Part shown: piece after piece, positions 1 to 64,000 of the stretch | Layout: every line of letters starts with the position of its first letter | Numbering within the stretch: position 1 is the first letter of the stretch | Assembly: GCA_044892525.1 (NCBI GenBank) | Contig: CM097885.1 | Location: 25,360,001 to 25,424,000, forward strand | DNA from: Schmidtea polychroa | Taxonomy: Eukaryota | DNA length: 64,000 nucleotides | Direction of reading: 5' to 3' | The notes under the pieces: model-generated | Databases searched by the model: none | Told to the model about the DNA's origin: nothing | What the model saw: only the letters and a program-made list of their open reading frames with translations | Program-made: the position numbers and the translations under genes

Positions 1-231
1 AATAGTTGAATGAAATAACTTGAAGAAAATAGTTGTAAAGACTGTAAACTGCACCACTTTTCCTCTGATTATTTTTATCATAATAATAATTATTATAAAT
101 ATCACGCTTAGTCATGCTGCTTAATAGGATAATTTCGACTTAAAATATCAATTATGATGGGCTTTTTTGAACGTAAAATAATCTTATTTCGCTTGGTGGT
201 GATTGACATTAGATGTGGAATCACTCTCTTT

Positions 232-610
<379 letters not shown>

Positions 611-1348
611 TAGTATTGAATCTAACGGTGAATGCGCATTGAAAATCACTGGCACACTTCATTATCGGTTTGACTTTTTGCTCTTTAAGTATATTAAAGT
701 GAAAATAAGTAAATATATTTGATAGTAGTTTAAATGTCATATCAAGTTAATTGGTCTTCAGATTATATCATTAAATGCGTCTAGAGGTTGGTGTACTACT
801 TGTACAGGTTTTCATAACATTTGATGCTAATCATAAAGGTTGATGTTCGTAATTGGTTTGGAATTTAATCGCTATTAGTTTTGTTTTACCTTTCTGAAGT
901 TGGAAATCATAGCAACCCTTCTCACTACAAAGGTAAAGTTGAGCGGTTCAACTGGATTAGAATAAAGAATCTCAGAAAGAAATGAGGTATTATTTTAGAA
1001 GTCATATTTGAAGGATTTTGTTTTAATGGATAAAAAAAATATTTTCGTAAAAATGTTTTTTGAAATATTTACAAACATTATTATTTTGCTTAATGATAAT
1101 CTTATGGACGAGTAATTTTTTTTGTATAAAAATAATAATAAAATAAAATTTAGAATAAGTATCAGTATATAATATTGGAAATGATATATATTATTTATAA
1201 CAGTGGTAAACCTTTGCTGCAAATTTTATTCATTATTATTATATTATACGTTTCGATCTAGTTCAAATCGTGGTTAAAACTTTAATTTTTCAACTGAAAA
1301 TATTTCTTCTTTTGCTTTTCTTGATTTCTGTGGAAAAATTAAATAATA

Positions 1349-3043
1349 CTCCCTCCGTCCGGTAATATGGTATACATTTCAACAAAAATCGTAGATTATC
1401 GTGAATATAAAAATAAATAGGCAACTGTCATGACATTGTCATAGTAAATATCCATGACAATATAACCTAAATTATTTGACTTAAGTAATATCATTCTTAG
1501 TTAAAAACTTACCGCTCAAACATCAGTGTTTCTTGAGGTAGATAAAATTAGTACCGCTGCAAGACGAATATGGAAAATGTAGAAGGAAATTTGTTAAATT
1601 TAGAAAGAAGAGATTCAAAATATAAACAGTTAACTAAAGAACAACGTCAAGGTATTTTTGAAAAATTATTACAGCAGATGAAGGAGAATAAGTTAAAACA
1701 CGGTGCAATCAACGAAGTTGCTACTGCGTTTCAAGTTTCCCGGCTAACCGTTAGCAGAATTTGGCATGCAGCACAAACTCAATACAGAAAAGGTGAGATA
1801 TGTGCCGGAAAAGAAAACCTAAAAAGACTATTCGAACAATTTAGCGCAAATAAAGAATACACCATTAAATCGTCGAGGAACGCTTCGCAGTCTTTCCTTT
1901 GCAATTGGTATTCCAAAATCAACTTTGTTTGATATATTCAAATCGGGAAAGTATATCAAGAGAATATCTTCTACAGTTAAACCAACTTTAACAGATAAAA
2001 ATAAAATATACAGATTGGAATTTTGCTTGTCTAAAGTAAATCTTGCTAATAATGGAGATTTGCTTTTTGATGATTTGTACGACTACGTTCACATTGATGA
2101 AAAGTGGTTTTATCTAACTAAAGTTAAGCGCTCTTATTACTTAATGTTAAACGAAGAAGAACCGGAGAGAAACTGCAAAAGTAAGCGATTTATTACGAAA
2201 GTAATGTTCATGGCTGCAATAGCTCGACCACGCTATGATGCACATCGAAAGCATTATTTTGATGGGGAAATTGGAATATGGCCATTTGTTTATCAAGAAC
2301 CAGCTCAAAGAAATTCTAAGAACAGGGCTAAAGGGACAATGATAACAAAAAATGTGGAATCTGTTACAGGAGTACATTGCAAAAACATGATCATTGATAA
2401 TGTAATTCCCGCAATTAAATCTAAATTTCCGCCAGCTTACAAAAAGAAAACAATTTACGTACAACAAGACAAAGCGAAACCACATTTTTCTGATAATGAT
2501 GCAGATATTGTCGCTCTTGGTTCTGCTGATGACTGGAAAATTAAATTTAAGGCGCAACCGGCAAATAGCCCCGATTTAAATGTTCTCAATTTAGGTTTTT
2601 TCAACTCCATACAATCGCTGCAACATGAAGCTTCGCCACACACAATTGACGAATTAATAAATTGTGTTCAAGATGCATTTCATCAATTAGAAGCGAATAC
2701 TCTCGATAACGTTTTTACAACATTGCAAGCATGTATGGAGTCAATTATGTTAGCAGATGGAGGAAATGGCTATAAAATACCTCATTTAAGTAAAGGAAAA
2801 CTTCGTCGCGAAGGTCGACTGCTAGAAAAATATGTATGTTCTAAAGAAGCATACAATAAAGTCAAATCAAATTTCGAGTGAACTTATTAATATTAATATT
2901 TATTTTTTTAAATTTTATTTAATATTTACATTAATATTTATTAAAATGTTTCAAATAAAGGTAATATAATAAACTTGTCATGTACATTTTTTGATTTATT
3001 TTATTTTTTCGCAAATGTATACCATATTTCCGGACGGAGGGAG
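1349..3043 (+). mobile_element. Tc1/mariner DD39D-type (plant-mariner/Stowaway-ended) DNA transposon
   Basis: 31-bp TIRs CTCCCTCCGTCCGGTAATATGGTATACATTT (1349-1379) and its inverse (3013-3043, 1 mismatch); TA on both sides (1347-48, 3044-45); internal transposase. Confidence 0.95.
1570..2881 (+). pseudogene. DD39D mariner-like transposase, frameshifted
   Basis: HTH-like N-terminal ORF 1570-1932 overlaps ORF 1925-2881. Motifs HIDEKWF, QQDKAKPH and QPANSPDLNVLNLGFF. 39 residues separate the second D from the third catalytic position, which reads N (AAT) instead of D. Confidence 0.9.
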
Positions 3044-3118
3044 TATTAAATAAATAAATGATAAAAAACCTCTTTAATACATAATTTGCAGGCGTATCTT
3101 AAAATTTAATTGTTTAAC

Positions 3119-3178
<60 letters not shown>

Positions 3179-5624
3179 TTATAATAATAATAAATATAAT
3201 AATAATAAATTATAAGTGTTATTATCATTATAAATTTTTTACATTTTCCATTTGAAAACATTATTGCTAAATTTAGTTACAATGACAATGAATATTAAAC
3301 AAAAATACTTGCAGAAATTGTATATGAATATTGCAGCATTTGATAGAGAAAAGTCAATTTTCAGATAATATTGTAATAAAAATGTCATGTCAATACATAT
3401 GAAAAATTTTTAGGCAAAATTTTAAATCAAGTGAACGATTTTTAATATTTATTATAATGTAACAGAAAAATCGGTTTACGGATAATATTGAAATAAAAAT
3501 ATATTAAAAGTGAAAATTTAAAATTTATTAAAAGTTCCATGAATAAACAGAACGTATCTAATCAGACAAAATAAAACAGCGAAAAACACCATGACAAGTT
3601 AAAACATTTATTTTTGTCATATTTATTTATTAATTAAATATAAAAATTGTATGTGTAAATATATAATATATTAGTTCACTGCATGTTGGTAAATCGGCAT
3701 TAAAACTTCGATTTTGCTGCTTCATTTTTATATTCCCGTACAATTATTGCCACTTGATTGATAAGAGCCTCGTGCCTTATTTTTGACTTCAGAGCATCTT
3801 ATATGTGCATTGGCTAATAATAATGAAATGTTAATTTATGTCTGGATAGATTTTTCGAAAGAGAGGATTTCTTTGGTACATGTTCCAAGCATCTCATAAT
3901 CTTCCTCAAAGTTGCACTACCTTTCTTTATGTATTGTTTCATCCTAACCTTTAAAAGTTCAGCCTATGGTCTTTAAGAATTAAAATCATGGCAGTGTTAT
4001 GAACGCTCTCCAATGACATTTTGAGCACGCGTCCTCTGCATCTTTAGCTAATCACTTCATTCATTTTTTCCCTCATATATATTATTATTCTTCGTGCAGT
4101 AGAATTTGATTTCTTTTCAGTGTCAATGAAAATTTCATGATAATAATAATAATAAGGGATAATTTAAAAAATTGATTTTATAATTATTTTTATATGCAAT
4201 CTATATATTTTATAAATTTTTTATATTTTATAAATAAATTTTTTTTATAAATATTTTATAAATTAATTAATAATTAAATCCTACAAAAATAAATGTTTTA
4301 ATTTTAATTTGCTGTTCTGTTTTGTCACAGTTTTGATTCAACAGTTTTTGTTATAAAATGTTCTGCTCTGTCTGGTAATTAGCTATTATACCGTTCTTTA
4401 CCGGGGCGTGATATGCATGGGTGATAATATTTAGGGGAGCCAAATTCAACATACGATCAAGATAAAAAATATTAAGGTTCAAAAAATGGTTGCGATTCAT
4501 TATTAGTTCTTTGTACAACATTATTTTAACAAGTTTAAACTTTAATTTTTAGTTTTATGTTTATTAGTTAGAGGGATGAGAATAGTCTAAAAAATGAATC
4601 ATTATTATTTAAAATATATTTAACTTTTTAGGGGGTTTGCAAATTGAACAAATTATTTATATAAAATATATATATATAAAATATTAGTCTAGCCATTTTA
4701 AACTCTCTCATATTCTACTGATTATTATTTTTTCTTAGAAAAATTCATTAATAAATCCTATAGTGGACAAAACTGACGTGCAATTATTGATAAATGCTTG
4801 GTAGATCTTGGAAAATTATATTGTTAATTTGTTGGCTTCATTTAACCTCAATGCTTCCCATGATGATTCATGATCCCTAGGGATTAGACTTGTAACCATC
4901 GCTTATCATTGGATGTGAGAATTATGATGAATAATTTGCATAATCAATAATATCAATAAGTCTATGAAAATCAAGAATATTCCAAACAATAGAATGCACA
5001 CGCACATTTATATATATACACACACATATATATATATATATATATGTATATGCATAGGCGCGCAAATACGCACACGAGCACACGGGCACACACACATGCA
5101 CAATGCCAGCACACGGACAGGCGGATAATCAATGAATTAGCAATATCCGCATCAGTCCCACATTAATTAAAATATCAATACAGGGAAATCAAACGAGAAT
5201 CTTCTGAAATGAGAAATTTTCTCTGACTCGATGGAATGCGCAATGATTTATTGAAATCCCTATCAATATTTATTGTCCTTTCATCAGTTATTATTGTAAA
5301 TGTTGAGCGATTAAATCTGAAATAATAATTTAATTCTATAAAATAATAATATTGACACAATTAATGACAAACAAGAGAGATTACTTTTGATTCATTTTTT
5401 GTTTTCAGAGGAATTCTCGATTAAATTTGATAAAAATCGAAAATTTTCAAAATCAGCTGGCGCCATTTAGCGCATTATTTAAAAATATTTTGTCTAGAAG
5501 CTTTCTGAAAATATCAATTATATTTATTTTTAAAATATAATTTATTGCATCAATATTTTTGATTTATTACTCATAAAACGATTATTCATTCAAATTTTAT
5601 GGGAAAGTTTTGATCAATTAATTA

Positions 5625-5716
<92 letters not shown>

Positions 5717-7223
5717 AATTAAAGATATGCAATTAATTGGAAATTTTAAATTTTAAGATTGTATTTTAATTCATGTCAAGTATGCAAGGTATTTATTCAA
5801 TAAATCTAAAACTCTGATTTGATTGTGTTCGGATCTTGTTTATTAATTTACATGTAATGGGCGCAATACAACATACAAACATTATCAAATTAAGGGATTT
5901 ATCAATATCATTATATATGAGAAAAATAGGCTTATCTGATTTTATAATGTTATTAAAAATTATTGGGAACTTGTAATTTATGAAATTTTGTTGAAAAAAT
6001 CATTGGATCCAAAAATGTTTGTGCAAAATACTTGCTATGGGTATGTGAATTGTTGTTGTTTTAAATGTATTAAATTATTAGGTAAAATAATTTTTAAATT
6101 GCATTTTTTAAAAGGTTTATAGATTGTTAAAATTAATACTTATAATTAAAATGTTTAAAAATATTTATTATAAATTGGAAATTAAGTTGTTATTTTAATT
6201 AAAAGTTTATAAATATATTTTCTTAAGAACTCTTTCATAAAATCTATAATATCTATAGTTTGTTCTATCCTAACTGACGATGACAGGAAAACTGTTATAA
6301 TATATTTATAAACAAATGTTCGAATGGCACTTTCTTATAATAAAAGTCATTGTCATGTTTATTAAATTAGTTTAACAATAAAAATAAATAATTATAATTA
6401 ATTCTTTAAGTGAATTTATTAAAACAAAAACTAAATTTTATTTTGTTTCATTTAAAGAGAATATCAATTAAATGTACTGGCGAAACCGAAATTCAATTTA
6501 TGGAGATTTAGCACGAACATTTATTCATAAAACTCTCAAAATTATTTCATAATAATTTGAATTGTCAATAAAATTAGAGGTGATTTTCTTTCGTAATTTA
6601 ATTATTGATTTTTTTTAATTACTTAATTAATTTTTATTTGTTTTTCTTTTAATAGCAATATTGAAATATTTATGGTAAATATTGTATATTTTCTGACAAA
6701 TTTCATTTGGAAAAAAAGGATTTTCTCAAAACTCCAAATGTGTAATTGAAATTCAAATTTGAGGGTGGATCAGAATTTATTAAGATCAAGTGGAAAGTTT
6801 TAATTAGGTCAATTGCTACAATATAGTCCTAAAAATATACTTTTTCCGTTTGGCAATGTTTCACTACTTACTCAGCGAATCTCTATAATTAAAATATTTC
6901 CAGTAAGAAATATAAATAATTTTATCAAGTAAATATTTTTCTAATTCATCAAGACAATTAACAAAAATTTGTTTGACTAAACAAACATAATAATAAATCA
7001 CAAAATAAAAACATCTTTTAAATAATATAATCATTATAACAAAATAATTCAAGTTCAAGCTTCATAATTAATTTTTCTTTTCCCCAATAATCAAAGTACC
7101 GAAAAACGCTTATTCTTCAACTTATGGAGAACTGGGAGCTTGCATTATTGTAAAGTTTGAATGCAAATATATTTCTTAAGGAAGTCCAGTATAATAAACT
7201 TGATGATGATGATGATGATGATG

Positions 7224-7292
<69 letters not shown>

Positions 7293-7369
7293 TTAATATT
7301 ATTATTATTATTATTATAAAAACTTTTTTCAATTTGGGTAACAGCATTAATTAAATTTAAAACAATTAA

Positions 7370-8285
7370 ATGATAATTTAAGCCTTTTGCTGCGAATAAT
7401 ATATTTAATGCAAATGAAAATATTTTCGACCCTTTTCAATTTCATGGAGTTTAGCTTCATCTATTTTCTAAAATGCTCTTTGATCTTCTCTTTTATTTCC
7501 TTTTCTTCCTTCTCATTGGTCAAAAATAATAATAAACTTTTTTATTGAAGAATTTAAAATTCTAAAAATTTTTTTAATTAAATATACTTTAAAATTCAAA
7601 ACGATTCACTAAGAAAAACTTTTAAATTTTCAAAGCTTCTATTGTTGTAGACCATAAAAATGTCAGATAATAAAAATATTTATTAATTTAATAATATATA
7701 AATAATCATTAAGTTAAAAATATACCATAATACCAATTTGGAATTATAGATTTGGCTTTCAGAAATTAATTTATATATTAATTCATTGAGTTCTGTACCT
7801 TCCATTTGTGAAAAAATGTTTACACCAAACTGCAACATTCACCGCTGGGTAATTTATATAACAAACGATACCCAAAAAATTAAAAAATTATTCATTATTT
7901 TCTAGGATGTATTGCGACTTAATTGTTCAGAAAAATAATTTATTTTTATTCGCTAAATGATATTACATTTGTTTTGTGTTGCATATACGCCGTTGAAGTC
8001 ATTACGAGTACGCCAATATAGCTACGGATTAAAGTACGAGTTGGGCACCTAGAAAATCAAATATATTGTATGAGTTAATGTATTAATGACATTAAATAAG
8101 TGCTAATATTTATATGTTTTTTGTATATTTTAATTGTTAAATTAATAAATATTTTTATTATCTGACATTTTTATTATCTGCAACATATCAAGGCTTCTAT
8201 AATTAGCTCATAGAAACCTATTTTAATAAATACTATCTTAAAATATTTATAAAATATAGTTTCCAATAACTATTTATATACTTAA
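7370..8285 (+). repeat. Dispersed repeat, copy 1 (paralog at about 49735-50730)
   Basis: Shared blocks AAGCCTTTTGC.GCGAATAATATATTT, TTTCATGGAGTTTA..CTAAAATGCTCTTTGATCTTCTCTTTTATTTCC and TTTTAATAAATACTATCTTAAAATATTTATAAAATA. Confidence 0.8.
7643..8185. mobile_element. Non-autonomous TIR element (MITE) with TGT..ACA ends
   Basis: ~48-bp TIR TGTTGTAGACCATAAAAATGTCAGATAATAAAAATATTTATTAATTTA, with an imperfect inverse ending at 8185. Flanked by TTTCAAAGCTTCTAT and TATCAAGGCTTCTAT. Absent from the paralogous site near 50640. Confidence 0.8.
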
Positions 8286-8322
8286 TTTAATTATTTCAAA
8301 AAATGTCAAAAAATTATTATTA

Positions 8323-8561
<239 letters not shown>

Positions 8562-9377
8562 AATATCAGATAAAATCAAATATTTGGTGTTATTTACAAG
8601 TGTAAATTTACATTTAATGCGTCAATTGTTTATGCGTTTAGTTTTCGTCATATTGTCTCATCTGCGAAACTAATAGATCCATCTCTGTAACTATTCCATT
8701 ATTTTGATGCTTTATGAAGCACACCGACAATATTCAAAGCATAATCTAATTGATTTTAGTATGCATAGCACAATTATATATCTTACTGACGAATGTATTA
8801 TATATTATTATTATAACTAATATTAATATTGCTATCATAACCGTAATTGTCAACCAGTATCTTAAACACGTCCTTCAATATCAAACATTCAATCTCCATT
8901 AATAATGAATTTATGATGCCATTCTGTTAGTAGACATTTGCACCAATCTCTTCTATTCTTTCGTTATTTTCAATGGATTTTGGAAATTTTATTCTTTAAT
9001 AATGTTTTTGGGTTTTGATGATTCTAATTTCGTCGGATATTACTGTTGATCTCGTTAGTTTGATTTAATGTTTAAATTAAAATTTTTTTAACTTATTGTT
9101 CCAAGATAGATTCCATGTTTTTCCATTTTTTACCTTTCAGAATAATATGAGATAAAAAATACAGAATGACTTATCAACAAAAATATGTTTATTGTTTATT
9201 AACTAACGCATATTTTAATCAAGAAAAAACTTTTTTAATAAAATTTTATATATTTGGTTTTTGAAACTCCGAAATTTGTTCCGTAATTATGGATTTCTTT
9301 GAAACAAAAATTGAAAATCTAATAATAGTAATAATATTAGTAATAATAATAATAATTATAATAATAATTATAATAAT

Positions 9378-9490
<113 letters not shown>

Positions 9491-10578
9491 TAAGAAGAAG
9501 AATATTCAAATAAAACTATTGCAAAATGTTGTGGCGTTAATTCAAGTTTAATAAAGTAAAATAAAGTATTTTATCTCTATTTCATGATGCTGCTGGAACC
9601 TTCCTTAAAAAGACATTGATAAATATGCCCATTATTGAAATGAGCTGTATAACTTTCTTTTTGTATTAATAATATAAAAATGAAAACTAGAATTCGAAAA
9701 TTTATATTTATTTTTTCAAAAACCAAAGTCTCCAGGAGGAATTTCTTTTACCGAGTAATGCATGAATTAGAAATTGAGCAAAAACAAAATGTTATTCAAT
9801 AATTTTATTAATTTGTTTAATCTCCTAAGTTTTGAGAACATATGCATACCTAAAAAAATAATTTCATTGCGTTTAGAACGGAAAACTTCAATAAAATATT
9901 CCTGTGATTTGATTGGTCAATTAAAATGTAAATTACAAATATTTTCACTTCAAATTAATATTTGAAACGCATCGGAAATTATTACTGATATTTTTGATAA
10001 AATCAGAAAATAAAATATACAAATAAGGATTTTTAATCTATTTTATATTTTTTAAATAAATTTTGTTGTTAAAAATCCCTGTTTCTGTAATATAAAATTT
10101 GCATTCTCCATCATAAATTTGGAATTGTTTCTTATTATTTATCTCCTTTTTAGTTTAAATTCTTTAAACCGTGCTAAAATTAGGAGAAATTCAGAATTGA
10201 TTTTTATCAATTGAAAACAACTTTTAAAACCGAAATGAAAGTCCTTGCTTCTATTAATAATTTGGTTGATTCATACCGGAAATTACGGCATGGGAGCGAT
10301 TACTTGAAAGAATATTTCCAACTATTGTGAGCACAAGAATTATTTGACAAGATTTTTTACAGGAAAATAGACAGACATTTATGTCAAAATAGAATTTGTT
10401 GCTTTGATAATTTTATTCACAACGCTTTTGAATACATTGATATGCCTTGGACAATGGATTTTCTGAATACTAAGTTGAGTCGGAATCTTTAAAATACATT
10501 TGCAATTTTAGAAAAATTAAAATAAGATATTATGATGACTAATTTTATAGCATAATTTCTAGTAAATTGCTCTTATTT

Positions 10579-10774
<196 letters not shown>

Positions 10775-11715
10775 AATCAATATATTTCTCAAAAATTTAG
10801 CATTTTACGGAAATTGTTTATGAAATTGTTTAATTTTCTAAATTTTAATATTTGCCACCTAAATTATAATGGCCGAAAGTTGGTTTCAAAGAGCCAATCT
10901 GGGAGAATTCTCGTGGGAGTAATATCCATAAATATCATATTCTGCTTCGAGACGATTTTACTTTTTTGTTGATTAAGATTTTTTGTTTTTGTTTTTCTAC
11001 GAAATAAAATTTACAACTTACCCCACCTCCTTTTATCAATCTTGTAAAATAGTTTATTTACTTAATTTATAATATTTTCTTGTAAGTGACAGCTCTGTTA
11101 GAGTGATATTATATTTTTATATTTTAAAAATGGTGTCAATAATATACACCTGAAATGAGTAATGGCTTAATGTTTTTTTGTTACAAAACAGATTTCTAAA
11201 AGCCGTCTTGTCAATGAATCAACTTTTGTTTTTTGAATTTCTTTTGTTAGCCATTGATAGCAGCGGTCGTCTGGATTTGTTTTTGATGATTTATAACAGC
11301 CAAGTCGGAGTTCATTAAAACAAATTGCTATTAACAAAAAGCGTCTTTATCATAGGTCTGTTATTGTATTTATTTCCATTATTATTATCTTTATTATTAT
11401 TATTTGTTTCTTATTATATTTAGATTTTATGTATCTATTTAAACTAAGTCAATTAAAAAGTTTTATTTCAAAATAATAATAATTATAATTCAAAATTTTC
11501 TGAGTTTTTAATTTAGTGTTATTAAAACAAACATTCCATATTTTGAAACGTTTTATAAATTAATCAATAATTTGAAAAATCAAACAAATTTTAAAAAACA
11601 TTAATAATTCGATGATGCAATAATTCCTCAGTTATCATTTTTTAAATTATTTCTAAATTTAAAAATAATTCTGCACATATTTTCTTCGTTGATTTTCTCT
11701 TCTTAATTTAAATAA

Positions 11716-11870
<155 letters not shown>

Positions 11871-12205
11871 TGAATAACGTATAGTCCTTAAAAGACAATT
11901 ATTAAATCTCATTGACAAGTGCAGCAATTTATTAAACTGACGGGCAATTAAATGACAATGATAAAATGGCGTCATTATTTGAAGATATTTTACGATTATG
12001 AAGATTAATAAATTTATATAATAATGGCTAAATTTATGGGCTAAATTATTTGGGCTGTTTATGCGTTTGTTGATAAATCATATAATTCGGCAACTGATTA
12101 TATATCCATATGTTCTCTGCAAATAATTTCCTGATGAAATTGTAGTTTTTCTATTTTAATTTTTGCAATTCCAAAGCTTAAAAATGATTTCGGCATATAA
12201 TAATA

Positions 12206-12366
<161 letters not shown>

Positions 12367-13837
12367 TGTTATTAGTATTAAAAACAATGTAATTTATTTC
12401 TGTAGTTTTTATTAAAGTATTTCGACCTAAATTAGGTCATATTCCCTCCAACACGAAATTTAATAAATCTTTCTCTCTTCCGTTCTAATTGAATCCTTCT
12501 TTATTATTTATTTGTTTAATTTTATTTTGAAATTTATTCGCTTAAATGCCCAACTTTTAGAATTATAAAGTTTGATAAATCTCAAAGAAATCATGAGCCA
12601 ACAGCTGGGAAACGAATTATCAAAATTTAATTTCTGGTACTATAAAATCTTTGATTATTTGGTCATCTTTGATCTGTTTTCTTTTTATAATGTTTTATTT
12701 ATTTTTATTACGATAAAAGGTCACAAATTAATTATAAGTTTTATCATTAAAATTCTTTGATAATTCAAAAAAATGAGGCTGTTTAATTTTACCTAAAAAT
12801 GTAATTATTTAAAAGTTATTAATTATTTAAAGAACTTAATTAATTCAGCTTCCCTTAATTATAACATAATTGTATATTAAAAAATTATTAGATATATTTT
12901 TATATCGTAAAATTCATCTTTACAATATCAGATGCAAAAAATATGATATTTAAATTTAAAATTTTGTTTTATCAAATAAAGTTAAATATATTTTTGGATT
13001 TTTGTTAAACTTATATTTGTTTTCATATTTTATTTCAATTTTTTGAAACATATTTTGTATTTTCATTTTTGATATTACTTTTGATCAGCTTTAAAGTATT
13101 TTTATTTTAATTTTTTATAGTAACTCCTTAACAAAATTTCTCATTTCAGTTTTGTTTAAAAGGATTGTTGGCAGAAAAGGTCAAATACAATTTTGTCCAA
13201 GAAATTCGAGTTAAAGTCTATTCAAATATTTCCCCTTCATTATACCACTGAACATCCATTCTCATCATAAATATCATTATTAAAGCTCCCAAATTAACTT
13301 TTAATTATATTTTCTTTTCTCTTACTTTTTATTCTTTTTACATTTTATTTATGAACAAATATATAAAAAAAAAATTATTTATAAGCTTCATTAAATCAAC
13401 CATCAATCCATTAGTGTCATAAACGATTTCCACCGAGAATGTTAAAGGAATTTCTTAATGAAGAAAAAGATATTGAGTGGACGAAATTAAAACAAAAGTA
13501 AAAATAGAAAAATAATCAGTTAACTGAGTTTTATCAAAAATATAAAAAATAAATATAAAAACGAAATGAAATGAAATCATTGAAATAGAAACTCAAACAA
13601 TCATAAAAAGACAAAAACAAATCCGGAAGCAAAAAATCTTTCTCAACTTGTTTCACTGTGGAACAAAGCCATTTAAATCTCGCTTTTGTTTTAGTTATCG
13701 ATTTAAAACAATTTTTATAACACTTTTACAATGGGAAATGCCATTTGAAAAATAGATATTTTGGGAAGAAAATTTAAATAATTTTGTAGCATGCTAACTG
13801 TAAAAAATCCACCATAAATATTGAGTCATTTAGTTTG

Positions 13838-14039
<202 letters not shown>

Positions 14040-14641
14040 TTGTGAGAGTATTCTAATTTAGGCACATTCAAATAATTTTTTATTTACTGAAGAATTCTTT
14101 TGTATGTACGTGTGATAATCTTAACCATTATCTTCATTAATCGGATTCAAATACTTCATAAAAGTCTTCAAAAAATAGTTTAAAACATTTCGGCCTTTCC
14201 TTTTGAAGTAAATCGTTTTATTTAAACATCCAAATATCGTACAGATAAAACCTCTGATCAAGATATTGTTGCAATTTCTTCTACATTAAATGTTTTTTTA
14301 GTGATAAATTAAAATTACCTTATCAAAAATTAATAGTTACTTTTGTAAATATATACTTTTTCGATTCGACCTTAAAATCGAATCATTTCCCGGCCGATTT
14401 AATGACAACAATATTGTATCTGTCGACATGAATTCACCAAAATTACATTACAGATTCCTCCTATGTAGAAGGAAACTGCAGAAATATCTTCACGGGCAAA
14501 ATAAATTATACATGATGTTATGTCAGCATTTGTTCAAGGATATCGTTCGTGGCGCAAATATTCCAAGGGACTGCAATATCTGACAGCGTGCTAATCATGG
14601 ATACATGTAGTTGGAGGATCATCTTCCTACTTTTCAATAGT

Positions 14642-14709
<68 letters not shown>

Positions 14710-15075
14710 TCTTAATTATTATTATTATCTATCACTAATCAACTAAATCCCCATTTTCCATTTAATGAATTAAAAAATAAATTTTGAATTTTTATAATTT
14801 ATTTTTTTATATTTTTTAATAATTTCTTATTTTGTCTGATTTCCAATTCAATTTCCGGTAGAATATTTTAAAGTAAAATTAACTTAATTAAATTCAATTT
14901 TTATTTATTTTCTAACGAATCAAATACAAAAATCAGCGAATTGAAAAGTGTATTTAAGTACTATGATAATTTAAACAAAAGAAATGTTCGAAGATTTTTC
15001 AATTCCAGTTGTAAAAATTCTGATACTTCATAGAACAGAAGTAATTTGCGAATTGGAAACAACATTCTCAATAAA

Positions 15076-15178
<103 letters not shown>

Positions 15179-16802
15179 GTAATATTAAAACAAACAAACA
15201 ACAAATTGAAATCTTAATGCCATTAAATGCTGGGGAAATTTATTTGGTGAAATTGGCAAATTTTCCTAGTGCAAATCAATTTTTATCGTAATGAGATAAA
15301 TCTAATTACGTTTTGCTATTTATTGCAAATTTAATCCCCGTCAACTTTTATCCTATTTTCTGTTAATTCAATGAGAAAATTTACGGGTCATTTCCTAATT
15401 TACTGTTAAACGCGATTCGCTTTGACGAACAAAACAATAATTGCCGTTTGATTTTTTGTTTTCCAATTATTTTACTTTCTAATAAATTGCCACACAAATT
15501 CCAGCGATTTCTAATGTTGATAATTTGTGAAATATTTAATTATTTGTTTTAATTTACTGAGTTTTATTAGATTTTTATACTACTGTATTTTATTTGGTTT
15601 GGTAACATTTTAATGGGACTCTCATAGGAGTCTTTTTAATTTATAAATAATAAATTTTACCCAAAAGAATATCAATAGCGATATTTTCCATCAATTTTAT
15701 AATATCATATAACAATGAAAAATATTTCCAAAAAATAATAAATTTACAGGAGGTTCATAAAATATTAAATATAAATATATATAAACACACTAAAACGCCA
15801 AACAAATGGAATATATTTCAAAGAAATTATTCCCTTACTCAGTCTGCTATCATAATCTGTATCAAAAGAAATATGGAAACAATAATGACGTAATAGTTAT
15901 GATTTAATGAATTGATTAAATAATCTCGTTGCGGAGGATTGTGATTTATTCATCAATGCTTCATATAAAATTCTTTCTCATTTTTCATTAAAGATTCGAT
16001 ATGAATTTTTTACCAATTTTCTAATAACGATAAATTATTAAAAATTATTTTCTTAGATATTTTAATTTAATTTAATATTTAAAAATATACAGTTCAATCC
16101 CGTAATCGTTTGTAAGGAATTAAAAAAAAATTTTTTCTTAAATATACTTTAAAGTTTTTAAATAATGTTTAAATTTTTATTGAAAATTATATCAACACTT
16201 CTGATTATCCGAGAAAATATTTTAACTCTTTCACCGCATAAAATGTCAGGATAAACTAAATTCGACTCTGTAAGGAAATATTTGGGTGACATTTTGAAGG
16301 TATTTTTATTTTTTCCTGCTAATTTAGTCTCCATTTGGTTTATCGAAATAAGATTCCTTTTGATATCTTCATAATGTATTCACCTTTTTCAATAAATAAA
16401 ATTTGAGAGTTGAATAAAGGGCCTTCATAATCACTATCTGAAATAAATTTCCATATATCCTTTAGTTTGTTCCCAAGATTAAATAACTTGCCTATTAACT
16501 TTTATGTTACCATTTTTGTTAGATATGCCACTGGAACGTAAAAGTTCAAACCTAAACTCGAATTATCATCACTTTCGGCCCATTTCACAACTTTTTCAAA
16601 CGTTGTCTTTTTAACTAAAGCTTCTGGTTTTAGGTTAAAGGGGGCACGACATAGATAACACATGGACCATTGAGCATGGGCCCAAATTTAAATAGTAGAA
16701 AAGAAAAATATGAACAACTATTAAAATATTATTATTTAAGTAAATTTTATTATTTCAATCATAAGCTTACAAATTTGTTATCGCTGACGTTTTTTACAGA
16801 AT

Positions 16803-18353
16803 ATGGTCGTTGAATTTCGGATCCTCTGGATTTATATGGTCTGTTTAATTGTGCACCGTGCCTCGTTCCAGTTCATTGAAGATCGATTGTGCAATAATAT
16901 ATGTTTCTGTTCATATTCCGACCGCTTAGTGATCTGTGATCAGACTCAGAACATTGGAGGCATTCCGAGTAACATCAATATAAGATATAACAGTTTAACC
17001 ATTCAAACGAACAATTTCTTGCACCCAACTATCTACCGATATAACCTTACAGGTTTAACGCATTTGAAAACTTTGAAAATAATCTACAGTGGTCTCAAAT
17101 CCATTGAACCCCGAGCATTTGAACTCATGATTAATCTCAACATCTTGGATTTATCTCACAACAAATTACAAATGATTGAGCCTTACACCTTTGCTGGTTT
17201 AGATTTAAAAGAACTTCATCTAATGGAGAACCCCGGTATAAAAATGCTTCCAAATTCCTTCGCTGCCATGACAGTGAAATCCATCAATCTCAGATCCAAC
17301 AACATCTCTTTCATCCAATATGAAATATTTTCTGGAAGTGATTTTGAAGTACTCTTTTTATTCAACAATAAAATCAAGACTTTGGAACCGAAATTTTCTG
17401 ATTTCCTAATGAAACCGAATTCCTTTATCGACCTCACTGGTAACCCTTTGAATTGCTCATGTGAGTTGAAATGGCTTCTTCCGATTTTGCAAGAAAAACA
17501 CAATAATATTCAACTAAAATCATTACCCTTTATGATATCCACAAACATCACCTGTGAATATCCTTTAAAGTTAAAGGGCAAAGAACTTTCGAAATTGTCC
17601 GTTAAAAACTTATCCTGCCCAAAGGCTAAAATCACAACGATTACCGTTGCTTTAGGATTACCGGAAACTGAGCTTACCTGTGTAGCTGAAGGTAATAATC
17701 ACAAAGTACCCGGTGTTGCTTGGAATTATGCGGAATCGGATAATGTTCGAGAACTAAGACGAACCCCTTTAGAAAAATCATCAAATTCAACAGAAAATCT
17801 TCAAGCGTCCTTATCAGTAAAAGTAAAAGTCACTGACAAACTTCAGGCTTTCACGTGCACAAGTTGGTTTGAAGACAGTCAAAGTGAAAATATAGTCGTA
17901 AAAATCCAAGCCCAATCACAGATTCTCAACAAAAACCTTTTAACAACTATAAATTACAATAACAAAACCGAATCAAACACAAAAGTAATTTTTCGACCCA
18001 TCCCGGAAGCCCATTTCATTTTCAAAAAACAATTTACCATTCTCGAAATGATCGGTGCCGTTGTCGGCACTTTTGTCATAACTTTAATATTATTAATAAT
18101 GCTAGCTCAAATTCTTCGTTGGTGGAAACGCGGCCATAAATCGGAAGCGAACTACAAATCGGTCAACATCATCAAGCCATATTGGACATTGGGTCATGAT
18201 TCCAATAACACATACTCACATCCGATCAGTCACACTGACTATGACTTTCCGAAAACTTTTGAAACCGAGGCTCCGTCAATGTGTCAAAGTCCTCCATTAA
18301 GACGAGGAGAATTTCTCGACTACAAAACTCAGAATAGAATCTTTGCCACTTGA
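16803..18353 (+). CDS. LRR + Ig-domain single-pass transmembrane protein (LIG-class receptor/adhesion molecule)
   Basis: Signal-peptide-like N-terminus; LRRNT (CNNICFCS..VICD); LRRs (LDLSHNKLQMI, INLRSNNISFI); LRRCT (NPLNCSCELKWL..CEYP); Ig-like segment (ELTCVAEG..VAW..FTCTS); TM segment IGAVVGTFVITLILLIMLAQIL; Tyr-containing tail. Uninterrupted 516-aa ORF. Confidence 0.88.
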   Translation: MVVEFRILWIYMVCLIVHRASFQFIEDRLCNNICFCSYSDRLVICDQTQNIGGIPSNINIRYNSLTIQTNNFLHPTIYRYNLTGLTHLKTLKIIYSGLKSIEPRAFELMINLNILDLSHNKLQMIEPYTFAGLDLKELHLMENPGIKMLPNSFAAMTVKSINLRSNNISFIQYEIFSGSDFEVLFLFNNKIKTLEPKFSDFLMKPNSFIDLTGNPLNCSCELKWLLPILQEKHNNIQLKSLPFMISTNITCEYPLKLKGKELSKLSVKNLSCPKAKITTITVALGLPETELTCVAEGNNHKVPGVAWNYAESDNVRELRRTPLEKSSNSTENLQASLSVKVKVTDKLQAFTCTSWFEDSQSENIVVKIQAQSQILNKNLLTTINYNNKTESNTKVIFRPIPEAHFIFKKQFTILEMIGAVVGTFVITLILLIMLAQILRWWKRGHKSEANYKSVNIIKPYWTLGHDSNNTYSHPISHTDYDFPKTFETEAPSMCQSPPLRRGEFLDYKTQNRIFAT

Positions 18354-19699
18354 TTTGAGGATTGGAAAACCAAACGAAGAATTATCCCTTCGATAGTTAC
18401 TGATTTTCATCCGTAGATTTGGACACTTCTGTACAGATTATTGACAATGTCCGTTGGCCACCAATACCAGATATGTGATATATGCAAACTTAACATTTGA
18501 CCGCTGTTTATAAATAATTTTATTCATTATTATTCATAAAATTTCATTCAACAGTCTGATGGAATTTGTATAAAAGAGAGATTTGGTTGAAAGTCGATCG
18601 AAGCTTTATATTTTTAAGATATTTGTATTGTTTTTTATTTTATTTATTATAATATTTTTGAAAAAAAAAGAAATAATGAACTAGCGATTACAAAATCAAC
18701 AATTTTTGCATTATTTATGGAACTTTTCTAGTGGACCTTTGTAGTATATATAATGTCATTTGGGCATCGATTAAAACAATATAATAATTAGTCGTTGATG
18801 GCAATTTTCTTTTACTTAAAATTAGTTTTAGTCATTTTAAATAGTTGAGAATAAAAAGATTTGTATACATTTCAAATTTTCATTTAGGAAACGATTGGGA
18901 GGATGGGAGGAGGATATTTCTGTAGTTTTGCATGAAATAGATTGAATATGATCCGGAATTTTCTTTGACTCCGAAATATCTTATCGATTTCAAAAAAAAT
19001 ATATAATATAAAGGTTAAAATAATCTTAGAAAATGAGAGTTCAAAAAGGGTGAAAAGAATGTCTGAGCGGTTCCGATTACGCACAAATCATCACCTCTTT
19101 CTTACACTTGTACGTATTACGTAATATCGGTGCGGTTGTGGTGATATAATAGTTACATATAACCTAGCTTTTTGAAATGTAAGAAAAAGTTTCAATTTTA
19201 AATTTTTAGCTTAATGAAGTAAGCAGCATTTTGGCCGATATTTTAGTAGTAGGATGTGCCACCTCCAGCACACTATTTTTTTGTTTTAATTATCGTTTAC
19301 GTAATAATTTAATTTTGTTCAAATCATTGATTGTATAACAATATTTTTGTTTTAATTATTGATTACATAATAATTTAATTTTGTTTAAATCGTTGATTAT
19401 ATAGTAATATTTTTTTGTTTTAATTATTGATTACGTTTTAATTTAATTTATCATTATTATTTGGAAAGATATTAACGCCCGCGCGGAAGATGTTATTTTC
19501 AAAATTATTATTATTTTCAAAGTTTTAATCAATATTATTATTATTATAATAATTATTATTATATATAGTCCGAGTTTATCCGACAAAATATTTTGTCCCC
19601 TATGGGTAATGATCGCAAGGGTACTGGTCACGCTCAACAACTCACAAGGTACTGCTTACAATGATATTATTAAACAAATCAATAAACAATAAAATAATC

Positions 19700-19728
19700 T
19701 TAAATTAACAGGTCCTGGCCAAAATGTA

Positions 19729-19770
<42 letters not shown>

Positions 19771-20124
19771 ATTCGCAATCATCATCCCCACATTTCATTA
19801 CATTTTCGACGACATGATCTACACAATCATTGCACTTATTCGTAATATTTTCCGTAACTTTAGGTTCATCTATAGGTTCATAGATTTCCTCATCAATTTC
19901 TTGGGTATCGGTTTCTTGAGTACCAGTTTCTTCCTTATCATCAAATCTTGAATCTAGACTCTCAACTATCCAGCCGATATTTAATGCATTTGTAACAAAT
20001 AATATGTCCTCAATTTTTACACCAGCTATTTCTGCCAATTTTTCCAACAAAATGTTGATTACAAATTCTAAATGATAAATAATGCGGAAAATAATTAATA
20101 ATGTTAACCTTTTTCTGCAGTCAT
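19700..20124 (-). CDS. Small acidic hypothetical protein of element A, two exons (20124-20109, 20067-19700)
   Basis: ATGACTGCAGAAAAAG|gttaac..tttag|AATTTGTAATC joins in frame (MTAEKEFVINILLEKL) to the 19700-20050 ORF across a 41-nt GT-AG intron. Confidence 0.55.
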
Positions 20125-20698
20125 TTTTATCACTTTAAAACTATATTATAAGTTTGTTTATAGATTTTCTATGTTAAATTTGCATGTCATTTGCATTAAT
20201 GTTGCAATTTCTTTGTTAATGAAGAGAAAAACAAATATGACTAATACATTTATTAAATACATTAAATATAACATTAAAATAGTTGTGAAAGTCTAGCAGA
20301 CATAATTTTCCAAATAGGAGAATACACATCATTATTATCAACTTTATATCCCTGGATTACAATTGTTATATACCAATTTTCGTTTTCTTTGAAACTGATT
20401 TCATCAAATGCATCATAAAATTTTGCATATCTGTTGTTGTACCATGCATGTTGATTACATGCTAGATTAGAATTTACCTGTCTTGAAAAATATTATCGGG
20501 TATTTCCCGCGTCTATCGACAATTTCTGTGGTTTTCCTAGTGGGAACCTCATATTCGATACATTAAAATTTCCTCGATAATTTATATTTGCTAACATTAT
20601 TAAATCATTTATGAAAATTAGTCTTTATATACAAATTGATCACGAGTTCATTAAATCATCGAATATAAACCAATGCATATATATTTATAAAATTTGAA

Positions 20699-21244
20699 AT
20701 GGAATTAAGAAATGATGCAGTATACCGAGTGGTAGTGGAAAAACATTATTTGTTTGCAAACATGGATTAGCTCAATCAAGTTTCTGTAAATTAAAAAACA
20801 TGAAAATAGTAAAGGGATTCGATAAAAACTGGTCCAGCCGATTAAAGAAAGGTGATGTCATTATTATCGATGATTTGTACCAAGAAGCTAATAAAGAAAA
20901 AGATTTTTAATAATTTATTCACAAAAATCAGCAGACATGTCGGTGTAACAGTTATTTTCATAACACAAAATCTATTTCATCAAGGTGGTGCACATCGAAC
21001 ACATAATTTAAATGTACAATATTTAGTTATTTTCAAGAACCCTAGAGATGCAACTGTGATTGATTTTCTTGCACGTCAAGCATACCCTAACAATCTTAAT
21101 TTTCTTATCAGTGCATTTCAAGATGCTACAAAAATACCTCATGGGTATATATTTCTTGATTTCACGAAACAATGTCCCGATGATTTACGAGTAAAAACAG
21201 ATAGTTTCAACCCAAAAGGTGCCATGGTTTATAAACAAAGTTGA
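20699..21244 (+). pseudogene. A32/FtsK-like packaging ATPase of Polinton type, frameshifted
   Basis: Walker A remnant PSGSGKT (~20726), Walker B VIIIDDL (~20860), and FITQNLF..LNVQYLVIFKNPRD in ORF 20852-21244; motifs lie in different frames. Confidence 0.85.
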
Positions 21245-21513
21245 AAACCTCTATGAATAATAATGTTTTTAAAAGCAAGGGTGAAAAATATTAGGAGATT
21301 AAGAAAAAGTATTAAAAAGAGTATTAAAGTTCCAAAAGTTCCACCAACAACTAGTTATACACCATCTAAAAACTGAAAATTTCTCTGCAATGAATCTTAT
21401 TTCGAAAAATTCTAAACCTAAACGTAAAACCAGTAAAACCGTAAAACCGGTAAAAAAGTGGTTAAAAATCATCGTAGTATTCCATTTTTTAATGCATTGT
21501 TAAAGGCCCGAGT

Positions 21514-21780
21514 ATGAAAAAATTGAATATATTGCAATCATTCCCAAATTTTGTTGTCGATGATTTACTCAATATTATACTTAAAGAAGTCAAAGGCAAG
21601 ATTAAAATAAGCAAATCCAAAAAGCATTTATTGAGCAAACATAGGAAACCTATGTTATCATTAGTAAATAATAAAAATCGTAAACAAATGAGGAAAATTA
21701 TATATAAACAACAAGGTGGATTTATTGGTGCATTGATACCTCTGGCCTTATCATTATTAGGTAGAATAACACAGTCATAA
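21514..21780 (+). CDS. Small basic Polinton virion/core-like protein with QQGG|FIGALIPLALSLLG tail
   Basis: Lys-rich 88-aa ORF between the ATPase and integrase, ending in xGG followed by an amphipathic hydrophobic stretch, a pattern typical of Polinton/adintovirus small core proteins. Confidence 0.6.
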   Translation: MKKLNILQSFPNFVVDDLLNIILKEVKGKIKISKSKKHLLSKHRKPMLSLVNNKNRKQMRKIIYKQQGGFIGALIPLALSLLGRITQS

Positions 21781-21841
21781 ACAATGGATGCTAATCCTTC
21801 ATTACCCGACATTAAATTTAATTTTAAATCTTCTTGCTGTA

Positions 21842-22252
21842 ATGGAGAAGATTTGGACGAACCCAGAAGACGAAGCCGGTTTCGGTGGAGTGGCAAAATT
21901 AAAGAAAAGAGATCCGAATTTGAAAAAAGAAACCCAAAAGTGGTTATCAGATCAGCTCGCGTACAGTTTGAACAAACCAATGCGGAAACGATTTCCAACA
22001 AGAGCATATAAAACATTCGGTATTGATGATTTATGGCAAATGGATTTGATGGAGATGATACGGTATTCGAAAATTAACAATGGAAATAAATATATTTTAA
22101 CATGTATTAATTATTCAGCAGGTTTGCACGAGCAATACCAGTCAAGGCAAAATCTGCAGATGAAATGTCCAAGGCAATTAATATTTTATTTAAAGATGGA
22201 CATCCTAATAACTTGCAATCAGATTTAGGTATTATTATTATTATTATTATTA

Positions 22253-22314
<62 letters not shown>

Positions 22315-22673
22315 ATTATTATAGGAAAAGAATTCTACAATAGCAAAGTTAAGCAAATCCTCGATAAACTGCAAATAAATCACTACTCGGTGCATTCTCA
22401 ATACAAAGCTGCCCATGTTGAAAGATTTAATCGAACATTGAGAGATAGATTAAAGAAATTGTTCGTGCATCAAGGTAATAAAAAATGGGTAAATGTTTTA
22501 CCAAAAATAATAACAAGTTATAATCATTCATCCCATCGAGGACTGAATGAATTTAGCCCGGTTGATATCACATCAAAACTATCATTGAATTCTAAAAAAA
22601 TCTGGAAAAATTGCAAACCCGAAATATAAAGTCAGTGACCATGTTAGAACTAGTGAAATTAGTGCATCACCAT
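21842..22673 (+). pseudogene. Maverick-type retroviral-like integrase (frameshift near 22110, intron 22229-22324, C-terminus cut by element B)
   Basis: Motifs WQMDL, YILTCI, LQSDLG|KEFYN after splicing, KAAHVERFNRTLR, YNHSSHR and a YKVSDHVR remnant. Confidence 0.9.
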
Positions 22674-23622
22674 AGTAGGTAGTTAGGGGCCTACGGCAGC
22701 AATAGAGGGGGGGGGTAAAAAATGTTGCAACTTTTGATTGCATAATTTTTGCCGTAGTAATTTTTTGCTTTTTTGATTACATAATTGCCACCCAATGTTC
22801 TTTTTTCTGGGATTTTCAATACAAAAATCCGATTATCACTAAAAAAGCGTGGTAATTTAAGGTCTCAGGGTATTTTCAATAGAAAAAGGTGGTCTACACT
22901 GAAAAGCATGGAATTATTTAGACTATAATGAGGGAGTCTCCATGGTCCTGGGATTTTCAATAAAAAAGGGGTTTACACTAAATATCATGGTAAATTTTTA
23001 AATAAAAGCAAATTATGGTCAAAATTTTTCAATTAAAGTAAAGTCCAAATTTTGAATTACAGTAAATTATGGGCTCAGATTTTAAAGTTAAAGTAAATGA
23101 TGGTTCAAAAAATTGAATTACAGTAAATTATATGCTAAGATTTTTGAATTACAGTAAATTAAGGTCTAAATTTTAAAATTAAGTAATCAATGGTAAATAA
23201 TTTTAAATTAAAGTTAAATTAAAGTAAGATTTTTAAAATTATTAACAAAAGGTCAATAGGCAATAATTGAGAATTGAAATTTTTTAATGAAAATTTTTAT
23301 GAAATATTTTTTTAAGTAATTTTTTAAATGAAATTTTGACAGATTAATTTTTAAAGCAAATTTTTAATGAAATTTTTTTTTATAGATTAATAATAATAAT
23401 AATAACATTTCAACCAAATAACACATAAAAATTAACTAAAATTAACTAAACACATAAAAATAACTAGACACATAACAAAACATATAAACATTAACTAAAC
23501 ACATAAAAATAACTAGACACATAACTAAACACATAAAATTTACCAAATTAATAAAAAGAACAAATGTAAAGATATAAACTTTTATTTAATAAAATCAGTC
23601 TTCATCAGATAAAATAATGTCA

Positions 23623-25109
23623 TCAATATCGATTTTCATCTTCTCCAACAACTTCCCCAATATCTTCTCCAAAATCTTCTTCATTAAATTCTTCCTCATC
23701 TTCTCCAACAACTTCTACAACATTTAATTGACTTAATCTTACATGCCCATATGCTAAACTAGTATTTTCCCCCACCCAAACCTTTTTGTCATCTGCGTTA
23801 GTTAGTGCTATTTTAGTATTTTCAATTGTAAAAATTTGATGGTTTTTGCTAGTTATTTTTGTTTGAAGAATCGAAAAAATTTGATTAGTGTTATAACAAT
23901 CCAGGTACGACTGATGTTTTATGTCACTACATTTCAATGTTACACCTTTAGCCTTTTTTGTTTCCTCATCACCCAACAAACTATAACACTTAGGTCTAAG
24001 AAAAACCCATTCCTTATATTTAAGACCTTTATTCTCGTCTTTGAACTTTCCAATGACAGAATCAAGGTTCTTACTATATAAGGAATGACAACTATCGTAA
24101 TTGGAAGTATCTAATAAATTATCTCGGATCATTGCAGGTAAAAGAACCTCAAGTTTACAGTTAATTACTTTGAGGAAAAAAGAGTCTGTATCACCTGCAA
24201 CGATATTAATTTTACAACTAAACTCATTGCGAAATGATTCTAAATCCTTATATTGTAATTCATACATTCTAAGTTTAGATAGATCAAGTACAGACTGACC
24301 AATGCAACTTGGTCTATCTAAACATATAGAATCTGGATTAAATAAAGCGGCAATTAAATTATCATCTATTTTAATGGATTTTTTAAAAGAAGGTTTTGAA
24401 GAATATTTAACTAATTTACAAAGACGAAGATTCTCTTTAAATTCTCTACTGTTTTGCCATATAAACTGTTATTTAACAATTTATAATAATTTTTGTCTAA
24501 ATTATTTATGCTTTTTGACCTTAATTCTGTATTGGTATCTATGTATTTTTTAAAAATTGGAGATTGCTTAAATCTTACACCCCTATTTACATGTGTTACT
24601 TTAACACCAAGTTCCAAATATAATTTTAATAATCTCCAATGAATCACATAATTAAATTTTGGAAGAAGGGTTAATAATAATTTTTCAACCTTTGACCCAG
24701 CAGGTTTCATTTTTTTAGTAGCTACAAGGAAATCGTCCAACTTATCATGAAGCTCAGAAGGAATTACAAGATCAACTTCAAGAGTGTATCCATAAAACAA
24801 ATATTCAAGATTTAAATTCCTACATTCGTCCATTATTAAATCAAATCCATCAAGAACCCAACTAAATTCACCACAAGGTAATGGTTGACTTAAAGCCCAA
24901 CCGTAAAGATTATTAATATCTATATAAAGTAACTCAGTGTTTTCATCGGTTCTTACATAATGTTTATTTACAAAAGTAAGACCACCTCTTATTTACCCTC
25001 ATAAAAGCTAAACATTTCGTTTTCAGTTATCAGTTCAATCGGTTCATCTAAAGACATTAATGCAGAAGACCAAGACATACCGGGAATTCCGAAATAATTC
25101 AATGGTTTT
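23623..25109 (-). pseudogene. polB: Protein-primed family B DNA polymerase, 3' part (element B)
   Basis: ORFs 23623-24267 (AGDTDS, KAKGV) and 24411-24833 (KLLNNSLYGK) are highly similar to the 964-aa ORF at 56133-59027; small deletions break the frame. Confidence 0.92.
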
Positions 25110-26127
25110 TGTAGTAAGCCGTTACACGGCCTTGACAATATCTATATACCTATTATACTATATTATATTATATTATATTATATTATATTATATATATAAA
25201 TGCGCGGTCACCAACGAACAAGGACCAATCAGAACACAATTACAGTCAATCAAAATTCGTGCGATCAGCTAATACTTCTACTTATCAAATAGGCTCTATT
25301 AATCAATCTCAGACGAGTAAAGCAAATTCGATGCCATGTTATCATTATCAAGATAAACTGTATTCGGCTCTCAATAGTTTTAGTGTTGGCTCTCATAGAC
25401 CAACACCCTCATCCATTACAATTCGCGAAATACGGAACAAATCATAACAATAATATGAACCCGAATAGATCTTTTTATCAAACCACCACACGTCTTTACA
25501 AATTCTGATCAATGTGATAATGCAAAATAGGATCAGAACGGCAGAGGATATACATTTCCTCAAATATTGTATGCGAATGACAATGGTCAAATTGGTTCAT
25601 GGACAAATCGGCAGGCTGTAAAATCTTTAGAAATAATCGGACTATTTGAAATTATTATTTTTAGTTAACATTTTGTAAATGAGAAATGGCTGTTGAATAT
25701 GTTTAACTGGTCTGATTATATTTACATTTTTTATGTAGTTTCTATTATATATTTTTGTTTTACTTATATATGAAAACTTTGTAATTCAAATTAAAAATTT
25801 TGGAATTTAAATAAAAACTGACATTAACTCTTTATGATTTATTTTATAAGTTTTCAATTTTATCAGCCAATTTGTAGAAAAATGCGACCATTATATACAT
25901 ATAAGGAATTAATTAATTGGAAGCCAGTTAATACTAGCAACAAACGTATATTTGATTACCAGAAACCAATATTCCAAGAAATGAATGGAATGAAAGTTGT
26001 CGAAAATCATCATTCGCAACGCAATAAAGTTCTCTTATGTCATGATATGAAAGGCGGTTATTTAGACGATGCTCTTACTGAAAATTCTATTGCCAAATTA
26101 CCAGATCGGATTGCCCCAACCACGACA
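25110..26127 (+). repeat. 5' LTR
   Basis: Starts TGTAGTAAGCC, ends CACGACA; matches 46548-47553 with about ten differences by eye. Confidence 0.95.
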
Positions 26128-27078
26128 TTGGTGTCAGAAGTGCCAGAACAATGCTCAAGATTTGAACAATTAGAAACTTATTTAGCGGCTAACTTATCTA
26201 ATATCATTGCTAAATCCAGATTACAGGAAAAACAATCTATGTTAGTTTCTCATAAACGAACAGTGGAATTACGTCAAAATATGTTCCATATGCTTTCCAA
26301 AATATTTTCTGAATTAAAACTTTCATCAAAATTTAATCCTATATCCCATGATATTGATAGGCTGATAGATCATTTGATAATTGCTCATTCTTGCTGTTTG
26401 TCATCGAATCGAGAAGAGTATATCAAATTAATTCAGAAAATTCCAGATCGTGATTCTTTGGATCCTGTAGTCGTTCTATGTAAGGATTTAAATATGTATT
26501 ATAAAGAATTACAGCAGTCTACATCATCAAGTAATTCCATTTCAACCCCTACAAATATCACAGATAATAATCATATTCCAAATGGTCAATTTCAAATTGC
26601 TGACCCGATAAATAAATCGTCTTTCAAATTTATCAGTAAAAGTATTCAATTACAATCTGAATCATCGGATATTAAATCCGAATTTCCCCTATTCAGTGCT
26701 TTCAATAGCTCAGCTGTTAATGATATTACTGAATTCCACAGTACACTGAATTCCACATCTCCCCTGTCACGGGTTTCAGATCAGAAATCATTTATGAACA
26801 GTTTGAATTCAGTTGGTTCGTCGAATTCTCTGCTGGAAAGTTTCTACCAGTTAAATTCTCAAAACCACGCCGCAATCAACAATAACAACAATAATAATAA
26901 CAACAACAACAATAATAATCAGTCATACGATCACAACATTAATCAACAGGCAAACAACAACGGTGTGCTTAACTACGGTCAGTATCAGTATCGAAACGAA
27001 ATGGATATAAATCGCATATTTGCTCGGAGAAACCGAATTCACATTACGATCAGAAATATAAAGATACAGCCGATATAG
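25834..27078 (+). CDS. Chimeric extra ORF: ENGase (GH85) N-terminal fragment from the LTR fused to an unknown S/N/Q-rich sequence
   Basis: 414-aa ORF crossing the LTR end and the PBS; contains KVLLCHDMKGGYLDD. Confidence 0.5.
   Translation: MIYFISFQFYQPICRKMRPLYTYKELINWKPVNTSNKRIFDYQKPIFQEMNGMKVVENHHSQRNKVLLCHDMKGGYLDDALTENSIAKLPDRIAPTTTLVSEVPEQCSRFEQLETYLAANLSNIIAKSRLQEKQSMLVSHKRTVELRQNMFHMLSKIFSELKLSSKFNPISHDIDRLIDHLIIAHSCCLSSNREEYIKLIQKIPDRDSLDPVVVLCKDLNMYYKELQQSTSSSNSISTPTNITDNNHIPNGQFQIADPINKSSFKFISKSIQLQSESSDIKSEFPLFSAFNSSAVNDITEFHSTLNSTSPLSRVSDQKSFMNSLNSVGSSNSLLESFYQLNSQNHAAINNNNNNNNNNNNNNQSYDHNINQQANNNGVLNYGQYQYRNEMDINRIFARRNRIHITIRNIKIQPI
26129..26142 (+). promoter_or_regulatory. 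Primer-binding site, complementary to the 3' end of tRNA-Leu
   Basis: TGGTGTCAGAAGTG one base after the LTR's terminal CA; matches the known tRNA-Leu-type PBS TGGTGTCAGAAGTGGGAT over 14 nt. Confidence 0.8.
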
Positions 27079-27110
27079 ATTTTGATTCGATTAATGTTTC
27101 CCGGCAAGCA

Positions 27111-28802
27111 TTGGCTGAGATGATTGCCGTTGAAAATCGTAAAAAAATGACTCCGATCAATAATTATATACCAAATAACAAATTGCTAACGAGTGATGTC
27201 TTATACACAGCCCCACAACGCATCATGCTTCGACCAAATCCAAATGAATTCTTAATGCAACAGAATAATGATTTTTTCACATTAAACTCTCGTGCACCGG
27301 GACAGCCATTTATTCACAATAATAAACCGTCTCCCAGCGAATCGATACTCAATCAAGCAATGCCCGTGTCAGCACCGCCAGGTACCTTAGATCGATTACC
27401 TCTAAATTATATTATAATATTATTATTAAATTATACTATATTATTATTGATTTATATTATTATTGATATCATATATAAAATCATAATAAATTATTTAAAT
27501 AAGCATCAGCCCACACGAGAGGGTAGCGCCGCACCGGGGCCCAAAAAGTTCCAAATATTAATAGAAAACCCTGGAACAAATAAGACACAAACCGTTTCAG
27601 TTGACACAGACACTACAATTAAAGGTCTTTCTAAAAATTACAGCATATTGACTAATCACAAATGCCGTTTTCTCTTGTCGTATAACGGCAACATCCTTTC
27701 TGACAGTCGTACCTTGGGCGACTATGGAGTGACACCATACAGCGTCATTCATTGTTTGTTGCCACTTTCTGGCGGTTCCTCCGATTCGGAGAATGACTCA
27801 GGCAGCAACCCCAAACAGGCAAAACATAAACGTAGGTCCAACAACCAGCGATCAACGTACTTATGTCAATATTTTTTGGATGAGAATAACTCTCCACTTA
27901 CTTGGCTGATAGCTACCGAACTAGCACTCGAGGAAATCGAGGTAACCAGTTCACGAGACAAATACTGTCGCATATTGCCGTTGATTCCGCCGACGATATT
28001 AAGTAAACTTTCGTCCGTGATCCTTCGTACTTCGCCTACTAGCGTAAAAAACCCATATGAAGAATTGCGTACGGCAATCCTCGATATTTTTAAGGAACCT
28101 ACAGCTGCCGTCTTCACTAAATACTTTAAGACGCAAACTTTGGGCAGCAGAAAACCGTCACAGTTCTTGCAACACGCTATGGCGGAACTAACGCAAATAC
28201 ATCCGGAGGCTGCGGCGGATCAAAAACTCTTGAGGCAATTTTTTCTGTCCGCTTTACCGCCACACGCACAACAAATTTTAGCGCTTTCGTCAACAGCAGA
28301 CGTGGTAGAGCTAGCAAAGATGGCCGACAAGATTAACGAAGTCGTGCCACTTGGTCCGCAACCAACTTGCAGTGTGCAGTTAAGTAGCAGCACTAACCCC
28401 GAAATTTTACCTTCTTCTTCTTCTTCTTTGAAACCTTCGACCGAAGAAGCCTTACTTTGCGCTATTACAGGCCTCACTAAACGCATCAGCGAGCTTGAGA
28501 ATAGCATGTCCACCAGGCGGACAAATGACGACAGACAATATGCCCAAAAATCACACTTTGTGCAAAATACTCGTCAACGTTCACCTTCCCCTGCAACCAG
28601 GAACCTGTGCCGTTTCCATTTTAAGTTTCGTAACAAGGCACGGTTCTGCCATCTAGGTTGCAATTGGCGAGATAAAGCACCATCCTGTCAGATACTTGAC
28701 AAGTGCATATACCACGACAGGTTTGGAGATAAAGCCTTAAAATGCTTCGAAGGCTGCTCCAATTACACAAAACCTAAAGCAAGCAATCAAAAAAACTTAT
28801 AA
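27111..28802 (+). CDS. gag: Ubiquitin-like domain + Gag polyprotein
   Basis: UBL segment FQILIEN..LSYNGNILSDSRTLGDYGV..IHCLLPLSGG; Gag core PLTWL..NPYEELRTAIL..LGSRKPSQFL; two Cys/His knuckles (CRFH..C..C, CIYH..C..C). True start uncertain. Confidence 0.85.
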   Translation: MAEMIAVENRKKMTPINNYIPNNKLLTSDVLYTAPQRIMLRPNPNEFLMQQNNDFFTLNSRAPGQPFIHNNKPSPSESILNQAMPVSAPPGTLDRLPLNYIIILLLNYTILLLIYIIIDIIYKIIINYLNKHQPTREGSAAPGPKKFQILIENPGTNKTQTVSVDTDTTIKGLSKNYSILTNHKCRFLLSYNGNILSDSRTLGDYGVTPYSVIHCLLPLSGGSSDSENDSGSNPKQAKHKRRSNNQRSTYLCQYFLDENNSPLTWLIATELALEEIEVTSSRDKYCRILPLIPPTILSKLSSVILRTSPTSVKNPYEELRTAILDIFKEPTAAVFTKYFKTQTLGSRKPSQFLQHAMAELTQIHPEAAADQKLLRQFFLSALPPHAQQILALSSTADVVELAKMADKINEVVPLGPQPTCSVQLSSSTNPEILPSSSSSLKPSTEEALLCAITGLTKRISELENSMSTRRTNDDRQYAQKSHFVQNTRQRSPSPATRNLCRFHFKFRNKARFCHLGCNWRDKAPSCQILDKCIYHDRFGDKALKCFEGCSNYTKPKASNQKNL

Positions 28803-28834
28803 TGCCACCACTTCTAGCGGCAGAGGTGGGAGGC
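28790..28834 (+). promoter_or_regulatory. Putative -1 ribosomal frameshift signal (gag-pol)
   Basis: Slippery heptamer A AAA AAC (28790-96) just before the gag stop; the -1 frame enters the protease ORF; downstream stem CCACTTCT/AGAGGTGG. Confidence 0.75.
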
Positions 28835-30701
28835 AAAATTTCATCAAAATCAGATTTATTTTTAATAGAAGCAGAGTCAAACGTTTTTAATATATTGTCG
28901 TCTCCTTCCAACAGACTAAAATTCCTTGTCGACACTGGCTCCAGCTTGTCGATCTTACCTAAAGAGTACCTTCCAGACATCAACACTGTCGATATTTCTT
29001 TGAAGGCCGCAAACGGTAGTGTTGTTGAGACGTTAGGTTCAAAGACAATTGCTTTCTCGTTGCCATTTCTGTCCGACCAATTATTTGAGTAGAAATTTTA
29101 TATAGCAGAGGTTATTATCCCCATATTAGGATCTGATTTTTTAAGCGCTAACGAACTACTCGTCGATTGCCGTGGACGCACGTTAAGGATAAATAACCAA
29201 TTAAACTGCAGCACTATTCCCTCAAACATCTTTGAAGATCCACAACGGATAGGAACGGACGATATAAATACTACTCCGTCGAAAACGGTTATAACAATCG
29301 AACACCCAAAAATAGCCGTAGATATTATTAATAGGTGTTTTAACACGCCAATAACTGCAATAAGCGACGTTTCGAAGCCGCTTTACTGCCACACGATCGA
29401 CACAACTTCATCTTTACCAGTTAGATGCAAAATTAGACCACTGTCGAATGAAAAACTCGAATTTGTACGTTCCGAGTTCACTAACCTCTTACATGAGGGT
29501 ACCATTGCACCATTGCACCTGGTCCCAAAAAAAGATGGCACTTTCCGTCCGTGTGGCGACTATCGAAACCTTAATGCTATTACGGTACATGATTCCTATA
29601 GCATGCCGCTTGTTAGTGATATCCTTCACCGTCTTTCAAAGGCAAAGATTTTCTCCACAATCGACCTCGTGAAGGCGTACCATCAGATACCCGTGCGAGA
29701 GTCTGACATAGAAAAAACAGCCGTAATAACTCCGATCGGACTTTTCGAGTACGTGCATATGCCATTTGGCCTTCGTAATTCTGCACAGACCTTTCAAAGG
29801 TATATTGATCAAGTCTTAATGGACCTGCCTTTCGCAGTTCCTTACATAGACGACATTTTAATCGGATCACCTGATTTAGAGACGCATATAACCCATCTGA
29901 CAAGAACTTTAACAGCACTTCGGCAATACAACCTTAAGGTAAACGTTGATAAGTGTACCTTCTTCCAACACGAGACTCGTTTTCTGGGACATTTAATTTC
30001 CGGAGATGGAATCCGACCTCCTCCGGATAGACTAGATACCATAGCCAAATTCCCACTTCCAAAAACAGTTTCACAACTGAGAAGTTTTTTGGGAACGATA
30101 AACTATTGTCATCGTTTTATTCCAGGGGTTTCTGACATTTTGTCACCTCCTTCAGGTCTTGTTTCAAAACCAAAAAAGTCTTTAGTGTCATGGAGCGATA
30201 CCACACTCAGTGCATTTGAAAACGCTAAGTCGGCACTTTCGAAAATTCAAACACTCCATTTTCCCAATGCTGATTTACCCTGGAGTCTGACCACTGATGC
30301 ATCAAACGTTGCTATTGGTGCAGTATTACACCAATTACATAATGACCTTTCTGAACCCTTAGAGTTTTTCTCAAAGAAACTTTCTTCCGCACAACGGAAA
30401 TATTCGGCTTTCGACCGAGAACGCTTAGGCATATATCTTTCAATCAAACATTTCAAGCACTTGCTTGAAGGTCGTCCTTTTGTCATCTACACTGACTACA
30501 AACCGCTAACTTATCTTTTTGGAATGAAAGACCCATCTCCACGACAACAGAGGCAAATCAGTTATATTTCAGAATTTTCTTGCGAAATACGCCACATTGC
30601 CGGCAAAGAAAACGTTATTGCAGACTGTCTTTCCCGCAGTACCAACGCTATATTGCACGATCAGATATTTCCAGTACAGTGCCTCCGCGACAATCCACCT
30701 T
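28802..30701 (+). pseudogene. pol: Gypsy pol, 5' part: aspartic protease, reverse transcriptase, RNase H
   Basis: Motifs FLVDTGS, RPCGDYR, MPFGLRNS, YIDD, LTTDASN and VIADCLSR; in-frame stop at 29090-92; cut at 30701 by element C. Confidence 0.95.
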
Positions 30702-32762
30702 AGTAGGTAGTTAGTGGCTTACGGCAGCAATAGGGGGGGGGGGGGTAAAAAATGTTGCAAACTTTTGATTGCATAACTTTTTCCGTAGACATTTTTTGAT
30801 TACATAATTGTTGCCGTAATGCCCAATGTTTTCTGGGATTTTAAATACAAAATTTTTTTTTTTTTTTTTTTTTTTTCAATAAACAAGCCAAGGATAAATA
30901 TTATTTGGGTGGGTCTCCTTGGTCCTGAGAATTTCAATAGAAAAAGGTAGTCTCCAATAAAAAAGCATGGATTTTTCACACTATAGTGAGAGAGTCTCCA
31001 TAGTCCTAGGATTTTCAATACAAAAAGACGGTTTACACTAAAAAAGTATGGTAATTCAAGGTCTCAGGTTATTTTCAATACAAAAAGGTGGTCTACACTA
31101 AAAAACATGGTAATTTTTTTAAAATAAAGCAAATTATGGGTCTAAAAATTGGATTACAGTAAATTATGGACCTAAAAATTAAATTAAAGTAAATTATGGT
31201 CCAAATTTTTGAATTACATTAAATATTGGGTCTAAAAATTGAATTACAGTAAACAATGGTCAATAATTTTAATTTAAAGTTAAATAAGTAAATTAAAGGC
31301 TAAATTATGAAATTAAAGGAAACAATGGTTCAAATTTTAAATTAAAGCTAAATGAGTAAATTAAAGTAATAATTTTTAAATAAGTAATGTAATAAGTAAA
31401 TTAAGGTTCAAATTAGTAAATTAAGATCCAAAAAAAAAAATTAAATTAAAGTAATCAATGGGTTCAAATGAGTTAATTAAGGTTCTAAAAAAAAATTAAA
31501 TTAAATTAATCAACAGGTTCAAATAAGTTAATTAAGGTTCTAAAAAAAAATTAAATTAAAGTAATCAATGGGTTCAAATAAGTTAATTAAGGTCTAAAAT
31601 TTAAAATTAAAGCAATCAATGAGTTCAAATAAGTAAATTAAGGTCCAAATATTTAAATTAAAGTAATCAATGGGCTCAAATAACTAAATTAAGGTTCTAA
31701 AAAATAAATTAAAGTTAATTAAGGTTCAAAATTTAACATTAAGTAATCAATGGTAAAATAAAACTTTAAATTAAAGTTAAATAAGTAAATTTAAGTAATG
31801 TAATAAGTAAAAAAAGTTAAAGTTAGATTTTAAAATTTATTTACAAAAGTTGGAATAATAGTTGGTGATTGAGAATTGAAAATTTTAAATGAAAATTTTT
31901 AACGTATATTTTTTAAGATAATTTTTAATAGACATTTTTATGAAATATTTTTCAATGTTAATTTCAGATGAAAATTTATATGAAATATTTTTCAATGTTA
32001 ATTTTAGATGAAAATTTTAATGAAATAATTATTTTTTAAGTTAATTTTTATGAATTATTTTTCAATGTTAATTTTAGATGGAAAGTTTTATGTATTATTT
32101 TTCAATAGTAATTAAAGTTGCAAATCATTGTCAATTAATCATTCACTACATGAAATTATTGGTTAAATATGAAAATAAGGGCTATATTTGGTTGTAAATT
32201 ATGGTAAAAAAATTTAAATAAAGTAATACAAGGATAAATAGGTAAATTAATGTTTTATTTTTAAATTATAGGTTAAATACTTTAAATTAAAATTTATAAA
32301 CAAAAGTTGGAATAACCAACCGCTTCTGAGACATAAAAATTTAAAATAAAATTTTTAAGAAATAATTTTTTAAAGTCAAATTTTAATATAAACTTTTATG
32401 GAATAATTTTTTTAAGTTAATTTTTATTGAAAATATTTATGAAATATTTTTTTTAAGTTAAATTTGAATAGAAATTTTTATGGAATAATTTTTGAAGCTA
32501 ATTTTAAATAGAAATTTTAATGAATTAATAATTGTCAAAGACAAATTTAAATGGAAATTTTAATGAAATAATTTTCAAAGGCAAATTTAGATGCAAATTT
32601 CAATGATAATAAAAATTAATAATAAAAATAATAATAAAAAATAATAAAAATATTAATAATAATTATAATAATAAAAAATAATGAAAATCATAATAAAAAA
32701 TAAAATTAAAAATAATAATAAAAATAATAATAATATTGATAAAAATAATAATAATTATAATC

Positions 32763-32867
<105 letters not shown>

Positions 32868-33295
32868 CAATCGGATACCAACAACTATCAGGTACAACTA
32901 GATACCAAGTACATACAACCAACTACTAAGTACCTACAACTATGTACTAACAACCAACTAAGTATTCTTTATTGTATTTTATCAAATGATTTTTAAATTA
33001 ATTTTTTATCTGTCTTCAAAAATATGTTTAATTACAATCAGTAGAAAAAATCTTTTCAAAATGTCTAAATTTAACAAAAATGAATAATTGTCAACTCATC
33101 ACTACTTGGAATTCAAAATAATTTAAATTACAATGAAATACTAATGAATTCTAATTTACAAAACATTCTTCTTTTAATTGATAACTACTGACTTATTATT
33201 GCAAAGTAAAAATCACATTCAATAACTACTTATTGTTGATCAGTTTTATTATATATATACTGAGTTTATCCGACAGGATATTTTGACCCCCTAAG

Positions 33296-33365
33296 GGTAC
33301 AGGTCGTAAGGGTACTGGTCGTAAGGGTATTAGTCGTAAAGGTACTAGTCGTAGGGGTATTGGTA
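33296..33365. repeat. 15-bp tandem repeat (GGGTACTGGTCGTAA-like), mirrored at about 43000-43070
   Basis: Four to five degenerate units read directly. Confidence 0.8.
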
Positions 33366-35230
33366 ACACTCAACCACCACCTACCAAGTACTAACAACCA
33401 ACATCAACCAGCTAACAACTAAATACCAAGTACATACAACCAACATCAACCTGGTACTAAGTATTATCAACCTACAACTATATAACAATCAGTAAACAAT
33501 ACTGTACCAACTACCAAATACAAGATACCAACAACTTAGTACCAACAACCAGTAACTTACGAACATGTACTAACAACCAAGTAAAAACAATCAAGTAATA
33601 ACAAATATATCTTTAAAAGAAAATCCTCTTCACTTGCAATATTGGTAACACTCAATCCCCACCTACTCATTAATTAGCTACCATGTACTAACCACTAGGT
33701 TTCAAACAACTAAATACTAAACACTTACAACCATGTACTAACAACCACCATCAAAACCCATCGAGAAATTAACAAATATATACAACTATATGACAACAAT
33801 CAGTAAACAACACTGTACCAACTACTAAATACAAGATACCAAGTACCAACAATCAACTAACAACACATAAAAATAATAGCAATTAAATACAAAATATTCT
33901 TCATCACATGCAATATATTCTTGTCATCATCTACAACTAAACTCTATCAATCAGATACCAAATATTAACAACCAGATACTTACAACCAACAACTATGTAA
34001 TAAAAAATTGATCTTTAAAAGAAAATACTCTTCACTTGAAAAATTGGATGAAAAATTAATAAAAAAAATGCAATTCATTAATTAACTGATTACCAGTACT
34101 TGTATGATTTTCCAATAACTAGATAAAAATTAAATAAATCATTGTAAAAATTTAAATTATTCAAAACATAATAAATAACAAAATGTAATGGACGAAAGAA
34201 CTTTAAATTCTAGTCATTAATCATCCAGTAAATAAAAAAAATACTGATCATTTAAGTTAATCAACTAAGATAATAAAGATAATAAGATCTAGTAGATAAT
34301 TTATTTTGATTGAATAAATTAACTGAAATAAATTAATTCAGTATGAATTCATTACCATTATCAAAGTCAACAATCTACAATAAAAATAATTATCATTAAA
34401 TTCCAAAAGAGACTAGATAACTAATGATGACATCTAATAAACCAGTAAATTCATTTAAATGTCAATAATTGGTATATCCAAGTAAATTTTCTACTAAAAT
34501 CATCTAGAAAGCATCAAATTTCCATGAAATATCAATGTCTTTAAAGATAAGTATTTTATCGATAAATACCCTTAAAAGGCTATATATTTCCCTCAGACTA
34601 AAAGGATTGCTTAAAATCCCGTTTAAATGACTATAATTATATCTTTAATTCCTATTATCACTAATATTTCCCTATAAAACATGTAAAATCATTAACTCTA
34701 AACAATTTATAAAGTCTAATGACAAAAAACAGTTATAATTAAATTTTTGTTCTAAAAATAAATCACTGTAATCGAAATTTAAAATAAATATTGCTTGAAA
34801 TTTGACTGTACAATATAACTGAGTAGTTGCATAGAAAGATTCAATTTATCCATATTTCTTCAAATGATCATTTTTACCAATATCCAACCGATTTAATTAC
34901 TAATTAAAATCACCCGATAGATTTCTCCCAATAAAGATCAATTTTCTTTAGTCGACGTTTTAAATCAATATTTCCAACTTTTGTCGTTGTCCGTCTAAAT
35001 AAAGATAAAAATAATTTAAAGTTGAAGTCAATCCCAATTATCTGTAAAGATTTCATTGTCAAAACCAAGTAAATCGATCATTATCCCTACTTAATAAAAC
35101 AATGTTCTAAATTAATTTACTGTGCATTAATCACAATCTAATAAAACGATATAATTATTATTGATACATAACTGACTAATTACCATTTCCCTTAAAACAT
35201 TGATATTTTACCAACATCACCCTTAAAAAA

Positions 35231-35660
35231 TCATATATTCCCATCTTAACCCATCTCACATTAAATCTAACCGACTATATCTCCCTTACAATGATATATT
35301 CCCACCTTATCTGATCTCTCATTAAAATCAATCGACTATATCCCCCTTACAATGATATATTCCCATCTTAACCCATCCCTCATTAAATTTAGCCGACTAT
35401 ATCCCCTCAAAAGATCATATTCTCTCATTAAAGTCAATCGACTATATCTCCCTTACAATGATATATTCCCATTTTAACCCATCCCTCATTAAATTTAACC
35501 GACTACATCCCCTCAAAAGATCATATTTTCCCATCTTAACCGATCTCTCATTAAATCCCACCAACTATATCCCCCTTAAAAGATCATATATTCCCACCTT
35601 ATCCGATCTCTCATTAAATCTCACCGACAATATCCCAGCTTAATCGATCTCTCACCAAAT
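35231..35660. repeat. ~61-bp C-rich tandem repeat, mirrored at about 40385-40815
   Basis: Units start ATATATTCCCA at 35233, 35294, 35355 and onward. Confidence 0.85.
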
Positions 35661-37876
35661 ATTTCGACCCCTTTAAACATCTATCCGACTATATCCATTA
35701 ATTCTACCCACTTGAATCCTCCTTTAATTCAATCAATCCTCTTAAAATTCTTAGAGAATTCTTCAAAAATATGAATTTTTATTAAATGTTATCGACATCC
35801 AAAATACATCTATGAAATAATTTAGTATCTAAATTCGCGTAGTAAAAGATCAAAATTCACTAAAATTTTCTACAAATATTTACCATCAAATACTGGAGAT
35901 GATATATATTAATTGACCATAATTCTTCAACGATTCAACCAATCATTTTCAAGCAATAATAACAAACTAAATCATAAATTTCAAGTAAATTTAAAATATC
36001 TATCCGAGATAAAGTTAACTGGTTTCTTAGCTTATGTTTTTAAAGATCATCAATGTGTAAATATTCTTAGAAAATTATTGAAAAAAATTATTTAGTCAAA
36101 TGCATTACAAAGTCATCTAAAATTAAACCAATTACATAATTATTAACCTAACAGTCATTAAAAAAAATTAATTTTTATTTAAAATTTAACAAATTATCAA
36201 GAAATTCAATTAAAATCATCATTAAAGCTTTAAATTTTTTAATAAATCAACATGAAATTCTTAGAAAATAATTGAAAAAAAAAATATTACAAAGTCATAT
36301 CCTATCACGTGATTATTAACCTGACTGTCATTAAAAATAATTTTTATTTAAAAAAAAAACCAATCAATTAAAATGCATCCAATTATCAAGAAATTAATTA
36401 AATTTATTTAGAACTAACTTAAAATTTTTAAATATTCATTCAATCCACATGATATTCACGAAAATGATAAAAATTCACAAAAACCATCAACTCTAAAAAA
36501 ATAATTACTAATGAATACCTTAAACACCAAAATTTATCTAAATAATCTTTCAAATTAATTCATTAAAATTGAAGACAACACGCTCTATTTTGTCATTACA
36601 TTCAATTAAAATTAAATAAATCAAGATAAGAACTTTGATAAAAAATATTATTCTAAAATGGTAAAAATTAACACTGTAGTGTTAAATGAAAAGGTAATTA
36701 TTCTTTAAATCTAATTAACTTAGTCATAATTTTCTTTAATTTAACCCTTTATTTACTTAATTTAGTCCTTGTTTACCGAATATAGAAGTTTAAAATATAG
36801 ACCATTGATTACTTTAATTTAAAAATGTATCCCTTAATTTACATAATTTCAATCTAAAATTATTTCAAAAAATTTTTTCTAAAATTGTCATTGAAAAATA
36901 TTTCATAAAAGTTTTCATTTAAAATTTTCATTGAAAAATATTTCATAAAAATTTTCATTAAAAATTATCTTAAAAATTATTCCATAAAAATTTCATTAAA
37001 AAATTTCAATTCTCAAACACCTTCTATTATTTTGTTAATAAATTTAAAATCTTACTTTAATTTGCTTATTACATTACTTATTTAAAAATTATTACTTTAA
37101 TTTACTTATTTAAAATATTTGACCATTGATTACTTAATTTAAAAATTTGGACCTTAATTTACTTTAATTTAATTTTTTAGAACCTTAATTTACTTTAATT
37201 TTAAATTTTGAACCTTAATTAACTTTAATTCAAATTTGGACCTTAATTTACTTTAATTGAAAATTTTAGACCATAATTTACTTAATTGAAATTTTAGACC
37301 TTAATTTGCTTATTTATCTTTAATTTACTTAAGTTTAAAAATATATACCATAATTTACTTAATTGAAATTTTAGACTTTATTTTAGAACTCAATTGAAAA
37401 TTTTAGACCTTAATTTCATGTAAAATTTTAGACCATAATTTACTTATTTGAAAATTTTAGACCTTAAATTGCTTAATTGAAAATTTTAGACCTTAATTTG
37501 CTTATTTATCTTTAATTTACTTTAATTTAAAATTTTAGACCATAATATACTTAATTGAAAATTTTAGACCATAATTTCATGTAAAATTTTAGACCATAAT
37601 TTACTTATTTGAAAATTTTAGACCTTAATTTACTTAATTGGAAATTTTAGACCTTAATTTGCTTATTTATCTTTAATTTACTTAAGTTTAAAAATATATA
37701 CCATAATTTACTTTAATTTAAAATTTTAGACCTTAATTTACTTAATTGAAAATTTTAGACCATAATTTACTTAATTGAAAATTTTAGACCTTAATTTACT
37801 TAATTGAAAATTTTAGACCATAATTTTAATGTAAAATTGTCATTGAAAAAATTTTCATTTCTCAGGCGCTGTTTAT

Positions 37877-38168
37877 AGTAGGTAGATAGTAGCCCACTGC
37901 AGCAATGACCCCCCCCGGGGGGAGGGGGGGTTCTGCTGCAACTTTTTTTTTGCTGCAACTTTTGATTGCGCAATTGTTGCAACTAGTTTTTTTTTTGTTG
38001 TATTTTTTTTTTGTATTATTACGCAATTGTATTATTTTTTTTTTCTAGAATTTTCAATACAAAAAAAAAACAAGTTGCAACAATTGCGCAATCAAATGTT
38101 GCAGCAAAAAAAAAAGATGCAGCATAAAAAAAAGGCTTGCATTTGCAGCGGGCTCCTAACTACCTACT
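37877..38168. mobile_element. 292-bp mini-element with inward-facing AGTAGGTAG termini at the axis of palindrome C
   Basis: Left end AGTAGGTAGATAGTAGCCC; right end (reverse strand) AGTAGGTAGTTAGGAGCCC; both carry TTTGATTGCGCAATTGTTGCAAC, as in the 53890 terminus family. Confidence 0.85.
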
Positions 38169-41100
38169 ATAAACAGCGCCTGAGAAATGAAAATTTTTTC
38201 AATGACAATTTTACATTAAAATTATGGTCTAAAATTTTCAATTAAGTAAATTAAGGTCTAAAATTTTCAATTAAGTAAATTATGGTCTAAAATTTTCAAT
38301 TAAGTAAATTAAGGTCTAAAATTTTAAATTAAAGTAAATTATGGTATATATTTTTAAACTTAAGTAAATTAAAGATAAATAAGCAAATTAAGGTCTAAAA
38401 TTTCCAATTAAGTAAATTAAGGTCTAAAATTTTCAAATAAGTAAATTATGGTCTAAAATTTTACATGAAATTATGGTCTAAAATTTTCAATTAAGTATAT
38501 TATGGTCTAAAATTTTAAATTAAAGTAAATTAAAGATAAATAAGCAAATTAAGGTCTAAAATTTTCAATTAAGCAATTTAAGGTCTAAAATTTTCAAATA
38601 AGTAAATTATGGTCTAAAATTTTACATGAAATTAAGGTCTAAAATTTTCAATTGAGTTCTAAAATAAAGTCTAAAATTTCAATTAAGTAAATTATGGTAT
38701 ATATTTTTAAACTTAAGTAAATTAAAGATAAATAAGCAAATTAAGGTCTAAAATTTCAATTAAGTAAATTATGGTCTAAAATTTTCAATTAAAGTAAATT
38801 AAGGTCCAAATTTGAATTAAAGTTAATTAAGGTTCAAAATTTAAAATTAAAGTAAATTAAGGTTCTAAAAAATTAAATTAAAGTAAATTAAGGTCCAAAT
38901 TTTTAAATTAAGTAATCAATGGTCAAATATTTTAAATAAGTAAATTAAAGTAATAATTTTTAAATAAGTAATGTAATAAGCAAATTAAAGTAAGATTTTA
39001 AATTTATTAACAAAATAATAGAAGGTGTTTGAGAATTGAAATTTTTTAATGAAATTTTTATGGAATAATTTTTAAGATAATTTTTAATGAAAATTTTTAT
39101 GAAATATTTTTCAATGAAAATTTTAAATGAAAACTTTTATAAAATATTTTTCAATGACAATTTTAGAAAAAATTTTTTGAAATAATTTTAGATTGAAATT
39201 ATGTAAATTAAGGGATACATTTTTAAATTAAAGTAATCAATGGTCTATATTTTAAACTTCTATATTCGGTAAACAAGGACTAAATTAAGTAAATAAAGGG
39301 TTAAATTAAAGAAAATTATGACTAAGTTAATTAGATTTAAAGAATAATTACCTTTTCATTTAACACTACAGTGTTAATTTTTACCATTTTAGAATAATAT
39401 TTTTTATCAAAGTTCTTATCTTGATTTATTTAATTTTAATTGAATGTAATGACAAAATAGAGCGTGTTGTCTTCAATTTTAATGAATTAATTTGAAAGAT
39501 TATTTAGATAAATTTTGGTGTTTAAGGTATTCATTAGTAATTATTTTTTTAGAGTTGATGGTTTTTGTGAATTTTTATCATTTTCGTGAATATCATGTGG
39601 ATTGAATGAATATTTAAAAATTTTAAGTTAGTTCTAAATAAATTTAATTAATTTCTTGATAATTGGATGCATTTTAATTGATTGGTTTTTTTTTTAAATA
39701 AAAATTATTTTTAATGACAGTCAGGTTAATAATCACGTGATAGGATATGACTTTGTAATATTTTTTTTTTCAATTATTTTCTAAGAATTTCATGTTGATT
39801 TATTAAAAAATTTAAAGCTTTAATGATGATTTTAATTGAATTTCTTGATAATTTGTTAAATTTTAAATAAAAATTAATTTTTTTTAATGACTGTTAGGTT
39901 AATAATTATGTAATTGGTTTAATTTTAGATGACTTTGTAATGCATTTGACTAAATAATTTTTTTCAATAATTTTCTAAGAATATTTACACATTGATGATC
40001 TTTAAAAACATAAGCTAAGAAACCAGTTAACTTTATCTCGGATAGATATTTTAAATTTACTTGAAATTTATGATTTAGTTTGTTATTATTGCTTGAAAAT
40101 GATTGGTTGAATCGTTGAAGAATTATGGTCAATTAATATATATCATCTCCAGTATTTGATGGTAAATATTTGTAGAAAATTTTAGTGAATTTTGATCTTT
40201 TACTACGCGAATTTAGATACTAAATTATTTCATAGATGTATTTTGGATGTCGATAACATTTAATAAAAATTCATATTTTTGAAGAATTCTCTAAGAATTT
40301 TAAGAGGATTGATTGAATTAAAGGAGGATTCAAGTGGGTAGAATTAATGGATATAGTCGGATAGATGTTTAAAGGGGTAGAAATATTTGGTGAGAGATCG
40401 ATTAAGCTGGGATATTGTCGGTGAGATTTAATGAGAGATCGGATAAGGTGGGAATATATGATCTTTTAAGGGGGATATAGTTGGTGGGATTTAATGAGAG
40501 ATCGGTTAAGATGGGAAAATATGATCTTTTGAGGGGATGTAGTCGGTTAAATTTAATGAGGGATGGGTTAAAATGGGAATATATCATTGTAAGGGAGATA
40601 TAGTCGATTGACTTTAATGAGAGAATATGATCTTTTGAGGGGATATAGTCGGCTAAATTTAATGAGGGATGGGTTAAGATGGGAATATATCATTGTAAGG
40701 GGGATATAGTCGATTGATTTTAATGAGAGATCAGATAAGGTGGGAATATATCATTGTAAGGGAGATATAGTCGGTTAGATTTAATGTGAGATGGGTTAAG
40801 ATGGGAATATATGATTTTTTAAGGGTGATGTTGGTAAAATATCAATGTTTTAAGGGAAATGGTAATTAGTCAGTTATGTATCAATAATAATTATATCGTT
40901 TTATTAGATTGTGATTAATGCACAGTAAATTAATTTAGAACATTGTTTTATTAAGTAGGGATAATGATCGATTTACTTGGTTTTGACAATGAAATCTTTA
41001 CAGATAATTGGGATTGACTTCAACTTTAAATTATTTTTATCTTTATTTAGACGGACAACGACAAAAGTTGGAAATATTGATTTAAAACGTCGACTAAAGA

Positions 41101-43498
41101 AAATTGATCTTTATTGGGAGAAATCTATCGGGTGATTTTAATTAGTAATTAAATCGGTTGGATATTGGTAAAAATGATCATTTGAAGAAATATGGATAAA
41201 TTGAATCTTTCTATGCAACTACTCAGTTATATTGTACAGTCAAATTTCAAGCAATATTTATTTTAAATTTCGATTACAGTGATTTATTTTTAGAACAAAA
41301 ATTTAATTATAACTGTTTTTTGTCATTAGACTTTATAAATTGTTTAGAGTTAATGATTTTACATGTTTTATAGGGAAATATTCGTGATAATAGGAATTAA
41401 AGATATAATTATAGTCATTTAAACGGGATTTTAAGCAATCCTTTTAGTCTGAGGGAAATATATAGCCTTTTAAGGGTATTTATCGATAAAATACTTATCT
41501 TTAAAGACATTGATATTTCATGGAAATTTGATGCTTTCTAGATGATTTTAGTAGAAAATTTACTTGGATATACCAATTATTGACATTTAAATGAATTTAC
41601 TGGTTTATTAGATGTCATCATTAGTTATCTAGTCTCTTTTGGAATTTAATGATAATTATTTTTATTGTAGATTGTTGACTTTGATAATGGTAATGAATTC
41701 ATACTGAATTTTGTGTATAATTTGAGGAATTAGTAAATAGATTTCAATATACGTGTATTACTTTTAAAAAATAATTAAAATTAATTTATTTCAATTAATT
41801 TATTCAATCTAAATAAATTATCTACTAGATCTTATTATCTTTATTATCTTAGTTGATTAACTTGAATGATTTTAGAAAATTTACTTGGATATACTTATTA
41901 TTGACATTTAAATGAATTTACTGGTTTATTAGATGTTATCATTAGTTATCTAGTCTCTTTTGGAATTTAATGATAATTATTTTTATTGTAGATTGTTGAC
42001 TTTGATAATGGTAATGAATTCATACTGAATTAATTTATTTCAGTTAATTTATTCAATCAAAATAAATTATCTACTAGATCTTATTATCTTTATTATCTTA
42101 GTTGATTAACTTAAATGATCAGTATTTTTTTTATTTACTGGATGATTAATGACTAGAATTTAAAGTTCTTTCGTCCATTACATTTTGTTATTTATTATGT
42201 TTTGAATAATTTAAATTTTTACAATGATTTATTTAATTTTTATCTAGTTATTGGAAAATCATACAAGTACTGGTAATCAGTTAATTAATGAATTGCATTT
42301 TTTTTATTAATTTTTCATCCAATTTTTCAAGTGAAGAGTATTTTCTTTTAAAGATCAATTTTTTATTACATAGTTGTTGGTTGTAAGTATCTGGTTGTTA
42401 ATATTTGGTATCTGATTGATAGAGTTTAGTTGTAGATGATGACAAGAATATATTGCATGTGATGAAGAATATTTTGTATTTAATTGCTATTATTTTTATG
42501 TGTTGTTAGTTGATTGTTGGTACTTGGTATCTTGTATTTAGTAGTTGGTACAGTGTTGTTTACTGATTGTTGTCATATAGTTGTATATATTTGTTAATTT
42601 CTCGATGGGTTTTGATGGTGGTTGTTAGTACATGGTTGTAAGTGTTTAGTATTTAGTTGTTTGAAACCTAGTGGTTAGTACATGGTAGCTAATTAATGAG
42701 TAGGTGGGGATTGAGTGTTACCAATATTGCAAGTGAAGAGGATTTTCTTTTAAAGATATATTTGTTATTACTTGATTGTTTTTACTTGGTTGTTAGTACA
42801 TGTTCGTAAGTTACTGGTTGTTGGTACTAAGTTGTTGGTATCTTGTATTTGGTAGTTGGTACAGTATTGTTTACTGATTGTTATATAGTTGTAGGTTGAT
42901 AATACTTAGTACCAGGTTGATGTTGGTTGTATGTACTTGGTATTTAGTTGTTAGCTGGTTGATGTTGGTTGTTAGTACTTGGTAGGTGGTGGTTGAGTGT
43001 TACCAATACCCCTACGACTAGTACCTTTACGACTAATACCCTTACGACCAGTACCCTTACGACCTGTACCCTTAGGGGGTCAAAATATCCTGTCGGATAA
43101 ACTCAGTATGTATATAATAAAACTGATCAACAATAAGTAGTTATTGAATGTGATTTTTACTTTGCAATAATAAGTCAGTAGTTATCAATTAAAAGAAGAA
43201 TGTTTTGTAAATTAGAATTCATTAGTATTTCATTGTAATTTAAATTATTTTGAATTCCAAGTAGTGATGAGTTGACAATTATTCATTTTTGTTAAATTTA
43301 GACATTTTGAAAAGATTTTTTCTACTGATTGTAATTAAACATATTTTTGAAGACAGATAAAAAATTAATTTAAAAATCATTTGATAAAATACAATAAAGA
43401 ATACTTAGTTGGTTGTTAGTACATAGTTGTAGGTACTTAGTAGTTGGTTGTATGTACTTGGTATCTAGTTGTACCTGATAGTTGTTGGTATCCGATTG

Positions 43499-43585
<87 letters not shown>

Positions 43586-44927
43586 GATTATAATTATTAT
43601 TATTTTTATCAATATTATTATTATTTTTATTATTATTAAAAATTATCTTAAAAAATATACGTTAAAAATTTTCATTTAAAATTTTCAATTCTCAATCACC
43701 AACTATTATTCCAACTTTTGTAAATAAATTTTAAAATCTAACTTTAACTTTTTTTACTTATTACATTACTTAAATTTACTTATTTAACTTTAATTTAAAG
43801 TTTTATTTTACCATTGATTACTTAATGTTAAATTTTGAACCTTAATTAACTTTAATTTATTTTTTAGAACCTTAATTTAGTTATTTGAGCCCATTGATTA
43901 CTTTAATTTAAATATTTGGACCTTAATTTACTTATTTGAACTCATTGATTGCTTTAATTTTAAATTTTAGACCTTAATTAACTTATTTGAACCCGTTGAT
44001 TAATTTAAATTAATTTTTTTTAGAACCTTAATTAACTCATTTGAACCCATTGATTACTTTAATTTAATTTTTTTTTAGAACCTTAATTAACTTATTTGAA
44101 CCTGTTGATTAATTTAATTTAATTTTTTTTTAGAACCTTAATTAACTCATTTGAACCCATTGATTACTTTAATTTAATTTTTTTTTTTGGATCTTAATTT
44201 ACTAATTTGAATCTTAATTTACTTATTACATTACTTATTTAAAAATTATTACTTTAATTTACTCATTTAGCTTTAATTTAAAATTTGAACCATTGTTTCC
44301 TTTAATTTCATAATTTAGCCTTTAATTTACTTATTTAACTTTAAATTAAAATTATTGACCATTGTTTACTGTAATTCAATTTTTAGACCCAATATTTAAT
44401 GTAATTCAAAAATTTGGACCATAATTTACTTTAATTTAATTTTTAGGTCCATAATTTACTGTAATCCAATTTTTAGACCCATAATTTGCTTTATTTTAAA
44501 AAAATTACCATGTTTTTTAGTGTAGACCACCTTTTTGTATTGAAAATAACCTGAGACCTTGAATTACCATACTTTTTTAGTGTAAACCGTCTTTTTGTAT
44601 TGAAAATCCTAGGACTATGGAGACTCTCTCACTATAGTGTGAAAAATCCATGCTTTTTTATTGGAGACTACCTTTTTCTATTGAAATTCTCAGGACCAAG
44701 GAGACCCACCCAAATAATATTTATCCTTGGCTTGTTTATTGAAAAAAAAAAAAAAAAAAAATTTTGTATTTAAAATCCCAGAAAACATTGGGCATTACGG
44801 CAACAATTATGTAATCAAAAAATGTCTACGGAAAAAGTTATGCAATCAAAAGTTTGCAACATTTTTTACCCCCCCCCCCCCCCCCCACCCTATTGCTGCC
44901 GTAAGCCACTAACTACTTACTCACCTT

Positions 44928-46378
44928 CGGCAAAAGATCTAGCTGCTTTTGGCGATAAGCTTGAAATCGTGGACGGAGTACACTTTGACTCGTCTTTATC
45001 AGGTGTTTTAAGACCGATTTTGCACGATTCCTTACGGAAATTAGCTTTCCACTCCATCCACGACTTACATCATCCAGGTTCGTCGGCTACCTTCAACCTA
45101 TTGCATTCACATGTGGTTTGGCCAGCAATGAGGCACGATATTAAATTGTGGGTGAGTCAGTGCATCGGTTGTCAACAACACAAGATCACTAGACACACTA
45201 AGCCACAGATGATTCACTATCCAACCGGAAATAGGTTCGAAATTCTTCACATCGACCTGGTCGGCCCCTTGCCTTCTGATCGCGGTTTTTCTTACTTATT
45301 AACCATGATTGACCGGAAAACGCGTTGGTTTGAAGTTATTCCTCTAAAAAACATTTCTGCTGAAATTGTAGCATATTCAATTTTGCAACATTGGATTTCT
45401 AGATACGGTGTTCCGAAATCAATAATCACAGACAGGGGATCTCAATTTGAATCCCAGTTATTTCAACAACTAACTGAAAAGCTCGGTATACAACACCTCC
45501 GTTCAACTGCTTACCATCCTCAGACAAACGGCATGATCGAAAGATTTCACCGTACTTTGAAGACTTCTCTTGGAATACTTTCATCGAGACTTAATTGGAC
45601 TAAAGCTTTACCCTTTGTCCTTCTTGGTTGGCGTAACACACCCTCCAGGACTACCGGAACTACACCGGCACAGTTACTTTTCGGTTCTTCAACATCGTTA
45701 CCTAACGAATTAGTTGATTTCGATAACGCTCCTACCTTTGAGGAATTAGATATGGCTAGAGATCATTTTCTCTCGATCGATAGCAACCCACAGTTTTCTT
45801 ATGCATCCTCATATACACCGTACGTCCCAAAGTCCTTCAAGGACGCTACTCACGTTTATCTCCGTAATATTACGGATTCAGGTCTAAAACCGAGATATTC
45901 GGGGCCTTACAAATTGATCGACATTAAGGATAACAATGCTCACATCGTTATTAACGGTGTTACCCAAAATATAAATTTGTGCCGACTTAAACCGGCTTTC
46001 ATGATTTCTGATGACGTGGACGAAGACAAACTTCACTCTGATTTAGAGAAAGTCTCAGTCGAACCCATTTCAACTACGTCGAACGAAAACCTTTCAGTAG
46101 AACCTGCCATGGACTCAAACGAAATCGCGCGTACCATGATCACAAACTACCAACGCGATGAAAATTTAGCTACAGAGAATACACATTCAGCAACAACAAA
46201 TCCACTAAATCTTCGCTCAATTGTTTCGAAACCCGACAAGCAGCGAACCGCGAAAAATGTGAAACATAGTGATAAGATTTGGGTGCGCCAAATTGGTGAA
46301 GACATTTCCAAACTTCCTAGACTTGCCAGAGTCTATTCCAATGAAAACTTGACACATCTGATGCTGAAATTCACTTAA
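44928..46378 (+). pseudogene. pol: Gypsy pol, 3' part: integrase
   Basis: HDLHHPG..CIGC zinc finger, HIDLVGP, ITDRGSQF, NGMIERFHRTLK and GPY motifs. Removing element C and one TSD restores the frame (GAC AAT CCA CCT TCG GCA AAA). Confidence 0.95.
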
Positions 46379-46547
46379 CTTTATTCCATATAATCAAATA
46401 ATTCATCAATCGCCGATTTCCTTTGTAGACACTATCCACCTTTGATAAATTGTCACTACTCTTCGACTTACATCTTGTTTCTGGAAGATCTTTCATCAAC
46501 CTCTATTCTTGAGTCCCTGTGCGCTCCGCGACTTCCCGTGGGGCTGA

Positions 46548-47553
46548 TGTAGTAAGCCGTTACACGGCCTTAACAATATCTATATACCTATTATACTATA
46601 TTATATTATATTATATTATATTATATTATATATATAAATGCGCGGTCACCAAAGAACAAGGACCAATCAGAACACAATTACAGTCAATCAAAATTCGTGC
46701 GATCAGCTAATACTTCTACTTATCAATCAGGCTCTATTAATCAATCTCAGACGAGTAAAGCAAATTCGATGCCATGTTATCATTATCAAGATAAACTGTA
46801 TTCGGCTCTCAATAGTTTTAGTGTTGGCTCTCATAGACCAACACCCTCATCCATTACAATTCGCGAAATACGGAACAAATCCTAACAATAATATGAACCC
46901 GAATAGATCTTTTTATCAAACCACCACACGTCTTTACAAATTCTGATCAATGTGATAATGCAAAAAAGGATCAGAACGGCAAAGGATATACATTTCCTCA
47001 AATATTGTATGCGAATGACAATGGTCAAATTGGTTCATGGACAAATCGGCAGGCTGTAAAATCTTTAGAAATAATCGGACTATATGAAATTATTATTTTT
47101 AGTTAACATTTTGTAAATGAGAAATGGCTGTTGAATATGTTTAACTGGTCTGATTATATTTACATTTTTTTATGTAGTTTCTATTATATATTTTTGTTTT
47201 ACTTATATATGAAAACTTTGTAATTCAAATTAAAAATTTTGGAATTTAAATAAAAACTGACATTAACTCTTTATGATTTATTTTATAAGTTTTCAATTTT
47301 ATCAGCCAATTTGTAGAAAAATGCGACCATTATATACATATAAGGAATTAATTAATTGGAAGCCAGTTAATACTAGCAACAAACGTATATTTGATTACCA
47401 GAAACCAATATTCCAAGAAATGAATGGAATGAAAGTTGTCGAAAATCATCATTCGCAACGCAATAAAGTTCTCTTATGTCATGATATGAAAGGCGGTTAT
47501 TTAGACGATGCTCTTACTGAAAATTCTATTGCCAAATTACCAGATCGGATTGC
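46548..47553 (+). repeat. 3' LTR (last ~14 bp missing)
   Basis: Matches the 5' LTR up to CAGATCGGATTGC, then TTTCGG filler, then polB resumes. Confidence 0.93.
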
Positions 47554-47559
47554 TTTCGG

Positions 47560-49214
47560 ATAGATTTCAAACGAAATTGTTGAAAGAAATCAGCCAAAAG
47601 AAAACAATCGAGTTTTAAGTATATCATCATGTAGTCTAATAAAGTTACGCAATTAGTTTCCACCCAAATCTCCTGAGATTTTTCATACTCAAGTTCAGTG
47701 ACACCTTCCCAGATCGGTGGTAATTCATAAGTAGTTTTGAGAATATCTAAAGATGTAGCGAAATTATAAGGAAAGATTCCTTTTTCAGATACTATAGTGC
47801 CAGTAAAAACAGAATTAGTTAAAGGTAAAGTATTCAATGTTTTGACTGCTTTAGCTAAAGAATCATTAACAAATTGATAAGAATCAATGAATCTTAAGCT
47901 AATTTTTCTTAAATGCGCAATCAAATCAATAAATTTTTCAGTTGTGATTGGGATACATCCTAAAGCCCAATTCTTGAATTTATTTAAACCATATTTAAGT
48001 ATATGGTGCATATCGTATCCTTTCAAGTTGTGAAATACGATAGGCAAAATTTTATTAATTTTCCTATTTATGTTGCATGTGCTACAAGCAGCACCCAAGT
48101 ATTTCCCAGTAAAATGATCGTGATCTCTAACAGGATCGACGATACATTTCATGCAAAGGTAACGAAGAAATGCACTATCAAATTGTTGTTGTTCGATATT
48201 AGTTAATTTCACCATAGGTTTCCTACCCATTTTATAATAAAAAGGAAGAACTTTATTTAATGCTATATCCTCTGTAGCACTTAAAAATCTCTCGACGCAA
48301 TCTAAACCTATGAACTGTTGATAAGATTAAGATCCGTCAAAGTTATTAACAAGTAAAAGACCAGCAGATATTGGCATGTGTCGTTGGAAGTGAATATTGT
48401 CAGAAGGTAAAATAGCCTCAAAATCGGCATAAACTACAAAAGGAGGAGTTACTGTTTTCGACCAGTCAGTAAACTGTAATAATTTATTTTGAGGAATGTG
48501 TAAAGCGTCGTTCCTAACTGATTTCTTTTACACAATACTTCATGTTTGTCTAGCACGTGTTTATATCTAAACCCGTTCAAACATAGCTGACACCAAAATG
48601 ATTGTATTCGTGTAGGATAACTAGTGTTGATATCACAATTCATTAACCTATTTAAGTTGTTTATAGAAATGTAATGGAAATTGTTTCCTTTATTTAATAA
48701 TAATAAATTAATTATAGTTCCATTTAAAACTTTGGAACGACGTATAATATCCAAATGCGGATGTTTAAAAACATAATTGTCGGTTAATTGTCTATTATTG
48801 TCATAAGTAAAAACATTAATTATTAAACCTGGATTTTTAGCTTCAAATTTTCTAATATCTTTTAGTTTCATTGGTAAATCTAATGAATCGTATACTAGGT
48901 CAGATAAATTATAACTTGATGTCCTATTTCTATATTGTCTAACAACCTCTTCATATTTTAAAATAGCTAAAATGTTATATAAAAAACACGAATCATCAGT
49001 GTTTTTTATATTGATTAAACACTTTTTATTTTTTAGATAAGTTGGGGTTTCAATAAAACTCCTACCCCTTAACCTACTTAACCTACTTATTTTAGTTATA
49101 GTGAAATGGATTTCTGTTATATTTTTTATAATCCAAATACTTCCTAACTCTGTAATACTAGTGATTTTTTCGTTTAATTCCCTAATACCTTGATTAAAAA
49201 ATGATGCAGTTAAC
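47560..49214 (-). pseudogene. polB: Protein-primed PolB, 5' part (element B)
   Basis: ORFs 47526-48230 (VRDHDHFTGKYLGAACSTCN, FHNLKGYD) and 48449-49216 are collinear with element E polB; frameshift and stop between them. Confidence 0.92.
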
Positions 49215-49650
49215 AAATTTACTTAGTGGAATAATGTAAAGTCAATTCAGTAGTTTAATAATTCTCGTATCTTATGCAAAAAAGGTTTTTGAAGTCAACC
49301 CTATTGGTTTTTCGTTTATTTTGAATCCCAAATCAATTCAGACTAAGGAATACCACATTAAATCGATATTTTGTGTGCAAGGTTTTAGTTATAAACAAGA
49401 ACTATTAACTTTATATGAATTGAAAATGTTATTATTAGTTTTAATATTAAAACCAATTTAAAAAATTCAACACTTGTATTAAAAGAATTTCAAAAAATCT
49501 CATCAATTTGTATAACCGAAATTAGAATCATCAAACTCTGCAAACTACTCAATAATATTTAAATTTCCATTATTTATTTTGAATTATTTTATAAATTAAA
49601 TAAAAATATTAATATGATTTTCCTTTTTATTAACAAAAATTAATATTATA

Positions 49651-49716
<66 letters not shown>

Positions 49717-49734
49717 TAAATTTAAAAACATTTA

Positions 49735-50730
49735 AATGAAAATTTAAGCCTTTTGCAGCGAATAATATATTTGTTGGGTTTTAATTTTTAAGTCCGTCCT
49801 CTCCCTCGTGTTCTTATTCAACCAAATAAATCTAAACTCTACACAGAATAATTTTATTTAATTTCAATCAAATTACAATTTGTCAATATTTGCATCTTTC
49901 TCATTTTTTTTCCTTTTTTTCTTTTCTATCAAATGGCGGCTTTCTTATTTCTGAGCTCTCTTTTAATACTGTTTCTGAGAGGCCAATTATCTAGAGAATT
50001 ACAATTAATTACAATTAACTCAAAATTTGAGGGTTTGCTAATTGTTTTAATTTGTTTACCTTTGATTAGGGCTCGAAATATTCCCTCTCTTATCTGATTG
50101 CTCGAGTATCTGCGCCTGGGGTTTCCTTCAGCGCTCGGGATTTCCATTACCGATTAATTAATTTTTATTAATTTGTGTTTTCGCATTAACTTTCCCTGCG
50201 AACACCTTATTAAATTTTCATTATAATTTCTGAACTCGCCTATCAATTTGGCGTTCAACCAACCCGATAGCCCGTTCAATATTGATTTTCGATTTTTAGA
50301 AAGTTTTAATTAATTTTTCACTTTTATTGATTTTAGCCATATTTGTTATGCTTTCCTTTAATATATAAATTTTTTGGTTTTTGGGCTAACCCCAAAGTAT
50401 TTAATGAAAAACTTTCGTCTATAAGATAGTCCTTTTCCATTTCATGGAGTTTAATTTCTTTTATTTTCTAAAATGCTCTTTGATCTTCTCTTTTATTTCC
50501 TTTTTTTACGTCTTCTTGGTTAAAATTAACAATAAACCTTTTTTCTGAAGAATTTAAAATTCTAAAAAAAATTTTTATAATAAATTACATATCCTTTAAA
50601 ATTCACAAAGATTCATTCAAAATTTTTTTTTGTAATTTCTAAAGCTTCTATAACAAGCTCCTAAAAACCAATTTTAATAAATACTATCTTAAAATATTTA
50701 TAAAATACAGTTTCCAATAACTATTTATAT
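49735..50730 (+). repeat. Dispersed repeat, copy 2 (paralog of 7370-8285)
   Basis: Same blocks as copy 1; lacks the MITE but carries its own insertion. Confidence 0.8.
49772..50396. mobile_element. Probable solo LTR
   Basis: TGTTGGGTT..AACCCCAAA flanked by ATATT/GTATT; the paralogous site near 7400 reads AATAATATATTTAATG (empty). Confidence 0.6.
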
Positions 50731-51724
50731 ATGCCATTTAAATATTTTAAAAAATGTTTCTATTTTGATTTTTAAATCCTAATGATTTTCTAAAATTATA
50801 TTTTATCTATATTATTTTAAATTTAAATTATTGTTTTAATATTTAATTTAATTTTTTATAAAAGCTATTCTCAAGGTCAAAATACAACAAATCAAATTGA
50901 TGATTTCATTAATCTCTTCTTTAGTGTTGATTGTTGGCCGTCTGTTTATTATGAGAATTGCTTCCTTAAATTTGACATTTTTTTTGGATGTTAGGTGAAT
51001 TTATTATAAATTTAAATAAAAATTAAACAATAAAAAAAATTTACATTTTTCCACCAAATCGGAATACGACTTCGACTCCCCAATAGAAACAGAGGCATTT
51101 TCGAGTTGATCCCCAATACAAACGGGAGCATATTTGTCGATTTTTCCATTAAAAGAAAATTTTAATATTTTTTAAAGAGAAAAATATAGTTTTTTCATTG
51201 TAAATTTATTTTTATGTTTTTTACCGAGAAAAATTACCTAAACTCTTTCATTTAAAAATAAATTTTAATATTCTTTATCGAGATCACAACAAGCAAAGGC
51301 TCGCAGATTCATTTTTGTCATGTCAAACCGATCGTAAAACCAACTTTAAACAGTTTAGCCATGATTTCAAATAGTCCATCAGGACTCCATTCCATCCAAA
51401 CTACAACAGACTCGTTTTAAAATGAAAGTATGTCCAAGGTTACAGCATTTATACAAATAAATACAATACAACATAAGCTCAATAATTGAGCTTAAATATG
51501 AATTGTTAGTACATAAATATTTAACATTTGTGTAATAAGAGCCCGTGACTAACACAGACATATAAAATACAAGTGAATGAAAAAACATATTCGCAGAAGA
51601 AATCATGATTAACAAAAACACGAGTAATAAAAATGCATCCTGTAATGCATCTCTCTAGATATTCATTTCAACAAATATTTATAAAACTTTTGATCAGTAA
51701 TTAAAAAACTAATCATGTATTTGA

Positions 51725-52933
<1,209 letters not shown>

Positions 52934-53889
52934 ACAAAAATATTTTTAATTTAAATAATATGATTAATTAATAAACAATTAACTTTATATTTTTTGTATG
53001 TGCAAAAAATACAATGAATTCAACTTTTGGAATAAATGTTGACAATGGTTTTTATTATTTTATCATAAATAATTATAATTATTTAAATTATAAAAATATA
53101 TAAAAGTATCAAAAATTATTCACATTTAATTCCATTTAAAAATTATTTTTCAGTAAAATATTTTTATATTTTCATCACTGATATATTTTCAATTTCCTTT
53201 ATCTTCATTTGTTTTTATATAATCAAACGATATTTCATGTTAAATGTAAAACAAAATATTGATCAATAGTCTAATATTTATGAAGACAACAGAAGAATTT
53301 CCATAAATTAAATATAGCCGTTGTCACTAAATTAATTAGGACTGAATATTTACAATGGTCCAGATAATATAATTCATGTAGATAATATAACGTAAATTAT
53401 TATTATTATTAGGAAAAGTTAATTATTCAATGTTTAAAATGACTATAAATATTTAAAATTGTAAATATCGCAGAATTATAAATTTTAGTATAGGGGCCCA
53501 TCGAAGATTGACAAAAAATGAACCCTTACATTAGGTGTACAAGATGTACAAGGTGTAATTCATGCGTTATGTGAAATATTACATTTCTGCAGATTTTAAT
53601 AGTCAAAGATTCTACAAATATTTTATTAAAGAAAATTGATTTGAAAATACAAATAAATGTTTCTTCAATGTTTTATTAAAAGTGACCCTTGGTGAGGATC
53701 TCAATAAAAAATAAAAAAACAGTTATTAAATAATTATACAAACTGGGTAAACAAATGGAACATAAAAAAAAACATTTGTTATGTGGAATCTTTCATGTTT
53801 CGAATGGTTGGAAAGTCATTGATAATATGTTTTTTGAAGGAGTGTAACTGGTTAGGGAAGAATTGGGTATTTATTTTTCAATATTCTTT

Positions 53890-54847
53890 AGTAGGTAGTT
53901 AGGAGCGCCTTGGAACAATTACCCACGGGGGGGGGGGGTAAAATTGTTCCAACTTTTGATTACGCAATTGTTCCAACTCACTTATTTTTGCTTTCAGGGA
54001 ATTTTAGTACAGACTTTTTTTTATCAGACTAGAGTGAGGGGGGGGGGGGTCTCTATTGATCCAGGGATTTTCAATACAAATTTGAATTACCACTAAAAAA
54101 GCATGAAATTTTAGAAAAAAATTAAGGTGGGTCTCCATTGTCCTAGGATTTTCAATACAAAGAGGTGGTTTACACTAAAAAACAATGGTAATTTAAGGTC
54201 TCAGGATATTTTCAATACAAAAATCCGATTATCACTAAAAATGCATAAAATATTCAAAGTAAATTAAGGTGGGTCTTCTTGGTCCTGAGAATTTCAATAG
54301 TAAAAGGTGGTCTACGCTAAAAAAGCGTGGTAAATTTTTAAAATATGTCAAATTATGGGTCTAATAATTGAATTAAAGTAATCAATGGGCTGAAATAAGT
54401 TAATTAAGGTCCATATTTTTGAATTACATTAAATAATGGGTCTAACAATTGAATTAAAATAATCAATGGGTTCAAAAAAGTAAATAATGGTCCAAATTTT
54501 AAAATTAAAGTAAATCAAGGTCTAAAATTTTAAATTAAAGTAATGAATGGGCTCAAATAACTAAATTAAGGTTCTAAAAAATTAAAATTAAGTAAACAAT
54601 GGTCTAAAATTTTAAATTAAAGTTAAATAAGTAAATTAAAGTAATAATTTTTAAATAATTAAATTAAGGTAATGTAATAAGTAAATTAAAGTAAGATTTT
54701 AAAAATTTATTAACAAAAAGTTGAAATAATAGTCAGTAATTGAAAATTGAAATTTTTTAATGAAAACTTTTATGAAATAATTTTTAAAGAAAATTTTAAT
54801 GGATTAATTTTTTAAGTCAACTTTTAATGAAATTTTTTAATGAAATT
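53890..54847 (+). mobile_element. Element D: Polinton-like terminus and subterminal repeats, interrupted by element E
   Basis: AGTAGGTAGTTAGGAGCG plus G-run, GGATTTTCAATACAAA repeats and AAGTAAATTA.GGT repeats as in B, C and E. Confidence 0.85.
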
Positions 54848-55950
54848 AGTAGGTAGTTAGTAGCTTACGGCAGCAATAGGGGGGGGGGGTAAAAATGTTG
54901 CAAACTTTTGATTGCATAACTTTTTCCGTAGACATTTTTTGATTACATAATTGTTGCCGTAATGCCCAATGTTTTCTGGGATTTTAAATACAAAATTTTT
55001 TTTTTTTTTTTTTTTTTTTTTCAATAAACAAGCCAAGGATAAATATTATTTGGGTGGGTCTCCTTGGTCCTGAGAATTTCAATAGAAAAAGGTAGTCTTC
55101 AATAAAAAAGCATGGATTTTTCACACTATAGTGAGGGGATCTTCTTGGTCATGAGAATTTCAATAGAAAAGGTGGTTTACATTAAAAAACGCATAGTAAA
55201 TTTTTAAAATAAAGTAAATTATGGGTCTAAAATTTAAAAATAAAGTAAATGATGGGTCTAAAAATTTAAGTAAATCAAGGTTCAGATTTATTTTTGAAAT
55301 AAAGTAAATTATGGTCTAAATAAGTAAATTATGGGCTAAGATTTTTCAATTAAAGTAAATAATGGTTCTAAAAAATTAAATTACAGTAAATTATGGTCAA
55401 AATTTTTGAATTACAGTCCAAAAATTTAAATTAAAGTAAATTATGATCCAAATTTTTAAATTAAAGTAAATAATGGTTCTAAAAAATTAAATTAAAGTAA
55501 ATAATGGTCCAAATATTTTAAATTACAGTAAATAATGGTTCTAAAAATTAAATTACAGTAAATAATGGTCAAAAATTTTAAAATTAAAGTAAATTATGGT
55601 TCTAAAAATTAAATTACAGTAAATAATGGTCAAAAATTTTAAAATCAAAGTAAATTATGGTTCTAAAAATTAAATTAAAGTTAATTAAGGTCAAAAATTT
55701 TAAAATTAAAGTAATAATTTTTAAATAAGTAAATTAAAGTAATGTAATAAGTAAATTAAAGTAAGATTTTTAAATTTATTAACAAAAATAGAAGGTGTTT
55801 GAGAATTGAAATTTTTTAATGGAAATTTAAATGAATTATTTTTTAAGTAATTTTTAATAGAAATTTTTATGAATAATTTTCAATGGTAATTTTTAATGGA
55901 AATTTTAATAGAATAATTTTTAAGATAATTTTTAATGAAAATTTTTATGA

Positions 55951-55994
<44 letters not shown>

Positions 55995-56132
55995 TAATAT
56001 TAATAATATATCAACCAAATACTATACAACACATAAAAAATTAACTAAACACATAAAAATAACTAGACACATAACAAAACATAAAAATTTACCAAATAAC
56101 AAATGTAAAGATATAAAATTTATTCAATAAAA

Positions 56133-59027
56133 TTAGTCCTCATCGGACAAAATAACGTCATCGATATCGATGTCATCTTCTCCAAAATCTTCATTTAATT
56201 CTTCCTCATCTTCTCCATCATTTTCTCCAACATTTTCTGAAACATTTTCTGCAACAATTTCTCCAACATTTTCTCCAATATTTAATTCACTTAATCTTAC
56301 ATGCCCATATGCAAGACTAGTATTTTTCCCCACCCAAACCCTTTTGTCATCTTTGTTAGTTAGTGCTATTTTTGTGTTTTTAATTGTAAAAATTTGATGA
56401 TTTTTGCTTGTTATTTTAGTCTGAGGAACCGAAAAAATCTGGTTAGTGTTATAACAATCCAGGTATGACTGATGTTTTATGTCACTACCTTTCAATGTTA
56501 CACCTTTAGCCTTTTTTGTTTCCTCATCACTCAACAAGCTATAACATTTAGGTCTAAGAAAAACCCACTCCTTATATTTAAGACCTTTATTCTCGTCTTT
56601 GAACTTTCCAATGACTGAATCAAGGTTCTTACTATATAAGGAATGACAACTATTGTAATTGGAAGTATCCAATAAATTATCTCGAACCATTGCAGGTAAA
56701 AGAACCTCAAGTTTGCAGTTAATGACTTCGAGGAAAAAAGAATCTGTATCACCTGCAACGATATTAATTTTACAATTAAACTCATTGCGAAATGATTCCA
56801 GATCCTTATATTGCAATTCATACATTCTAAGTTTAGATAGATCAAGTACAGATTGACCAATGTAACTCGGTCTATCTAAACATATAGAATCTGAATTCAA
56901 TAGTGCTGCAATTAAATTATCTGCTATTTTAATAGATTTTTTAAAAGTTGGTTTTGACGAATATTTAACTAATTTACCGGCAGTTGTACAAAGACGAAGA
57001 TTCATTCTTCTCTTTAAGTTTTCAACTGTTTTGCCGTATAAACTATTATTTAGCAATTTATAATAATTTTTATCTAAGCTATTTACGCTTTTTGATCTTA
57101 ATTCAGTATTTGTATCTATATATTTTTTAAAAATTGGTGATTGCTTAAATCTTACACCCCTATTTACACGTGTTACTTTAACACCAAGTTCCAAATATAA
57201 TTTTAATAATCTCCAATGAATAACATAATTAGATTTTGGAAGATGAGTTAATAATAATTTTTCAACCTTAGACCCAGCAGGTTTCATTTTTTCAGCAGCT
57301 ACAGGGAAATCATCCAACTTATCATGAAGCTCAGAAGGAATTACAAGATCAACTTCAAGTGTGTATCCATAAGACAAAGATTCAAGATTTAAATTCCTAC
57401 ATTCATCCATTATTTTATCAAATCCATCAAGAACCCAACAAAATTCGCCACAAGGTAATGATTGACTTAAAGCCCAGCCATAAAGATTATTAATATCTAT
57501 ATATAGTAACTCAGTGTTCTCGTCGGTTTTTACGTAATGCTTATTCACAAAAGTAAGACCGCCTCTTATTCCACCCTCATAAAAGCTAAACATTTCGTTT
57601 TCAGTTATGAGTTCAATTGGTTCATTTAAAGACATTAATGCAGAAGACCAAGACATGCCTGGAATTCCGAAATAATTCAATGGTTCCAATCTATTGTGAG
57701 CAATGGATTTCAACCGAAACTGATGAAAGAAATCAGCCAAAAGAAAACAATCAAGTTTTAGGTAGATCATCATATAATCTAATAAAGTTACGCAATTAGT
57801 TTCTACCCAAATCTCCTGAGCTTTTTCATACTCAAGCTCAGTGACACCCTCCCAGATTGGTGGTAATTCATAAGTAGTTTGGAGAATATCTAAAGAAGTG
57901 GCGAAATTATAAGGGAAGATTCCTTTTTCACTTACTATGGTGCCAGAAAAAGCAGAATTAGTAAAAGGCAAAGAATTCAAAGTTTTGACTGCTTTAGCCA
58001 AAGAATCATTGACAAATTGATACGAATCAATGAATCTTAGGCTAATTTTACCTAAATGAGCAATCAAAGATATAAATTTTTCCGTAGTTATTGGGATGCA
58101 CCCTAAATTCCAATTTTTAAATTTATTTAATCCATATTTAAGTATATGGTGCATATCGTATCCCTTCAAGTTGTGAAATACGATAGGCAAAATTTTATTT
58201 ATTTTCCTATTTACGTTACATGTGCTACAAGCTGCACCCAAGTATTTCCCCGTAAAATGATCGTGATCTCTAACAGGATCGACGATAGATTTCAAACAAA
58301 GATAACAAACCGTTGAATTAATGAATTGTTGTTGCTCAATTTTTGTTAATTTCATCATAGGTTTCCTACCCATTTTATAATAAAAAGGAAGAACCTTATT
58401 TAATGCTATATCCTCTATAGCACTTAAAAAACTCTCGACGCAATCTAAACCTATGAACTGCTGATAAGATTTAGATCCGTCAAAGTTATTTACAAGTAAA
58501 AGACCAGCAGATATTGGCATGTGTCGTTGGAAATGATCATTATCAGAAGGTAAAATAGCCTCAAAATCTGCATAAACTACAAAAGGAGGAGTTACTGTTT
58601 TCGACCAGTCAGTAAACTGTAATAATTTATTTTGAGGGAAGGTGTAAAGAGTTGTTCCTAATTGATTACGTTTACATAATATTTCATGTTTTTCTAGTGC
58701 GTGTTTATTATTAAACCCATTCAAACACCGATGGCACCATAATGAACGTATGCGTGTAGGACAACTAGTGTTGATATGACAATTCATTAACTTATTTAAA
58801 TTACTTATAGCAACGTAATGGAAATTGTTTCCTTTATTTAATAATAGTAAATTAATTACAGTTCCATTTAAAACTTTGGAACGATGTATAATATCTAAAT
58901 GTGGGTGTTTTAAAACGTAATTATCTATTAATTGTTTGTTATTGTCATAAGAAAAAACGTTAATTATTAAGCCTGGATTTTTGGCCTCGAATTTTCTAAT
59001 ATCTTTTAATTTCATGGGTAAGTCCAA
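56133..59027 (-). CDS. polB: Protein-primed family B DNA polymerase with zinc finger and inserted endonuclease-VII-like module
   Basis: 964-aa ORF: CHRC..H..C finger, VVYADFE (ExoI), CYLC..DHDH..ACSTCN (EndoVII-like), FHNLKGYD, YIDINNLYG, KLLNNSLYGK, AGDTDS, acidic tail. The frame stays open up to ~59170. Confidence 0.95.
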   Translation of the reverse strand: MDLPMKLKDIRKFEAKNPGLIINVFSYDNNKQLIDNYVLKHPHLDIIHRSKVLNGTVINLLLLNKGNNFHYVAISNLNKLMNCHINTSCPTRIRSLWCHRCLNGFNNKHALEKHEILCKRNQLGTTLYTFPQNKLLQFTDWSKTVTPPFVVYADFEAILPSDNDHFQRHMPISAGLLLVNNFDGSKSYQQFIGLDCVESFLSAIEDIALNKVLPFYYKMGRKPMMKLTKIEQQQFINSTVCYLCLKSIVDPVRDHDHFTGKYLGAACSTCNVNRKINKILPIVFHNLKGYDMHHILKYGLNKFKNWNLGCIPITTEKFISLIAHLGKISLRFIDSYQFVNDSLAKAVKTLNSLPFTNSAFSGTIVSEKGIFPYNFATSLDILQTTYELPPIWEGVTELEYEKAQEIWVETNCVTLLDYMMIYLKLDCFLLADFFHQFRLKSIAHNRLEPLNYFGIPGMSWSSALMSLNEPIELITENEMFSFYEGGIRGGLTFVNKHYVKTDENTELLYIDINNLYGWALSQSLPCGEFCWVLDGFDKIMDECRNLNLESLSYGYTLEVDLVIPSELHDKLDDFPVAAEKMKPAGSKVEKLLLTHLPKSNYVIHWRLLKLYLELGVKVTRVNRGVRFKQSPIFKKYIDTNTELRSKSVNSLDKNYYKLLNNSLYGKTVENLKRRMNLRLCTTAGKLVKYSSKPTFKKSIKIADNLIAALLNSDSICLDRPSYIGQSVLDLSKLRMYELQYKDLESFRNEFNCKINIVAGDTDSFFLEVINCKLEVLLPAMVRDNLLDTSNYNSCHSLYSKNLDSVIGKFKDENKGLKYKEWVFLRPKCYSLLSDEETKKAKGVTLKGSDIKHQSYLDCYNTNQIFSVPQTKITSKNHQIFTIKNTKIALTNKDDKRVWVGKNTSLAYGHVRLSELNIGENVGEIVAENVSENVGENDGEDEEELNEDFGEDDIDIDDVILSDED

Positions 59028-59158
59028 TGGATTATATATTAATTCAGATAAATTATAACTGGATGTCCTATTTCTAGCATAACTACTAACCTCATCATAT
59101 TTTAAAATAGCTAAAATGCTATATAAAAAACATGAATCATCGGTGTTTTTTATATTAA

Positions 59159-59905
59159 TTAAACAATACTTAATCTACTTAGCCTACTTATTTTTGTTAT
59201 GGTGAAATGTATTTCAGTGATATTTTTTATATTCCAACTGCTTCCTAACTCAGTAATATTAGTAATTTTCTCATTTAATTCCTTAATGCCTTCATCAAAA
59301 AATGATGCAGTTAAAGGCTTTGCATAATTTGAGATATTATTAACCTTTATTTCCCTGTCTTTTTCAAATTCGATTGTTATTCCGAATTGAATTTTGACGG
59401 AGCCTAATTCGTTAATAATATCTCGTAATTTTTTTATTAGTTGTTCAGGAAATATTATTTCTTTTATATTTAAGTCGCTTGTATTTAAGCTTAATATTTG
59501 ATGGGTACCTCTTAGATCTTTTTGTATTATTGGAACATTTCCACCTATTTGTATTATATTTAATCCATCCCAAGAGTCAAGGGAAATATTATCTAATCCA
59601 ACCTGGGATTCAACAACCAATCCATCATGGGATTCGACAACCAATCCATCATTGGATTCCACAAAAGGCAATCCGACCTGGGATTCAAAAGAAGAAGTAT
59701 CTAATTTAATTTTTTTATTTTTATTATTTTTTTCTATAGTTGAGGGTCTTTTAAAAACACTATCTTTTTTAAAATTAAACCTATCTAAATGATTTTTATG
59801 TTTATTATAAAAAACGCTATATGTTACGGGGTCACTAGTCTTACATACGGGACATATAAAATAAGTTTTATTATAATATCTTTTTCGTATAATAATTCTC
59901 CATTA
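59159..59905 (-). pseudogene. N-terminal (terminal-protein-side) part of polB, disconnected by a deletion
   Basis: Open frame with CPVC..HKNH finger, VES.DGLV repeats, IQIGG and ITELGSSW..EIHFTITKISRLSRL. The last part is continuous with polB in element B (48449-49216). Confidence 0.75.
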
Positions 59906-60940
59906 TAGAATGGCAATTATTATCATGTTCTTTCGATGAACAATAATTTGGGTAAAGTATACCTATAAAATAAAAATTTAATAAAAAAAATATAATTTAA
60001 ATGAAATATTTTAGTAAATGTTTACGCAAAAATTTGCAAATTATTATTATTTTACAAATTTTATTTACTAAAAAATAAAAATTTACTAAATTAAAAATAT
60101 TAACATTTACTTAAATAAAAAATTATATTAAATTTCCTTTAAATTATAAAAAGTAATCAATACTTACATTGTAAATTTTCATTTCGATTTATTGACACAT
60201 TGACATAATTTTTTTTCTTTATTCGTATTACCTAAATTATTAATTAATTAAATCAATAAATTAAAAATTATGTTTACTTTTTCTTTTCAAATTTCCTTTA
60301 ATCTTAGATTTTAAATTGTCTTCATTAATATTATCTAAATTAATTAATAAATTAATTAATAAATAAATTAAAATTTACCAAATTTCTGAATTTTTTCTCG
60401 GACATTCATAACGTTTTCTATTAAAGAATTCATTTTTAAAGGTTAACTATTTGTTAAATGTGACTAATGATTGATTATTGTTTATAGATTATTATTGTTT
60501 ATAGATTATTATTGTTCATAGGAACAAATTCTAACCAATCAAAATCAAGGAAGGGTAGGAAAAATTAATTTATTTTAAAACACATTTTGACGCTAAAGTT
60601 GACTTATTTAACATTTTCATAATAATTTAATAAAAATAATGTGATGAACACACAAAGTAATATCATTTTTCATCAAATTGCAAAACAGTAATAACGTTTT
60701 CATAAAATTGTAACAAAGTAATAACATATTTCAGATAAATTTTCAACAGTTGTAAAATATTTATCAAATTGTAACTAAAATAATAAAAATATTGCAACAA
60801 AGTAATAAAATAATAATGGTAATTAAGACAAATCAATACATTATTTCGAAGACGGACAACAAATTAAAAAGAATATTGTAACTAAAATAATAAAAATATT
60901 GCAACAAAGTAATAAAATAATACAACATTTTAAACTCTAG

Positions 60941-61345
60941 ATCAATCCATTTTATAGAAAATTAAATTTTATCTATATAATATATGAATAAATATCCAAG
61001 GAAATTACGTTAACGTATAATAAATACAAATTTATCGTAAAAACATGTGTGTATTACACACAAAACAAGATACATAATTTCTAATCAATCCATTTTATAG
61101 AAAATTAAATTTTATCTATATATTATATGAATAAAATCCTAAGAAAATTACGTTAACTGTATGAAAAATACAAATTTATCATAAAAACATGTGTGTATTA
61201 CACACAACATACGAGACATAATTTTTAATCAAGCTATTTTATAGAAAATTAAATTTTATCTATATAATATATGAATAAAAATCCAAGAAAATTACGTTAA
61301 CCGCGCGAAAAACTACAAATTTATTGTAAAAACATGTGTGCATTA
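60941..61345. repeat. ~143-bp tandem repeat x3 (mirrored at about 62660-63065)
   Basis: Units start at 60941, 61084 and 61228; each contains the hairpin-like TGTGTG.ATTACACAC and TACGTTAAC. Confidence 0.85.
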
Positions 61346-61472
61346 CACACAAAGCATCAAACTGAAATTGTAATTGCGCCATGTTGTAGAGAATTAAATT
61401 CTGCCTATACATTGTTACACTTAAATCTCGATCAGACATGTGAAAAGAGACATAAAAGAGAAAGAACAGTAG

Positions 61473-62533
61473 AGTAGTATGATTGGAGCTCCCCAGACCA
61501 GGAGCTCCCCGCGCCACATATACCCCCTCCCCCCCCCCCCGGGGAAAAATTTTTTTTTTTTAAAATAAAAGGTCAAGGTCATTTTTTAATTTAATTTTTT
61601 GTTTTAATTAAGTGATCATTTAATTTTTCAAGGTCATATTTTAAAATTTAAATGTACAGAGTTCCCGCCGACAAATATTATTAAACGATACCTCATTTTA
61701 AAGCTCGGTCTAAGACCTTTCGATTGATCCATAGAAGGTATCATCATCATTAATATTAACAAAGTTATTAACATTTAACCAAAAATCATTTTCAAGGTCA
61801 TATAATTATTAGTGGTCCAGCGGTGACCTGGTTTTCGTTTGCCCCAAAGTTATCGTTCCCATTATCCGAATTTATTATTTGATAGCTTATTTTGAAGCTT
61901 AGTGCAAGATCTATCTACTGATGTATAAATATTATCATCATCATTATTATTGGCAAAATTATTAACGTTTTCCCGAGACCATTTTCAAGGTCATTTATTT
62001 TTCAAAATATTATTATTTCCAAGGTCATTTATTTTTTCAAGGTCGCGTGACTCATCAAGGTCATTCCCAAGGTCATTTTTTTTTAGGTCATTTTTTAATT
62101 TAATTTTTTGTTTTAATTAAGTGATCATTTAATTTTTCAAGGTCATATTTTAAAATTTAAATGTACAGAGTTCCCGCCAACAAATATTATTAAACGATAC
62201 CTCATTTTAAAGCTCGGTCTAAGACCTTTCGATTGATCCATGGAAGGTATCATCATCATTAATATTAACAAAGTTATTAACATTTAACCAAAAATCATTT
62301 TCAAGGTCATATAATTATTAGTGGTCCAGCGGTGACCTGGTTTTCGTTTGCCCCAAAGTTATCGTTCCCATTATCCGAATTTATTATTGGATAGCTTATT
62401 TTGAAGCTTAGTGCAAGATCTATCTACTAATGTATAAATATTATTATTAACATTATTTTACACACGGGGGGGGGGGGAGAGGGTATATGTGGCCTGGCGG
62501 TGACCTGGTCTGGATGGCCCCAATCATACTACT
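61473..62533. mobile_element. ~1.06-kb AGTAGT-ended cassette at the axis of palindrome E
   Basis: Imperfect ~70-bp inverted ends (AGTAGTATGATTGG..CCAGACCAGG..GCCACATATACCC..C-run); internal direct repeat of period 509 (61577-61950 / 62086-62455); many CAAGGTCA motifs. Confidence 0.65.
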
Positions 62534-64000
62534 CTACTGTTCTTTCTCTTTTATGTCTCTTTTCACATGTCTGATCGAGATTTAAGTGTAACAATGTATA
62601 GGCAGAATTTAATTCTCTACAACATGGCGCAATTACAATTTCAGTTTGATGCTTTGTGTGTAATGCACACATGTTTTTACAATAAATTTGTAGTTTTTCG
62701 CGCGGTTAACGTAATTTTCTTGGATTTTTATTCATATATTATATAGATAAAATTTAATTTTCTATAAAATAGCTTGATTAAAAATTATGTCTCGTATGTT
62801 GTGTGTAATACACACATGTTTTTATGATAAATTTGTATTTTTCATACAGTTAACGTAATTTTCTTAGGATTTTATTCATATAATATATAGATAAAATTTA
62901 ATTTTCTATAAAATGGATTGATTAGAAATTATGTATCTTGTTTTGTGTGTAATACACACATGTTTTTACGATAAATTTGTATTTATTATACGTTAACGTA
63001 ATTTCCTTGGATATTTATTCATATATTATATAGATAAAATTTAATTTTCTATAAAATGGATTGATCTAGAGTTTAAAATGTTGTATTATTTTATTACTTT
63101 GTTGCAATATTTTTATTATTTTAGTTACAATATTCTTTTTAATTTGTTGTCCGTCTTCGAAATAATGTATTGATTTGTCTTAATTACCATTATTATTTTA
63201 TTACTTTGTTGCAATATTTTTATTATTTTAGTTACAATTTGATAAATATTTTACAACTGTTGAAAATTTATCTGAAATATGTTATTACTTTGTTACAATT
63301 TTATGAAAACGTTATTACTGTTTTGCAATTTGATGAAAAATGATATTACTTTGTGTGTTCATCACATTATTTTTATTAAATTATTATGAAAATGTTAAAT
63401 AAGTCAACTTTAGCGTCAAAATGTGTTTTAAAATAAATTAATTTTTCCTACCCTTCCTTGATTTTGATTGGTTAGAATTTGTTCCTATGAACAATAATAA
63501 TCTATAAACAATAATAATCTATAAACAATAATCAATCATTAGTCACATTTAACAAATAGTTAACCTTTAAAAATGAATTCTTTAATAGAAAACGTTATGA
63601 ATGTCCGAGAAAAAATTCAGAAATTTGGTAAATTTTAATTTATTTATTAATTAATTTATTAATTAATTTAGATAATATTAATGAAGACAATTTAAAATCT
63701 AAGATTAAAGGAAATTTGAAAAGAAAAAGTAAACATAATTTTTAATTTATTGATTTAATTAATTAATAATTTAGGTAATACGAATAAAGAAAAAAAATTA
63801 TGTCAATGTGTCAATAAATCGAAATGAAAATTTACAATGTAAGTATTGATTACTTTTTATAATTTAAAGGAAATTTAATATAATTTTTTATTTAAGTAAA
63901 TGTTAATATTTTTAATTTAGTAAATTTTTATTTTTTAGTAAATAAAATTTGTAAAATAATAATAATTTGCAAATTTTTGCGTAAACATTTACTAAAATAT

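Follow-up and report, generated by a model that had tools for sequence, protein, structure and literature searches.

Palindromic Polinton-type elements of Schmidtea polychroa with a smaller foreign element at their axis: anatomy, copy families and a possible origin by fold-back copying

The window, a stretch of 64,000 nucleotides of Schmidtea polychroa (assembly GCA_044892525.1, contig CM097885.1, positions 25,360,001 to 25,424,000), contains a 14.2-kb palindrome, C (30702-44921), with Polinton-type AG...CT ends and a direct 6-bp TSD CACCTT, read at 30696-30701 on the left and at 44922-44927 on the right. Arm comparison and end reading placed the left arm on the plus strand at 30702-37876, with the outer terminus AGTAGGTAGTTAGTGGCTTACGGCAGCAAT, and the right arm on the minus strand at 38169-44921, terminating in ...GCCACTAACTACTTACT. 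The arms pair over 3567 nt (34335-37901 against 38144-41710) with approximately 100% complementarity, further arm blocks reach out to 30733 and 44881, and the main difference between right and left arm is the copy number of tandem repeats. The left arm, made up for the most part of AT-rich tandem arrays, is non-coding, and no ORF of at least 150 aa was found in the arms. The sole rve ORF of the window (44822-46378) is part of an LTR retrotransposon that is interrupted by C.

The arms of C meet at a 292-bp unit (37877-38168, plus strand) with the ends AGTAGGTAG...CTACCTACT. Reading through the axis gives GTTTAT, the final six bases of the left arm (37871-37876), then AGTAGGTAGATAGTAGCCC... to ...GGGCTCCTAACTACCTACT, and then ATAAAC, the initial six bases of the right arm (38169-38174); the hexamers on the two sides are each other's reverse complement and do not form a direct repeat. 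The ends of the unit are imperfect inverted copies of each other (74% self-complementary overall, with the nine terminal bases perfect), and as single-stranded DNA the unit folds end to end with these nine bases paired (-97.9 kcal/mol, z -16.7). With up to two mismatches allowed, the window contains 11 occurrences of the terminus word AGTAGGTAGNTAGT, where 0.70 would be expected from 100 shuffles, none of which reached this count; the 11 matches include both ends of the unit (2) and both outer ends of C (2). Over its first ~100 nt the unit matches, at 87-94%, the ends of TSD-flanked elements that are 10-40 kb long, and this end type was found with a non-T flank at 365 occurrences. In all eight end pairs of this type that were fetched whole, the TSDs were identical or agreed in five of six positions. 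Contigs matching from 37877 inward carry mutually unlike sequence before this position (17 in run X1, 14 in run X2 and 3 in run X9), as is expected of a true element end. The unit is a complete miniature Polinton-type element (hereafter mini) lying exactly on the axis of palindrome C.

A second palindrome, E (54848-69097), extends past the right edge of the window and has the TSD GAAATT, with the left copy at 54842-54847 and the right copy just beyond 69097, outside the window. According to arm alignment and end reading, its left arm (54848-61467, plus strand) begins with the outer terminus AGTAGGTAGTTAGTAGCTTACGGCAGCAAT, and its right arm (minus strand) starts at 62539, is contained in the window up to 64000 and continues to 69097; the segments 54848-61550 and 62455-69097 are 98.7% identical across 6707 columns. 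Both arms carry an intact PolB ORF of 964 aa, at 56133-59027 on the minus strand in the left arm and at 64979-67873 in the right arm. The two are identical at 963 of 964 positions and were assigned by Pfam to the protein-primed family B polymerases (DNA_pol_B_2, E 4.2e-31 for the left ORF), whereas no other ORF of at least 70 aa in the E arm received a Pfam assignment. The axis is occupied by a 1071-bp cassette (61468-62538, plus strand) with the ends AGTAGAGTAGTATGATTGG...CCAATCATACTACTCTACT and the inverse flanks AAGAAC and GTTCTT; AGTAGAGTAGTATGATTGG begins at 61468 and CCAATCATACTACTCTACT ends at 62538, and the AGTAGT previously noted for this end begins at 61473. The cassette holds a 509-bp inner unit in two copies, its ends form a stem of ~75 nt in single-strand folding, and its end recurs on one other element, the sole place where it has a non-arm flank. 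The initial annotation, which had described the centre of C as a 292-bp unit with element-type ends between inverse hexamers and that of E as AGTAG-ended with symmetric arms beyond, was confirmed by these readings, and the similarity of the mini to TSD-flanked element ends agrees with its view of the axis units as real element-type units.

Palindrome E is nested in the 38-kb element D (53890-91883 in extended coordinates), which in turn lies inside the 93-kb element B (22674-115727, extended, TSD CACCAT). The left terminus of B with its ~700-bp TIR was located at 22674-23379 (plus strand), and the left end of D, with the terminus AGTAGGTAGTTAGGAGCGCC and a TIR of ~240 bp (95%), at 53890-54847 (plus strand). 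D has inverse-complement flanks: the 83 bases to its left (53807-53889) recur as their exact reverse complement to its right (91884-91966), and the hexamers adjoining it are TTCTTT and AAAGAA. The inverted match of B resumes at 51218-53809 against 114977-111913, past a 19.9-kb insertion, and D is the axis element of this larger inverted structure. The uninterrupted site was seen in six of seven related loci, in which the flank, up to TTCTTT or a point just short of it (CGTT in one), continues into other sequence, four of the six reading ...TTCTTT followed by TAAGTTTTCTC... Compared with these paralogues, B lacks the continuation, and an inverted copy of the arm stands in its place, which is the outcome proposed earlier, a small element nested in a larger one and the arm copied beyond it. 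B shows erosion: the PolB segment is missing from its right arm, and likeness falls to 85% over the outer 700 bp, compared with 95-100% in the inner arms. The B/D inverted duplication sits among host-like sequence, namely an actin gene and its flank.

The C and E families comprise at least 37-40 copies each, located at different loci and with their own TSD where this was checked; together with the TSDs of C and E themselves, this supports the claim that the palindromes are integration-competent. Long-read assemblies are known to contain artefactual near-perfect palindromes, and the palindromes described here might for this reason be ascribed to an assembly or library artefact arising from fold-back chimeric reads, or the axis to a merely decayed palindrome centre. 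Such a reading is hardly credible in view of the many loci and separate TSDs, the copy-specific substitutions in both arms, the contigs of independent public runs that bridge the arm/mini junctions, and the match of the axis ends to the ends of other element families. Since the axis and flank layout recurs at many loci and the junctions are bridged in contigs of other runs, an assembly artefact was excluded.

The same arm-axis-arm anatomy was thus found in three nested cases (C, E and B/D) with three unrelated axis elements, and the axis units belong to other end-families than the outer ends. The flank GTTTAT/ATAAAC of the mini is kept in 28 of 30 loci; in one it is changed on both sides to ATTTAT/ATAAAT, and one is truncated. 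Copies within the C or the E family have their axis and flanks in common by descent and hence are not independent tests. At all three axes the flanking hexamers are reverse-complementary (GTTTAT/ATAAAC, AAGAAC/GTTCTT and TTCTTT/AAAGAA), an arrangement that normal insertion with a 6-bp TSD into an existing palindrome cannot produce. Nested insertions are frequent in this region, which would fit ordinary integration of a small element at the centre of a pre-existing palindrome; however, ordinary integration gave direct 6-bp duplications in 8/8 sampled pairs, at the three axes the flanks are reverse complements and an extra hexamer is lacking, none of the axis hexamers is palindromic, and B/D lacks the sequence expected beyond the site. 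This explanation is therefore very improbable, and the earlier claim of inverse flanks, by which insertion into a ready-made palindrome is ruled out, was upheld.

With regard to a precursor with a DNA end at the inverted repeat, the run data covered were assembled contigs, in which free molecule ends are not visible; the genome contains one integrated half form ending at the outer terminus of the mini. In this form (C1:179939986-179946825) the mini is followed by a single 6.3-kb arm with the outer end, GTTATA lies on both sides of the whole, and the arm matches that of another copy at 88.9%. The form stops exactly at the far terminus of the mini, in agreement with the proposed release of the molecule at the far end of the inner element, and suggests that the end of the mini works as an element end. 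Besides this TSD-flanked form, two further one-armed copies without TSD and one rearranged copy were found. Because its nearest relatives are palindromes, the half form may itself derive from a palindrome, and the direction of derivation could be either. Minis with a non-T flank were found at five places, one of them a free mini, a single-copy relative possibly produced by in-place deletion. Free-standing cassettes with a direct TSD, which the initial annotation had predicted, were found neither for the C mini nor for the E cassette, and neither family yielded a non-palindromic precursor in which direct TSDs flank the cassette. The searches for empty arm sites of C or E gave 0, 0 and 1 matches, the lone match being a mini junction. 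The earlier interpretation was partly supported: its anatomy and inverse flanks stood and the half form is in keeping with it, whereas the free cassettes and the direct-TSD precursors that it predicted were not found. As neither an empty site nor a direct-TSD precursor was found, the nested-insertion step is proposed for C and E only by analogy with B/D.

In order to compare the histories of the two arms, mismatches and informative columns were counted. The median arm mismatch of C was 0.23% within copies (29 copies) against 1.97% between copies (260 of 1624 pairs sampled; Mann-Whitney p = 5e-9), and a same-side signal was absent. In C, both arms had changed together in 38 informative columns, against 3 columns with arm differences common to copies, and 42 were private; the corresponding numbers in E were 30, 3 and 8. 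As common substitutions sit in both arms of C and of E, one arm repeatedly serves as template for the other. At 8 of 37 places the mini has both ends of one type, the symmetry extending 43-107 nt inward and leaving an asymmetric core of 75-85 nt; these eight minis lie outside the prediction of a simple one-step model.

Joining of two molecules, or of inverted chromosomal copies, head to head within the axis-unit ends (by recombination, single-strand annealing or copy-choice) with later gene conversion would give a product identical in structure to that observed. The eight symmetric minis would fit a crossover or conversion inside the mini, and arm homogenisation, the usual effect of conversion between inverted repeats, could be gene conversion in place. 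Yet this reading needs two half-molecules or adjacent inverted copies, where a single integrated half form was found, and since an end or break at the mini is needed here too, it departs from fold-back copying only in being intermolecular; we consider it unlikely, though the strongest of the alternatives. Somewhat less probable still is an inverted duplication made by host replication-fork template switching of the ODIRA kind (origin-dependent inverted-repeat amplification) at the short inverted ends of a chromosomal nested element, with the outer Polinton ends mobilised later. Short inverted repeats are a known trigger of this process according to the portions available of PMC10766183 and PMC4689423, and the B/D duplication, with its actin gene, has a host-like setting. 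However, the arms of C and E span exactly the distance from axis unit to outer terminus and no further, as expected of a linear-element template and not of a chromosome, and re-symmetrised arms over many transposed copies would need recurrence at every locus.

Fold-back copying is the mechanism best supported by our observations, and we hold with evenly balanced confidence that the palindrome was made, and re-made during propagation, in this way. A small element would nest within a larger one, and a linear half-molecule, probably an extrachromosomal linear form or a displaced single strand, would end at the outer terminus of the mini. Its 3' end would pair intramolecularly with the other inverted end of the mini and be extended by a polymerase (PolB or a host enzyme) along its own arm to the outer terminus. 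At the exact centre lies a short inverted repeat, imperfect and interrupted by an asymmetric spacer, that is able to pair with a flush 3' end, and the end-to-end folding of both axis units as single strands makes the snap-back on the inner TIR, proposed earlier, feasible. The palindromic product would then be inserted by an integrase supplied in trans; no rve integrase gene was found in C, which is non-coding, or in E, where PolB is the only Pfam-assigned ORF of at least 70 aa. Given the lack of an integrase gene, C and E are, as judged from their sequence, non-autonomous derivatives; no capsid gene was found in either, and long ORFs besides PolB are absent. At the inner TIR boundary of three of three other long-TIR elements no terminus was found, and thus an axis element is not the sole route to long inverted repeats.

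The accepted Polinton scheme of excision, TIR pairing, PolB copying and integration is a model, and to our knowledge Polinton/Maverick replication has never been directly observed. No published report of Polinton palindromes with an element at the axis was found. The genome appears to record products that do not easily form unless a 3' end pairs with an inverted repeat and is elongated, and if the fold-back origin holds, the layout would be a rare natural read-out of Polinton replication. It would predict half-length hairpins and ends at internal termini as replication intermediates, explain the origin of very long, even gene-bearing, inverted repeats in Polintons, and show that a virus-like element can give rise, by nested insertion, to a highly successful new non-autonomous family; annotators would have to reckon with genuine perfect palindromes of 14 kb in assemblies. 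More tentatively, Polintons of this lineage may possibly also cycle, besides end-to-end protein priming, via a half-length, hairpin-primed form, the palindromes being integrated dimer replicative forms. The internal element end would then serve as origin or end, and a displaced half-strand would fold on the inner element and copy its own arm. If so, replication intermediates of a Polinton would for the first time have been found recorded in nature, and the mode would be a hybrid of protein-primed and rolling-hairpin replication.

Vertebrate Mavericks have 6-bp TSDs, TIRs of 46-1447 bp and AGT-type 5'-AG...CT-3' end motifs, as stated in the accessible text of PMC8097293. By this motif definition the ends AGTAGGTAG...CTACCTACT and AGTAGAGTAGT...ACTACTCTACT are of Polinton type, and TSDs of 6 bp were found in C (CACCTT), E (GAAATT), B (CACCAT) and the half form (GTTATA). 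C and E thus resemble Polintons/Mavericks in TSD, TIRs and AG...CT ends, and E also in PolB, but their inverted repeat is the whole element, with 6.6-7.2-kb arms meeting at a foreign small element, and their gene content is none in C and solely two copies of PolB in E. Butterfly Polintons have ~2-kb gene-bearing TIRs around a unique core (10.1101/2025.02.07.637071, in part). As in E, their inverted repeats carry genes, so that every insertion has two gene copies; unlike in C and E, the portion of that report at hand describes for them neither an axis element nor a mechanism.

Drosophila Foldback elements have long inverted arms, largely of tandem repeats and with little or no coding sequence, ends of another type and a longer, 9-bp target duplication. 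They are mentioned in the available part of PMC6431247 and share with C the long, non-coding tandem-repeat arms, whereas C has a 6-bp TSD, AGTAGG-type ends and a PolB-bearing sister family; a Foldback identity was rejected on account of the 6-bp TSD and the Polinton-type ends. In Teratorn, as far as described in the same part of PMC6431247, internal TIRs at the boundary of long inverted repeats are used for integration. Internal element ends may likewise be usable in our case, as the half form suggests for the end of the mini, but Teratorn, a piggyBac-herpesvirus fusion, differs in enzyme, ends and scale.

In parvovirus rolling-hairpin dimers and poxvirus concatemers, inverted genomes meet at one unfolded imperfect terminal hairpin; the replicons end in hairpins and possess a nickase or resolvase. 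Their junctions (PMC3087758, PMC11575299, each in extract) resemble the arm-mini-arm layout of C. However, the outer ends of C and E are ordinary TIR ends of the protein-primed type with integrase-type TSDs, so that only the axis layout resembles a dimer junction, and neither a Rep/NS1 nickase ORF nor a resolvase-type enzyme was seen in C or E. For endogenous virophages and Polinton-like viruses, palindromes of 52 nt at the TIR tips, linked to elements without pPolB, were proposed as replication-priming hairpins (10.64898/2026.07.28.741278, partial text). In both settings a fold-back at an element end may prime DNA synthesis, but whole-element palindromes are described here and not in that partial text.

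Short inverted repeats near a DNA end give rise to palindromes in Tetrahymena rDNA and in yeast and mammalian gene amplification. A related short-inverted-repeat process is ODIRA (PMC10766183, PMC4689423, in the portions available). In all of them, as here, a giant palindrome is centred on a short inverted repeat whose spacer is not palindromic, but those are events of host chromosomes, whereas here the end pair of a mobile element is involved and the product is mobile and multi-copy. In adenovirus panhandle repair, a displaced strand pairs by its inverted repeats and the recessed 3' end is extended, copying the other end, which restores ends of ~100 bp. This pairing and 3' extension is the very step proposed for C and E, with the difference that here an arm of 2.7-7 kb would be copied, giving rise to a new transposable palindrome.

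The axes of palindrome C, a 14.2-kb palindromic Polinton-type element, and of palindrome E, a second palindromic element with a PolB gene in each arm, both carry an element-like unit, as the initial annotation had described. The axis of C reads GTTTAT, a 292-bp unit running from AGTAGGTAGATAGTAGCCC to GGGCTCCTAACTACCTACT (37877-38168, here called the mini) and ATAAAC, just where it had been placed. At the centre of E, a unit of 1071 bp from AGTAGAGTAGTATGATTGG to CCAATCATACTACTCTACT (61468-62538, the axis cassette) lies between AAGAAC and GTTCTT, and its earlier position was good to within 5 bases. The mini forms the centre of an extensive inverted repeat: 34335-37901 is about 100% complementary to 38144-41710 (3567 nt), with additional arm blocks of C as far out as 30733 and 44881. 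Allowing up to 2 mismatches, the end word AGTAGGTAGNTAGT had 11 matches in the window where 0.70 were expected, a count reached in 0 of 100 shuffles; the matches include both ends of the mini and both outer ends of C. Insertion of the axis units into ready-made palindromes was excluded because of their reverse-complement flanks.

Palindrome C (30702-44921) starts with AGTAGGTAGTTAGTGGCTTACGGCAGCAAT, ends with its complement and has CACCTT on each side. It is built mainly of tandem arrays and contains no ORF of 150 aa or more. Palindrome E (54848-69097, the right part being read from the neighbouring stretch L062) has outer ends of the same type as C and the target site duplication (TSD) GAAATT. 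Its arms are 98.7% identical (6707 columns) and each contains an intact polymerase ORF of 964 aa (Pfam DNA_pol_B_2, E 4.2e-31), the pair being identical at 963 of 964 positions. PolB is the only ORF of E with a family assignment, and no solved structure was matched when PolB was searched by sequence. Weak Pfam Endonuclease_7 matches were seen in the PolB ORFs 56133-59027 (E 0.002) and 47526-48230 (E 0.007), minus strand, in both cases in a cysteine- and histidine-rich stretch preceding the polymerase domain. Marks of Polintons/Mavericks are, according to the accessible part of PMC8097293, a 6-bp TSD, AGT-type ends (AG...CT) and a protein-primed PolB. Since no integrase or capsid gene was found in C or E, both are non-autonomous Polinton/Maverick derivatives.

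The window (G000:C1:25360001-25424000) belongs to a genome of 781 Mb with four large contigs. It is AT-rich (GC 18-43% in 2-kb windows) and crowded with mobile elements of animal type, including protein-primed PolB ORFs and an LTR retrotransposon whose ORFs encode RT/RNase H and integrase; an actin ORF is present too. Palindrome C is inserted in the pol gene of this retrotransposon (LTRs at about 25110-26026 and 46548-47465), between the RT/RNase H ORF (29513-30703), whose stop codon is created by the junction with C, and the integrase ORF frame (44822-46378). By coordinate arithmetic, not on a joined sequence, the two ORFs are in phase once C and one CACCTT are removed, which points to a young insertion of C. 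Three nesting levels are seen here, C lying in the retrotransposon and the retrotransposon in the PolB gene of a larger enclosing element, B; this gene is split into 23623-24730 and 47526-49216 (minus strand). Another ORF of the retrotransposon (27111-28802) encodes a ubiquitin-family domain (E 5.5e-9) and also matches DUF7041.

Both palindromes belong to multi-copy families, for which the counts from genome searches are lower bounds (best candidates scored, first 100 places). The 304-bp centre of C gave at least 40 full-length matches with 90-100% identity (40 of 2148 first-look candidates were scored), and the exact flank-mini-flank pattern occurs at no fewer than 37 places in the genome. 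GTTTAT/ATAAAC and the arm sequence were unchanged in 28 of the 30 C loci fetched; one locus had ATTTAT/ATAAAT and one was cut off on one side. Of 12 loci retrieved with a related query, 9 belong to an older sister subfamily of C, in which the mini is flanked by CGCCGTTT/AAACGGCG or, with both sides altered, by CGCCATTT/AAATGG. The junction of arm and cassette of E was found in at least 40 copies at 94-100%, and both junctions with AAGAAC/GTTCTT were present in 29 of 30 loci. Among family members the cassette of E varies from 556 to about 1590 bp, its length being set by the number of 509-bp inner units. The size classes at loci L077-L106 are about 556-566, 1017-1079 and 1430-1590 bp, and the unit region corresponds to 61576-62384 in the window. 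These family data exclude an assembly or library artefact as the source of the palindromes, and other contigs of public sequencing runs span the arm/mini junctions. The palindromes move as palindromes, and therefore copies within one family are not independent tests of origin. One rearranged copy of the C family (C1:14588190-14604110, read from L064 and L063; 15.9 kb) has its own TSD, TATTAT; in it the copy of an arm segment ahead of the mini is in direct rather than inverted orientation, an arrangement that fits no model tested.

The ends of the axis units recur as ends of other elements. The mini end type, AGTAGGTAG-W-TAG-KR-GCCC-R-CTGCA, has at least 365 occurrences with a non-T base before it, many of them as plus/minus pairs 10-40 kb apart. 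Hexamers were identical or matched at 5 of 6 bases in 7 of 10 end pairs tried (from the first 30 loci) and in all 8 end pairs fetched whole, and elements with this end type have terminal inverted repeats (TIRs) of between less than 250 bp and about 5 kb. Such ends are matched at 87-94% by the initial 100 nt or so of the mini, and one other element has an end that corresponds, along about 90 nt, to the end of the E cassette. In the public runs X1, X2 and X9, respectively, 17, 14 and 3 contigs align from 37877 inward, the sequences ahead of that point differing from contig to contig. Both axis units are of element type and stem from other families. Elements of 12-17 kb with Polinton-type ends, perfect 6-bp TSDs and TIRs of 1 to 5 kb were also observed at L110-L121 (e.g., C1:29291495-29308596 and C1:54390741-54406420); in the two examined, which are largely made of tandem repeats, no ORF reaches 150 aa, and the same holds for several of the long-TIR elements of 15-17 kb. 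Long inverted repeats are common here, and an element end at the inner TIR boundary was absent in 3 of 3 other long-TIR elements; other routes to such repeats therefore exist.

The arms of C were aligned with MAFFT and the inner 1400 bases compared. Within one copy, the two arms showed a median difference of 0.23% over aligned bases (29 copies); for arms from different copies the figure was 1.97% (Mann-Whitney p = 5e-9, on a sample of 260 from 1624 pairs). Between copies, arms of the same side were no closer (2.07%) than those of opposite sides (1.62%). A column test was run on 874 well-aligned columns of 26 copies, 3 copies being excluded for an arm divergence above 5%. In 38 columns, at least two copies shared a base in their two arms, and at least two others shared a different base, again in both arms; arm-to-arm differences were common to copies in 3 columns only and private in 42. 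The same test replaced a nearest-neighbour arm test for E, whose copies are too alike, and gave 30 both-arm columns, 3 shared arm differences and 8 private ones (650 columns; 24 copies, after removal of 2). Some flanks of the mini are variant, with both sides changed together (ATTTAT/ATAAAT and CGCCATTT/AAATGG, at L017, L126 and L128), and represent further symmetric substitutions. If the palindrome had formed once and its arms had been copied faithfully, new substitutions would lie on one arm only; the data show the opposite. The pattern suggests that one arm serves as template for the other in each propagation round, that mismatches are removed while the element is folded, or that in-place conversion is rapid. 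Minis with both ends of the same type were found at 8 of the 37 places (L136-L143, e.g., C1:245547634-245547904); their symmetry reaches 43-107 nt inward and leaves an asymmetric core of 75-85 nt in either orientation, which fits a homogenising process reaching inward.

A third case is provided by D, the element containing E, which lies on the axis of B. D (53890-91883 in extended coordinates, that is, window numbering carried past 64000) has ends starting with AGTAGGTAGTTAGGAGCGCC and TIRs of about 240 bp. It is flanked by TTCTTT on the left and AAAGAA on the right, and 83 bases on the left are the exact reverse complement of 83 on the right. A 19.9-kb insertion (extended 91967-111912; C1:25451967-25471912) splits the right arm of B at 83 bases from D, and beyond it the inverted match resumes, 51218-53809 against 114977-111913 at 95-97.5%. 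The outer ends of B are at 22674 and 115727, with the TSD CACCAT. An actin gene and its flank lie in the inner arms and are hence present in two copies (51728-52933, and inverted near extended 112776-113981); the ORF is intronless and encodes 401 aa (Pfam Actin, E 8.5e-146). B is eroded, a PolB segment being missing from the right arm and the outer 700 bp being only 85% alike. Paralogous sites read through as ...CAATATTCTTT|TAAGTTTTCTC..., exactly so in 4 of 7 related loci, with no element at the site in 6 of 7. In B, therefore, the continuation past D is missing and an inverted duplicate of the left flank stands in its place, the layout that the initial annotation had predicted. One actin paralogue is a plain inverted gene pair (C1:25.965-26.000 Mb) with no such element ends within 60 kb.

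One clear case of an integrated copy with the mini, one arm and the outer end, a half form, was found at C1:179939986-179946825. It has GTTATA on both sides, and therefore the outer end of the mini can serve as an element end. Its arm matches that of another copy at 88.9% over 6.3 kb, and its nearest relatives are palindromes; the half form may have given rise to a palindrome or the reverse. Two other one-armed copies, at C1:150.36 Mb and C1:169.74 Mb, lack a matching TSD.

Fold-back copying is the best-supported reading of the origin of the palindromes, and we give it an even chance. A smaller element would come to lie within a larger one, as is seen for B/D and presumed for C and E. A linear molecule or displaced strand would then run from the outer end to the far end of the inner element; the half form shows that such a unit exists. 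The 3' end of this strand would pair with the other inverted end of the inner element. As a single strand, the mini is predicted to fold end to end (-97.9 kcal/mol, z -16.7), and the cassette of E is likewise predicted to do so with a stem of about 75 nt. Extension of the 3' end to the outer end, by PolB or a host polymerase, would yield a palindrome with two perfect outer ends that could be inserted by an integrase. Annealing of, or crossover between, two molecules within the ends of the inner element could give the same product. So could template switching at chromosomal forks (ODIRA), but in C and E the arms reach precisely to the outer termini and no further, which argues against this chromosomal route. 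Fold-back copying fits C, E and B/D, and it is favoured by the half form, the paralogues of B/D and the symmetric substitutions. The free cassettes and precursors that it also predicts were not found for C and E.

Among five places listed with a mini-sized unit and a non-T flank, one was free, and this was a relative and not the same mini. This 265-bp unit (C1:85443549-85443813, L066) has the perfect direct TSD TAAATG. Because it is single-copy as a whole, other matches listed covering one half only, it may be a deletion in place and is weak evidence that minis move. For the cassette of E, the one match with a non-arm flank was a different element sharing only an end of about 90 nt. Empty sites were sought as the arm end followed by a non-A base, which gave 0 matches for C and 0 for E with an exact word that diverged relatives would escape. 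A degenerate arm end covering C and the older subfamily, in the same type of exact-word search, gave one match, which was the mini junction again and not an empty site. Element B in the window and element D were rejected as precursors of E, homology stopping at E 59314 and E 60564, respectively.

The TIRs of vertebrate Mavericks measure 46-1447 bp in the portion of PMC8097293 available, and butterfly Polintons have gene-bearing TIRs of about 2 kb, as stated in the accessible text of a preprint (10.1101/2025.02.07.637071). For virophages and Polinton-like viruses, hairpin priming has been proposed from terminal palindromes of 52 nt (preprint 10.64898/2026.07.28.741278, accessible part). In the literature covered, to which most subscription journals do not belong, no account was found of Polintons that are palindromic as a whole, nor of an element lying at the axis of such a palindrome. 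The layout of the palindromes resembles both the dimer junctions of parvoviruses and the snap-back palindromes that form at short inverted repeats.

Follow-up and report, generated by a model that had tools for sequence, protein, structure and literature searches.

Polintons (Mavericks) are elements of about 15 kb that carry a protein-primed DNA polymerase B (pPolB), AGTAG-type ends, terminal inverted repeats and a 6-bp target-site duplication (TSD), as described in the accessible parts of PMC8097293 and PMC6431247; complete ones also have integrase, ATPase and capsid genes. Passages of PMC11414722 report 10 loci with a pPolB and terminal inverted repeats and no integrase, and palindromes are not described there. 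Copy-back and snap-back defective genomes, defined mainly for negative-sense RNA viruses (excerpts of PMC13506859), duplicate one parental end in inverted orientation around a short loop and depend on a helper, and integrated invertron plasmids lie between long inverted repeats that have been attributed to panhandle intermediates (excerpts of PMC1864894). The replication and packaging of Polintons have so far been inferred mostly from gene content. We found no description of palindromic Polintons that carry only polB in the literature searched, Repbase and subscription journals lying outside its reach; the terms "palindrom" and "non-autonomous" gave no passage in the accessible parts of 10.1101/2023.08.22.554363 or PMC8097293, nor did "palindrom" in those of PMC6431247 or 10.64898/2025.12.11.693146. 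Here we describe such an element, E. The identification of its parent, a census of its copies, the recovery of hybrids and a selection test on polB of palindromic Polinton derivatives are new.

The window analyzed is a stretch of 64,000 nucleotides from Schmidtea polychroa (assembly GCA_044892525.1, 781 Mb and AT-rich; contig CM097885.1), and assembled contigs are the sequence basis throughout. Coordinates above 64000 extend the window numbering into neighbouring stretches of the contig (locus L001), and the labels E1-E3, F, R, Q, Q2, P, B, C and D are family names coined in this analysis. E occupies 54848-69097 (14,250 bp) and has the TSD GAAATT on both flanks, with an older host element, D, continuing beyond. 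Its features, compared where relevant with the complete Polinton family R, are the following.

54842..54847, plus strand: left TSD copy GAAATT, inside AT-rich repeats of the older element D.
54848..55199, plus strand: left outer terminus of E, AGTAGGTAGTTAG.., with a G run; near-identical to the R ends, AGTAGGTAGATAG.., and sharing 93-94% identity with the termini of the gene-less element C.
55200..56132, no strand assigned: AT-rich subterminal repeat array, homologous to the R subterminal repeats and holding most of the arm-to-arm indels.
56133..59174, minus strand: large pPolB frame, 1013 aa from stop to stop, matching Pfam PF03175 (DNA_pol_B_2, E=4.7e-31), with candidate motifs that we take to be vOTU Cys/His, Exo I-III and Pol A-C.
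59159..59902, minus strand: N-terminal pPolB frame, 247 aa, presumed terminal-protein region; a short deletion shifts the frame and separates it from the large pPolB frame.
59903..61472, minus strand: region upstream of polB, with a splice-acceptor-like AG|G near 59964 and tandem repeats of about 144 bp at 60936-61409.
61473..62533, no strand assigned: spacer of 1,061 bp in the centre, not palindromic, edged on both sides by Polinton ends that face inward, AGTAGTATGATTGG...
62534..64000, plus strand: start of the right arm, an exact mirror of 60006-61472.
Past the window, plus strand: mirrored pPolB with the same break (64104-67873), right outer terminus, whose last base is 69097, then GAAATT (69098-69103).

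Within the window, mismatch-free pairing (coordinate sum 124006) runs from 60006/64000 to 61486/62520, over 1,481 bp, and the first mismatch is at 61487/62519. When the next 10 kb of the contig was added, the perfect mirror reached 4,982 bp, out to 56505/67501; an inversion ending just past 64000 would have refuted the original prediction, and the mirror instead runs unbroken to 67501. The prediction had also placed the inversion about position 62003, and the coordinate sum behind that statement holds, but 62003 is only the midpoint of the non-palindromic spacer, and the centre is not a hairpin. The arms, each of about 6.7 kb (54848-61550 and 62455-69097), are 98.7% identical, and about 93% of E is self-complementary. 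A mirrored plus-strand polB, as anticipated, is present at 64832-67873 (first ATG at 64991), and the expected right terminus, ..CTAACTACCTACT, is followed in the next stretch by GAAATT and by resumed element D. This terminus had been expected near 69158, but a 61-bp indel in the AT repeats places it at 69097. Both ends carry the AG/AGT motif (AGTAG-type) and terminal inverted repeats inside the 6-bp TSD. Among frames of at least 100 aa, 54848-69097 contains only polB and one overlapping 114-aa alternative frame per arm, and none encodes an integrase, a packaging ATPase or a jelly-roll capsid. The extended sequence and the frames therefore bear out a palindrome of about 14.3 kb with two divergent polB genes and no integrase, ATPase or capsid gene.

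In the window copy, polB is split in both arms over two frames of 247 and 1013 aa, with the break at about 59160-59175, and no sister arm that covers this point, among the 30 loci fetched, has the frame-shifting deletion. This break separates the presumed terminal-protein region from the part comprising vOTU, exonuclease and palm, following the pPolB domain order given in the available portion of bioRxiv 10.1101/2024.03.18.585575. The acceptor-like site near 59964 is conserved in R and in the complete Polinton groups Q and Q2, and polB is probably spliced, with a predicted first exon that was looked for and not found; because this conserved site suggests splicing, some calls of a broken polB could be wrong. 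A homologue search gave 422 matches, listed without genomic context, among 7,999 scored candidates, the best at 61% identity, and a PDB sequence search gave no match at E<=0.1.

We used the centre-proximal 2.5 kb of E as query; 39 of 5,852 candidates scored, corresponding to 34 other loci, of which 30 were fetched by best BLAST score, so that hybrids are under-represented in the sample. Both outer ends were present in 23 of the 30, in elements of 14.0-15.3 kb. The main subfamily, E1, is accompanied by a second, E2, which is about 92% identical and has the same type of centre, and by a third, E3 (9 loci), which is 15.8-17.0 kb long where both ends were found and has a 0.3-kb centre with R-type ends. 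A 6-bp TSD flanks 23 of the 24 E1 copies with both ends, window copy included (chance about 8e-4 each), all four E2 copies (4/4) and, as an exact repeat, 7/9 E3 loci. The E-type centre junction pattern has 329+330 matches, a count that takes in family F and deleted forms and leaves out E3. A polB marker common to E and R has 510+526 = 1,036 matches at up to one mismatch, with 31 divergent polB pairs among the first 100 matches listed. A fair estimate is that E-type elements number a few hundred and form a dispersed, young family. Family F is a second polB-only palindrome, whose polymerase is only 54% identical to that of E and falls in another clade of the PolB protein tree (a quick IQ-TREE run without bootstrap), and gene-less palindromic elements with the same ends and build as E are also present in the genome. 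At L063, 9.6 kb of inverted flanking DNA lies beyond the element ends and no TSD is seen. C702, a small unplaced contig, looks suspicious.

These data bear on the explanation that the mirror is an artefact of fold-back reads in the assembly. The 4,982 bp of perfect mirror could be read in this way, and the suspicious appearance of L063 and C702 is in keeping with it, but distinct 6-bp TSDs and unique flanks occur at dozens of loci, the spacer is non-palindromic and copy-specific (461-1,474 bp across copies), mutations specific to one arm are found, and hybrids have unlike arms. Because nearly all E1 copies with both ends have a 6-bp TSD of their own, an artefact is hardly credible.

A parent for E was found in the same genome. 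Among eight unpaired polB matches fetched, five belonged to complete Polintons of family R, 16.6-17.1 kb long where both ends were found, which encode a TBP-like protein, an A32 ATPase, an rve integrase with a short intron-like interruption, two presumed minor capsid proteins, a major capsid protein and pPolB. The major capsid protein was called from its gene position and from a look-alike in the Atlas (0.98), whose cluster has a DJR-like domain in 24% of its members. The R and E pPolB proteins are 88-92% identical, both E arms align to the polB end of R (91-92% nucleotide identity, the alignment reaching the start of polB), and the ends of the two elements nearly match. An R ATPase marker gave 308 matches, hence about 300 R copies. 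On these alignments the E arm is a descendant of the polB end of R. The 1.5 kb upstream of E polB was not found in the one R copy compared, and the direct parent may therefore belong to an older R lineage. Two other relationships were considered and rejected. One was that E supplies the polymerase that the other half of a bipartite Polinton lacks, but of 10 Q-type loci fetched nine have a pPolB of their own, 57-65% identical to that of E at the protein level, and the tenth is interrupted by a copy of E. The neighbouring complete Polinton P has different ends (AGTAGTGTG) and a pPolB only 27-29% identical. Q and P are complete Polintons adjoining the window with more distant polymerases of their own.

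The centre of E has another source. Its inner ends are the outer ends of Q2, a subfamily of complete Polintons, and the spacer, which contains a 373-bp direct repeat (61576-61948 and 62085-62457), is 67-85% identical to Q2 subterminal repeats; judged from this similarity, the spacer is a deletion remnant of a second Polinton, of subfamily Q2. The nine Q2-ended elements fetched comprised four complete Polintons and five gene-less palindromes. Inner termini are absent from the centre of all five gene-less Q2 derivatives and of L019, and the idea that such termini are a prerequisite for palindromes was rejected on this ground. L019, an 8-kb palindrome from the polB end of Q2 around a loop of 608 bp, seems to be a recent palindrome of independent origin.

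Arms were compared within and between copies. In 24 E1 elements, median polB divergence was 0.026% between the two arms of an element, against 0.091% relative to the closest other copy and 0.60% over all copies, and the partner arm was the closest sequence in 17 elements and tied for closest in 6. Of the private polB substitutions, 44 were present in both arms and 24 in only one; for variants common to several elements the corresponding counts were 535 and 4, drawn from loci picked by best BLAST score, which favours pure copies. Hybrids nonetheless exist: 4 of 20 unpaired E2-marker matches were E1/E2 hybrids with arms about 5% apart (no TSD seen), and L035 consists of one E arm and one F arm, their polymerases 54% identical, inside one TSD. 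Because this TSD is intact, L035 formed before insertion. Arms are thus usually, though not obligatorily, re-copied from each other. A single chromosomal rearrangement, with ordinary duplex copying and symmetry kept by host gene conversion after insertion, would need no fold-back at all. Arm identity by itself cannot date homogenization, and L063 suggests that host-side inversions or assembly errors may occur; yet hybrid arms 5% apart persist in the chromosome, single-arm mutations accumulate and the E/F hybrid arose before insertion, and we consider such a history quite improbable.

Whether the palindrome needs its own polymerase was examined through its reading frames. In 28 E1/E2 copies, polB was open in both arms in 11, in one arm in 3 and in neither in 14; in E3 both arms were open in 5/9. 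One early stop is common to 9 of the 28 elements, two loci with different TSDs carry identical polB frameshifts, and broken alleles are spread over several independent loci. E-type elements thus multiply without intact genes of their own. The element had been called a replicase-only replicon, and a palindrome with polB alone it is, but self-sufficiency is not supported in view of the broken polB, the R parent, the spread of broken alleles and the gene-less elements of like build; E behaves as a derivative that depends on a helper and has kept polB.

A selected satellite or plasmid-like replicon that carries its replicase, in which two polB genes give an advantage in cis and a helper serves only for integration and capsids, is a related reading that we regard as unlikely. 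The elements with both arms open speak for it, as do the existence of F, with its polymerase from another clade, and the raw ratios: pN/pS is 0.14 for shared variants and dN/dS about 0.10 between E1 and E2. These ratios had been taken as proof that E needs its own PolB, an argument withdrawn once the R parent and recombination tracts were found. E1 is a mosaic of R-like and E2-like tracts, reflecting recombination, and the synonymous excess sits in E1 variants whose allele also occurs in R or sister subfamilies (20 non-synonymous : 46 synonymous). Novel E1 variants total 34:13 in the same order, divided into 8:0 for shared, 14:8 for private both-arm (p=0.058) and 12:5 for one-arm variants; the counts are small, the neutral synonymous share was set at 0.20 and the site model ignores transition bias. 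Mutations new to E1 look near-neutral, with no clear purifying selection. Novel both-arm variants of E3 show a synonymous excess (12:14, p=1e-4), possibly from unsampled donors. The E2 stem carries 33 synonymous and 8 non-synonymous changes, a signal not creditable to the palindromic form because degraded complete elements with an E2-leaning polB exist (L069, L145 and L147). The E polymerase seems dispensable and is probably not required in cis. The polB end is nevertheless strongly over-represented among palindromes, with 31 inverted pairs against 3 for the candidate ATPase end among the first 100 matches listed for each (ATPase pairs counted by eye). This surplus may mean that polB helps in cis, or it may be a founder effect of few origins.

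We conclude that E belongs to a palindromic family derived from the polB end of R and that it is probably a copy-back defective genome, copied and integrated, and possibly packaged, by a helper. Protein-primed strand-displacement replication would yield a displaced or incomplete single strand, which would either fold back, using the short inverted ends of a Polinton remnant nested inside it, or switch template; extension over its own arm would then produce two ends that are identical and both carry an origin. Further rounds of fold-back repair would maintain the likeness of the arms, hybrids would come from annealing or template switching that involves different molecules, and E pPolB appears to be renewed through recombination with R and with sister subfamilies. 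R proteins would replicate the element, and the retroviral-type integrase of R would integrate the duplex, creating a 6-bp TSD. Arm homogenization and L019 fit a fold-back or template-switch origin, whereas the hybrids with unlike arms imply that the step is not obligatory. Length is also of interest here. The polB-bearing palindromes are 12.6-17.0 kb long, against 16.6-17.1 kb for complete R, and 31 of 39 end-to-end pairs bearing the E terminus span 12-17 kb; doubling of an arm brings the length to about 75-100% of that of the helper, which may reflect packaging. The accessible text of PMC8097293, which also describes the 6-bp TSD and AGT end motifs, suggests a size constraint for Mavericks, and the clustering of lengths fits a packaging limit of this kind without proving it.

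A bolder reading, which we advance tentatively as doubtful, sees these elements as copy-back satellites of a DNA virus that have capsid length, pass down with the host and are under selection to retain both polymerase genes. On this view they would replicate more than the parent, be the main source of R-type replicase in the genome, exchange arms and centres with other families of Polintons, and acquire host genes (actin) through fold-back. If the copy-back origin is true, the E family would be a fossil record of Polinton DNA copying: re-copied arms, recombination of centres before insertion and near-helper length would together be the genomic footprint of strand-displacement replication with fold-back, and would suggest how large inverted duplications and captured host genes can arise in Polintons. 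The model predicts snap-back single strands, protein-capped linear DNA of 14 kb, and E in nuclease-protected particles.

Several known systems resemble E in part. Foldback transposons (FB, Galileo) have very long, internally repetitive inverted arms; E differs from them in its Polinton-type ends, TSD length and gene content, and no cut-and-paste transposase was found in it. In adenovirus, ends are duplicated via internal inverted repeats (delta-Ad.IR) and terminal repeats are repaired through panhandles. As in E, one end is duplicated around an insert flanked by inverted repeats and replication is of the protein-primed strand-displacement type, in genomes that are engineered and non-integrating. 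Invertron plasmids (pAL2-1, kalilo and the cytoplasmic pGKL) share with E a pPolB, inverted ends and the lack of a capsid. They also encode an RNA polymerase and persist as free plasmids, whereas E is known from the genome assembly alone, and has integrase-type TSDs, a living viral parent, no second gene and no clear need for its own polymerase. With Polintons E shares the protein-primed PolB, ends, TSD and approximate size, in keeping with its descent from complete R, but it lacks their integrase, ATPase and capsid genes, and its "terminal inverted repeat" is 6.7 kb long and includes the whole of polB, hence the two copies of that gene; E is a non-autonomous Polinton derivative and not a complete Polinton. 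Like copy-back and snap-back genomes, E has one parental end duplicated in inverted orientation around a short loop and behaves as helper-dependent. In contrast to the copy-back genomes of RNA viruses, however, E is integrated DNA with a TSD; the host genome transmits it in hundreds of copies, and it keeps a large gene twice.

A second family of polB-only palindromes, F (13.3 kb; L123-L124, G000:C1 about 299250-312510), has outer ends (AGTAGTGAATAG; TSD CATAAA) that differ from those of E, the polB-only palindromic Polinton derivative that begins in the window. The F polymerase is 54% identical to that of E and belongs to another clade, and F has the centre of E together with about 800 bp of its inner arm. 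Element C, a gene-less fold-back element of 14.2 kb (window 30702-44921, TSD CACCTT), has E-type ends, and its centre and inner arm are common to E3, the E subfamily with a 0.3-kb centre (89-91%). The host DNA of C is a Gypsy LTR element (25110-47553), whose LTRs are 99.1% identical and which carries a ubiquitin-like domain within the reading frame that lies upstream of the gag-like region.

E-type ends also bound an older element (TSD CACCAT) that extends from window 22674 to 115727 in extended coordinates, which carry the window numbering into the adjoining stretches. It is inserted in an integrase gene of the type found in Q, a complete Polinton, and its centre is D (53890-91883), the element hosting E. 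Each arm contains an actin gene, and the two copies are 97.5% identical:

51653-53809, intronless actin gene, one arm
extended 111913-114056, intronless actin gene, other arm

A host-type gene was apparently captured and duplicated in inverted form.

Polinton-related DNA was the insertion site of 8 of the 28 E copies whose flanks were inspected, a raw count that is not a measure of preference. The E copy at L063-L064 with L181-L184 (G000:C2 about 70.31-70.34 Mb) has no TSD, and its flanks are inverted copies of each other over 9.6 kb past the element ends, with 99.9% identity. These flanks may reflect a rearrangement or an assembly error; a similar copy is present on the small contig C702.

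In R, the complete Polinton proposed as the parent of E, a TBP-like gene is arranged head-to-head with the ATPase:

L139:3323-3832, minus strand, TBP-like gene (Pfam PF00352, E=1.3e-15)

Another complete Polinton, P (extended 76821-91649, ends AGTAGTGTG), encodes an integrase with a fused phospholipase-A2-like domain; at least 90 near-identical copies of this integrase were found. One inverted pair of the P integrase (G000:C1:98870519/98878070) and, among the matches listed for the R ATPase marker, three more (C1:67731336/67741699, 67841877/67854288 and 216071055/216082835) are candidate palindromes in which the building block would be the opposite end of a complete Polinton.

The following features suggest that these Polintons have introns in their integrase and polB genes:

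L139:5050-6210, R integrase with a GT-AG stretch
extended 98003-99124, Q integrase with an ATT repeat
window near 59964, conserved splice-acceptor-like site ahead of polB

In this they would differ from intact vertebrate Mavericks, which are intronless according to PMC8097293.
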